A DNA stretch of 64,000 bases from Ginglymostoma cirratum (taxonomy: Eukaryota), in assembly GCA_024137785.1 (NCBI GenBank), contig JAHRHZ010000282.1, forward strand, positions 434,001 through 498,000. Reading direction: 5' to 3'. Shown in pieces: positions 1 through 64,000 of this stretch. Positions within the stretch are counted from its first letter, which is position 1. Each line of letters starts with the position of its first letter. The notes under the pieces are model-generated. The model saw only the letters and a list, made by a program, of their open reading frames with translations. It was not told the DNA's origin and did no database searches. The position numbers and the translations under genes are program-made.

Positions 1-479
1 GAGCCACACTGAATAGGTTAGTGGATTTGGGAAATGTAAGGTTGCACATGAGCAGCCTGTTTCAATATTTCAGCTGCCCCTTCTGCGAAGACTCCAGATA
101 TTCTGGATCACATGTTTAGCTAAGACAATGCTCATTCTTCAACATCAAGAATTAAAATCTGATCATGGCTCTGGGACAATGCAAAAGAGCTTAGTTTAGA
201 AGGGTAGTAATGTTGAAATTGCTCACGAACCAGGTCGGAATCGTGTCGACAATCTGCTGATCCATAGAAATGCACATTATCCATTGGTAGCGACGTTTAG
301 CTCATACATGCTGTGGAGAAATGGTGTTAAAAGAGGCATGAACTGGAATGTTGAACAACCATCGAAGTACCGGAGCATTCGAAAGCAACCAACGTGATAT
401 CCCTCCTAACCAAAATAGTGGAGAGGCGAGCCGGGCCTGGGGATGCGGGTGCGGGGTGGGGGCGGGGTCTGGTGCGCAG

Positions 480-1425
480 GAAGACACAAAAAAGAGTAAG
501 CTCAGGCCGATCAGTTGAACCATAATTGTCGGAAAAGTAAAGTGATTTAAGAATGCAATAGCAGTATATTTGGAAAATCATAATCTAATCAAGCAGAGAC
601 TGCATGGCTTCATAAAGTAAAACCATGTATGACTAATTTATTAGTTTTTCAAGCAAGTCTCAGTCAGAGTTGATAGAGTGGTACCAGTATATGTGTCGCA
701 TTTGCACTTACAGAAGACTTTCGCAAATGTATCTCACAAAAAGTTGTCACAAGAGTCTACGGTGTTGAAGGTAGCATAATGGCATCGATAGAAAATTGGC
801 TCATTGGCAGGAATCAACCAGTGGGAATGAAGGATTCTTTCACAATTTGGCAAACAGTAACCAATGGAATTCCACAGCGTTCATTGGTGGGACTGCAACA
901 TTGCGCAATATATATTCATAAAGTAGAGGAAGGAAATGAAAGTAATTTAGCCAATATTGTAGACAACACAAAAATAGACAAGTTGTGTGAGGGATGCAGA
1001 TAGTTTATAGAGAGTTTTTGATAGGTTCAATAAATGGGCCAGAAGTTGACAAATGATGTATAATGTGGAAAATGCGGTGGTCATTTAAAAATGGGACCAA
1101 GGAACAGAATATTATTTAAATTGAGAAAGAAAAACTGAAGAAAGCTGAAACACGAAGGGATTTGTTGGTACTTGTGCATGAAACACAGAAAGCTACCATA
1201 AAGGTGCAGCAGGTAATCAGGAAGGCTAATTGAATGTTGGCCCTTATTTCATGGTGTTCCTTTGTAAAAATAGTGACGTGGTGCTGCAAATGTAAAAGGT
1301 ACTGTTGAGACCATATCTGGAGTACTGTGAGTAGTTTGGCCGCCTTATTTAGGTAAAGATATTATTTCATTGTATGAAATTCACAGAGGATTTTCTAAGA
1401 TGATCCCTGGTATGGGTAAACTCTC
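480..1425 (+). mobile_element. CR1-type LINE ORF2 (RT) fragment, decayed
   Basis: Interrupted RT motifs (HGFIK..PCMTNL; IENWLIGRNQ.VG; VTNGIPQ.S.VG; DNTKI; RPYLEYC) with stops and frameshifts. Confidence 0.85.
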
Positions 1426-1429
1426 TTTT

Positions 1430-2120
1430 ATTAGGGATAATTATTGCCTGGGATGGACGGAGAAGGCATATTATTTTCATTGTCAGTTCAAACCCGAATA
1501 TTGTTCAGGTCTTGCGCTAAAATGAATGGACTGTTTCAGAACCTGAAGACTCAGCAATAGTGTTGAGTACTGTACAACCATCAAGGAGCATCCACACTTC
1601 TAACCGTACATTGGAGGGAAGATCCTTGAAAGGGCAACTGAATATATCTTGTTATAGAATGATTTGTGATTTCTCCAGCGATACTGTAAGGCTGAGTGGA
1701 ATGGCCTTCAAAAACCACAATCAATTTTATTTGTGTCATAGAATCATGGAGATACCTTCGGAGATTTCGTTGGTTCTGCTGATGTTATGCTCGATCAAAT
1801 GTCAACTTGATGTCACAGCAGACATTTCGAGTCACAACTGAAGCCCAGTTCTTTTATGCATGCTTGGACCAAGGGTATAATGAAGGCAGAAGCTGGGTGA
1901 CCCCAGCGGAAAGTAAATCGCATAGAATTTAATAGGTTATTCTTTTCCATGAGCTGGTTGACAGCACTGATGACAATGGCTTCCGTCACTGTACAGATGA
2001 TCGACAGAACACGGAAGAGATTTTTTTGACAGATTGAATTTGTCCTACTTTCAGTGTACAGAAGATTGCTGGAAAATTTTGCGTGTTATCTGGTCAACGC
2101 CAACATTGTAGCTATATGTC
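1430..2120 (-). mobile_element. Old L2/jockey-like LINE remnant
   Basis: Resembles the decayed LINE tract at ~21.2-21.7 kb, e.g. shared 'gatccttga..aagcag.tga' and 'ggttattctttt cc.tg.gctgg' words. No intact frame. Confidence 0.5.
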
Positions 2121-4509
2121 AATTCGTATTCTTGTCGCACCAGTGTGAGGCAGTGGCCATTTGCACAACAAAGAACGTAATCGTCATCTTCTGACATTCA
2201 TCGTCATTACAATCGCTGAGTCCCCAAATTTGACAGGCTGGGAGTTTCTGTTGGCCGACCCTGAATTCGATTCACCATGTACATTTTTGGTATCAAGAAA
2301 GGAATTAACAGAGAAGAGAAGCTGATCGACAAAAAAAGCTACGGATACCACAGTAATTAACTCACCTTTTAAAGACAAGATACAACATCTGCAGGAAGGA
2401 GAGCATGATGCAATGCTTCGGGTTCGTCTGGATGAATGCAAATCCAGTAACAGTCAAAAAGCTGGACACCATCTAGAACAGAGCATGATAGGCGTCCTTT
2501 GCAAATGACTCCATCCAAAATCGATGAACAGCAGGAACATATTATACAATCCATAAAATTCACTGCAGAAAATCACCACGGTCCTTTAGATAGAACTTTC
2601 CAAACTCACGAAAGCTACTATAAGCAAGAACGAAGGCATGTAACTGCAAGTTCAACTTCAATTCAATCAACATCTTGAATTAGAAATATATCAACCTCTT
2701 CTTTGCCTTTGAGTCTGAAATTCCTATCTCACAGGATTGACGGGACTTTATAAACAATGGCCTGCAGCTCATCACCACGTTCTCAAAGGCAATTAGGGAT
2801 AAACAACACATACTGACCTAGGCATTGGTGTCCACCTCTCCCGAAATAATAAAAAGGAAATTAAGATGATAAATCTGAATATTAAAAGCTGGAAGTATAT
2901 GATTACCAAATAAGACTATTATTTTGAACAAAGATAACAGACGAAGATGAAGAATCGAGAAGGGTTTGTATATATTGCATATACATGGTTGTAAATAGAC
3001 ATAGATCATCTCGCATTGCAACTGAATCAACAGTTATTAGACTGAGGCCAACTGCCAGGTTTGGTGTTTCTGATCAATCTTTTGGCTGAGATCATGTTAC
3101 CATTTTAGCGTGATTTTAAATATTCCTCAGCATTATTCGAAAACCAACAGAGGCTGTGGAACAGGTACAGTGAATTTGGATCCTATGTGTGTCTGGGCAC
3201 AAATTCCACCCTAAAAGAATGTCAATGTATAACAGCGCATATATCGACCTTGCACCTCATTAGTGTAGGAAACATGAAGTGCAGTAGGCTCCACTGACAG
3301 AATACCTCCTCATGCCAACTCCCCTGCACACTTCTTTCACCGCTGACTAATGTTTGGAGAGTTTAAAATCGAGCTCGCATGACTAGAGAAGCCGCATAAA
3401 GCTTTTTTATTTTCCCATAGTAAGCACCCCAATTATTGGGAATATAAAAGTTGTGATACTATTTGTCTATACAGTTCATCACTGTCCTCCTGTGCATTTC
3501 TCTGTGCAAACCAAAACAATAACCCCTACAGTATTTCAGTACAGCTCCAAAGTCAGATCTCCCAGGGCAATGCAAGGCTGGATTCTTCAATTTCCTCACT
3601 CATTAACCATCAGTTGACAGCTTTCAGATTCTGTCATTTCGGAAAAACTTTGGTGATTCATTCACTTCTGGTGATTTTCTGGGTCTTTTAAATTCTCTGT
3701 GCGTCATTTCAAGGCACGTTTTGTCAATATTTGACAAACCCCTCGTCAGCAGTCATCAGGAAGCAGTGTCAGTCCCTCAATATCGTTGTGTATCGGACTG
3801 ACACTTCATGATATTGCTTCCAAACTGAATGTCCCTGCATAAAAAAAACAAAAAATCACGAATTAGGGAACTGTAGGATCAGTCCTCTAGCAAAGATATA
3901 TTTGTTGGGAACAAGGATATGAAAGTTGTAGGTGCGGCGTAAACAACTGTTTTGTTTATTTTTTGTCATTCATGGGAGGAGGACATTGCTTGTTAGACCA
4001 GAATTTATCTCCCATTACGAGTGACCCAGATGTTCTCTCTGGTAAAGGTTGCGGATTTCTGTCCATTAAAGACATTAGGTAACATTAACATATTAAACGT
4101 GTAAACACCTATTGACGAAACAAATACCTGTCTAAATGGTACCTGTAAGCATGCAATAATTGGGAATATGAGAAAGATGGGTAAAAAAGCAGACGAAAGG
4201 TTGGGGATAGGTTCACAGATCAGCATTTAACACCAGTGACTCAGAGGTTTGGAATCATGAAGGAATGGTTTTTGGGAGCTGCAACATTTTCACTCCTTAG
4301 TTCACCTACAGGTATACCAAAATCATTCATCTTTCCGACGTGAAAAGTGGATGACACGAACTAGTGAGTCAATAAGTTTGTTCAATGAACTGTTAAGAAT
4401 GTGCATGTTGAAGATTATTTGTCCCTTTAGACTTTCTTACTCCACATAAATGAGGGGTGATTTGTTTGCGTCTCAGAGCTTCGGGAATGCTTTCACTCTT
4501 TGAAAGACA

Positions 4510-4579
4510 ATGCACGGCGCAGCAAGTGGTCCAGTTTTTGCCATTTGCTATCCCATTCTTGCAATTATTGGTATCCCTG
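4510..4579 (+). CDS. Exon 1 of GPR139/GPR142-like class A GPCR (MHGAASGPVFAICYPILAIIGIP)
   Basis: ATG at 4510, 23 codons + 1 nt, then a GTAAAT donor at 4580. The phase-1 join to the acceptor at 5865 gives TM1 ...IIGIPANLIAIVIL. A paralogous exon of the same length lies at 19127-19196. Confidence 0.9.
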
Positions 4580-5865
4580 GTAAATAATGGATCCGATTTT
4601 TTTTAACTTCAAGGATCTTCTTTCTTCCATTCTTGACCAAGTCATTTTTTGTATAAATATGCTGCCCCCTCTAGTATAAGATACTTTAACCACGTGCCAA
4701 TTTATATGGGCACATTCTATGATCTAAGTTTGTTTAATGATGAAATTGAAGGTATTGCCAATAGGATTACGTGAACATTGATGTGCTATATTGCAGGACA
4801 TTGTATTTTAGTCTGATTTAATGGAAGGATGTTTAATGAATTAGTTTTGAATGGAATAATTTCGTCGTGATGCAGTGACATATATCATTATGTGTTTGCG
4901 TGATTCAACGGCCAAAACAATCATTCCATTAGATGGTTGCGAGATGAAATATATTTTATTTTACTGGCATAACAGTCTGCAAATCCACTTTTAGACAAAA
5001 GCATTATTTACCGTCTGGTGAGTTCCGAATGAGCATTGTTAATTTAGTTTGGCGACTTCCTTTATTCATGCAAGGGGCGTGCATCCAGGTCAGCATCTGC
5101 TGTTCAGTCATTGAATTTCAGAAAGGGGTGAAGAGTTGAGTGAAAATACAAGATTTTAGAAATCTGTTATGCATTCTAATTTGTGCTCATAGTTTTTCTT
5201 TAATATTTGCGCTTTGTTAAGGGTCAGCATATTTTCCTAATCTTTGGCTAGATATGGTTGACATAGGCGAAAATAGAACACCATACAAAAATCTTGAAAA
5301 TATGCTTAGATCACATGGATTACCAGAAAAAGATGGCACAGGGAATCCCGATATATAGGGCATAGGTAGTTAAAGACTTCACTGCCACTAATGGGCATAT
5401 AAATATAAATATCAAGAAATGACTGATTTGGAGGTAGGACGCAACATTAGGCATTTAGACAATATAACACGGATGGATGGGGCGAGAATGTAGAGAAATT
5501 GGGAAGTTAGAATAGTTAAAATTGAAATGCTGTCGCATGTGGAGAAATTTAACATAGTGCTGGTGGATGGATGTGAGATGGTATGCATCAAAACATCAGC
5601 AGGAAAAGGTTTGGATAGCTAGCCGTGGGGATTAATTCCATGACCGGGCATGAGGGTGTGAATTTATGAAGGGATTGTTTTCATTGGCTCCGTGTGCTGA
5701 CAATTGTTTACTCCACATTGGATGTCAAGCTGTTAACAATGGATTTGGCGGAGCCAGAATCTGAAAGGGAAAAGTGACTGATCACGGAATTTCATCAACA
5801 GAGTAGGTGATGTAGAAGCTGGTGGTATGTGCTTCAACGCATCTTTCGGTTTTTATCTCTCACAG

Positions 5866-6782
5866 CGAACTTGATAGCGATTGTAATCCTCTCCCAAGGA
5901 CAGTGTGGTCTCTCCCGGTGCATCACATGCTACTTAGTGGCAATCGCAGTGAATGATTTCTTTGTCACCGTTACTGCTGTCGTTTTCAACCGGATTGGAC
6001 GCATTTACTTTCGGGATAGTTTCCTGTCCACCACGCTTGCTTGCAGACTCGGCGCTGTGCTGGTCCGTTGCAGCCGAGATGGTTCGGTCTGGTTGACAGT
6101 AGCCTTCACCACAGACCGTTTTGTAGCCATTTGCTGCCAGAGAATGATGTCCAGATACTGCAAAAAGCAAACTGCATCGTTGGTGATCGCAATAGTCTGT
6201 GCCCTGAGCTGCATTAAGAACGCTCCATTCTACCTTATCTATGAACCCTTGTATACTGTGAACGGAGTGGAATGGTTTTGTGATATTCGAATAAACTTTT
6301 ACACCTGGCCAATCTGGCAGGTCTATGACTGGCTGGACCACGCACTAACTCCTTCTCTACCGTTCTTGCTTATCCTATTTTTGAACACCTTGACGGTAAG
6401 ACACATCTTAGCAGCAAGCAGAGTTCGCAGGAGGCTCCGGAGTGTTGAGAATCACGGTGACACAGAGATGGTCAATCGCAGGAAGTCAGTTGTCCTGCTC
6501 TTCACAGTCTCCACCAGCTTCCTCCTCCTTTGGGCCAGCTATCTCGGACATTTTCTGTATGTGCGAATTACAGGTGAAGGCTACTTCTCTGGCCTGGATT
6601 TCAATGACTCATGGTACATCCTTCAAGAGCTAACCAACATGCTTCAGTTGCTCAGTTCATGCAACAACGTCTTCATCTACGCAGTTTCCCAGAACAAGTT
6701 CCGAAAGGAGATCAAAAAGATACTGATGTGCCCTTTTACTACACTCGCTGCCTGCTTTAAACAGGAAGAAGTGAGAATTTGA
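5866..6782 (+). CDS. Exon 2 of GPR139/GPR142-like class A GPCR (328 aa in total with exon 1)
   Basis: Pyrimidine tract + CAG acceptor at 5863-5865. Open frame with hydrophobic TM segments: TM3 SVWLTVAFTTDRFVAICC, TM5 LPFLLILFLN, ICL3 D.EMVNRRKS, TM7 LLSSCNNVFIYAVSQNKFRKE. AATAAA at 6995-7000. Confidence 0.92.
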
Positions 6783-7389
6783 AAGTGCTTGTAATCTTTC
6801 ATATTTTGCAAAGGGACAGAGAAAACCATAGTTCCAAACTCCCACAATTCAAGGTTTCTTGTTGTCTATACAGATATACTGCCTTCATGGATATGATGCA
6901 AAACCTCGATCTGTGGCTATTCTCGTAAAGGTAAAGTAAAATATTATGATGTCAATATTTCAAAACAGAATAGGAAAAGGATTCAGGTCCCTTAAATAAA
7001 AGACATTTATCCTACACTTGACACCACTGAAACCAGTGTTCTCCTTTTTGTGTTTTAATGAATAACTCTTTTCCTGCAGGTCCTTCGTAAGATCATAAAA
7101 ATGGTGAAATGACTGTCAAGCACTTTGGAATATGAAATATATGGTCTCATACAATAAAATCAGAGTCAGGTGACGTGCTAGTGCAATATAAACAAAACAA
7201 TTGTCAAATGTGCTATGGAGAGAGTCGAAAAGATTTTTTTAATGCAAAGGTCGAATAAATTCACACCAGATACATAGGAAAGTGTATTATAAAATGAGAC
7301 ATGTTGTATTTGACTTATAATTGCAAGATGCTTGCTTCATGTTAAGATCTTCAGAGCAAAGAAAATTAAAATAACATAGATTCATGGGA

Positions 7390-9950
7390 AAATAGAATTT
7401 AACAGCTCAGGAGATGGCCATTAAACCCATTGTGTTTAAACTGGCTCCCAAGAGAGCGAGTCAGCGAATCCTATTCTCCAACTGTCTATCCGTAGACTTC
7501 TAAATGCTTTGCTTTCAAGTTTATATTCGGTTCTCTTTTAAAAGTTCCTATCGATTCCGCCTCCATCACTTTCCCAGGTAGTGCATTCCAAATCCGAGCA
7601 TCTCACTGAGTAAAGTATTGTTTCCTCATCTCACTCCTGGGTATCTTGCTGACAGTCTTGAAGTTCTGACCCCCTAATCACTAATATACCATCTGTTGGT
7701 ATCAGAATATATTTTCATACTTCGTCAAAATTTTTCATACTGTTTAATCCCCCAATAAGATCATATCTTAATTTTCTCTGCTCCAAGCAGAATAGGCGCG
7801 ATTTTTCTAATCTTTCCTTATATTGAAAGTTCCTCATTCTTGGCATCATTCTAGTAAACGTCCATTATACGCTTTCCAGGCTTTTCCCATCCTCCTTTAA
7901 ATAAGGTACCCAGAAGTGAAAGACAATAGTCCATATGCGGTTCGATCAATGTTTGTCGAGGTGTTGCATCACTTTCTTCATTTTATGTCTTATTCCTCTA
8001 CTGACAAATTCAAGGATCCTAAATGCCTTCTTAACGACTGTTTAATTTTGACTGGTCACCTCGAGAGAATTATGTCCGTGAACCCTGAGGGCCCTCTGCT
8101 CCTGTACGCTCCACAACGTTTAATCTGTATTGAACATGTCTTTCTTGCTCTATGAAAATACATTACTTCACATTTCTTTACATTGAAATTCATCTACTGG
8201 GTGTCTGCCCAGATTGCCAACCGATAATTACGGCTTGAAGTCGTTCAGCATCAGCATCACAACTCATCATTCTTTCTAGCGTAGCATCAACTGTAAATTT
8301 CGAGTTTATTCCCGCGACATCCATCTCCAAATCGTTTATGCAAATCAAGAAAAGCAAGTCCCAACAGTGATCCCTGTACAACACCATTTTCAACACATTT
8401 CCAAATTGAGAAATACCCATCTGTAAACAAAATCTGTTTCCTATCTTTAAACAACTTTGAATCCTTGCTGCCAATGACGTATCAATCCCAAACATTTCTA
8501 CATTGCTAACCAACCTGATACGTGGCACAGCATCAAATGTTTTATGAAAGTACAAATATGCAACATCTAAGCACTATCCTCACACATGGCTGTGTCACCT
8601 CGTCAAATAATTCAGTCCAATTTGTCAGAATTGAGATGCACTTGATGAAACCATATTGATTCTCTGGTAATAATGTGTTTTCCACTCTGTATATTTCGTA
8701 TTTTGGCCTCGGTGTGTTTTTCCACTGTTGACATTATGCTGATGGGTTGAACTCCCCTAGCTTATCCTTTGCCCTTTGTTAAATAATGATATCACATTTG
8801 CAATCCTCTAGTTCTTCGGACTAAACCTGTGTGCAGATAGACCAAGAAAAATTTTGTTAGTCTATTCGCAATTTGGTCACTTTTGTCCCTCAGTAATCGG
8901 GAATACATCACATCGGGGCCTGGCGACTTCTCATCTGTAGCACTGCCAGCCCTTTTCGAACTGCTTCTTTACCAATCGTTATGATTCTTAGTTGCTCAAT
9001 ACTCACACCTTCAACTGAGACATTGTCACTGCTTGCTAATTTGGCAAACACTGAAGCAACATATACATTTTCTAATATACATTTTGTATTCCTGCCATAT
9101 TTGTCCCGCTTGTTCTTTATGGGGCCCACTTTATCCTTCAATTAACTTTTTATAAAGATGTTTTAATGACTGTTAACTTTTCAGCCCAGCCTGCCACCCT
9201 TTCATCAAACTTCAAGTTAGACTCCCCATTCCAGCCTTAGCCTCTCCTGCATTTGCGTTGATCTTCCTAATTTCTATTGCTACTAATACTGCCGAATGCG
9301 TCATTTGTCTCCTCTTACTTCATTGTTTTCTCATCAAAATCGTGAGTCATCCACTCTAACTTTGGATACCCTGCATTTAGTTCTCTTCAGCATGTAGCTA
9401 GCTTATATCCTAATTCTGTCTCTTTTGAAATTCTTCCATTTTCATCCAAGGACTTATTAACCACAATGCATTATCAATCAGCTTTGTGGAGTTTAAATAT
9501 TGAACCCCTAAAATCTGCCTTTTGCCAGCTTGGGATCTTAAGCATTGTTTGATTTTTGTATTTTTACATCGAATTATTAAATATTTTTATATTGTGTGCC
9601 TATTTTCCAAATTCTCCACACTCCCCCTTCCACCCCGTTCTGAAATTCTTCGCCTGGCCTGCCTCATTTCCTAGAACCGATCCAGGACAATCCAAATTCC
9701 TGTTAGGATTGGAAATGTCCTTTTCCAGAAAGTTGTATTGCACCCATTACAGAAATTTTAGACTTCCGTTGTCCCACATTCTACCCTTTTCCATGAGCAG
9801 TTAAATTCGCCAAATATCACACCCCAGCTTGTCCTCCGAACTTCCTTAGTCTACTCGCACATTCTTTCATCTACTTACTGTCCACTATTTGGAGGTCTAC
9901 AATAAATACCCAACAATGTCACTGTTTCCTTCCTGTTTCTAACCTCCAAC
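7390..9950 (-). mobile_element. CR1-type LINE, decayed ORF2 and 3' tail
   Basis: Minus-strand fragments YFHKTFDAVPR.RL, FLICINDLE...SKFTVDA, KDKVGPIK. Tail at the left end. Confidence 0.85.
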
Positions 9951-10179
9951 CACAGGGGGAAGCGGCAACAAGACCCTTAGGTGTGTTCTGGGAAAAGCCG
10001 ACTCGCTCACCACCTGATATAGGTTCGTGAAGGAACTGGTGTTCAACAACAGCAAGGATATCCAACAGTGGGTGGTGGTGAGAAGCGACCGGGATATTTT
10101 CTGGGAGAAGTCGCCTTGCTCATCGCAACTGAGAAATGGATCATGAAGGACCTGGCGTCACAAAACAGTGAAGCCCCAA

Positions 10180-10840
10180 ACATTACATTACTGCAGTGTT
10201 TCCTTCCTTCTCTCCCTCCTCATTGAACCAAGCGAGAGATAAAGGAACTGTAATAAAGTTTGACAGTGGTTTAGAAACTGCAGAGCCTCCACAGTATGCA
10301 TCATATTGACGATTAAATATGGCAGAGACCCCTGAGAGTTTCCTTCCTTTCTCTTTCCTATCCTGTCTTCTGTGCAACAACGGCCAAAACCATTACATCG
10401 GCAGAAGGAAACTGGCCATCAGGATACATGAACACTAGTTAGCAGCAAAACGACACGACGAACTTTCCCTGTTTTCAGTCCACTCAGACAACGAAGGCTG
10501 TCAATTTAGCTGGGACGACATGATCATCCGAGCTCAAGCCAACCACAGACACGCATAGGGATTCCGAGATGCCTGGTTCTCCACCCGTAATGCTATCAAT
10601 AAACATGTGTAATTAGACCCCACATTCAAACCTTTGCCAAAAAGAACCGGAAGTGCCGCAAAATAACTCAACCGACTGGATCATATTAGTACTAAGCGAA
10701 GTAGAACTACATAACTTCATCGGAGACTTCATTGATGACGTTACCTAGCATGGTGACGAAATTTCTGAATACAACCAGCCAGCTTGGCGAACAAGTCAAT
10801 AACCTTACCCACAACCTGAGCTAAAAGTCATCGCAAGAAT
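10180..10840 (+). mobile_element. Penelope-like element 3' fragment (GIY-YIG region)
   Basis: C..C.NHYIGRR.KLAIRIHEH...KRHDELSLFSVH near 10370-10490, followed by a PLE-type tail. Confidence 0.7.
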
Positions 10841-10849
10841 CTCTGAGTA

Positions 10850-13750
10850 AAGAAATTTCTCTTCATCTCAGTCCGAGCTGCATTGCTGACATTCCTGAAT
10901 TTGTGACTTCGTTTTTACTGGCATACTAATAAATGGAAATACAATATGCTTCTTTACCTCTGTTAAAATTATTCACAATTTTGAACACCTCAGTAAGGTC
11001 ACCTCGTAATCTTCTCTGCTTCAAGGAGATCAGAACAATCTCTCTAATCTTTCCTTGTATCAAAGATCTTTCATTTATGGCATTATTCTTGTAAATATCC
11101 TTTTGGCGTGACATCATTTCCTTGCTTTTACACTCTATATCTGTTTTTTATCTCAAGGATCTTATTAGCTTTCGTAACTACTTTTCCAACTTGCCTGGCC
11201 ACTTTCAGGGAGTCATGTTCATGATTCCCGAGATCAGTTCTCTCCTGTACTCCCTGAAAGGCATACTATTGAACCTATTTTGCCTTTCGGTGTTTATTCT
11301 ACCAAAATACATTACTGCACATTTCGCTGTATTAAAATTTGTCTGCCAGTTACCAGCCCATTTGGCCAACTTATCAATTTTCTTGTGAAGTCATTCAGCA
11401 TCATCCTCACAATTCATCACTCTTTCTAACTTAGCACCATCTCCAAATTTTGAGAATTTTCCCCTCAACACCCAACTTTAAATCGTTTGTGTTAATAAGT
11501 GAAAAGCAATATCCCAACACCATTTCCAAGGGAACGCCACTTTCAACTTGTCTCCAATTTAGGAAATGCCAGTCTACACCTACCCATTGTTTCATATTCT
11601 TTAGCCAACTTCTACCCATGATGCCAAAGACACATCAATACCAAATATTTCTAAGTCGTTAGTTAACCTGCCATGAAGCATCATATCATCATACTATTTC
11701 TGACCCTCCAAATGTACAACATCCACACTACTGTCATCTACTGCCTGTGTCACTTCGTCAAAGAAATGAAGTAAATTTGCCAGACATGAACTGCCCTTCA
11801 GAAAACAATGTTGACAGTCTGGTATTACATTATTTTTCTCTAACTGTACATTAACCACGTCCCATTTTGGGACCTCCATCAGTTTTCACACTCCTGACGT
11901 CAAGCTGAAAGGTTTGTAATTTTGTGGGTTGTTCTTTGTCCCTTTTTGAAACATGGTGTCAGATTTGTAATCCTACAGTCTCACAGGACTACTCATGTGT
12001 TCAGAGAGGCCTGTAAAGTTTGTTTCAATGACTTTGCAGTTGCTCCCTGAACTGCCTTGGCAATCTAGAATGCATCCTGCCTGAGCCTGACAATTTATCG
12101 ACATGGAGTGCTTCCCGTCTATTTAACATCTCTTTTAGTGTGTCACTATACTTTTCAGTTGCACAAAACCCAAATTGCCAACCAGGCCATTGTCACCATA
12201 TTCAGATTTGTAAAGATAGAAGAAAAATATCCATTTAGTACCTCTGTTATATCCTTTGCATTGGTGACCAGCTTACCCTGCTTGTTCCTTATGGGTCTTA
12301 CTCTGTCTTTGACAAATATTTTGCAATAATACGTTTGAAGAACATTTTACCAGTTGATTTAGTGCAGCCTGCATTACTTTCCTGTGGATTCTTCTTAGTC
12401 TTCCTCATTTCAGCCTTGTCCTCTCTCCTGGATTTGATTTCGTCTTCCTGATTTCTTTTTATTTTTATTCTGGTATGCATCATATGCCAGTTTTATCTTC
12501 CTTATATTCTCATCAACACTCTTAGTCATTCAGGGTACTCTTGTTTGGAATAATCCGTTTTTATTTATCATGGGTACTTACCTAGCTTGTGTCCTGTTCA
12601 TGTTTTTTTTTGAAATTCTCCCCTTTTTACTCCACTGTTTTATTTACCAATATGTGTTTCCAAACAAAGTGTTCCAGTTCAAATTTTAAACACCTAAAAT
12701 CTACCCTTTTCTACACTGGGATCTTAATCTTTGACTGATTTGCATCCATTTCCAGATTAATATTGATTTTATTATTTTGTGAATGCTATCTACCAAGTGC
12801 TTCCACATTCCAACTTTTTACACTTGGCCTGCCTCTTTTTCTACGACCAGATCCAGCCCAATTCCCTCACTGGTGGGACTGGAAATGTACGATCAAGAAA
12901 GTTCTTTTGCACATATTGGAAAAATATCACCCCTTTCGTCCTTCACACCCTACCTTTATCTCAGCCTACCCTAAGGTAATTGAAATCACAACTGAATTTT
13001 CCCTGCCAATTTCCATAATAAGCATACAAATGTTCTCATTTACTGCCTCCCTATTATTTAGAGGACGGTAATAAATGCCTAATAAGATCACTGTTCGCTT
13101 TCTGTTTATTGCCTCTGAGTATATCGATTCTAATTCTGGAAATGTATTTCTTTGAAGGGCAGTAGTATTCCCTTTGACCAAAACTACTGCATTTCCCTAC
13201 CTTTTACCCACCTTTGTTTCTATTGAAAGCTTTATGACCAGAATGTTAATTATCCGTTCCTTTTATGGCTTGAATCACGTTTCTGAACTATGCTGTAAGC
13301 CCCTAGAGAAATTTCTGTTTATATTTCTCCAATTTTCCTCATGATACTCCGTGCATTTACGGACATGAAATATAACTGTGCCCTTATCTTTTTCTTACCC
13401 AATCGAAAGTTGTCATTTCTTTATTGTCTGTCAACAGGCAAGCCTTATCTCACCTTTTCACCCCGATTCACCACTTTCTTTTCGTTGTTCTCTCTGGTGC
13501 TTCCAAAACTAGGCCCATTTGTCAACCCACACCCCTGCCTTACAACTTTAAATTCACCCTTGCTACAAGATTGATTCCCTAAACCAGGCGATTAGTTCCT
13601 CTTCTGTGCAGGTAATGTCCATTTCTCCAGAGGAACAATGATTCCAGTATTACGAAAAAATATTAAATCCCTCCCCTTCTACACCATCCCTGAAGCCACG
13701 CATTTACCTCCCTGATCAGCCCTTACCTAAATTGTGAAGATCGTGACAGA
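10850..13750 (-). mobile_element. CR1-type LINE, endonuclease + RT remnants
   Basis: LLGIYYRP (endonuclease), QHCFLKGSSCLANLLHFFDEVT, VESGVPLE.VLG, RRLRGDLTEVFKI. Many stops. Confidence 0.88.
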
Positions 13751-16379
13751 GGTAGCATTTCCGAGAACGATGATAAAGCAAGCAAATTTTCAAATAACAT
13801 AGAAGCAGAAGTAAAACAGTTAATAAAACAGTGTCAGAAGCATGCTCGGGTCGCAGTTAATGATTGGAGAAAACATACTTGAAAGTGCGCCTTTCCTTCA
13901 AGAGAGATAGGTCGTAGCTTGTACATAACTGACATTGAGGAATTGAAGCATCATCTCAGAGGACAATTTGTTGACCGTAGTTGCAGCAGAGATTGCCACA
14001 TTCCAATTTTCAATTGATGAGATGAGAAATTTGTTGTATTCCAACACTGGTGAGCAGGAGGCGTGGAAAGGTTGACTTCAGCTCAATAGTTTTAGTTCCA
14101 GTTACACCGAGACAGCCATAAGGGGAAATAGATCTTCATTGAAAAAGAAACGAAGTGCCATAATTTGAGGCAGTGTAGCATGTTTGCCGCAACAAATATT
14201 GCAATTGTTTCAATATGCCTTGATGTTAATGGCCTTACCATTAGATCCATCTTCGAAAGGAATGAGGCACTGCTAAACCTATCATGACAATCTTCTAACT
14301 GCTGAATTAGCTATGAATCGCTTTTTATGACTACACTTATTTCACTGCTTTCTATAATCAGCATTGATTCCATTTGATCCATTCAGTTCTGAAACTAAAA
14401 GTATTGGTTAACTCCAGCTGCTTGCACCATGTTCAAACAAGTGGTTTTACAGCACATTTTTTTTTCTCCATACTGATCTTGGTTTCCTGGTGCAACTGGC
14501 ATGGTTGACGTTATATCAGTCCTGCCTCTCCTACATGCGCATTGTGCCCAGGTAATGAAGTAAACCCAAATATAGTTCTACTGATTATTTTATACTTTCT
14601 CAGCCGTCCTACAAGATCTTCCCATTATCCTTCCTCTGTTTAAGAACGGCAGCTAATTATCTCACTATTTGTTTGTGAAGTAGTCGATTGTTAGAGTTCG
14701 TTTGGGAAATTTTTAGCTCGGCTTCTATCCAACACTTATTGTACTTGTTGTCTTAAATTACTCAGAGCAACTGACAGACATGTTCTTCCTTATCTCGCTC
14801 CCGATGATGATATATTTTCAACATGTTTGTATGACATAACAGATTCTCTTCCATCGGATCAGGAATATCAATCATACGTATCACTTTACTAACCCTCTGA
14901 ACTACTTTGTGGACTACTGAGTCCCGCTTTCAGAGATTCACTTTGCGAAGGCGAAAGACACTGATACTGAGAATGGGTGAGAGATTAGGAACAAAGAAGT
15001 GTAACTTCTTACAAATGCTTATAATTCATTTGTAACTTTGCTCATGGCAGGGAATGGGCTGACAAGATAGCATTTGGGTAGCTTCATGTTACATTTTCTG
15101 TAAGAAAACAAGCTCCCCCTTGAAACCCTCGCGTTTAAAAATGATTTTCCGTGCGTCCTTTTGCTTTAGGTTGTATAACTTCCAAGTGCTGTTGTGCTAC
15201 CCTATATGGTGTTGTGCTGTATTTCTGGCAACATGGGAACATAATCCAACATTGATATTTTGTCCTTTTGTTTCAGAATTTTTCCTTGATCAATCTTAAC
15301 CTACCTTCAATGTCAGTACAATAAATAAGTTCAACTGTTTTAATGCCCAGTAGAATAATTTGAGCAATCTCTGGAATCAATTCGTAAGAATTTTACCACA
15401 TTATTCCAAACCTGTAGCTTTCATGACAGTATGTCTTAATCATAATTTTGAGACTCTGGTAGTATATCTTTCCAAATCTTCAAGTATATATGAATGGTAC
15501 ACCGTTCTCTGTAATTGTTTTCTCACCATACTGCTAGTTATTGCTGATAAAAACGACAGGCACAACCCCAGAGCCCTGTAAAATTGTATATAAACTTGTA
15601 CTGAATATTTAACAAAAATGTGAGTTAGGTTTTCTACGATTATCTAGCTTTACGCGCCCTCAAAAAATAGTTCCTTAGAATCAGGCTTTAATTTCCATAA
15701 CTGTATTCATAATTGTAAGGGTGTACTCATATGCTGGTTCTTTCTGCCGGAATAGAGCTACAGAATCGACTTACACTCGTCTGAACGGTTGTTCCTAATA
15801 TGGAACTCGGATCATCGTCTTGGCCGCGCAAAATACTCGTTTATTCATACTCCTAAACGCTTTTCCATTGGAATTTCGTTGCTTTCAAAGTCTCCTCAAT
15901 ATTTGAGCTGTATGCCTATTTGATGAGACTTAGTTCATTCCTGAAAAGGCTGTGAGGATGTTTCTACTTTCTCATCAGAATTCTGTTTTTAATATTACAC
16001 TCTGGAAGCCTCAGCGTCGGTGAGAGCTGTCGATGCCTAATTACATAACCCTGAACCAGCTCAGGGATACCCAATCCACAAAGAAATGCCAAACATTTTT
16101 TTTTTCAATTATCCTCATCCTTAAGGACAACATCGCAATCCTAACATGTGTTTGCCTTTTGCTGTGACGCCTGGTTGAAGACTTTGCTCAGCTATTTCTC
16201 CGGTCACTATATAGCATAAATGTGTGTGAATACGTTGTAAGAGACATGTATCATCCCAGACAGCCAGGGTATACATTTAATAGAATGGGCCTGTAGATTC
16301 TGAAGATTCAAAAAGTTGTAAGTTATCTCTTTAACATGTATAAACATTCTGTGGGGGTTTGAATCCTCGACAATGTGAG

Positions 16380-16424
16380 GTTGCACACTGAGGAGACAGT
16401 CGTCCTGTCTCCTCAGTGTGCAAC
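16380..16424. repeat. Perfect inverted repeat, 20-bp arms, 5-nt loop
   Basis: GTTGCACACTGAGGAGACAG-tcgtc-CTGTCTCCTCAGTGTGCAAC. Confidence 0.95.
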
Positions 16425-16944
16425 GAAGTATCAGTTTCAGTTAAAGGTCATTTAGGGATGAGATAGGGCGAAATATAAACAGTCAAAAGTTTGACTCTGG
16501 AAATCTCTACGTCAGTAGATTGTGGATACTAAATTATTGAGAATGCCCAAGGTGAAAAAAATCATAGCATGTAAAGAAGATGGGTCATTTTCATATCGGC
16601 GTTGTGTGGACGAACCGAATCAGGTTCTCCTACTTTTATTTTGTCATGTTATTAAAACTGTATGTCAAAAGGGGAACGGAGACAGAATTGAAGGGATTAT
16701 TGCTGAATCTTCAATCACAAATTAGCTCCATTTTTACCATCGACTACAGCCATGCTCTCGTCACATCAGTGGAATGTGGTGAAATACTGGTAACTTACAC
16801 GTCAGTGCTTGTTTTCCTCGGTGACCAAAGATAAGTTGCACACTAAGTCTCCTGGGTTAAGAATGGAATGATAACAAAGTAAAATTCCGTACATATTGGA
16901 AATAAGGACCTACAGCTTTCCTAATTTATGACGTTAACAATTAG

Positions 16945-19196
16945 TTTCCAAAGGTTGTTGTCGGATTATTCATCTCCTCTCTGCTTTTTCTCTGAGTCAC
17001 TATATAGATTCATAGATTCAAGCGTTGTGCAACAGCTCAGGAGCTGAAGCATGTTTCCACTTTCTTGCCGAATGAATCTTGAATCATCGAAATTGGAATC
17101 CCAGAAATAAGGTTCGTTTGAAATGTTCACAAAGAGGAAATCTATGATATGTCATCCACAATGAATCTTCTTGGAATGGTGAAGAGTAAATCAATGGACT
17201 TTCTCCGGTTCTCCATCTTTGGAGCACTCCAATTCTCCCCACTGTTGGTGCTAGCCAGCAGTCTCCTGCTGACCCAACTGGCTGCAAAATCGTGTCTGAC
17301 AGGCAGACCATGAAGCAGTAAAATCAATAAGAATGGCAGACCCAGATTAAAAACACATGCCAAGCTATTGTAGACTGTTGATACTAGTGACCTATAGAAT
17401 TTTGACTTCACATTGCGAAAGTACGGCACCTTGTTCATTATATTGAGTGGTTCGTGTAAAAAGTACCAAAAAATGTCTTTTAAACAACTCACTAAACTGA
17501 CTGATACTTTGAGCATAGCCGCTGTATCTCTGTACAAAATTTTGTTTTCAGCTTCTGGGAACAAATGGCTAAAAGTCGATCGAAGGTGAAAGAAATGGTT
17601 AGTCAGACTTAACTCTTCATGGCTACATAGATGATTACAGCACTGACAGTACAGGTGGGAGTCGTGAACATGAAGCAAACGGGGAAATAAATGCGAGTAA
17701 TCCAATTTAACATCACAGCACTGATAACTACCAAAAGTCAGTGACTGCCAGATACCGAGTGATACATCCAGAACGACAACATCATTCGCAGTAGGGGATC
17801 GCAATTGCCATTAAATTTACTGAAAGCAGCAAAGAAAAAAAAAACTAAGCTCCTAACGAGACACACGATTGTGCAAGGTTTGCTATATTGACATCGTTTC
17901 TGGACGGTAACTGAAGCAAATATTTATGATCCTGCAGCGAAATCTCCATCTCACCAATAAAAGTTTTATCTTGCATTTATGTAGCACCTTTAACATAATT
18001 GTCGTAAAGTGCTTCAGTTGAAAATTATAGTGTAAGTTTTAACGCCGTCATAAATTTGATAAACCACTTATCTCTTTTATTTGAACAATCAGGTTTGTGT
18101 TATCATGTTGTATTCAGGCAACCTATGATCACACTTTAAAAGCATCAAGAGAATGTCAGCTTCAAGAACGTTGATTTAGCTGCCCTATGGCTTCGACATT
18201 CATGATGCCTTTAACTAAAAAGTACAATAATTTACTCATTAGTAGGATATTATCTTTAATGGAGGGCCTGTTAATTTTGCCTCAAAGTTTTTGCCCACCA
18301 AAAAAAAAATTCCGAAACGAAATTCTTCAACTCAAGTCAATGTTATCTAAATTCAGAGGGAGATGATAATTCAATTACGAGGCTCTAGGTTGAAAAAGAG
18401 GAAAAATGTCAAGTCATCATAATTCCAGAGTATCATCAGACAGCCCACTCCTGAGAGAAATGACTATTAGTGTTTCAACTTGAGGGTCACCACACCTCAA
18501 GCGACTTAACTATATTTGTTTCCAAATATGACAATAATAAGACAGGCAGAGGTTTTTTTAATCCAGAAAATCCACAATCCAACTTCATCTTTGATACTTG
18601 GTTTGAAATACAGACTTATGTCTTCGGAAAGAATCAACTGCTATTGTGGAATTTGAACTCATGGCAGAACCCTGTGGAAAAACAATCTAGCAACGTCAAC
18701 CTATGATTCACTTAAAATTATGTGGTTCCATGGAAGATGCATGCTGAATTGTAACTTCCAATGCTAAGCATTGAATTTCCACCCATGAACTCTAGATTTT
18801 GAATAATTGGCCAAATACTCATCTGTCCCTTCAACCAGACAAGAGATATTATCAGAGCTAACAAGATGTAGAGTTGGATGAACACGGCAGGCCAGGCAGC
18901 ATCAGAGGAGCAGAAAAGTTACTACTATCTCTAATGGATGTTATCATCCTGAGCTTTAACTATCACAAAGGCTTTATTTAGAAAAAATAAGTGTTGAAAT
19001 TTTCCTGAGCAGATCGCATTCCTGTCGACTACTGTGGTTATTATTTCTCACTGTCATTTGTCACTGTCAGCTCTCACTTTATAAAACAATGATTTTCAGA
19101 ATTACTTATTTAGAACAATGATTCACCTGGGAATCTGATTGCAGCAAGAATTGGAAAGTAAGTTCCATAACCTAGAACAATCTTCGGTCCGTGCAT
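16945..19196 (-). pseudogene. GPR139/GPR142-like GPCR unprocessed pseudogene (exon 1 19196-19127; exon 2 from 17819 to ~16945)
   Basis: Exon 1 is MHGPKIVLGYGTYFPILAAIRFP + G|GTGAAT, with acceptor ttcag at 17820. Exon 2 reads VNLMAIAIPYCE*CCRSGCITRYL, then frameshifted blocks LPFLLILLL, PKMENRRKSI.LLFTI and QESGNMLQLLSCC that match the intact gene. Confidence 0.9.
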
Positions 19197-19538
19197 TTTT
19201 GCACATGAAGCGATGATTTCTGCAGCTGACTGTTGATATCAGGGATTGTCTGTTCTCAGCTCAGTGAAACGTCAATTTAAAATGTTTGCAAATGTACAGA
19301 GAGCTACTTCGACCCAGATATTTGAAATTTTTGAGCAAATAAATTCAGCTGTTACTTTGTGTTTGGGAGACTGTAAAACAGCCGGAAAATCGTGCGAAGT
19401 GGCTTTCATGTCGTGGTGTCCAATGCTGGCCCGTGTTTAGTCGAATGAAATTTGTTAGTACTTTGGCAACTCAAAATTGGGCTTAAGCCTTGGAGATGTT
19501 TCTTTTTGTGACACGCTGAAGGAGCTGGCTGGCCATCA

Positions 19539-19890
19539 GGGGGCAATGGCCTAGTGGCATTATTGCTGGACAGTTTATCCAGAGACCGAGAGAGCGTTTT
19601 GGGGAATCTGTCCTCGAATCCTGCCACAGCAGATGGTGGAATGTGAATACAATAAATAAGTTCAGAATTTATGGTAACTGTGAACCCATCATCGATTGTG
19701 GGGGTAAAACCCGCCTGGTTCACAGATGTCTTTTAGGGAAGAAAGCTGGCACCCTTACCTGACCTGGCCTGCATGTGGCTCCACATACACAGCAATGTGG
19801 TTGATTCTTAACTGCCCTCTGGGAAATTAGGGGTGGTCAATAAATGCTGCCCAGCCAGCCACGCCTATGTCCCATAAATCAAAAAAAAAG
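19539..19890 (+). mobile_element. tRNA-derived SINE (same family as 55456-55812)
   Basis: A-box-like GGCCTAGTGG, shared core 'gcagatggtggaat.tgaat', A-rich tail. Alignable to the copy at 55.5 kb. Confidence 0.75.
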
Positions 19891-20779
19891 AGGCGAGTTC
19901 GAGTACAGTGGGATTATGTTATCGAGCGGAAATCGACCCTCTGAGAACTAAAACTGAAACGTTCAAAGAGGAGTGCCTCGCCTTATAATATGTTAAAATG
20001 GAGTCTGAAGAGTGGTATAACCTGCCTTTCAGGAAGTTCTAGTGGTTAAATAAAACAAATATCTGGCACTCACATAATAATCAACAAGTAGCAATATGTT
20101 TATATAACTTTAAAAGTGAACCAATTAACTAAACAATTAACAACTCAAATGAAGTTCTTCCAGCTGCTAAGTATTCCTGAATGAAACAAGATTCTAATGA
20201 CATGCTGTTTCTATAAATACAAGTTCCTCTTACATGAAATAATTGAAAACATATAAGTTAGTTTTTGTAAATTACAGCGAGCTTGCATGTTTTCTGGCAA
20301 ATTCTACACATTCTCCGTTGAATATTTTGTCAGGAACGACTTCTTCATCGATTCTTCTGTCAGTAATATTAATTAGCTGCGTTCTTGGTACCTCTGATTT
20401 AGATGGTGCTTTCTCTAAGACTTAGAAAACAAAGTTGTGACAGCCAGAAATTCTGTTTTGAGAGCTGAAAACTGTTTATCCTGGCATATGGCAGTTTGCT
20501 GTCCTGTCTTTGTCCAACTCTCTTCTCTTTTATACCTTTGATGACATATGAATGTCTTACAATAGGATTATTCCTATGGTGTCAAACCCATTAAATTTAA
20601 ATTTAATTGGTTTCTGGTATATGTGTGTCTGGTTCAAATCGATTGGCTAAATTCAAAACTTGTTGTCTTGTAACAAAACAAAACTTCTCCTTGGCCTACT
20701 AATTCTACAGCCTTTTGATATAAATGTTTTAATTCGAGTGCTCTCCGTGCTCATGCAATATGCTGTGCATCGCTGGTGA

Positions 20780-22200
20780 TTTTTGTGAACATTGAAGATA
20801 GTGAATGGGAACTAATCAATTCTTCATTTTGGATAGTTTCAAGCCACTTGAGTCCTGATCAGTCTGGACGCATATTCCAAGTGGAGTGTTTTCCATCATA
20901 TTCTCATTCTTGCCTTGTGGTTGGTGGATGGTAAACAGGCAGTGGGAGTGATCAACATATTTTTCACAGCCTCTGACTTATTTTCGTAGCTGGAATATTT
21001 ACTTGGCTGATTTATTCGATTTTCTGTCATCGCTAGCCCCAGGTGCTGATAATGATGGTGATGCCATTGCTTATAAAGGGGTGATAATTAAATACTTTCT
21101 TCTAATATATAATCACTTCCAGGCACTTAATATTTTCACATGATATTTTCACCTATCATTGCAAACCTGAAAGTTGTCCAGATCTTGTGATCAAGATTAA
21201 CTGCTTTAGTAACAGAGGAATCAGTAATGCTGCTGAACACTGTATAATCATCAAGAGGCACCTACACCTCTAACACTGTAATGGAAGTAAGATCCTTGAC
21301 GAAGCAGTTGAGTAATATTAGCCTACCCTAATGAACACCAACAGTAATGTCCTGCGGTTGGCATAAGTTTTCTTCTAAATCCACAATCTCTTACGACCAA
21401 GTATTACTGCAACTAGTGGAGCTTATGTCCGTGTCTTTGAGACAATGCTTTGTTAAATGCCACCTTAATGTCAACAGTAAATACGCTCAATTAACTTCTG
21501 TTGTGTAGCTCTTTTATTTATGTTTGGGCTAATGTTGTAATGCGGTCATCAGCTGAGTGGATGCAGTGTAACCCAAGTTTTATATCAGTTAGCAGGTTAT
21601 TCTTTTCCTTGTGCTGGGTTATGACACTGTTCGTGATGCCTTTCATCACTTGGCAGGCGATCGAAAGAATTTGGAATGGATAGCCGATTGCTTTGCACTT
21701 TCCGTGCTTCATGTGAACAGAACGGTGCTGGCCAATTTTACAATCAGCACTTCGTGTTCAGCTGTCATGGATGGAAAGGAACATTTGTGCCACATAAGAG
21801 TGAAGCAATGCCCGTGTGAAACAACAGGCAATGTAGTCATCATCTTTCAGCGTTCATGGTCATTGCCATTATTAAATCCCAGAGAATCAAAATCCTGGCG
21901 ATAACAAGTGGCCAAAACTGAAATTGACTAGAAGTATTAATACTGTAGCTGCAACAGAAGGTCAACGGAGAAGTGAAGGTACAAAAGAGCCTAGGGATAT
22001 CACAGCGAATCTGCTGATCACCCAAAGCCTGTCCATCATTAACAAGAAGCAACTCAAAAGTGTGATTCAACATTTCTAACTTGCTTGAATAACTGCAACT
22101 TCAATAACAATCAAAATGTTCGATATCATCTAGGGCACAGCATGCTTTACGATAGGTATCATATGAGGAAGCTGTCACTCCTTTCACCATAAATACACTG
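20780..22200. mobile_element. Old L2/jockey-like LINE fragments in both orientations
   Basis: Similar to 1430-2120 (minus part) and to 41.9-42.4 kb (plus part, 'cctgtc.atca..acaag'). Confidence 0.45.
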
Positions 22201-24677
22201 GAATATTTTTGACTGACTTGAAGCACTGAATGAATTGTCATGATTATTTTTGGTGGATTGTGGACAGCGATGACTGCAACCGCCGAGAAGTGACATCAAA
22301 TCCCACCATGTTGCAGTTTCCATTATCTTCGATATTACCTCAAGCCTGTTGAAAAGAAAATAGAACAGCTTTATTATTATGATCTTCGATTGCAGCTTTA
22401 GGTTTGGACAGATATAGATCAGGCCTGATTATGTGAGCGGACAGCTTAGGTATCAGACACCCCAGAATAGGCCGTCCACAGGAAAATTAGTGTGTGCAAC
22501 TTCATAAATTCATCTAAAGCATAATTGCTTTTACAGATAAATTTCACTATTCTTCTTACATCATGGACCCTTTCTCTGCGTCTCTCCCTCTGGCATTCGT
22601 GCATTCTCTCTGTCTCTCACTCTCTGCTGCACACAAGGTTTAAATGAAGGCAAGTGATGTGAATTGGTGACCTGCAGAATTAACTCAATTTTACACGCTC
22701 TTAATACAATGTGGTAGTGCGCTTATTCTGAGCCGAGAAGTCTGAGCTCAAGGCACAGCTGTTCAAGAATTATGGCATACATCTTTGAGCAGGTCAATTG
22801 TAAAATATCAAAATTTGACGCAAGACACTAGAAGAATAAACAACATATGACGCAGTGTGATTCAAGTAGAAAAATTGCCGATGCAGGCAATGAGTGACTA
22901 AGATGGATGCATTGGTCCAGACATGAATTCCAATTTCCTTTATTTGGAATTATTTGGACGAAAAAGTATGTATTGTTCCAGACATTAAATCCACTTACCT
23001 TTAAATCGGGAATTACTTCCCGACCTTTCCCTCTTCAGAACTGAGTATGAAAAATCTGAGGCAGTACATTGAATGTTAATGTTTGAGAGAAAGGGCTTCA
23101 GTAATTTATGTACGTTGCTCGTCAGAGATGAGATTGTAAGATTGAGAGGGTAGAGCTGTGAATGGTCGAAATTTTGGCATTTTTCTGGACAAGAAATGAA
23201 TCAATTTTGTTTTGAACACTATTATGATGTTTGCATGAAGGTAAATGATCACCTGTGATCATATTGAATTTTTGGAACAGGCTCGAAAGTTCGACTGACC
23301 TCCCATGTTAATAATTTCTTTGTTCACTTATGAAAGACTTTGAACTATTTACCACCTGAAATAAAGGTGATCAGCTACAATAGATTGAGCCTGGTGACCT
23401 CTTTTCTTTGGGAAACACGGAACCAGGAGGCAACTTCATAAACATATTTTAAATGATTAACGGGTTCATTGAAACGAAAGCGGAGGCACATTATTTTGAG
23501 CATGAGTCCAAACAAAGAGAAATCACCAAAGGAATTACTTGCAGAAGAGAGTATACGAGGAAGAATATTTCTACTTGGAAACACATAAAAACGTGCAACT
23601 CATTGAGAAGTGGAGTGAGTGGAGACAAAAAATGCAGGAGAGTGAAAGGCGTGGAGAAACACCTGACACTGCTGGTAATAGTTCACTGCGGTAGAGCAAG
23701 AATCGGCTGGTGTGGCCTATAAACACGTGTTTCCCTATTTGGGTCGAATAGCCTATCTTGGACCAGAAGACCGTTTTACATGTAAAATTCAGTGAAATGT
23801 ATGTCCCTTGAACAGGTCAGACGATCAACCAATGGGTTGTAGGGAATTGAAATTGTCAGAAATGCAGAAGCAGCAGTTCCACGGAGCAGGGAAACCACAG
23901 AGCAACCTGCAAAAACGGAAACTAACCAACGGTTGAGAAACCTTAGGGAATATTGTTAATGTGATAAAACTTCAAAGTAGGTGATGAAATAACATGAACC
24001 TTCATATAAAAGTTAAATTAGTTACAAATTAAAAGTTCGACCTCCTTGTTAGATGGAAACAGTCAAATAGAATGAAAGACAGGCAGAAGCTCTCATGATG
24101 TGTTAAAGTATCAGAGAAGCCTTATGTTTCACGACCTATGCTCGTTATCACTGTACCTATATTTTCTGGCCGATATTCCTATGGAGTTGTATCACTCTCG
24201 GAATTATTTGTTTGGAAACTGAATGTCTTATTGGCGTTAGAATGGTTCTTTCGGTTTATCTTTCCAGAAGTAAAATAGAAATAGAAGTTTCTAAATATAG
24301 AATCAGACAACATGGAGACTTTATTCGTACATTTTCCCACTCCCGAAAGGTATAACTCAATTAGTTCTGGTATAGTTGCTGCTTCCCCAGAATTCACACA
24401 TTCGATTTGTTCCAATATTTGTCCAACCAAACTTGAAATTCATTGTCAGATCTACGCAGATCTGTGTAAGAGTTGACAGTCTATTTTCTTCATCGAGTCC
24501 TGCTCCAACGATGATCTAGTAAGCTTGAAGTTAAGATAATTTTCGCGACATACGGATTAATTCTTCAAATTAAAGTATTTCCTTCATAACAATTCAATTG
24601 CCAAATAGTAAAAAGAAATAGGCTGCATATTCAGTTCTCTGGTATTCCAGCTTCATGCTTACAAAGCTTCATTATCA

Positions 24678-24716
24678 GGTTTTTGTACACGCCTCTGTGC
24701 TGTGTATAGATGTGTG
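24678..24716 (-). other. 23-RSS of the supporting V-delta pseudogene
   Basis: Minus strand: CACACAT, 23 bp, then ACAAAAACC (perfect nonamer). Confidence 0.85.
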
Positions 24717-25029
24717 TGCTGAGTATCAATTCAATGCATATTAATACACAGTGGAGTCTCTGAGTTGTATTGTCGTGGTCTTTAACTGGATGATTTTCAC
24801 CGCGGGATCGATGGAAGCAGAAATTCTTCCTCTGGCAGTATTTTCTTTATTCTGCTACTGAATTGCTAACTGCGCCTCTGAAGCATGTACTTCAGAGTTT
24901 GTCCTAAGGACTGATGGTACAATTAAACCATATACAGAATGAACCCTAAATACTCACTGATTAAAGTAACGGTGTCGCAAGCAGCAGAGGTTTGTACAGG
25001 TAGACGCCGGGGCAACAGCGAACTAGAAT
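24717..25029 (-). pseudogene. Leaderless supporting TCR-delta V (STCRdV-type) pseudogene
   Basis: SSSLLPRRLPVQTSAACDTVTLISEYLGFILYMV*LYHQSLGQTLKYMLQR / QNKENTARGRISASIDPAVKIIQLKTTTIQLRDSTVY*YALN, then the RSS. The acceptor appears mutated (ccacaa). The frame fits a phase-1 splice from the J at 27774. No leader exon seen nearby. Confidence 0.8.
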
Positions 25030-25911
25030 TTGTGGTACATATAAAAAGTTTGTTTAGCAGCAGCTATTCAGAAAATGTGAACACAAAGTTATGAGCAGCT
25101 GTCTTATTAAGGTGTGAAGCAGGTTCGAAATGTAATAAAAACAAATCACAGAGCATGGAGATGTTGAGCTTTTTTTAAAACAAGAAAAGCAAACTTCTCT
25201 GATCTGGTTAGATGTTTCAAGAATAACGTACAAATGGGAATTAAGAAAAGAAAGAATCAAAAACAGTGAATGATTCTAGAACACAGGGCTATTGCTTTGC
25301 AAAGTACATGTCTGTAAAATATTTCAACAGTCATTCTCTTCACTGAGACAATCAATCTCAGAATTAGTTGACGAATAGTAATCCAGTTCTGTTACCTTAT
25401 TCATTCATGAAATCTGGACAACATTGATGGAATCAACCTTCATTGCTCATCCCTAGTTGCCCTTTAGATGATGGTAGTGAACTGTCTTCTTGAACTGCTG
25501 CAATTCAACTGCAAATACACACACAACGTCAATAGGGATGGATTTTCCAGATTTGAACTGGAGACAATGAAAGAATGGCAACACATTTCCACGTCAGGAT
25601 GCCGAGTTGCTTGGAGAGGAAGTTGCAATTGCTGGTTTTCCTATGTATTCGTTGTTTTTATTACATCACAGCCCAAAGCAAGATTCTACTGAATGCAACT
25701 TGATCCAACCCGACAGCCGTCAAATAATCGTACAATAGAGCTACAGGACCATCCGAGAACAGACGAAGGCCATTAAACCCGTCATGTATGTGTTGAATCT
25801 CTGAAGCAGAAATTCACAGGCGCGGACTAACCAAAGTATTGTCACCTCTGCGCTCTTATAATCTTTCTATGACTGCTGATAAAAAGTGTTTTGTATTCTT
25901 CACTGCTGTAT

Positions 25912-26697
25912 TGTTAGTTTCGTTTTTGGAGACCCTCATGGACTTGATGCAACGACAAGACACTGTCCTGTTTAGAAAAACACAAATCCTTTATTACAAA
26001 GCAAGTACAAGCAGTGGAGGATCACTGTACTCAACCTGGCACAGAGTGCAGAGTCTCATAAGCAATTCTCCCGGAGCAGCAGACAGGCCCCACTTTTTAC
26101 ACCTTCTCGATTGCATCGTGCATAAAGCAATTTTACATCTCACAATGGCATGTTACATGAAACAATCACTACATCGGACAATGACATGATAACACAAACA
26201 ATTACTGCATCGAAAACATAAAGAGAGCAGGATACAGTGTCGATTGTTCGCAAAGTGACTGCTAACTTCAGGAGGCGATTTCAAGTTGCCGAAGTGACTG
26301 AATGTAATTTCAAGCTTCCGAAGTGTCTGGCTTGAACAAAGGTCAGTGTCCTGGTCCCTTTTGCAGAAACAGAAGTTACATTCTTTACAGGATTTCAGAA
26401 GTCTCACACCTTTACAAATGTTGCCACCTAATCTTATTTGAGACTGCTTCCACGTACCGCTGTGCAGGAAGATAAAGATTTACAATGTTTATATCTAATT
26501 CTATTCAGGCAGGAAGCTTAAGGCAGTTTCTTTTCTACTTATGTATGGGAAGATAAGGATTTACAAACTTTTACACCTAATTCTAGTTGGGCAGGAATTT
26601 TTAAGGCAGTGCCTGCATGCCTCTGTGTAAGCAGATAAGGAGCATTAATTTATAGAGAATATAGAAATCAATGGGATGTTATCCCAATAACATATTA
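25912..26697 (-). mobile_element. Solo LTR, 786 bp, TSD GTAT
   Basis: Colinear with 58612-59397. GTAT flanks both ends. Minus-strand AATAAA near 25990. Confidence 0.85.
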
Positions 26698-26999
26698 GTA
26701 TTAAGCAGCCTTTCTCGCTTCAGGTATCTGTAGACAAACATCCAAAAACCCTTCTGTTTCTCTTAGCTCCTTAGCGTCCTGTCCTACATGAGGACTCCCT
26801 TGTCTTGTTACTTCTTCCAAAATGCATTACCTTGATAAAAATCTTCACGGGGTGTGGGCATGCTATTTATGTTAACATGCCTTGTCCATTTCTCACTGTC
26901 TGATGGGTAGGTAACAGTCAAACACATTCCTATGAGATTGGACTGGCGTGTCGGCCAGACCAGGTAAAAATGGCCGATTCTTTCCCTTAAGGACATTTT

Positions 27000-27670
27000 C
27001 GGGTTTAGATTCCATCTGCCATTGATCTGCCCATCTAACCAACCCGTCTATACATTCCTGTAACTTAAGACTTTCTGCCTCACTGTTCAGAACCCAACAG
27101 ATCTCTGCAGTACACTGTTGTGCACTGGCCTCCGGTCACAAAAACAACCTTCTGTTAGCTACCTCTATCTTCCACCACGAAGCCAAACTGGATCCAACTT
27201 CCCAAGTTGTCCTGGATCCCATGAAATTTTACATTATTTATCAGTAACCTGGTTTGTCAAAGGCTTTGCTAAAATACATATAAAATGCATCGACAGCATT
27301 GACTGTATCTACACACACGATCACCACCTTGAAAAGTTCAATCAATTGCTAAACATGACTTCCAACAAACAAAAATATGCTGACTGTCTCTCATCAAACC
27401 TTGTGTCTCTATGTGGAGAGGAGTTTCGCCTTCAAAATATTCTGTAGTAGTTTCCCTGTCACTGATATGATACTCGGTGGTCTTCAATTTCCTGGTTTAT
27501 TCATACCATCCTTCATAAAATTGGAGCCATATTAACAGCCTCCAGTTCCCTGGGAACTCCTGTGTGGCCAGAGTGAAATTAAAGGTTTGGGTCAGGTCCT
27601 CCTTGAATTGCTCTCTCTTTTCCCACAACAGCTTTGGATACAACTCACTCAGACGTGGGAATTCCTTCTC
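27000..27670 (-). mobile_element. CR1 RT fragment, decayed
   Basis: EFPGNWR; remnants of the DFSKAFDK-type motif. Confidence 0.7.
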
Positions 27671-27773
27671 TGACCTCCCACAGGAAGATTGAAGTAACAT
27701 AGTGCTGAAAAATAAGCTGACAATGAATATTAATTGAGACAGACGGTAACAGGCGGCATTAAGAGTCATTTAC

Positions 27774-27864
27774 TTGCTGCGACAGTCACAACGGTACCAG
27801 ATCATTTCACAGTATCAATTTTCCATCACAGTCTCACTGCTCTCAGTCATCCAGTACAAGAATC
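27774..27864 (-). pseudogene. J segment pseudogene with 22-bp-spacer RSS (NAR-TCR J type)
   Basis: Minus strand: nonamer GATTCTTGT, 22 bp, heptamer GACTGTG, then WKIDTVK*SGTVVTVAA + A|GTAAAT donor. The TGA sits at the first G of the GxG motif. Confidence 0.85.
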
Positions 27865-27887
27865 CCCAGTAGTTTAGTCTGACGACT

Positions 27888-29459
27888 GAACATAGAACAT
27901 AGAAGATAGAACATTACAGCGCAATACAGGACCTTCGGCCCTCGATGTTGCGCCGACATGTGAAATCAATCTGAAGCCCATCTAATCTACACTATTCCAT
28001 TAACAGCCATATGTTTATCCAATGACAACTTAAATGCATTGAAAGTTGGCGAGTCTACAACTGCTGCAGGCAAGGCATTCCATGCCTTACTGCTCTCTGA
28101 GTAAAGAATCTACCTCTGACATCTGTCCTGTACCTGTCACCCCTCAATTTGAAGCTATGTCCCCTCGTGTTAGCCCTCATCATCCGAGGAAAATGGCTCT
28201 CACTGTCCACCCTATCCAATCCTCTGATCATCTTGTATGTCTCTATTAAGTCACCTCTTAACCTTCTTCTCTGTAACGAAAACAGCCTCAAGTCCCTCAG
28301 CCTTTCCTCATAAGACCTTCCCTCCATACTAGGAACATCCTGGTAAATCTCCTCTGCACTCTTTCCAATGCCTCAACATCTTTCCTATAATGCGGCGACC
28401 AGAACTGTACACAATTCTCCAAATGCGGCCGCACCAGAGTTTTGTACAGCTGCTACATGACCTCACTGCGACAAGGTTCCAAAGCTCAATCCGTCTACCA
28501 ATAAAACCTAACACACCGTAAGCCTTCTTAACAACCCTATCAACCTGGGTGGCAACTTCCAGGGATCTATGTGCATGGACACCGAAATCCCTCTGCTCGT
28601 CTACACTGCCAAGAATCTTACCATTAGCCCAGTACTCTGTATTCCTGTTACTCCTTCCAAAGTGAATCAGCTCACACTTTTCCGCATTAAACTCCATTTG
28701 CCACCTCTCAGCCGAGCTCTGCAGCTTATATCTGTCCCTCTGTAACCTGCAACATCCTTCTGCACTATCCACAACTCCACCGAATTTAGTGTCATCCGCA
28801 AATTTACTAACCCATCCTTCTAAGCCCTCATCCAGGTCATTTATAAAAATGACAAACAGCAGTCGCCCCAAAACAGATCTTTGCGGTACAACACTAGTAA
28901 CTGAACTCCAGGGTGAACATTTCCCATTAACCACCACTCTCTGTCATCTTACAGCTAGTCAATTTCTGATCCAAACCGCTAAATCACCCTCAATCCCATG
29001 CCTCCGAATTTTCTGCAATCGTCTAACGTGGGTAACCTTATCAAACGCTTTACTGAAATCCATATACACCACATCAACCGCTTTACCCTCATTCACCCGT
29101 TTAGTCACCTTCTCAAAGACCTCAATAAGATTTGTGAGGCACGACCTACCCTTCACAAAACCGTGTTGACTATCCCTAATCAAATTATTCCTTTCTAGAT
29201 GATTATAAATCCTATGTCTTATAATCTTTTCCAACACTTTACCCACAACCGAAGTAAGGCTTATTGGTCTATAATTACCAGGGTTGTCTCTACTCATCTT
29301 CTTGAACAAGGGTCAACATTTGCTATCCTCCAGTCTTCTGGCACTCTTCCTGTAGGCAATGACGACATAAATATCAAAGCCAAAGGCTCTGAAATCTCCT
29401 TCCTAGCTTCCCAGAGAATCCTAGGATGGATCCCATCCGGCCCAGTGGACTTATCTATT
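27888..29459 (-). mobile_element. 5'-truncated CR1 LINE, best preserved copy in the window
   Basis: Long RT ORF pieces (NYRPISLTSVVGK, DFSKAFDKV, SKFADDTK, RRLRGDLIETYK) and a (TTCTATG)n-like 3' tail. Confidence 0.95.
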
Positions 29460-29800
29460 GGATGTGAGAAGATAATTGGTTCTGCCTAATATTCCTAAGA
29501 TTTGGATCAATTAACAATATTCCATATTTCTCAGATCCTATTAGCTCAAACTTTGATTTCTGAGAGTCTGAGATTTTAGCAAGATGGCCCAGGAACATGG
29601 ATCGTAGTTTTCTGCATCATGAAAATGGAAAAGAATATCACAGAATTACGACACCAAAAAGGAAGATGAAAGGAAATTGTGCCACATGTACAGATGTGAA
29701 AGAACGCAATTCACAATCTGGAACCACAAGCACCATGTTTTAATTGTACCTATATTGCAGTTGTTCAGGTTTCATATACTGAGGTATTCTAAATTGCGTG

Positions 29801-30198
29801 TTATAGCAATCAAAACGAGCTTTACAAGTCATCGGTGGCGGTGTCTTCAACTCGCACATCCCGAATATCCAGTAAAAATGTCATATCTTCTTCATTCATT
29901 GAAAACCCCATATGTGGCTATCATATACACTAGTGATGGCGAGAGACTAACACTCCTCCCTGATGATCTTTGTTTGGCTCTGACTCACTGACTGACGGAC
30001 ACAGCCTGGAAATGAAAAAGAAGGACGTTTAGTGGGCAATCAGAGCAAATCAAAACAACGAAGTGCACTAACCTAGCGGCGACATCGCAATAGCATGGTC
30101 ATGGGCAAAATTACATTGAATCCTAAGAGCAGCCTTTTGCTTCATAGGTACTCACGGGTTAATCAGATACACAGAGCGAAAAGAACAAAGATTCCCGT
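29801..30198 (-). pseudogene. NAR-TCR V (IgNAR-like V) pseudogene: leader 30198-30156, V exon 30005-29801
   Basis: Leader (ACG)GIFVLFALCI*LT + C|GTGAGT, acceptor tttccag. V reads QSVSQSQTKIIREEC*SLAITSVYD ... SMNEEDMTFLLDIRDVRVEDTATDD/CKA. There is an extra FR1 Cys, the CDR1-FR2 region is deleted, and the RSS is degenerate (CACGCAA). Confidence 0.8.
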
Positions 30199-33100
30199 GT
30201 TTCTGTCGCTTGCAGCTGATGGTTTATATGACTGGCAGCTGGGGACTGCTTGCCAGAACTGTTCTGGGAGACTGGACTTCGGAGCTGCACTGAAGTACTT
30301 GAAAGGATCGAGCTGATCTCCACCGGCACATTCAGTGAGCTTATTCATGGATGGTATGATTCAGATCACTGACTCTATGTTATGTGAAAACTGACAGGTT
30401 GAAAGAGTGGTAACTTAGCTTTGTATCCAAACACATAGTCCGTGATCCCGATATAAATAGTACTCACAGGTTTGTCTGAAGGACAAGGGATGGGGATAGT
30501 CTTTTTCAGTCAGTCAATGGAGCTGCGTTAATTTCTACCATCGGAATGAGGCGGGGGAACGATTCTTATTCTTTTATTCCATATACCTTATCCGACATTC
30601 ACAACTGCACAGACAGAGGAAGACATTGGATCCAGAAAGACAATAGATATTCGGGTAACTTCTCAAAACAAAAACAAATTATTCTTTGTGTTAGATGAAA
30701 CTTTGTCTCAGCTATTGCGGGACTGGAACTCAATACATTACATTGATATCACTGTATTAAAGTTGTGCCATAATATAAATGGTTGTTTTACATGACCATA
30801 CTTCTGCTTGTATGACACGATTGCCCTGCCACAAGGACATGGCAATATGCTTTGCCTTTGTTTCCATTTAACAAGATACCAGCACTTGCACTCGACTATG
30901 TCTGAGCTAACATTATGCTAGGCCGGGGCGTCATTGCGAGCGCAGCACAAAACTGTGTCACTTCTCATATTACTCAACTGCTGTGGAAGCTCTGATTATA
31001 ATGAGATCTACATCAGTTATTACCGCACTACAGCATGTCCTACTTTACATTTCATAAATAGCGTCTCTCTGCAGTTGGTGGAATAATTTCTAATGCAAGA
31101 TTTAGTTATGCCCTTTCCACACGTGGATTTGTGTAATTTGATCCTTTGCTATCAACCTCGAGTTCATTCTGAAGCATTTTGGAATAACATCTATTTATGT
31201 GAAACAGGTCTTGAGAGCATAATACTGACCTAAGTGGTATGCTTATATGATCATTTTTATTTCAAAAATCAACTATAGTGAAAAGTTGTTTATTTTTCCC
31301 ATGAGTGTTGACGGGCAGACATACATGGTTAAATGAACTGATAACCCGAGATGAGCCTGCAACAAATTCTGGAGCACAATTATTTAGCACTATTACTGGG
31401 TTGCTGTTAGGGTTCAAAGCTCTTGAGATGTCCAGAGACTTCATCTGTTACTTGATGTGATGTTGGGTAAATCGAATTGGCTGAGGCCCAGTATTTATGA
31501 TGATCAGCGCAAATCGCATAAAGAGCATCCGTCACTTGATTTGTAGGTAGAATATAAAACATAGAACATATAACAGCACAGCACAGTACAGGTCCTTCGG
31601 GCAACGATGTTGTGTCGACCTATTATCCTACCCTAAGATCAAACTATACTGCATTCCCGCCATTTTACAATCATCCATGTACTTGTAGCCATATTTGGGA
31701 GAATAACACCACCTTGCTACAAGGCCAGTATCAGTTGATATTATCGTGTGTATCGTTGTATGGTTGTAAGGGCCGCTAATAGGTCTGTTCTGTCATTCAA
31801 TAAGATCATGACTGATCAGATTGTGTATCAAATCTGCATCAAGTAGGATATACTAACCGCTTCGTACATCCTGCCAAATCACATTTGCAGATATTATTTC
31901 GAAATGTTCGAGAATGAAGATTTCTAACAAAGGAAAATGATGCATAGCTGTTCACTTTACAAATAAAAAGTCCTGGAGACAAGCGATAAACTATTTTCTG
32001 AGTTTCAGGTGGATATCCTACCACTTAATTTGTGGACGGGACTCTCCCCAGTAATGAACAGTATTGTAGATGTCTCTCCACAAGTGTAATAAGGATTTGT
32101 GCTTGGGGGTCAGTGGTGGAGGTTTGGGTACAGGGGTCTTGGCATGTCCTAAACCCGTTTAGCACGGACTATGCTCGTCATGATAGACCAAAGCCTGTGT
32201 TTGCCAGATGGAAGTTTTTACAAGGGACATATTATTGACAGCCTGGTATTTTTCTCAAACTTTGATCCAGATGCTACTGTTAGTAGAGCTTGCTCAGGAA
32301 GCTTGTTCAATATGGGGCACCAAGAAGAATGGTAGGCAGTAGGTAGATTCAGAATGTTATTATGTTGCGGGGAGCATAGACAGTTTCAACGAAGTTTTGC
32401 GTTTTCATCTTTGTAATGTAGAATTTCTTTTGCAACAGGAGGAAACCAGAGGAAGTATCTCAAGCAGAAAGCTATCGTTATGATTTAGATATATATTTTT
32501 TTCGATTTGGATGTGATTGTCAACTGTACTTGAGTACAGCAATAGGGGAATATAGATTAAAAACGTTCAAAGTTGCCATTCTCTAGCACCACATAAGTAC
32601 AAAAGAAAGAATAAAAACAGAAGCATAAATAAAAGAAACAGCCAAAGAAAAGGAAACATCCAATTCAGTCCCCCACCTCTGCTATTAGATGTCACAGCCA
32701 GAAAAATAACAAAACTACAAAGTTTCCCCCTAACGCTGTGAATTCTCAGCTGAACGGATTCTTTGAACGTCATCGAGCACCACGACAGGCAGAATGTCGC
32801 CACCTCCGATGTCAGGTACCCACGTCCAATCATGGCCTGGAGCTGCGCTGCCGCTGCTGGATCTCTATCGCTTTTATTCAGCATCTTCTTGTCTGCATTA
32901 TTCTTCTGCTATATTTTCCCAAATTCTTCTGCAGTCAATTGCATGTCAACAAGATACCTGTGTCGTCATTCATGACAGAATAGTGCTCTATTTTCTGCTG
33001 CCGAGTATGAAAGCCCAGTTCTGAGTTCAAAACAGTTTTAAAATGGCAGTGCACAACTTTGATCCAGGAAGATTGATTATCAGATATTTCCTGGCTTTGA

Positions 33101-35558
33101 CTTTTAACTGATATATTCTTCAGATATTCCAGGAAACACAAGCTATTGTATGGAATCCATGCCAATTTTCTATGAATGAGATCATACGTTAGTATTTGAT
33201 AAACAGTGTAGATACACAATTGTCGTGAGTTCAGAGATGCCCTACATCGAACACCACGCGTAGTAATGTTACACACAATGTTTTGAAGTTCTTTGTTTAG
33301 CATTCTGATCAGGGTTTTCAAAGATGGGGCTACGGCATTGGAGATCAGCCTTCTCATCCAGGTCGTTACTCATAATAGCTCTCTTCTTTTCCGTCTGAAT
33401 ACTTCAAACTAAAGCAGCAAAAAACGTGCTAATTATATTTCCCTCAACTTCAATGCACGTCACAATAAATTGTACCAAATTGCTAACTCCTCGTTAATGT
33501 GGTAGTTTTATATCAATTCCTGTAAAGAATTAGAAGGCTGCAGTTCCCTCGCGGGGTGGAGTTTTTGTCCAAGTAGGGGTTTGTTGTTTTAAAAAAGCCT
33601 GATTGGATGTGACCTACATTGAATTCGAGCCAAGCTTGAGCCAACTTGCTCCAGAGTGCATAGGTCCTTGAAATGTTTTTTGGTGGACAAAACCACGCTA
33701 ACGAGAAATTGTATATATCTATTGCACCAGTTTTTATTGAACATAAGCATGTGCGGAAACAGATATATTGGGAAGTGTCACTATTCTGAACTAGGCATGT
33801 TTATACTGAATGTAACACTCTGGACCTGTCACTTTATATTTAACAGCACAAACCTGGCCAAGTATGGTTAGGTATCGGTGAAGTCTGGGCTCGTGCACCT
33901 ATAATGTAACTACTTTGAGGGATCTATCGACAATTTTGGCGCAACCAATTGTGTTACAGCGTGCCAAAATCACGTTTCACTAGGGGAGTGATCAAACAGA
34001 TGCAATATTTGTCAGGGGTGAGAAGAAGTTTATGCATTCCAAGACAACTCATCCTTCCACGACTGTTCAGGTATGGCTTCTTTGGCCCGAAATCCAGTTG
34101 ATTAGCTTTCTTACATGTGATGAAAAGTGACTGGGACATTTCTGCAGTCTCTGGACATTCTGTGTTGTGGTAGTGTTTGCTGTGACAAACAATTAGTCGA
34201 ATCTCATCAGAAACGCCAGTTGAACAGCAGCTGCACCGATCTCTTTTGTTTCATTAAATGTAATTAATGTAAAAGATCAAACATCTAATTAGTTCCCTGC
34301 AGACCTGCCTCCAGCTATTAACATGATGCTTTTGTTTTCTGTGAAGTGCATAATACACCGAAACTTGTGTTAGAAATGCACGGAATACCGAAAGGTCTGA
34401 TGTTTGCTGTTTACTTTCAAGTCATTGCAACAATTGGAGTGTCGGGTGAAGTATAGAACTTCAGCTGTACTTGCATGGATCATTGGTCAACTGCATCAGT
34501 TCTGCATTTCGCTACTAACATATCTCCATGGTAGACATCTTTTATCCTTTTACCTAGCTACGTCCATCAACTCAATGGTACAATTTCCCCCCTTAACTGA
34601 TATTATATCAATTGCATTTTACACCGTCATCATTATACTTTTATCATTTTACCTCACCAGTTCATCTTGTAATTTTTGTCATTGACAGAGATAATTTCTC
34701 TCCATATAAATATTTTAATTTCTTTCAGTTAACGTGGCATTACAGCAACAGATACACGCAGTTTATTCTCATGACCTGCCTAATTAATCTCTTCAATGAT
34801 TGTGTGCCTTTCTACGACAGGTGCTACTTCAGTTTAATAATTTTCCCATTCGTCATTATCAACTCAATACAAAAACATGGTTTTATTCTTTCATTCATTG
34901 TCATTTGTGAGGATTTGTGTTATAGTTGTCTCAGTTGATTGTAATTATGCTATGTTATTAGCAACGTTTTTAAGGGGAAATTGCCACAAAATTATTGCAG
35001 TACAAACTGTTCCATTTTAGTTGAAACAATGTGCCTGTTAATGGCATAGGAATATGAGAAATTCTGTTGGATATTTAGCAGAGAAAAAAATTGAGTAAAA
35101 TCTAATTTTCCAGAGTTCCCTGCATTTGGTGAAGATTCCTACAGAAGACCAGCACCCACAGACCATTCGAACCAGAAACACTCCTCGTTACAATGGACGT
35201 TTTGGTACTCGACATCAGCATCTCCACGACGACGGCATCGCTGCCACAGCCTCAGTATTCGACGCCAACAACTGTCACTTTCCAGAAACCTTCCTGCAAC
35301 TCATCCTCGACATTCTCGACCATAACATCTTCACCGTGGGCATTCAGACACACGTTTTTCATTCATACACACGTATAAATCATGGGAACAACTTTGCACT
35401 CAAATACACCAACATTTTCATGCGTAAATTCGAACAGGACTTCTTTGCTACGCAGGACCTCCAACCAATGATATAAACTAGATACATTGACGAAATTTTC
35501 TCATTTTGGTCTCATGGCGAGGAATCACTGAAGCAAGTACATCGCGAATTTGCTGCGC

Positions 35559-35632
35559 AGCGCCATAGCTTCGTTGTTTAACGCGCCCGTCTAGTAAACA
35601 AGCGATCCTGGGTTCAAATATCATTTGTATCT
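35559..35632 (+). pseudogene. tRNA-Thr(AGT) pseudogene
   Basis: Colinear with vertebrate tRNA-Thr-AGT: anticodon loop CTAGTAA, GATCCTGGGTTCAAAT. Acceptor and T stems are disrupted. Confidence 0.85.
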
Positions 35633-35688
35633 GTGCTTGATAACTACCATTTCTCGTTTGAACTTCCCTCAAGTGCCATGTTGTGATT

Positions 35689-36032
35689 TGCGACACGTTG
35701 GCTCAGTGGTTAACACTGCTGCCTCACAGCACCAGGAGCCTGAGATCAATTCCACTTTTAGGCGATTGTCTATGTGGAGTTTGCACGTTCTGCCTGTGTC
35801 TGCATGGGATGCGTCCAGGTGCTCTGGTTTCCTGTGACTGTCCAAAGATGTGCCGCTTAGGAAGATTAGTCACGCTAAATTCCTGTAGTGTTCAGGAATG
35901 CGTAGATCAAGTGGGTTAGGCATTGGAAATGCAGGAGTAGGGGTCGAGGAATGGGTCTGGATGGGAGGCTCTTTGGATGGACAGTGTGGACTTATTTGCC
36001 CGAATGACCTGTTTCCACACTATCGAGATTCT
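35689..36032 (+). mobile_element. HE1-type (V-SINE) SINE
   Basis: GGCTCAGTGGTTAACACTGCTGCCTCACAGCACCAGG head, 'tgtggagtttgcac' core, CR1-like tail 'cctgtttccacact'. Confidence 0.88.
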
Positions 36033-38311
36033 ATATACTACTCTTTATTATCAATTTCATTCTTGGACACAGGTCTCTCCACCAAGGGCGGACGTCTCAG
36101 TAACTCACTCTACTTTAAGCCCCCGGACAACCTCACGATGCTGCACTTCTCTTACTCCCACCCTGAACATATTTTAAAAAACGCCAGCACCTACGGACAA
36201 GTGTTATGCATACACAGGGCCTGCTCAGATGATGGAGAATGCGACAGAATCCTGAAGGTGTTGAAGAATGCCCTCGTAAGAAGAGGTTACAATGTTCAAT
36301 TCAGCGATCGCCAACTCCGTTATGCCACAGCAACAAAAAGCATAATGACATCCTCGGAAGACAGACAAGAGTGATGACCGATAGAGTTCCCTTCGTCCTC
36401 CAGTACCTCCCGAAGTGAAATGAAAAACTACGCCATGTTTTTGGCAGCCTTCAACACATTATCTACGACGATGAATACCTCACCACTATCTTCCCTATGC
36501 CTCTATTTATCACCGTAAAACATTAAACAGACCATTGGTCGCAGCAAATCGCCCAGCCTTCAAGACGGCATCGACGAAAATACCACAGATACCTGACATG
36601 GCAATGCCTGCAATGCCTACAAAGTATAGATAGGTTCTAAGCAAGATTTCACACCTAAAATGTTTTTTCCCGACCTGAGCTATCACCTGTTGTATACATT
36701 GATAAAACTTTAATTACCTTGAGAAATTGACTTGAGAAGAATCTGGATTTTGCATTTAGTAGTGTCCTTCCTAACTGCTTAAAGATTCAAAAAGAGACGT
36801 CCAGTTTTAGGTTTCTTTTTTTACCTTTGTGTTCATAAATTCTACGTCTTACACCGTCTCTCTCACAGTACGCCTGAGGAAGGAGCTGAACTCTGGAAAC
36901 TTGCTTTTTCAAACAAGCCTGTTGAACTATGACCTCGTGTTGTGTGATTTTGGACGATAAACTCAGGCTGTGAGTCTTGGTATTTTCGTTACCAGAATAA
37001 ATAGTCGTCGCTCCAGGTGGCGTCCAGGGAACAGCTTAAAATAAACTGTTCTTCTTCTGTTTAAACGTCTGAGGGCATCGGCTGAGTAATATAATCTCCA
37101 TTGCCCAGATCTATTAAAAAAGCATCATGTTTAATCTGGAAACGATTAGCGTGGTGGGTCTTTCAAATTTAGATTCAAACTATGTTCGGGAAATGAGAGA
37201 AACGATGGAATCTGTTTAGTCACAATTACCTGTCAGAAATGCACCACCCTCACCAGGTGTACTGTACTGGTCTATGAAAGGAGCGTTAGAGAGTTGGAGA
37301 TTTGAGGATGCTGGTTATAATCTTTACCTAATCAGTCTTCTGTCATGTCTCATCTCACTGTCTTTTGCACACAGAATGCAATGAGATGGATAGGGAATGT
37401 TCTAGCTCAGATTGACTGGAAGCACTTCGAAATGGGTTAACACAAGCGATCATTTGGGGTGGATTTTTCCACTTCACGTACACGGAGCTGCTTTGAAATG
37501 CATGGCTGATTTTTAAATTCATTATTTGATGGCACACATACACTGTTGGTTTGATCACCATTTATTTCTTATTCCCAATTTCCCATAGGAGACGTTGGCT
37601 ATCTGCCTTCCTGAGGCCTTATTATACATGGGAGGAGGAACATCCACACTTTTGTTGGATGGAGGCTGGGGTGGTGGGGTGGGTTGTATGATTTCCAGCA
37701 TTCCAGCAAAACTCAGGATGATATCTAACTTGGATATTAATTTGCAGGTGGCAGAGTAACCCTGAATCTCGGAATTTTATCTTGGATTTGGTTTACTTGA
37801 GCCCCATAACATCTTTGGAATTTCACTAATAAAATCGCTGGGGCACTGATAGTCATGAATCTCATAATCTGGATTCCAGATGAGTTTCATACAAATTATT
37901 CCATTTTTTTTGTTTCGAAATTATCCACACATCTGTCATAATATAAGGAAAATTATCTGCTGGTTTTGAGCATACTATTAGGAAGAATATACTATTTTTG
38001 AAACTTAAACGACGTTTGGAGCAATGTCTTCGACAGTGGTTTACACCTAAAATGCTGTTTATTTTCTATCTCCTGGGACTTGCCCTCTATAATGCCTGTC
38101 AACGTTGGTTTTATAATCGATAATCTTAAGATTCGAGATTTGCATTGGGAGAAAACAGCGAATGCAGCTTTGTTACTTTCCATGAATTTGCCGCTCATTT
38201 ATTCACCATGCCAAGCAAAAGAGCGAATGGGAAGCATTCAACTAAAATGCACCCTTAGCCCCAGGTTGAGTTCTGGGTGTGTTCCCGCTAACAGTAGCTC
38301 AATAAAGTCGT

Positions 38312-38930
38312 AGAACCATATAACACAGAAACAGACCCTTTGAACCATCATATCTATGCCAAACAACAAACACCAACCTACACTAATCCCATTTGTCTGC
38401 AATTAAGCTATAGTCTACTATAGTCTACTATGGTCTGATATTTTATGTGCTCGTTCAAATGATTCTTAAATGTTATCGAAGTACCTACCTCCACAATCAT
38501 CTCAGGCACCACGTTCCACATTTCTTCCAGTCCCTAAATGGGTTTTGTTTACAGACTACCTCGAAACCATTTATTCCTCATCTTAAACTTTTGCTTTTTG
38601 GTCTTCTGTCCTGGGGAAAATAAAAATCTCAAGAGCTTCTCTATGTCTGCCTCTGGTAATTTTGTCTATTTCAACCAATCTCCCCCTCGCCCAACCCCAG
38701 CTCATTCTCCTTTGCTCATAGGAAAACCATACCATGACTGAGACTTTTCATCCAAGGCAAAATAATGTTGAATCTTCTCTGTACCCTCTCCAGTGCAAAA
38801 AGTCCTTCACAACGTTTGGCGACAAGGAACGCCAAGCAGTGTTGCACTGGTAGCCTAACCAATGTTTTATAAAGTTGTAACAAAACGTCCTCGCTGCTAC
38901 ATTCTACACCCCAATGAAGACAAGCATAAT
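38312..38930 (-). mobile_element. CR1 3' fragment
   Basis: [19 protein letters not shown] and a CR1 tail. Confidence 0.8.
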
Positions 38931-39904
38931 GATAGAGAGAGAGCACGAGTGGTAGAAAGTGAAAGACAGATATTCCTTTCTGTTGTCATTTCAACAGGTC
39001 TATGGTTGGTGCCAGCCAGTTTCTGACAGTGACTGTTTTGTCGTTAGGTGTCAACATCCCAGAAAATTCCGATTGTTCAGAATGCCGCCCATCAGTCTCC
39101 CTCTGTGGCCGGGAGAATTTAAAGTGTTCTCTCGACACCATCATTGAGTGTCATTTTCTCGATAGCGAATCTTGATCTGAAAACCACAGCCTGTTTCAAC
39201 CAACTCCTGTCTGTCTTCGGCGTCATACCCAGGAAGACCTGCAATGACCTTTTTTCCACTTGGAGTTCTGATGTTCTTTGTATTGTGTAAGTTTAGTTTT
39301 CTAATCATACTTCTTGTTTGACATATCACGCACTACCTTGTTGTGTTTGAGTTCCGTGTCATTAGTTATAGCAGTTTAGTAAGAGGATCAGAACTCACAA
39401 GCTGATCAAGTACTGTACCTGGAAAGGGAACTAGTAGAATTCGATTGTTGGTTTTGCATTTGTGCTGGGGATGGTATAGTCTGGTATAAACAGAAGCTGA
39501 CAGCTCTCCAACATTTATTGACAACATATCGCAGGAAATTAGATTATTTGACGCTACCCACTTTTCGTTTGACAGAGCAAAAAAGTCCAAAACCATTTCT
39601 ATAGTTGATAACGTAGTTGTGGACGCTGCAGGGTACAACTGTGCGACGTAGGCATAGAGAGAAAAGCAATGGGACGGACCACACAACATCTCGCGTTGCG
39701 CTGTCTGTCTGCCTTCCATTCAACATTTCTGAAACCAGAATTTTACAAATTATATTGATTTCGGAATTTTGTTTTTCATCGCTTAAACTTACACATTAAT
39801 TTACAAAATATTATGACTATGAGAATCATATTAAATCAGACTTTCTTTGTATGCAATCGTAAATGTAAATAATAGACAGAAAAACAGATCTATCTTTTTA
39901 TGGA

Positions 39905-40042
39905 TACATAGATATGTAGATAGATAGATACGTAGATAGATCGAAAGACAGAAAGATAGAGAGAGAGATAGAGAGAGATAGAGAGATAGATCGATAGAGA
40001 GATAGATAGATAATGTTTAGTACACTTGTGCCCAAAGTCACT

Positions 40043-40077
<35 letters not shown>

Positions 40078-40080
40078 TCT
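39905..40080. repeat. (GATA/GA)n and (TTTA)n microsatellites
   Basis: Directly visible. Confidence 0.95.
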
Positions 40081-40130
40081 ATTAGTTTTGTTGTTTGTTG
40101 AATTTGTTAGGATTTGATCGCATTTTGCAG

Positions 40131-40439
40131 CTGCCTGTTCTCATACGGAGATATTTCCAAGACCAGTATATCGGGGAACATTGAACATGGTACTTTCCAT
40201 GAAGTCAAAACCAGTGTTGCCTCGAATGACTTAGTATTATGCTGCAGTCATTACTGCTATTAAATTGCCCATACCGCATCTCCACAATCAGGGATGAAAG
40301 AGTTGTTGGATTTTACAGCCTCTATGCAGGATGAGAAAGTCTCTATCAGTCTCACTGTTAATATGGTTCAGGTATCAGGCGCTGAAGAAGAATACAATGA
40401 GACACAATGAAACAAACACAATGAACCTGAGCAAGAATT
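40131..40439 (+). pseudogene. Probable heavily decayed TCR V segment with RSS remnant
   Basis: Acceptor ttttgcag, then ISKTSISGN ... FTASMQDEKVSISLTVNMVQVS, then CACAATG, 21 bp, GCAAGAATT. Core Cys/Trp residues are not recognisable. Confidence 0.45.
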
Positions 40440-41699
40440 CACTCTGTCAGGCGATTGAGGAGACGAAAAACAGTGGACAGTAGAAGAGAAAACGAAACAG
40501 GAGAAATGTTTAAATGTGTTACTAAAAAGTACTTTGAAAAGGTAATTCAACATATTTCCATTTCAATATTTATACAGGTACATGGATAGGCGTGGTTTAA
40601 AGGGATATGGCCATAAGGGACGAGGCAAATTGGACGAGTTCAGATTAGGAAACCGAGTCGGCACGAACGATTTGGGTCGAAAGGCCTGTTTCTGTGCTGT
40701 ATGACTCATTGGCTCTCTGAAAAAACCGTAAATGACTTTATTCTCAATTTCTCACTTAACTCGTCCCGACTAAACATTATATTTTTTTTTCTAGACTCGA
40801 ATTTGCCTGGAAGTCTTTAGTGCAGCTGTGTAGATGGAAGTTCATCCTGTAGCTGCTCCCTGCTTTATATTCCGTTGGACATTACAGGGACAGGTATGTT
40901 CTGTTCCTAATCAATGTATACTAATTTTTGGGAAGAGTACTTGTGGAAGCAGATTTATTGCCCCTGATAATTGTATTGCACCAGGCAGCGTTTGACAGGA
41001 CGTATGGAAAGTGTAAAGGAAAATTTCCTGACTGCCTTCGTTCTGTTTCGTACGTTTGGACTTTGTTGAGATCAATGTTGATGGAAACAACATTTAGAAC
41101 AAACAAAAATACAAACAAAAAAGAAAGATGTATCATCCCGTGAATCGTGGGGTTATCCAATTTTGATAAAGGTCCCAATGATTAGGAGTTTACAAGATTT
41201 AATTTATTTTTTCTTTGAAATTAGCATTCCATTAACATCATGCGTGGAATTATTTATGTGAAGGCGATATCACCAATGTAATTAAACGTACATAGTGTTA
41301 ATGACTTGGGCAAATCGGAGAATTCAGATAAATAATCTTACAATCCTTGTAATAATAACGAAACTGATTTGGTGTAACATTAATCCAGTGAAAGAATTCA
41401 GCAAAATTCGTGAAGGCATTTATTGTAATGCATCAGAAGGCACTGCAGCGCATTTTTCGTGGCAACAATTTATAGGACATTGAGTTTACTTGTGTCCTAG
41501 CTGACAACAGGGCATTCCAGGAAACATGCTGTGTGTGGCACTTCATTGCATACGACTTGTTAATGAGAATGAGGTGAAAACTCTTCAAGTTTGGAGTCAT
41601 AACGAGAGCAGACAAAATTGCTTGTGGATCTTATAGGTCATTCACCTGAGCCCCTGACATCTCTGCAACAGTTCCTGGTACTAGAGCCAAGAACCTATA

Positions 41700-42420
41700 A
41701 TTTTCATCTACTTCATCAGTGATACTCCATCATAGGATCAGAGGTGATATGCCTAGGGACTGAAATTATGCACTTAAGTGCTGCTCCCTGACTGTACACA
41801 TGCATGACTGAAATGGCCTCAGTCTCGGATCCTGCGAGCCTGCAAATGCTGTTGCCCTCCTTCGGGGTCTCCTATTGTGCCCTGTCCTGGCGTCCAAGAA
41901 GTCTCCATGTTCGCTGACGATTGTATGATATTTAGCAACTTTTATGATTCCTCAGGTACTGAAGTAGTTCGTGTCTACCCACAGCAAGGCCTGGATCGCA
42001 TTCATATATACCTTGAACGTTTCAAATAACGTTCATGTCACACCAGCGCCAGGTTCTTGCCATCTTCGACGAGAGAGAGTCTTACCATCAATCCAGAGTT
42101 TTAATGACATTGTCACCACCAAAGTCGAACTTTCAATTTAATGGCATTTCAATTCACAAGAAACTGGATCTGACAATGCTAATGTTGTGGTTACATGAGC
42201 ACGTCAGAGTGTAAGAATTCCACAGAAGGTAAATCGCCTACTGTTTTCCGAAAACCTGTCATCACCTACAAGGCAGAAACCAGGAATGTGTTGTAATACT
42301 ACCGAATTGCCGCTCACAGTGCAATTCCAACGACACCCAGGAAGCTCGAGACGATTCAGGACAAAACATTTCACCAAAAGCTATCAGAGGAGAACGGATC
42401 TTCATAGAGATGCAAGTGTT
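41700..42420 (+). mobile_element. L2/jockey-like LINE RT 3' fragment
   Basis: MFADDCMIFS...DSSGTEVV motif near 41908. Confidence 0.7.
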
Positions 42421-43317
42421 TACTATGAAGTGATATTAATTCTGTGCGAAGGAAATAGTTGCACTTATGAGTGCATAGTGTAGAAGGGATTGGTAACGTT
42501 CGATTAGGTAAGGATCGGGATCGGAAGCCAACATGTATCACAAAAAGATTTATAAAGCCTACTGGCAGTATCAATATAATTCGAAAGCACAAACCAATTA
42601 TGCAAGCGATCTCATCAATTCCTGTTCAATGTTTACGTTTCATGAACTTTTAAAAATATTTGTGATTCTTTTGCAATCGTACTGAATTGCCTCGCTTTCA
42701 TGATATGAGAGCGCCCTCTGGTGAGTACTAATTCGAAGTCTCAGCACGGATTTTTGTCCAAGTCCGCTGCTTCTTTATATCAGAGTGAGCTGCATGACAC
42801 AGATATACAAGGTGCAGTCAGAGATGAAGCTATCGTTGAATTTTAGTTCAGTATCTTGTCAGTTTTTATTAAATGTAGAAGTAACTCAGTCATAGATGGC
42901 TTGCTCCTCTGCACATTGCTCCCAATAATAAGCACAAAATGTGGAGACTGCCTGAGCGCTGACTGTACAAACGTGCATAAAGGTTTGAATTACATTTCTT
43001 CAAGTTGCAGTTTAGTGTGACTTTCTTTGCATCTACTACTGTTTTTCGGCATACAGTTGTTGCACTACATCATGCTGACTCCTTTCTAACATATGAAAAG
43101 TATTTAACTAAAAAAGACATGAACATCAACATCACCATTAGTATTATTCGACAAAGAACAACTTTTGCTTTGTAACCCTCAGCTCTTTACCGAGAAGGAG
43201 AGACTTACTGAGAATGGGTACAATAACGAGGGGATGTGAGTATTTTCTCCCTGTTGATTTTTTTGCTTTCTACCACTCTGGTGCAGGAAATTCCCTGTCA
43301 AAGCAGAAATACAGTTC

Positions 43318-43352
43318 ACAGTTCTTGTCATCCAATTGATGACAAGAACTGT
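43318..43352. repeat. Perfect inverted repeat, 15-bp arms, 5-nt loop
   Basis: ACAGTTCTTGTCATC-caatt-GATGACAAGAACTGT. Confidence 0.95.
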
Positions 43353-43477
43353 ACAGTGACAGCAATCTCTCTGAGAGCACTGAAAGAGCTGTGAATGCTA
43401 GAAATCAGAAATAAAAACAGAAGTCGCTGGAAAAGCTAAGCAGGTCTGGGAGCATCTGTGGAGGGAAATCACAGAGG

Positions 43478-43618
43478 TGTAGAAACAAAGAATGAGAAAC
43501 AGAGTGGCATAAGCATAGAATGAGAAACACAGGGGCTGAAACAGAGGAGCAGAAACGGAGTATGTCAAACAGAGAATGAGAAACTGAGGAACAGAAACAG
43601 AGTATGAGAAACAGAGGA
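43478..43618 (+). repeat. Degenerate (GAGAAACAGAG)-type tandem repeats inside a short non-autonomous repeat
   Basis: Repeated gaaacagag units, flanked by 'gctggaaaagct..gcaggtctgg' and 'ctgaggaagggtcac' words also seen at ~61.1 kb. Confidence 0.7.
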
Positions 43619-44599
43619 TGAGTTAATTTTCCAGCTCTGAGGAAGGGTCACTCCTCCCGAAATGTTAACTCGAATTTCTGCTTAGCTTTCCAGCAATTTT
43701 TGATTTTGTTTCCAAGAACATAATTAGGTCAGGGACAAGGAAGTCGGGGTGTGGCAGAAATAGAGTGAGAGAGAGGAGGGAGAACAGGCAATGGAAGCTG
43801 TGGGCGAGGATCCTGAAGACACTAAATTTGATGATACATGTGCTGTCTCTCTGCTGCATTCGGAACTAATAGAGTGGAAACAGTGATGGCGAACTATACA
43901 GCTTGTTATCTGCTTTCTAAATATGGAAGATATTTCTTATCAAGTTTCAACACGCTGTATCTTCATTAATAGCGACAGGGTGGTTCAATTTTATCCAGTG
44001 GAGGTTTAAACGGGAAAAGCAACTTTTCTATCGTTCTGGTTTAGGAAATGATTAATGGCGCAGGCGGGACAGAGCAGCAGATGATATAATGTTTATCCAA
44101 TCTGCTGTTTCTGCTTCACACACGGATAATATCAGTATTTTATCTTTTAATTCGAGAAAGAATAAACCAAATTCTTGTCATTTGAATTTAGATATGGCAA
44201 AATTTGTTTGATAACTTACATATCCAAAACATAAGTAATGAAAGAAGCATTAACGAAACAGTATGAAATAATGTCGAGCAGAATGACAAATCGTAGTGTT
44301 GCAGTGTTATTGCTGCATTAGCAATCAAGCGTCTCATCCTAACGTACTGCAGGCAGCTCGTCTCGTGGAATTTAAAATCAGTTGGTAAAGTTACAAGACA
44401 CTCACTCCAAGGGCAACTACGGAAGTGCAACGAAAGATACATTTTGAAGGCATCCCACATTTCATGAAGGAATAGAGTAAAATTAAACCGTCACGTATTC
44501 TAGGGATACATATTCTCATGATAATCACCTACCAAGTAAATATTTTAAGTGTAACCATCATCGTTTGCGTTAAAAGCTGTATTTTAACATATATTAAAT

Positions 44600-45860
44600 G
44601 TCACTGTCAAGGGAACGCTGCCTACATAGCTGTCTGTGGCAAAATTCGCAAGACTTGCAGGTCTCTGACTCCCCATCTCTGTCTTGAATTGGCGGTCCTT
44701 TATTCTGAGACGATGTACAGCTGTCCTAGCGTCTCCCGTTTTTGGAAACTTCTTCTCAGCATTTACCCTGTCAACCTCTTTAAGAATCCGAAAAGTTTCA
44801 ATAAGATCAACTCTCATTCTTATGAACTCCAGGAAGTAGAGTCTAAACCTGCTTAATCTTTGTTCAGCAGAAAATATCTCCAGTCCGAGTATCACACCAG
44901 TAAACACTCTCTGAACTGACTGCAACGGAATTATGCATTTTTTTACTAAAGGAAACAAAGCTGCTCACAATATTCCAGAAGTGGTTTCTCTAGACCCCTG
45001 TAGAGTTGCAGTAAGTAGTCTCTACTCTGAACCTTCAACCCACTTGATATAAGGGCTATCATTCTATTCGCCTTCCTGGTTATCTGCTGCACCCATGTGC
45101 AAGATTTCAGTGTTTCTTTCACAAGCACTCAAAAATCACTTAATGTTGCGACGTTGTGCACTGTTTAATCCATTTAAATGATAGCGTGTTCTTTTGTTCT
45201 TCTTTACAAAATGAGCAATGTCCTATTTTCCCACGTTGTGCTTCATTTTCTAACATTTTTCTCGCATACTTATCCTATGAATATCTCTCGCAAACTGTTT
45301 GTGTCTTGTTCACAACATGCTTTTCAACTGTTTTTGTGTCATCTGCAAATTTGGCTGCAAGACGTTGTTTTCTTTCCTCCAAGACGTTAATGTATACTGT
45401 GAACATTCGTAGTCCGACCACTGATCCCTGTGGAAGCCCATTGGTCACAGGCTGGCAGACTGAGAAGAACTCCTTTTCCTCACTTGCTATTTCCTACTCA
45501 TCAGCCAATTATCTACCAATATGCTATCTTCAACACGATGGTTTGTAATCTGCTGTCTTAACTTATTGTGAGTTACCTTGAGCTACATTATCTCGAAGTC
45601 CAAAATGACGCATCTACAGGTTCCCTTCTATCCGCTCTAGTTAACAATCCCTTGAAAAAGTGTAATAAATCAAAATTAATCAAATTTGTCTTTCACGATG
45701 ATTATCCAAATCTGCCGCTGTTACTTCATAATAGGTTCCAACACATTTCCAACATAGATGTTAGGTTAATCGCCCTGTATTTAAAGGCTTTTTCCATCTC
45801 ACCTTTTTGAGTAAGGGTACAACATTGGTTGTTTTCCAGTCACCTGGAACATTTCCAGAC
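44600..45860 (-). mobile_element. CR1 RT fragment
   Basis: VTNGLPQGSVVG, RMRVDLIETFRILK, KPLLEYCEQ. Confidence 0.85.
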
Positions 45861-45997
45861 TAATTACAACGAAGACTTGGATGTTCATAGAAATATTCTG
45901 CCTTGTTACACATTACCAGATCCATGGTTGCGTCAACAACATGGCGTTCAAAGGATTCCTTTGTATGCTGAAACGAGGAATCTTTAGCCTAAGATGC

Positions 45998-46077
45998 AGA
46001 CGTCGCTGAGATTTGAATCCAGGACCTCCCGTTCACTAAAAGTAAACAAACATTTTAACAAACTAAACCATGCCACC
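45998..46077 (-). pseudogene. Highly decayed tRNA-Thr(AGT)-like pseudogene
   Basis: ggtggcatggtttagtttgttaaa...ttagtgaacgggaggtcctggattcaaatctcagcgacgtct aligns to tRNA-Thr-AGT with a small insertion. Confidence 0.65.
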
Positions 46078-47668
46078 GCCAGACGGCCTGCTTCAGTTCA
46101 TGAATGTACACATTTCCTTAGCCAATCGATTACTCTGCGTTTTTTTCAGTGACAAATTCAATTACTTTCCACTTTTGCAAAAATGCACATCTCGCAGTTG
46201 AGCAGTCTCCATTTAAAACAGACTGAAAAATAAATCTCCTCGTGCCTTTATTTGAAAGTGAAATTTTCATCTGTTAAACTAAGAGGGGAAAAAGGAACAT
46301 CTTTGGCTAAATCCCATGTGTCCTGGACTTTCCTGGAACTCCTGTTAATATTTAAATCAATTCAACTGTACCTTTCCGTTTTCCGTAACTCTCCTCTGGA
46401 TTTATTCACTCTCTGTTCAGCTACACCTCTTTGTTTCTTTGTCTCATGGTCCCATATCGCTACATGTGTTTCTTCACTGGAAAGTCATCTAATTCCTTCA
46501 TTTCATTACAATTGGTCTTCCTTCTTTGTCGATTTCTGCCATTTTATTTCCTACAGCTTACTTCCCTGTATTTCCATCACCATTTTTACCTGCTGAGTCA
46601 GTCTCAGATTTTCTTCCTGAATCTCAGTCAATTTCTCCCCTGGATTTCCTCACAGATTGAAACAAATATTCAGCCGTATGGTTCAGCAAATGGCGCTCTG
46701 ATCTATCCTATTTCTTTGAAGAATGAAATTATGTTTGTGCTCCTGTGCCATTGCATTTCAGAATTTTGAAAATGTTGCTCTTGAAGAGGGCCGCTTTAGC
46801 CAATAATGTACAGCCAGTGCAAAGAAGTCATGTCTGTCAGAGTTCAGATAAAACAACAGGTCCCATAAACGAAGCCCATTGACATCAATACACTTCTTAA
46901 AAATTAAGTACAGACTTCGTTTAATTTTTAAACTCTGTAGATGTACAGGAAGAACAGCATCAACCTGACATACTCAGGCCAAACACTGCACCGCATGTAC
47001 ACCCCACTGCATTGTAACACAATTTAAATAGGATAAATGTAATTTTTTTTGCTTGATCGGCTTCTACTCCTCATAGCGAGAGTAGGCATTCAAATTTTGC
47101 CTGGAGCTGGAATTGACGATATGACCTTCAGAAGTGAAGGTCACAGTCTGAGTAGTGTGCCATCAGTAATTCACCACGTTGTTCAGAAGCCTGTCCTTTC
47201 GTGGAGAAGATAAATGAGAAATCTGTCTTTCTGGCTGGAGTCAATGAGAACCTGTAAATACCTCCGATTGATTCCTTACTCTGAGTAAAGATACAACTAT
47301 TCCTTCCCGTAAAAATCACAGCTTCGACTGTACACAGATTCAATCCCAATAAACATAGTTCTCTAGTAATATATTATAAGGAACTGCAGTGCTGGAGTTC
47401 TGAAATAAAAACAAAAAGTGTTAGATAAACTCAGCATGTGTGGAGACATCTCTGGAACGAGAGCTAATATTTCGAGCCCAGAGACCCTTCGAAAAGGCAG
47501 AAGACTGGACTCGAAACAGCGCAGATATTTTAATGTGAATCTTCGGGACTGAAACCATAACGAGATGAATAATTTCTGTTCACGCCACCTAGTTTCCATT
47601 CTGAAATAATGAATCAGCAACATTGAGACAATTCCTGTCCTTGTTCCCATTCTATTCACTACTGCTCC

Positions 47669-47685
47669 TGTGATGTCAGGAAGTG
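47669..47685 (+). promoter_or_regulatory. CRE-like decamer + ETS motif upstream of a V leader
   Basis: TGTGATGTCA followed by GGAAGTG, about 50-60 bp 5' of the ATG at 47732. Resembles TCR V promoter elements. Motif match only. Confidence 0.45.
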
Positions 47686-47731
47686 AAGAATAAACCAGCA
47701 GTGAGCTGTTGGATGGTACTTCCTGATTGCA

Positions 47732-48397
47732 ATGAACCAGCTGAGACTTCGGATATTACTCAAAACAAGTAAATTCTTGAGTTCAACAATTTCAGTGTCA
47801 GTTTGTTTTATAAAAATCCACGCTAACTACATACAAACATGTTAGTTACTTCATATTCATTCCTCACAATTGCAGTTCTCACAACTGGCAACGTATTTTA
47901 AAATCTACACACGGATGCACATGATGGTCTTAGTAACATGATTTTAAATATGTTTTTTTTTTCTGTATATCAAAACCGTTCCGTTACCTGTTTATATTAG
48001 GTGCCATAACTTGGTGATAAAGTATTGATATTCTGCATTTATAAATTTCTGAAAGTCTTAGTCGTGCATATTCAGTCTTCCAGGAGCCAGTCTCAATGAT
48101 GAAGCTTCAAGCTGATGCGGTGACTATTATTTATAGTTATTTGATCACTGCTGCAACATAAATGTGCAGCTATACTGTCAAGTTCGAGTTAAAGCTCGGT
48201 ATTCTTGATCTACACCTTTAACTGTGGTAATGTTATCAGAACTGAGGGTGTAGGGCCCTGGTTTTCTGCTAATATTGGCCGCGTGAAAAAAGAAGAGAAC
48301 TTCCCATTCATTATCTGCAGTTGGCTGACAGCGCAGTGTATTACTGCAGACTGAGACAAACAGTAGAAGGGACCAGAGGGAGCCTCTTCCAAAAACA
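47732..48397 (+). pseudogene. TCR alpha/delta V pseudogene (probable leader 47732-47768; V ~48055-48358; RSS 48359-48397)
   Basis: Leader MNQLRLRILLKT + A|GTAAAT. V reads SVFQEPVSMMKLQADAVTI... VGPWFSANI ... LQLADSAVYYCRLR. RSS is AACAGTA, 23 bp, CCAAAAACA. Stops, frameshifts and loss of the first heptamer C. Confidence 0.85.
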
Positions 48398-49179
48398 CTC
48401 CACTTTGGGTCAAGTTGAACGGCTAAAATACTGTGGAGGAATGTACATTGATTAACAGTCATTAACAAACTAATTGCAACCGAACAGCTTTGAATATAGG
48501 AGTTAAATTTTAGATTAAAATTAATTCTAAAGTGAGGAATTGACAGGAGTAATACAATGCAGTTATTCATCCTCACTTCAAATGCATGTTCGCTTTTGCC
48601 TGTTCATTTGTCACCTTTCCCATCTGTGTTTGGTTACTGCTAGGAGAGAATGACATGTGAAAATCTTTCCCTGATGTGTCTCGCGTAGAAATTTTTCAGA
48701 ACTCCCCGTCTGCAAATTCAGACAGGCTAGTGAGAGTGACTGACAAAGAAACCTATAAATCTAATTTAAAAGAATATGTTTATTTCACTGAAACTGCTTA
48801 TTTCAGGTCGTTAAACAACTCAGTTCGAGATCAAGCTGAATCTCAGGGCAATTAAAAATCGACTCGTTTCTCTACTCAGAGACTTAACGGACTCTCAGTT
48901 CAGTTAGTTATAACCTACCTGTGCTTCCTCATCGTTTTCTACTCATCAGAGTGGACCATTAAGGTCCTTCTTCTATGTAACAAACAAACACTTGTGGTTA
49001 TCGACGTCATCAGATCCATTTAATCCTATCAAATGATCCACAAGAAGTGAGATCAAATTAAACACAGCCAATGCTGCCCGCTTTTGTCATGCCTGATTTT
49101 ATGTAGATTTCTGACTCACAGAAACATCCCTTGCAATCGGAACCAGCAGCGATGTGGCTCTCCATTCTCTCTCTGGTCA

Positions 49180-49590
49180 GGACGACTTCAATTGTTGGCA
49201 AGAATTTAAACTTTAAAACAGGTTTAATGTCTCGAGGAATAAATTTGATAAACATCTTACTCGCTTTCGACAATTATAGGAGCTGGATTGGAAGTCATTT
49301 GGGTTATTGTGAGCACTTTTGGTGTCTATTTTACATGAGGAATAAAGGCACACAAAACACAATGGAGAAGTGACTTGTGGAGATGATGCTACAACTGTAA
49401 GATTATAACTTGCAGATAACAACGTATCGGCTTGTGTCCCTTTTCTACTAATGAAAATATTAAAGAGTAATCTGAACGAAGTCTTCACAGTGGTAAGAAG
49501 ATATTAGGTTCTGGACATGGAGAGAAGTATTCCACTTGAGGACGATTCTAAATCGATAAATTTAAATAAACAAATGTAATTGGCCCAGAA
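49180..49590 (+). mobile_element. CR1 3' fragment, very decayed
   Basis: HLGYCEHFW motif and CR1-like downstream words. Confidence 0.55.
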
Positions 49591-49792
49591 CGCTTCAGTA
49601 AAGATTTCAGAAGAAATGTGTTTAGTCGGAGAACAAGCAGAAATATTCTTTTCACTACCACAAGGAGCATTTGGAGTGAACAACAATGAACCATTTAAAA
49701 GATAAAAGGATGAAGCAGAATGAGATGAAGAGATTGCTGATAGAATGAGAGGAGAAATAGACAAGATGTCTGTGGTTATCACATAGATGGAT

Positions 49793-50280
49793 ATGAACCT
49801 GATGAACAGACTGAGACTTTTTTGTTTCTTGCTATCAATTCTATCGGTTTTCAGACAACACTGTGAATTAACAAATTCAGTTTGCTTCATTCAAACATTT
49901 AATCATTGAATTCCGCTCTCTCTAACCTTGTTATCCAGATATGAATGATGCAGGTTCTGTTACTTAGCGGGATCCCGCACTCATACGGACAAAAGGAGAA
50001 GGTATAACTTTAAACTGTACTTACACCGGGAATGATTGCTATTTGTTCTGGCACCGTCAGTACCCAAGCAGGCAGCCCGAGTTCGAAGTCCAAGATGGAC
50101 GAGGATTGGTGCCGAAATGAAGGTGGATTTCACTCAGAACGGCTTTTCTAATATAGTCCAGCAGACAGACAAGTTGTATCAATTGACAAGCACAGAGCTT
50201 GCACTGTCTGAAACTGCAATCTATTACTGTGCCATGAGCCTCACAATGATGTGAACCTGCGAAAGTTTCGTAGAATAACT
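49793..50280 (+). pseudogene. TCR alpha-type V pseudogene (leader 49793-49847; V 49939-50241; RSS 50242-50280)
   Basis: Leader MNLMNRLRLFCFLLSILS with no phase-1 GT. V reads GSVT*RDPALIRTKGEGITLNCTYTGNDCYLFWHRQYPSRQPEF /frameshift/ LTSTELALSETAIYYCAMS. RSS is CACAATG, 23 bp, AGAATAACT. TAG at 49965. Confidence 0.92.
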
Positions 50281-50465
50281 TTTGCAGTTTTCGGGGTCAC
50301 AGCTGTGCCTGTTGAGGGTTGCTTATTACAGCAGTACACAAAATGACACGTCGGTACATTCCTGTTGGGAAATGCCGAAAGGCATTCTATTAAAAAAAAA
50401 CTCCAAAATCGTTCGTATAGAATATTGTTTCAGAGATAGTAAGAACTGCAGATGCTGGAGAATCT

Positions 50466-50566
50466 GAGATAACAAGGTGTATAGCTGGATGAACACAGCA
50501 GGCCAAGCAGCATCAAAGGAGCTGCCTGGCCTGCTATGTTCATTCAGCTCTACACCTTGTTATCTC
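50466..50566. repeat. Fold-back (hairpin) interspersed repeat
   Basis: GAGATAACAAGGTGT...GCAGC / GCTGC...ACACCTTGTTATCTC inverted arms. One arm is also present at ~18855-18915. Confidence 0.8.
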
Positions 50567-50705
50567 GGAAAGAATACTGATTTTGATCATTGAACTGGTT
50601 ATGAGATGCTCCCCCAACTGACCCCAAATTGTATTTTTGGGGATCTATAGGAACAGCTAGTTGCTTTCATTGAGAATATAGACTCTGCAACTGGCTTGTT
50701 ACTAA

Positions 50706-53700
50706 TGATATGTATCAGGCTAGCCCCCCATCAAACATGTTAATACGGTAGCATAAAATCTAACTTTTTCTTATTTCAAAGATGATGTGAAGTGACGTGT
50801 TCCAGATGCAATACGTTGGTCAACTACTCGATGTTAGGCAAAGCACAATTTACGTAAAAACTATGGTTAAATTACAATCAAGATGAATAGGACTATTTTG
50901 GAATACTCAATCGAATAACGTATACAGCAGCTATTACTAATTAACTTTTCCAGTATAACAACATTCCATCACAAGCCCCTTAACGAAAAGGAAAATTCAG
51001 TCACGATATCTTACATGCAATTCTCCTATCTAGGAGGACGAAACATCAAGAGAGCATTCACAGCGTTTAACAACCAAGAAACATTCACTGAAGCTTCCAA
51101 CTCTTTTAAGACCCTAAACAGCTTCTGATCTTACTTTAAAAAAAAACACAGAAATTTGCAACTGTGAGATCTGGCCACACCGATTGATTCTGCTTACGCT
51201 GTTCCAACTTTACAAAAAAAAACTAAAGGACAGACAAGTTGCTTATTTAAGTAGTCTTCAAGTTTCCAGTTCCCTATCTCTGCCGAACAAGGTCACTTCA
51301 AAAGAAAACAGAACAAAATAATATTTTAAAGTTACAGCATCGTCTCAACTCCCCCCTTAAAAAAAGGAACGATCAATGCATACAGATGGCTTTATTTTTG
51401 AAAACACTTGTTCTACTAGTACACTACAATAATATGCATAACATTGATTAGAAGCATGTAAAGTTTCATGATTATATTCTACTTCAGTCTGTTGCATCCC
51501 GCCACCCAACAGCTCCATCTTTCCTCATCAAAGTCACGACAACACGTTGGCAATCATGCATTCTCATCCTGACATACACATAATTTTAATATTGAATGGC
51601 TGCAATCATAAGCTCCATCTTAACAGTCTGGAATTTTTGTCCTTAAATTTCCCTCAACATCTTAATCGATTATGATCGGTATGTAGAATTGTTTTGGACA
51701 CAGTAATAGCAATATCAATGTTGAATTCTTGTAGCGTCACCACCAAGCTCAAGTTTTCCTTCACAGCCGTGGAAATTTCTGTTGATGAACATCCAATTTG
51801 CTGGAAAAGTACGCACAAGGTCTTTGTATTCTCTAGTTATCTTCTTGTAAGAGTGCAGCACTGACACCCACATAACTAGTATTCGCAGCCACTTCGAATG
51901 GTTTTGCGTATTTAGGTGTGGCAAGCCCTGGGGTAGTAGATAACAGAGCTTTCAGGCTGTAAAATGCCTTCAGGCAGCCTACCATTCACTGAAAATTTCT
52001 GCATTTTTTTCAGTAAGCCAATCAATAGAGCAATTACACTGTTAAACGTCGGTATGAACTTCTGATCAAACCTACTAAATCCCAAGAATCATCATACTGC
52101 CCTCTTTGTCGATAGTATGGAAACGTCTCCAACAACCTTTGTTTTCCCATCCCATGAGGCCACCTGTTCATGTCCAAGAAACGTGACTTGGGCTTTTGCG
52201 AATTCAATCTTAGCCAGGTTGATTACCAAGTGTGCATCCCGACGTCGATTGAACTGTTTTAATAAATGCTGCATACGTTGCTTACGTGCGTGACTGAGTA
52301 TCAACAGGTCGATGTACAATACACAATTGATTAATTAAGAAATGACTCTATTGGTTAGTCTCTGAAATACGGCTAGCGGATTTTTCATACTAAATGGCAC
52401 GACGTTGAATTGGTACAGTCCATTCAGTGTCAAGAAAACCAAAATTGTCTACTTTCTTTTGGATAAAGGGACCTGCCATTGTCTTCTGAGTGAGTCCAAC
52501 TTAGAAACATAAGTTTCTTGTCCAATCTTCTCAATACAGTCTTCCAAACGCGGAACAGAATATGAATAAGACTTTTACCTGCACTGACTTTGCGATGGCT
52601 CAAACATAATCATTGGGTACTGGCTGGTTTGGTGCCATGACTCGGGGTGAGCTTCTGTCGCTGTAACTTATTTCGGTTCTGTTGTCGTTGAAAATGCATT
52701 CAATCTGTTTTTGAACCTGTGCCGACATTATAGGGTTAAGTTTGTAAGAACGTTACTGAATTTGATCAGCATTTCCCATCTGCATATTATGCATGATTAG
52801 ATTAATTTCCCTAGTTTATTCCCAGATATCTGACCATGCGATTGTAATAACTCTTTCAGGTCCTTTAAGTTTTCCCCTGGAAGTTAACTCAATAATTTAT
52901 CCCTGTTTTTGCGAGCTCCCTCGATATCCAATTTAATTTGAATAATTTACAATTTCAGAATCCGTTCTTCTGTGTACGATTTATAATACAGTTGTCTCAG
53001 TTATTCGGTTGTAAATCAGTGAATTTCTCTGAACTAAAAAAAAATCTTCTTTGTCCTCCACCTGTTCTTGTTATTTTTTCTCAACCATTTGATTAAACAT
53101 GGTCTTTGATGATTCAACTTCTTTATTTTTATTCTCTGATTTCTCCTTCTGCTTCAACCTATGAGTTTGTGAGCTTGTTATCACACAGTTAAAAATAAAT
53201 CCCAGGATATGCTTCCGTAATATCTCAGTTGCCTCATTTTCCATTGGCTTTACAAATGCAGTCAGCAGCATTCCATTCTGTGATCCAACTATGACATTAC
53301 CAGGGTCAAGTTGCATTACCAGAGCCAATATTTCATCCAGTACTCCTAATGGCACTTCACCACTTTTCACCGGACACTTCAACCTTACTTTACATAATTC
53401 ACCCTGAATTCTAGATATGACCGCTTTCTCTGTCAATAGACTTTGTGACTCACTCACCTCTCGACAGCAAAGATTGACATGCTCCCGTATTTCTTAAGAT
53501 GTTAATCTCTTTACCTGCTCCCCCTGACTTACACCAATATTCCTTACCCTCACACGTAAATGGTTTAGGAAGATCTAACTTCTTTTTCTTAACAACCCAC
53601 TGACTAGATTGTATATTCACGTGCGGCTTTTTAGTGTCCACTGTGTTTTCTGTTACCAATTTAACAAAATTCACTAGCTAATCATGTTTTCCTACATCTG

Positions 53701-55345
53701 CTTTCCCATTTCGTTTAGTAAATCACCAACACATTGACTTCATGTGGCCTACATTATTACAGTGAAGACATCCAAGCGTTTAGCTTCTCTTTTCACTTCA
53801 TGAGATTACTGTTTACCCTATGGCAAAATACCTTCATATCTTCACTGAGAACTCCTTTTCCTTTACCACCTGAGGATTTTTTCAACATTTTCTACCCTTC
53901 TCAAATTAAAATTGAAGTCGGAAGCTAAACTTTGACTTATGAGCCAATTCATAATCATTGGCCAATTCAGCTGCTCATCTTGCAGACTTAACTCTCAGCT
54001 CTTCCACACGAGTTCTTACGACTTCAGGAAGTGAAGTTATGATCTCCTCCAAAATAATCATTTCTCTAAGAGTGTCATAGGTTTGTCATATTTTCAATGC
54101 CCTTATCTACCAATCAAAATTAGTTCGTTTGATTCTTTCCAACTCTACATACTTTTGTCCATGCTGCTTCCTTAGATTCTTGAACCTTTGCCTGCAGGTT
54201 TCTGGTACGAGCGTTGTCTGCACTTAAGATGGCATTCCTTCAATTACTCATACTCCTCTGATACGTCGTATGTTACTGATGCAAATACTTCACTAGATGT
54301 ACCTGCCAAGTTTATTTGTTTTATCAAAACCCACATTTTCACCGGCCACGTAATTTGTTTAGCTACTTTGTCAAATTGTATGAAAAAAATGCTTCGACGT
54401 CCGTCTCGTCGAATTTGGTAAATGCTTGGACAAATTTAAACAGATCCCTACCAGGTCTTTGACTACAATGGGTTTGCTTGTCATCACTATCTTCATCCCT
54501 AAGCCCACCTCCTACTTTCACCTTCCTTTTAAGTCGACATTTATTTCTAATCGTCAATTAGAATCCCTCGCAGGCCAGGCAACCCCAATTCTAGCATTTC
54601 TGCCAATTCCAACAACTTTGTCTTGCTCACTTTTTGTAAGTCTCCCAAAGTCAACTCCTCCAAATCCAGAAAACTTTTTAGTGAATCAAACTGCAATTAC
54701 TACTCAAGATGTACCATGTTTAACCCAAACAAATTCAACACGCGAAACAAACAGCACTGACAATTACCACTCGCCGCCTTTGTGTCCACCAAACCGAAAC
54801 CCAACTTGGGATTATAGGATTTGATCCTGACGAGAGCCCCCAATTTGATATATACCAGACCCGACTGCCTCAAAATAGATTAAAACTGTAGCAAAAACCC
54901 TAAATTTTCCTTATTTCAAATGTAGTCATAAAGTGCTGTGTTCGAGATATGACGGGACTGGTAAATCTCATCTACGTTAAGCAAAACACAATTTATTTAA
55001 AACGTATAGTTAAAATACAAACAAAATAAAGAGGAACATCTGGGAAAACATAACTAATAGAAAACTTAACCGAATAATACAGACGTTATCTGTTACTAAT
55101 TAAATAGCCCATTTTAGTAATATCCCATGAACACACCACTTAGCAAAAAGGCAAATTCAGACAGAGATTCTTACATCCATAAGGGCAAAAACATCGAGAG
55201 AAAATCAAGAGACTGTAGCAGCCAAGAGGTCTTCACTGTAGCTTCGAACTGTTTTGAGGCCCCAAACAGCTTCTGATGGTAATGATCAAACCAGAACGAG
55301 AAATTTGGATCTGCGACAGCTGCTCATACCCATTCAGGCTGTTTC
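50706..55345 (-). mobile_element. Old Gypsy LTR retrotransposon (3' LTR 50706-51347; 5' LTR 54846 to ~55345)
   Basis: Two diverged direct repeats starting TGATAT on +. tRNA-Pro-like PBS (TGGGGGCTCTCGTC) beside the 5' LTR and polypurine tract AAGGGGGGAG beside the 3' LTR. Gag (FDETDVEAFF), protease (ILRNTGACQSL), RT (MYIDLLI, INLAKIEF) and RNase H remnants. Confidence 0.9.
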
Positions 55346-55455
55346 ATTGTAAAAGGAAATTGAAGTCGTTATCCAAATACAAACTGAACATCGCTATCAG
55401 TGGCGCCCACCTTGTTATGGAAAGTTCACGGAATCCATCAGCCTCTATTTAGGTG

Positions 55456-55812
55456 GAGGCGATGGCCGAGTGGAAGTATCGCTGGACTGTTAATTCAAAT
55501 ATCCAGATAATATTCTGGGGGCCCAGGTTCGAATTTTTCCAAAGCAGATGGTGGAATTTGAATTCAATAAATACCTGGAGTTAAGAATCTAATGATATCC
55601 GTGAATCCATTGCCGATTGTCAGGAAAAACCTGCCTGGTTCACTAATATCCTTTCAGGAAGGAAACTACCATCCTTACCTTGTCTGGCCTGCATATGACT
55701 CCATACTCACAGCAATGTGGCTGACTCTTCACTGCCCTTGTGCAATTAGGCGTGGGCAACACTTGCTGCCTAGCCAGCGACGCCCTCATCCCATGAATGA
55801 GTAAAGGAAAAA
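55456..55812 (+). mobile_element. tRNA-derived SINE (same family as 19539-19890)
   Basis: A/B-box-like head (GGTTCGAA) and a core alignable with the 19.5-kb copy. Confidence 0.78.
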
Positions 55813-55999
55813 TAAATGGACCCCAGAGAGTTAAAACGTAGAGGCCCTGATCATGCATTGTATAAAATCATTTGTTAAAGATTGTGGTATTTGGGAACCA
55901 GATCCAGGACTTATTTGTACAAAAAAAGAAAGAGCTAATTATTCACATAGATCGGCATCAAAAGATGACTGCAACGCTCCAAACGTTAACATAGTCAAT

Positions 56000-58065
56000 G
56001 GAAAAACAATAGGACGTGTCCCAAGTTTTAAGGTTCTAAACTGGAGCAGCGCTAATTTTGGTGTAATTGGGAAGGATCTGGCAGAGAGAGATTGAGTGAG
56101 TTTGTTTGAGGAAAAGGAACGACTGGCAAATGGGAGGCTTTGAAAAGTGTGACATCAAGAATCCAGGATCAGTATGTGCCTGTTAAGGTGAAGGGTAAAG
56201 CTGGCAGGTTTACAGATCCCTTGCTGACGAGGGATTTTGAGGGGCTGGTCAGGAAAAAGTAATCGGCATAATTTGGGTTTAAGCTATCAGGTTGAAGTGA
56301 ATCTCTAGGTGATTGTAAAATTTGTGGGGGCACACTTGAGAGGGAAATCAGAAGGGCAAAAACAGCGTCTGAGATGGATCTGGCAGATAAGGTTAAAGAT
56401 AATTGCAAGATGCTGCATAGTTATGTTAAGAATAAAAAAGGTGGCTAGGGAGAGAATATGCCCCCTTAAAGATCAGCACGGCCGCCTATGCGTGGAGCCA
56501 CAGGAGATGGTGGGAGAATTTTAATAAATATTTCTCTTCAGTGTTTACTGAGGAGAAACTCATGGATGATAGGCAAATAAGGGAATAAAGTGAGGATGTT
56601 TTGGATTACATACATGTTACCAGAGAAGAAGTGTTTGCAGCCTTAAAGCACATTAAAGTGGCTAAATCCCCTGGGACTGATCAAGTTTTAACTTAGGAGG
56701 CCGGGAGCCTAGGGGGAATAAATTGCAGACGCCCTTGCAGAGATTTTTGCTTCATCTTTAGCTAGTGGTGACGTTCCAGAAGTCTGGAGGGTGGCTAATG
56801 TTGTTCCTCTATTTAAGAAAGGCAACAGAGACAAACCAGGGATCTACAGGCCGGTGAGTGTGACATCAGTGGTGGGCAAGTTATTGGAGATGATACTGAA
56901 GTACATAATCAACCAACATTTGGATAGTCAAGGTCTGTTTAGGGTGATTCAATATGGATTTGCGCTCGGGAAATCATGTCTGGCATTTTTTTCAGAGTCT
57001 TTCGAAGTAAACTAGAGAATAGATGATGGTAGGGCAGTGGATGTTGTCTATATGTACTTTAGGAAGGCCTTTGACAATGTGACGCACAGCCGGCTAATCA
57101 TGAAGATTAGGTTGCACAGGATCCAGGAATAGCTAGCTAATTGGATTCAAAATTGGATTCCAAGCGAGCAGAATATGATGGTTGAAAGTTGTTTCTCTGA
57201 CTGGAGGCTTGTAACTAGTGGTGTGCCACAGGATTTGGTAATGGGTCCTTTGTTATTTGTTATTTATATAAATGATCCAGATGTGAATAGACAAGGCATG
57301 GTTTGTAAGTGTGCGGATCATACAAAATTAGGAGGCATTATTGGTCGCAAGGAAGGTTGTCATAAATTATAGAGGGATATTGATCAAAAGTTGAAGTGGA
57401 CTGAGGATTGGCAAATGCAATTCAATAACGATAAGTATGAGGTGTTGCACTTTGGGAAGTCAAATCAAAGTAGGACATACTGAAAATGGTAAGATACTGA
57501 GGAGTGTTCTGAAGCAGAGGGATCTTGGAGCACAAGTACATAGTTCGTTTAAAGCGGTTTCACAGGTTGACAGGGTAATGAAGAAGGCATTTAGCTTGCT
57601 GGTCTCCATCAGTTGAGGCTTTGAGTATAGGAGTTGGGATGCTACATTACAGTTGTATATGTCGATTGGGAGGCCACACTTGGTGTATAGTTTTGGTCAC
57701 CCTGTTATAGGAAAGACATAGTTAAACTGGAAAGTGTGCAACGAATATTTACGAGGATGTAGCTAGGCCTACTCGACCCAAGTCTTAAGGAGATGTTATC
57801 CAGAATAGGACGGTATCCCTTGGAAGGAAGGAGCATGAGTGATGACCCTATTGAGGTGTATAAAGTCATGAGGAGCAGAGACAGGATGAATGCAGATAGT
57901 CTTTCTTCCAGGGATGGAGATTTGAAAACTAAAGGGCATACGGTTAAGGTGACAGGGGAAAGATTTAAGAATGTTCAACGTTTCAACTTCTTCACACAGA
58001 GAGTGGTGTGTGTATGGAATTGTCTGCCAGAGAAAGTAGTTGAGGCGGGTACAGTAGCAATATTA
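56000..58065 (+). mobile_element. CR1 LINE ORF2, decayed; its tail continues at ~58530-58611 and 59398-59450
   Basis: ANVVPLFKKGNRDKPG.YRPVSVTSVVGK, VTSGVPQ..V.GPLLF, CADHTKLGG, FFTQRVV. Confidence 0.92.
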
Positions 58066-58099
58066 TATATAAAAAATGATAGGTGCTCATGGCTTAATT

Positions 58100-58172
58100 G
58101 TACTAGTGACATAATGGATACGGCACTGCCCTGCTAAATCAGGGATTGCGGGTTCAAGTCCCGTCTCAAGTG
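58100..58172 (+). pseudogene. tRNA-Arg(CCT)-derived pseudogene (anticodon now GCT)
   Basis: Colinear with tRNA-Arg-CCT: TAATGGATA.GGCACTG.CCT.CTAA..CAGGGATTG.GGGTTC.AGTCCC. Acceptor stem disrupted. Confidence 0.8.
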
Positions 58173-58211
58173 TGTTGAGTTCTGCCGTGAAGCGCTGATT
58201 GTGTTTCTTGG

Positions 58212-58527
58212 GGCGTCACGGTGGATCAGTGGTTAAAACTGCTATCTCACAGCACCAGGAACCCAAGTTCGATTCCGCGCTCGGGTGACTGTCTGTGTGG
58301 AATTTGCACATTCTCCCCGTTTCTTCGTGGGTTCCCTCTGGGTGTTCCGGTTTGCTTCCACAGGTAAAAGATATGTAGGCGAGGTGTGTTGGCCATGCTA
58401 ATGTGTGCATGGTATTCAGGGAGGTGTAGATTAGGTCGGTTATAGGGGATGGGTGTGGGTGGGATTCTCCAAGGGTTGGTGTGGACTTGTTGGGCCGGAG
58501 GGCCTGCATCCACACTGTAGGGATTAG
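58212..58527 (+). mobile_element. HE1-type (V-SINE) SINE
   Basis: Same head, core and tail as 35689-36032. Confidence 0.88.
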
Positions 58528-58611
58528 ATTCGATGGATGGGAACTGTTAAGAAGGATGTGAAACAAATGTGGGCAAGTGGAAATAGTTGAGTGGGAACCA
58601 TGGTCTGCATG

Positions 58612-59397
58612 TGTTCGGTTAGTTTTCGGAGACCCTCACGGACTTGATGCAATAACAAGACATTGACCTGTTTAGAAAAACACAAATCCTTTATTACAAA
58701 GCAAGTACAAGCTGTGGAGGATCACTGTATTCAACCTGGCGCAGAGTGCCGAGTCTCGTAAGCGATTCTCCCCAAGCAGCGGACAGTCCCTGCTTTTTAT
58801 ACCTTAACGAGTGCACAATACATAAAGCAATTTTACATCTCACAATGGCATGTTATGTGAAACAATCATTACATCAGACAATGACATGATAACACAAACA
58901 ATTACTACATCAAAAATATATAGAAAGCAGGATACATTATCCATCTTTCGCAAAGTGACTGCTAACAGCAGGAGGCGATTTCAAGTTGCTGAAGTGACAG
59001 AATGCAATTTCAAGCCGCCGAAGTGTCTGGCTTGAACAAAGATCAGTGTCCTGGCCCCTTTAGCAGAAACAATAGTTACATTCTTTATACGATTTCAGAA
59101 GTATCACACGTTTACAAACGTTGTCACCTCATCTTATTTGAGACATCTTCCACATACCCCTGTGCAGGAAGATAAAGATTTACAAAGTTTATACCTAATT
59201 CTATTCAGGCAGGAAGCTTAAGGCAGTTTCTTTTCTACTTATGTATGGGAAGATAAGGATTTGCAAAGTTTTACACCCAATTCTAGTCGGGCAGGAAGTT
59301 TTAAGGCAGTGCCTGCATACCTCTGTGTAAGCAGATAAAGAGCATTAATTTATGGAGAGTATAGAAATCAATGGGATGTTATCCCAATAACATCTCA
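58612..59397 (-). mobile_element. Solo LTR, 786 bp, TG...CA, TSD CATG, inserted in a CR1 tail
   Basis: Colinear with 25912-26697. CATG on both sides. The CR1 tail reads through once the insert is removed. Confidence 0.9.
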
Positions 59398-59884
59398 CAT
59401 GGACCGGTTTGGGCTGAAGGGCCTGTTTCTATGCTGTATTACTCTCTGATTCGCTGAATAGGAACAGCAGTACATCATTGACTCTTTGACCCTGCACCTT
59501 CCTATTCAGAATATCATGGCTGCTCTGCTTGTGGCCTCAGCTCTTCTTCTCTGTCTGGCCCCAGAATACGTTTGTACCTTATGTATCAAAACTCTGTATA
59601 ACTCCACCCTGAATATACTCAATGGCCCAACCTCCACTGCTCTGAGAGGTAGGAATTCCAAAAGCAAACGGCTCTCTGGGAGAGAAAAAAAAAGCGTTCT
59701 CACCTCCTTTAATGGGACGGCGGTAATTTTAATGTTTGCCCTCTGGTTCCAAATTCGCCAAGAAATAATATAATTCCCTCAGCATCCAGATGTTCATGGC
59801 CGCTTAAGATGTTTCATGTTCTATAACAAAACGCCACCTACTCTTGTCACTGTTTTCAGGAGCCGCATGGACCTCGTGGAACAC

Positions 59885-60260
59885 ACACGGGCATTATTTT
59901 AGTGGGCATCAGAGCCCACAAAAAGTTCAGGTTCATCGAAAATCGACAAGACACGGTGCTGGACGACGGCTGGAGGTCCATTACCCTACTCTTTGCCATC
60001 TCGTGCAGCTGTCTACTGTAGATTGACCTATAAAAGGTGTTTCCTCCACGTGCTGGCGACAGATAAGTGATACTTCACTGGCGTGGGTTGCAATGACCCT
60101 TGGCACATCTTTCAAGAAATGATGCATCTGCTCCAGTTACTCAGTTCCTGCAAAAACGTCTTCATTTACATGCGATCCCAGGTTCCATGAAGACTGAAGA
60201 AGTCGATTCTCTGTCCCTTGACCAGAATTACGAGTTTATTTAATCCATGAAAGACAAACA
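59885..60260 (+). pseudogene. GPR139/GPR142-like GPCR pseudogene, 3' fragment (ICL3 to C-terminus)
   Basis: IRAHKKFRFIENRQDTVL...RSITLLFAIS / YFTGVGCNDPWHIFQEMMHLLQLLSSCKNVFIY / LKKSILCP match the intact gene. The 5' part is absent, and a CR1 tail lies upstream. Confidence 0.85.
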
Positions 60261-60569
60261 TAGCGTAATATTCTGAGGTAGCTCCTTCATCAGAGTTTCG
60301 GAGTGAACAGCGTCCTCTTTCAAATCTAATCAAAATGTTTCGATTTCGAATCCTCACTCTCACATGACATAATACTCCGTGGTCCATGCTCAGAGAACGC
60401 TGGACCATAAGTGGCGCTGCATCCAGTGTGAGTTGCCATCTCACAATTTGTGTTAAACCTCTCAAATGAAATTTAAAATTTCGCATGGTCACAATTTCAA
60501 AAAATGAGTAAGTTTCACCGTCTGTATCGACTGCATTTATGAGTGTGACATGTGAGGCATTTACTGTCA

Positions 60570-60970
60570 GGGGTTTTCGTTTGAGGGGTCTTCATAGAGT
60601 AGACTTGGAAAGGATGTTTCGTCTTCTTGGAAAGTCTGAAAGTAGGTCCCATTTTTTGAAAGTAGGGTGCTTTATAACAGGGATAAGAAGAATTTTTTTC
60701 TCTCTCTCGGCAGGTCTTGAACCTTTGGAGCTCACTTCATGAATAGACGATAGAAGTACAGTCTTTGAATTTTTTAAGAGGCAGAAATAGATAGATTTTT
60801 GATAAACAAGAGGGTGAAAGGTCATCGAGGCTAACGTCAATGCTATGTCTGGTTACCATCAGGTCAGCCAAGATTTCATTAAATAGTGAAAGAGACTCCA
60901 GGGGTCCCAAAGTGTAACCTTGCTCCTTGTTCCAAAGCTCCCTCTTCCCTATTACATCGAGACTCTGTGC
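60570..60970 (+). mobile_element. CR1 3' tail fragment
   Basis: LRGLHRVDLERMF.L and a CR1 3' UTR. Confidence 0.7.
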
Positions 60971-63900
60971 AGAATAATGCACCACGGCTTCAGATAGCTG
61001 ACGGTCCAAGATGGTACTCTCGTACAAACGTCTTGGATGAATAAAAACCGAAAGAACTGCGTATGCTGTAATTCAGGAACAAAACCCGAAGTTGCTGCAA
61101 TAGTTCAGCAGGTTTGGCTGCATCTGTGAAGACACGTGGTTCTGAGGAAGGGTGTCTGGGCCCGAAAAGTTTATCCTGATATTGTCTTCACAGATTCCGT
61201 CAGACCTGCTGAATTTTTCCAGCAACCAATGTCTAATGTTTCCCATTTGACATTGTTTTGATCCTGGTGCAGTGATCTGTGAATAAAAGCTGCAGCTCAT
61301 AAACAGAACTCTCCGATTCTAAGTTCACAAGCAAAAGGGATATCATGTTGACACAGCCAATAACTTCTCATAAATATGTTCCATTTCATTAAACAGTTGA
61401 TTCACAGGAAATAAAAGTAAACTATGTACTCATTTTGCTGTGTGGAGTCAGAAGGAAGTGTAGCGCTGATTGTCAGTTTGGCAATTTTGCCAATGCTCTC
61501 AAACATTGAACGTGACTTTTGGATTCCTCTTTATATTCCTTCCCAAAATACGAATGACATTGCGTTTATGTTGTCCACAATGATGGCTATAAAGTACAAG
61601 TACATTCAATTGCTACTTAATTTAAAGGTACAGGTTACTGCGACAAATTTTTCCATCTTTAAACATTATTTCAAGGATCAGCTGCTCTATGGTTGCTTGA
61701 AGCTTCTACTCAAAGAGAAAACTAGATCCAATAATAATCATATTCATATTACCTCTGTTAGTATCTCCCATGTAACAAAAAATTCTTCACAACATGGGGA
61801 GAATGAATATGAGCTATAAAGGAGACAGTGATAAATGATATAATTACAAGAAGTTGTGCAAGAAGCATCTGCGTGGTGCGAGGTGATTCCAAAACACTGC
61901 AATCCAAATTATTCCTTGTCTGAGCAAAAATACATTGTGCTGCCGTACTTCACGGCTAATCCAACTAATGAAAACCGAGAACCACGTAGAGTGGGCATTG
62001 TGGCGAATGTGAGAACAGGAAAGGAAAGCTGAGTGTGAGGCTGCCTTTGTTTTGCTACTCTAATATTCACATTGAGAAATAGCGATAAACATGACTATGG
62101 CGACCTATAGCGGTGTCCCTGGGAAAATTACACTGTCAGGATAAAGTATGGACTAATGTAAATTATTATTATCCTCAGGGTAATTGAGAGAAGGTAATTT
62201 ATGATTTGAGAGATTATGATAACTGACTTATACAATCACAAGTGATAAAATTACCTGCAATTCAGCTTATTCCTGATTTTATTTTCTCTGCCTTGAATTT
62301 CTCTTTAACACTTGTGTTTGACACTCATGTTTTTTCAATGATTTTATGGTCATGTCTTCAGTAGCCTCTTTTTCTGTCCTTAGCAATTTCCTCTTTATTA
62401 TTGTGTCTTGCTTGTTTGTCTTCTAAGCCTGAGTCTGTGTCTTCTCAGTCTATTAATTTAGGTCCATTCTGAATTGCCGTCTTCTTTTTTCCTTCTGATT
62501 CTCTCTACCTTTCAGATATGATAACTGGGCCGTTTTAAATATCTGTGAATTTTTGTGGAGATGTTTTACCTGTTCATTACTTTCAAGCCTTAGTGCAAAG
62601 AGATGGGTGATAATATCTGTCACTTGGCCGTCTCTGAATTGGTATAATTTCTTCATATACTCATTTACAGGTAATGATACAATAGTAATAGAATGGACGA
62701 ATCAGAATTGAAATATGCAATGAACAATAAAAGGGTGATGCGACTTAAATATGATGATTTTGTTACCGAAAAGCCTTAAGTTTCAACCATCTTCCAGAAG
62801 AATTATATTCAGATTAGAATTTGCCAACGACTTATTTTAATCAAGTGAAAACATTCACCCATTTCCCTCTCTTGGTAACCGTATTGAACTACATTTTCTG
62901 AACATTTTATAGTTTTTCCAGCTCAAAATTGTTAAAATATTCAGATCAATGCGGCCTCTTTCATTGTTTCCATTTTGTGCTTTACTTATTGTTTCATTGT
63001 TTTCTGGAGGCATTTCATGGTGAGATTCTCCTCTGACATTTGCGTGTCATTTGTATCCAGTTTCATGTATTTTTCGCTTCTCTGTTGGCCTTAGAAACGT
63101 AATTCCTTTATTGTTAATTCTGGCTTGAAAAGATGTTAACATTCTGTCAGTGCTGTGAAATGGAAGTCCACAAATTCTTTCCGATTACCACCGCACACTG
63201 AGAAGAAATGGTACCAACTACTTCTACAGACTATTATGATTGCATCATTACATTTGGGCGAGGCAATAATTTGTGATGCAACAAATTCTCACAATATGAT
63301 TTGGTTCAGGCTGTCAACACCATCAGTTTTTAAATTTAATCGGCTTTGAATAGTTAAGGGTTTGGGTTAAATTAATTGGCCAAATTCAAACTCATTGTCA
63401 AAATATCGATAAAAAGCCTGAGGTATCTATCAACAGTCTCAATTGTTACATGTTTCAAAGTTAGAACTGTCAATATTATTGCCCATTTGCTCACAGTTCG
63501 CTTCTCCGTTTAATTCTGAGCATAAAATACTTTACCTGTTAAAGGGACCAGCCTTTGCTTTGCAATTTACGATTATTCTACCCAGCTTTGCAACACTACT
63601 CATATCCGTTTACCACTGCTTTGTTCACACTGGCTCAGACATCATTCATGATCGATTAACCACAATGACCCTCTTTTTTTTATGGAGTTTCGTTTTGGTA
63701 TATTAACGCAGTTATTGGGCCCCGAGAGGAGCCCCTTCATGCCGTAAATTTAGCAGCTGACACTTTCACTTCTAAAGCAATGCAAGATGAGATTGTATCT
63801 TTCTGTGTGTTTTCACGGGAGACTGTTCAGCTGTGAACTGTTCGTTTTTGCAAAAGTGGAAGATAATTGAAATTCTTACTCAACGACATTGAAACAGAAA

Positions 63901-64000
63901 AAAAATTACCGAGCTCCTATGGACGAGTTTCTGAGGAAAGCGGTATACCGATGGGTAGAAGCAGTGCACCCGGCTGGGCCGTTGCCTAGTTGTCACCTGA

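What the first reader, a model, noticed from the sequence alone, without database searches (positions are those of the whole stretch)
24678..30198. Fossil NAR-TCR cassette: leader, IgNAR-like V, J and leaderless supporting V-delta, all missed by the ORF track
Seen in the sequence, in order on the minus strand: a leader exon; a V ending DIRDVRVEDTAT..CKA with an extra FR1 Cys (TGT 29952-29950); a J with a 22-bp-spacer RSS; and 2.7 kb later a second V with no leader, whose frame continues the J by a phase-1 splice and which has its own 23-RSS. Established knowledge: this is the layout of shark NAR-TCR, a doubly rearranging TCR-delta chain with two V domains joined by an inter-domain disulfide. 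A 22/23-spacer J is IgH/IgNAR-like, because conventional TCR-delta J segments carry 12-RSS. NAR-TCR itself is already described. What may be unannotated is this copy, in which every part is separately inactivated: ATG>ACG, stops, an internal V deletion, GGA>TGA in the J, a lost acceptor and no recognisable D.
Basis: partly seen in the sequence, partly recalled or inferred. Interest (0 to 1): 0.75.

Follow-up and report, generated by a model that had tools for sequence, protein, structure and literature searches.

The report
Dead shark two-domain T-cell receptor cassette
This is a long-dead, heavily mutated copy of a known shark immune gene unit (NAR-TCR, a T-cell receptor chain with an extra antibody-like domain); it is real but ordinary genomic debris.

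Summary
On the minus strand lie a leader exon (30198-30156), a NAR-type V (30005-29801), a J behind a 22-spacer RSS (27826-27774) and a leaderless V with a 22/23-type RSS (25029-24717). A piece of the second V searched against 1.84 billion representatives gave 9 hits; 8 are named shark models in which it is the V following a NAR-type V and J. Relatives include a white-shark locus that PMC12227049 Table S1 labels NARTCR. Each piece scores better against these models than against any PDB TCR, IgH or VNAR chain. The copy is deader than reported. The first V lost its B-strand Cys and its RSS. The second V lost both canonical Cys, the Trp and the CDR1 Cys that partners the retained a-b-loop Cys. 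No D scores above chance, and a younger LINE splits V from J. It is therefore a pseudogene of NAR-TCR descent, not a working member. All other V segments found in the window are also broken, including a second NAR-TCR V stub. A doubtful pseudogene cassette is already flagged in print. Low interest.

The parts
30156..30198 (-). Leader exon of the NAR-TCR V; start codon reads ACG, internal TGA at 30165-30163, intact GT donor at 30155
   Evidence: best of 7,063 sites; 7 of 14 identical to the bamboo shark model P0008
29801..30005 (-). NAR-TCR V exon (V1), pseudogene: a-b-loop Cys kept (29952-29950), stop at 29949, B-strand Cys reads AGT (29931), about 29 codons deleted plus two frameshifts, F-strand Cys kept but out of frame (29826)
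29767..29800 (-). Remnant of the V1 RSS: heptamer-like CACGCAA at the register expected from gene models that read through the signal; spacer about 18 nt and nonamer degraded; no longer a credible RSS
   Evidence: sequence; His-Ser/Arg-Asp read-through starts 8 codons after the Cys in 9 of 10 models, here CAC starts 23 nt after it; the mapping of that read-through to a heptamer is inference
27890..29455 (-). 5'-truncated LINE with a reverse-transcriptase domain and a short tandem tail (CR1-type by my recall of the family), inserted between V1 and J about 25 nt from the J nonamer; ends approximate
   Evidence: Pfam RVT_1 E 3.2e-28; 2 stops + 3 shifts in 488 codons; ends
27827..27864 (-). J RSS with 22-nt spacer; the CAC end next to the coding segment is intact, 1 heptamer and 2 nonamer mismatches
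27774..27826 (-). NAR-TCR J segment; TGA at 27804-27802 where the references have Gly; phase-1 GT donor at 27773
   Evidence: 12 of 17 identical to P0008 and P0038; median 8 of 17 over 63 references
25912..26693 (.). 782-bp LTR-like repeat (TG...CA ends on the minus strand) in the J-V2 intron; an insertion, not part of the original unit
   Evidence: 90% identical to 58612-59393; ends; no clear target-site duplication
24717..25029 (-). Supporting TCR-delta V (V2), leaderless, pseudogene: acceptor CAA, B-strand Cys AGT (24958), CDR1 Cys ATT (24940), Trp TTG (24922), F-strand Cys TAT (24740), stops at 24925, 24857, 24743 and 24728, one frameshift at about 24868
24678..24716 (-). V2 RSS: perfect nonamer, heptamer with 3 mismatches; reads as 23-spacer mechanically, or as 21-spacer if the heptamer is placed by homology at 24714
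   Evidence: homology register read by eye from reference read-throughs (inference)

Best explanation
A pseudogene of an elasmobranch NAR-TCR cassette (leader, NAR-TCR V, [D], J, supporting V-delta), lying among dispersed TCR alpha/delta V segments. How the ancestral unit worked (established for the family, not shown for this copy): RAG joins the NAR V to its own D and J, and separately joins the leaderless supporting V to the D and J of the TCR-delta locus. The J donor then splices in phase 1 to the supporting V, giving a leader-V-V-C delta chain. The outer V binds antigen unpaired, and a putative disulfide links its a-b loop to CDR1 of the supporting V. What this copy does now (shown from sequence): it cannot make that chain. 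The start codon, V1 RSS, D, V2 acceptor and all reading frames are lost, and 5 of the 7 structural Cys/Trp positions checked are changed. Inferred history: the unit arose by cassette duplication, died long ago, drifted neutrally, and later took a LINE between V and J and an LTR-like element in the J-V2 intron. The order of the lesions cannot be read.
For: Architecture and splice phase. The V2 piece hits only supporting-V-type sequences among 1.84 billion (9 hits, 8 named shark models). The reference family is NAR-TCR: its first V matches VNARs best in the PDB (17 best and 22 of 27 hits named VNAR or new antigen receptor), its second V plus C matches TCR-delta chains, and member P0036 is LOC121270138, labelled NARTCRdV in PMC12227049 Table S1. 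Diagnostic features from PMC1845163 hold in the references: a-b Cys in 57 of 58 (my pattern allowed only C or F there) and CDR1 Cys in 60 of 62. V1 FR3 matches the reference consensus at 17 of 20 positions, against 10-12 of 20 for four VNARs (by-eye count). Quick tree: V1 inside the NAR-TCR V clade (SH-aLRT 99); V2 among supporting Vs, in an 87-support group with 10 carpet-shark sequences; end branches 0.42 and 0.46 against a median of 0.068. Near-invariant columns changed: 5 of 20 in V1 and 15 of 34 in V2 (each count includes one stop and two positions at a frameshift), against reference medians of 0% and 6%. The LINE frame is much more intact than random DNA (cost 6.5 against 11-20.5 in 20 stretches), whereas the V exons are not.
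Against: The supporting V's CDR1 Cys, a defining feature, is absent (ATT, two changes from a Cys codon). The Trp-less WYRK feature cannot be tested because that stretch is deleted. The tree held no VNAR and only four poor outgroup rows; it was the quick, unfinished version, and support for the supporting-V group as a whole was 76. The PDB hit lists showed no shark conventional TCR V, so that comparison rests on the whole-library search, run for one V2 piece only. Pfam found 0 families in 4 frames, and a word-indexed search with V2 found nothing. A weak leader-like stretch lies 202 nt upstream of V2 (no ATG, one stop), but 25 of 198 random windows score as well. Linkage to D-delta, J-delta or C-delta is not visible; there is no C exon in the window. 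The references are mostly automatic gene models, not curated cDNAs.
Confidence: 0.95

Rival explanations
1. A decayed IgNAR (antibody) V-D-J cluster that happens to lie next to an unrelated conventional TCR V pseudogene.
For: NAR-TCR V and VNAR are relatives; bamboo shark IgNAR clusters use 22-bp-spacer RSS (PMC8692893 figure legend); IgNAR and TCR V genes are linked in sharks (PMC12227049).
Against: V1 has the a-b-loop Cys where 4 of 4 displayed VNARs have Gly, and neither V1 piece hits any PDB VNAR at E<=10. The J is followed by a V in splice phase, and that V hits only supporting-type Vs. IgNAR C exons were not searched for directly; the C search used TCR C domains only.
Confidence: 0.02
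2. The unit is dead as a coding gene but still used: its J and V2 RSS act as RAG substrates (decoy, deletion or inversion boundary), or its V sequence serves as a template for diversification.
For: Both RSS keep the CAC end; the V2 nonamer is perfect and the J RSS has 3 mismatches. Shark TCR genes are AID targets (PMC5931798 passages).
Against: RSS preservation is no better than drift allows: the V2 heptamer has 3 mismatches and probably a 2-nt spacer deletion, and the V1 RSS is destroyed. PMC5931798 reports no support for mutation at NAR-TCR. No expression or rearrangement data were available.
Confidence: 0.03
3. The lesions are assembly or sequencing errors in an intact cassette.
For: None directly; reads were not available.
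Against: Most lesions are substitutions at conserved codons, plus a deletion of about 29 codons. The LINE inside the cassette keeps a far more intact frame than the V exons, so the error rate is not locally high.
Confidence: 0.01

Closest known systems
NAR-TCR (NARTCR) cassette of cartilaginous fishes: NAR-TcR V with its D and J plus supporting TCR-delta V (Criscitiello et al. 2006, not held; features taken from PMC1845163 and PMC5931798 passages)
   Same: Order leader-V-J-leaderless V, phase-1 J-to-V splice, a-b-loop Cys, and up to 60% protein identity of each V to shark double-V models. The 5.5-kb span is within the 3.8-12 kb of the seven white-shark loci labelled NARTCR in PMC12227049 Table S1.
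   Different: Every part is inactivated. No recognisable D, V1 RSS destroyed, CDR1 Cys and canonical Cys/Trp lost, LINE and LTR-like insertions.
White-shark LOC121270257, listed as 'NARTCR NARV-TCRdV' with '(pseudo??)' in PMC12227049 Table S1
   Same: A doubtful or pseudogene NAR V plus delta V unit of 5.1 kb on the minus strand, among TCR alpha/delta V genes of both orientations.
   Different: That locus is intact enough to carry an NCBI gene model; this copy has no usable ORF. Its sequence was not compared here.
IgNAR V (VNAR)
   Same: Nearest solved relatives of the V1 family; IgNAR clusters also use 22-bp spacers.
   Different: VNARs have Gly at the a-b-loop position (4 of 4 shown) and match V1 FR3 at 10-12 of 20 positions, against 17 of 20 for the NAR-TCR consensus.
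Mammalian TCR-mu
   Same: Works alike: an antibody-like outer V on a supporting V (PMC3457774).
   Different: Convergent; uses VH-related V domains; no sequence evidence of membership was sought or seen.

Membership tests
NAR-TCR gene lineage (descent; filed here as a pseudogene) | First V of the IgNAR-related NAR-TCR V family | tested here: met
   36 of 62 identical to P0012, shuffles at most 36 against score 135.5; inside the NAR-TCR V clade at 99 in a quick tree without VNARs; family matches VNAR in PDB
NAR-TCR gene lineage (descent; filed here as a pseudogene) | Leader exon ahead of the NAR V | tested here: met
   Best of 7,063 sites on the family leader profile; start codon mutated
NAR-TCR gene lineage (descent; filed here as a pseudogene) | Cys in the a-b loop of the NAR V (PMC1845163) | tested here: met
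   TGT 29952-29950 aligns to the reference Cys; 57 of 58 references
NAR-TCR gene lineage (descent; filed here as a pseudogene) | [quoted passage not shown] | tested here: inconclusive
   The stretch lies in the deletion of about 29 codons
NAR-TCR gene lineage (descent; filed here as a pseudogene) | Own J segment splicing in frame to a second V | tested here: met
   J best of 127,880 positions; phase 1 at donor 27773 and at 25029; acceptor now CAA
NAR-TCR gene lineage (descent; filed here as a pseudogene) | Second V of the supporting V-delta family | tested here: met
   9 hits in 1.84 billion, 8 named shark supporting-type models; 53.8 and 56.1 bits against at most 22.1 in PDB
NAR-TCR gene lineage (descent; filed here as a pseudogene) | Second V has no leader (PMC1845163) | tested here: met
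   No ATG-started leader within 400 nt, while two conventional V relics have one; the one relaxed candidate is at chance level, 25 of 198 windows
Functional NAR-TCR cassette (not filed here) | Cys in CDR1 of the supporting V, partner of the putative inter-domain disulfide (PMC1845163) | tested here: not met
   ATT at 24940; Cys in 60 of 62 references
Functional NAR-TCR cassette (not filed here) | Canonical intradomain Cys pair in both V domains, and Trp in the supporting V | tested here: not met
   V1 B-strand Cys AGT; V2 Cys AGT and TAT, Trp TTG
Functional NAR-TCR cassette (not filed here) | Usable V RSS and a D segment between V and J (separate V(D)J rearrangement) | tested here: not met
   V1 RSS decayed; no 12/12 D above shuffles. 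That the family's D carries 12-spacer signals on both sides is inferred from the 12/23 rule and recalled, not read in a paper here
Functional NAR-TCR cassette (not filed here) | Open frames, start codon and splice sites | tested here: not met
   ACG start, stops in all four parts, three frameshifts, acceptor CAA
Functional NAR-TCR cassette (not filed here) | Linkage to TCR-delta D, J and C, and expression as a V-V-C chain | not testable with these tools
   No C exon in the 64 kb; no eukaryotic genome or transcript collection available
IgNAR V-D-J-C cluster | VNAR-type V without the a-b-loop Cys, J followed by C exons | tested here: not met
   Cys present; J is followed by a supporting V
Conventional TCR alpha/delta V (for V2) | Own leader exon and closest similarity to conventional V families | tested here: not met
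   shark conventional V sets were poorly sampled (one search returned none)

The most novel reading that the evidence does not exclude
The dead cassette is not inert: its J and supporting-V recombination signals, which keep their CAC ends and good nonamers while the coding parts have decayed to background, are still cut by RAG. It would then serve as a decoy or as a deletion or inversion boundary inside a dispersed, mixed-orientation field of V pseudogenes, or as a donor for templated diversification of live NAR-TCR genes.
Probability: 0.04. Interest if true: 0.55.

Novelty: new member of a known kind. Interest (0 to 1): 0.17.

Why it matters
It matters little as biology: NAR-TCR is described from sharks, rays and chimaeras, and antigen-receptor loci routinely shed pseudogenes (the latter is general knowledge). 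It has modest value for annotation and evolution. It shows that whole NAR-TCR cassettes duplicate and die as units among conventional V segments of either orientation. It marks this window as part of a cartilaginous-fish TCR alpha/delta V field made of relics, and it is invisible to Pfam and ORF-based annotation. With orthologous DNA it could date one cassette loss.

Tried and rejected
Pfam on 4 single frames of V1 and V2: 0 families at E<=1. PDB phmmer: no hit at E<=10 for two V1 pieces and the first V2 frame; one search was in the wrong frame and was redone. Word-indexed protein search with V2, longer proteins only: 52 candidates, none scored. A search meant to collect shark conventional TCR V and VNAR outgroups returned 7 proteins; the three named ones are NAR-TCR-type fragments, so the tree lacks those outgroups. 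No ESM Atlas result was obtained for V2. D search: nothing above shuffles. A D-like stretch near 29732-29678 (one half-site with an 11-nt spacer, the other with a short spacer) was considered and left as chance. A leader-like stretch at about 25292-25231 was rejected as chance. An FGxG motif at +23271 was rejected as a J: no RSS was found next to it in the scan, the donor is out of phase, and a few such motifs are expected by chance. The Gly count at the J stop position (63 of 63) is circular, because my pattern required Gly, and is not used as evidence; the J frame was wrong and was redone. TCR C-domain search: none (best E 0.92). Rfam: 0 matches. Rows dropped: 8 unnamed database proteins were left out of all counts. 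Of 66 named models, patterns recovered 58 first Vs, 63 Js, 62 second Vs and 36 leaders. The careful tree did not finish; the quick one is reported. The primary papers PMC1458790, PMC7909615 and PMC7039070 are not held; they may give the RSS layout, D spacing and known pseudogene cassettes. The PMC3964593 supplement search returned no occurrences. No structure or complex prediction was run.


Full report
1. Observation. I read 24000-31500 on the minus strand and translated each part. All listed features are present. The leader runs 30198-30156 with ACG for ATG, a TGA at 30165 and an intact phase-1 donor; a 150-nt intron ends in a normal acceptor at 30006. V1 runs 30005-29801. The J runs 27826-27774 behind a heptamer-22-nonamer signal with 3 mismatches, with TGA at 27804-27802 and a phase-1 donor. 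V2 starts 2.74 kb later at 25029 in the matching phase, after CAA instead of CAG, and ends at a signal with a perfect nonamer (24686-24678). The RSS consensus used is recalled. The RSS matches alone are near chance (5 sites, 4 independent, with at most 3 mismatches; 2.0 expected from 30 shuffles). The coding parts are far above chance: leader best of 7,063 sites (11.0 bits, next 2.2), J best of 127,880 positions (35.8, next 4.9), V1 score 135.5 and V2 score 218 against shuffle maxima of 36 and 34 (25 shuffles each).

2. Identity. Single-frame searches of Pfam, of the PDB and of the word-indexed protein set mostly failed. An unindexed phmmer of 60 residues of V2 against 1,835,955,588 representatives gave 9 hits at E<=0.001. 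Eight are named RefSeq models from Mustelus, Scyliorhinus, Cetorhinus, Rhincodon, Heterodontus and Chiloscyllium, and in each the match is the V that follows a NAR-type V and a J; one hit is unnamed. A search with one of them returned 68 proteins among 490 candidates, 64 of them named shark, ray or skate models. One, P0036, is white-shark LOC121270138, which PMC12227049 Table S1 labels NARTCRdV; four more carry NCBI descriptions that match other NARTCR rows, by name only. The first V of this family matches VNARs best in the PDB, and the second V plus C matches TCR-delta chains. PMC1845163 gives the defining features: NAR-TcR V has a leader and an a-b-loop Cys and lacks the Trp of WYRK; the associated delta V has no leader and has a CDR1 Cys; the two extra Cys form a putative inter-domain bridge. 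The references show the a-b Cys in 57 of 58 (pattern allowed C or F only) and the CDR1 Cys in 60 of 62.

3. With the same queries, the same program and the same nominal database size, the V1 pieces score up to 28.9 and about 22 bits per domain on the references (46 and 63 of 69 hit) and have no PDB hit at E<=10. The V2 pieces score 53.8 and 56.1 bits (66 of 69 each), against none and 22.1 bits in the PDB, where human V-delta-1-type chains give 16-19 bits. As a control, the conventional V relic at 49941 hits mammalian TCR alpha chains in the PDB about as well as it hits the references. In FR3, V1 matches the reference consensus at 17 of 20 positions and four VNARs at 10-12 of 20; those VNARs have Gly where V1 has its a-b Cys (by-eye count). 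A quick tree placed V1 inside the NAR-TCR V clade (99) and V2 among supporting Vs, in an 87-support group with ten carpet-shark sequences; it lacked VNARs, had only four weak outgroup rows and did not finish its careful search. No ATG-started leader lies within 400 nt upstream of V2, while two conventional V relics have one. One relaxed candidate 202 nt upstream is matched by 25 of 198 random windows.

4. State of decay. V1: stop at 29949, B-strand Cys reads AGT, about 29 codons deleted, two frameshifts. V2: B-strand Cys AGT, CDR1 Cys ATT, Trp TTG, F-strand Cys TAT, four stops and one frameshift. Near-invariant columns are changed at 5 of 20 (V1) and 15 of 34 (V2), counting stops and frameshift positions, against reference medians of 0% and 6% and maxima of 10% and 18%. 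End branches are 0.42 and 0.46 against a median of 0.068. Gene models that read through the V RSS place the heptamer 24 nt after the F-strand Cys in 9 of 10 cases, and two of them imply a 22-nt spacer (back-translation is inference). Here a CAC starts 23 nt after the Cys, but the rest of the heptamer, the spacer length (about 18) and the nonamer are degraded. With 22-type signals on both V and J, a 12/12 D is needed under the 12/23 rule (established knowledge). None is found: the best pair has 12 mismatches of 32, the mode of 60 shuffles. TCR D segments are 12/23-flanked, which implies 12-spacer J segments in conventional delta loci (PMC3457774, platypus), and 22-bp spacers occur in bamboo shark IgNAR clusters (PMC8692893 legend).

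5. Insertions and order of events. A 5'-truncated LINE of about 1.55 kb (RVT_1 E 3.2e-28) sits between V1 and J. It needs 2 stops and 3 shifts over 488 codons (cost 6.5; 20 random stretches cost 11-20.5), while the V exons are no more open than random DNA (3 breaks in 99 codons and 3 in 59). I infer that the LINE came after the cassette died. Whether it removed the D cannot be told. The J-V2 intron holds an older LINE scrap (by eye) and a 782-bp LTR-like repeat, 90% identical to 58612-59393.

6. Surroundings. Every other V found is broken too: a second NAR-TCR V stub at about +3530-3830 that shares upstream sequence with this cassette (32 of 37 nt) and keeps the a-b Cys but has no leader exon, J or supporting V detected; conventional V relics at about -37115-36930, +39244-39670, -43080-42788 (weakly supported), +47840-48370 and +49802-50242. 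No TCR C exon and no Rfam match was found. PMC12227049 Table S1 shows the same pattern in the white shark: seven NARTCR loci of 3.8-12 kb interleaved with TCR V genes of both orientations, one marked 'pseudo??'. The host is an elasmobranch, and the nearest sequences lean to carpet sharks; this is weak and was not pursued.

7. Mechanism and verdict. The ancestral unit worked as NAR-TCR is described: two independent V(D)J rearrangements and a J-to-V splice give a three-domain delta chain with an unpaired outer V (PMC5931798, PMC6795676, PMC3457774 passages). That is established for the family and inferred for this copy's ancestor. The copy itself is shown to be unable to encode or assemble that chain. 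By descent it is a NAR-TCR cassette (confidence 0.95); as a functional cassette it fails every test. Residual use of its RSS is not excluded but has no positive evidence. I found no description of this particular copy in six searches, but the window's source is unknown to me and the three primary papers were not held, so absence from print is not established. Interest 0.17.

8. What I saw of each paper. PMC12227049: passages, supplement search and all of Table S1. PMC1845163, PMC5931798, PMC6795676, PMC3457774, PMC3149040 and PMC8692893: passages only. PMC3964593: search listing and two supplement searches with no occurrences. PMC1458790, PMC7909615, PMC7039070: nothing. Figures, including the alignments of PMC1845163, were not visible. 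The label CR1 for the LINE and the RSS consensus are recalled.

Noticed in passing
window 3530-3830 (+): Second NAR-TCR V stub in the opposite orientation: shares upstream sequence with the cassette (32 of 37 nt, E 7e-7 pairwise), keeps the a-b-loop Cys, ends after CDR1; no leader exon, J or supporting V detected.
   Followed up: partly
window 49802-50280 (+): Conventional TCR alpha/delta V pseudogene with a leader, a stop, a frameshift and a 23-spacer RSS at 50242; best PDB hits include TCR alpha chains.
   Followed up: partly
window 39244-39700 (+), 47840-48400 (+), 36930-37115 (-): Three more decayed conventional V segments; the first has an intact ATG leader with a GT donor, and the one on the minus strand is truncated.
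   Followed up: partly
window 42749-43200 (-): Probable further V relic with a leader-like donor and a 23-spacer RSS at 42787 (3 mismatches); sequence support is weak, PDB E about 1.
   Followed up: partly
window 25912-26693 and 58612-59393: 782-bp LTR-like repeat pair, 90% identical, with an internal 60-nt duplication; no clear target-site duplication.
   Followed up: partly
window 27890-29455 (-); related stretches at 56773-57588, and the pair 8010-9756 / 11153-12925: LINE fragments: the insert between V1 and J has an RVT_1 domain and is 64% identical to 56773-57588; the pair near 8-13 kb is 65% identical and was not identified.
   Followed up: partly
window 29678-29732 (-): D-like stretch with half-site remnants on both sides (right: CAC heptamer, 11-nt spacer; left: short spacer); not better than shuffles.
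   Followed up: yes
window 24678-24704 (-): A second heptamer-like CAC inside the V2 spacer gives an 11-spacer signal with the same nonamer (2 mismatches); meaning unknown.
   Followed up: no
P0002, P0007, P0010, P0011, P0018, P0020, P0039, P0041, P0052, P0054, P0057 and others (reference models): 10 of 62 supporting-V models replace the canonical B-strand Cys with Trp or Tyr while keeping the CDR1 Cys; these may be pseudogenes or a variant that lacks the intradomain bond.
   Followed up: no
(public annotation): Public databases name these NAR-TCR models 'uncharacterized', 'DSCAM-like', 'Ig gamma-1 heavy chain-like', 'lachesin-like' and similar; none of the names shown says NAR-TCR, and many models join V to J or read through the RSS.
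   Followed up: no
window 50463-50569: 107-bp inverted repeat (84% self-complementary) next to the V relic at 50 kb, partly shared with 18851-18911.
   Followed up: no
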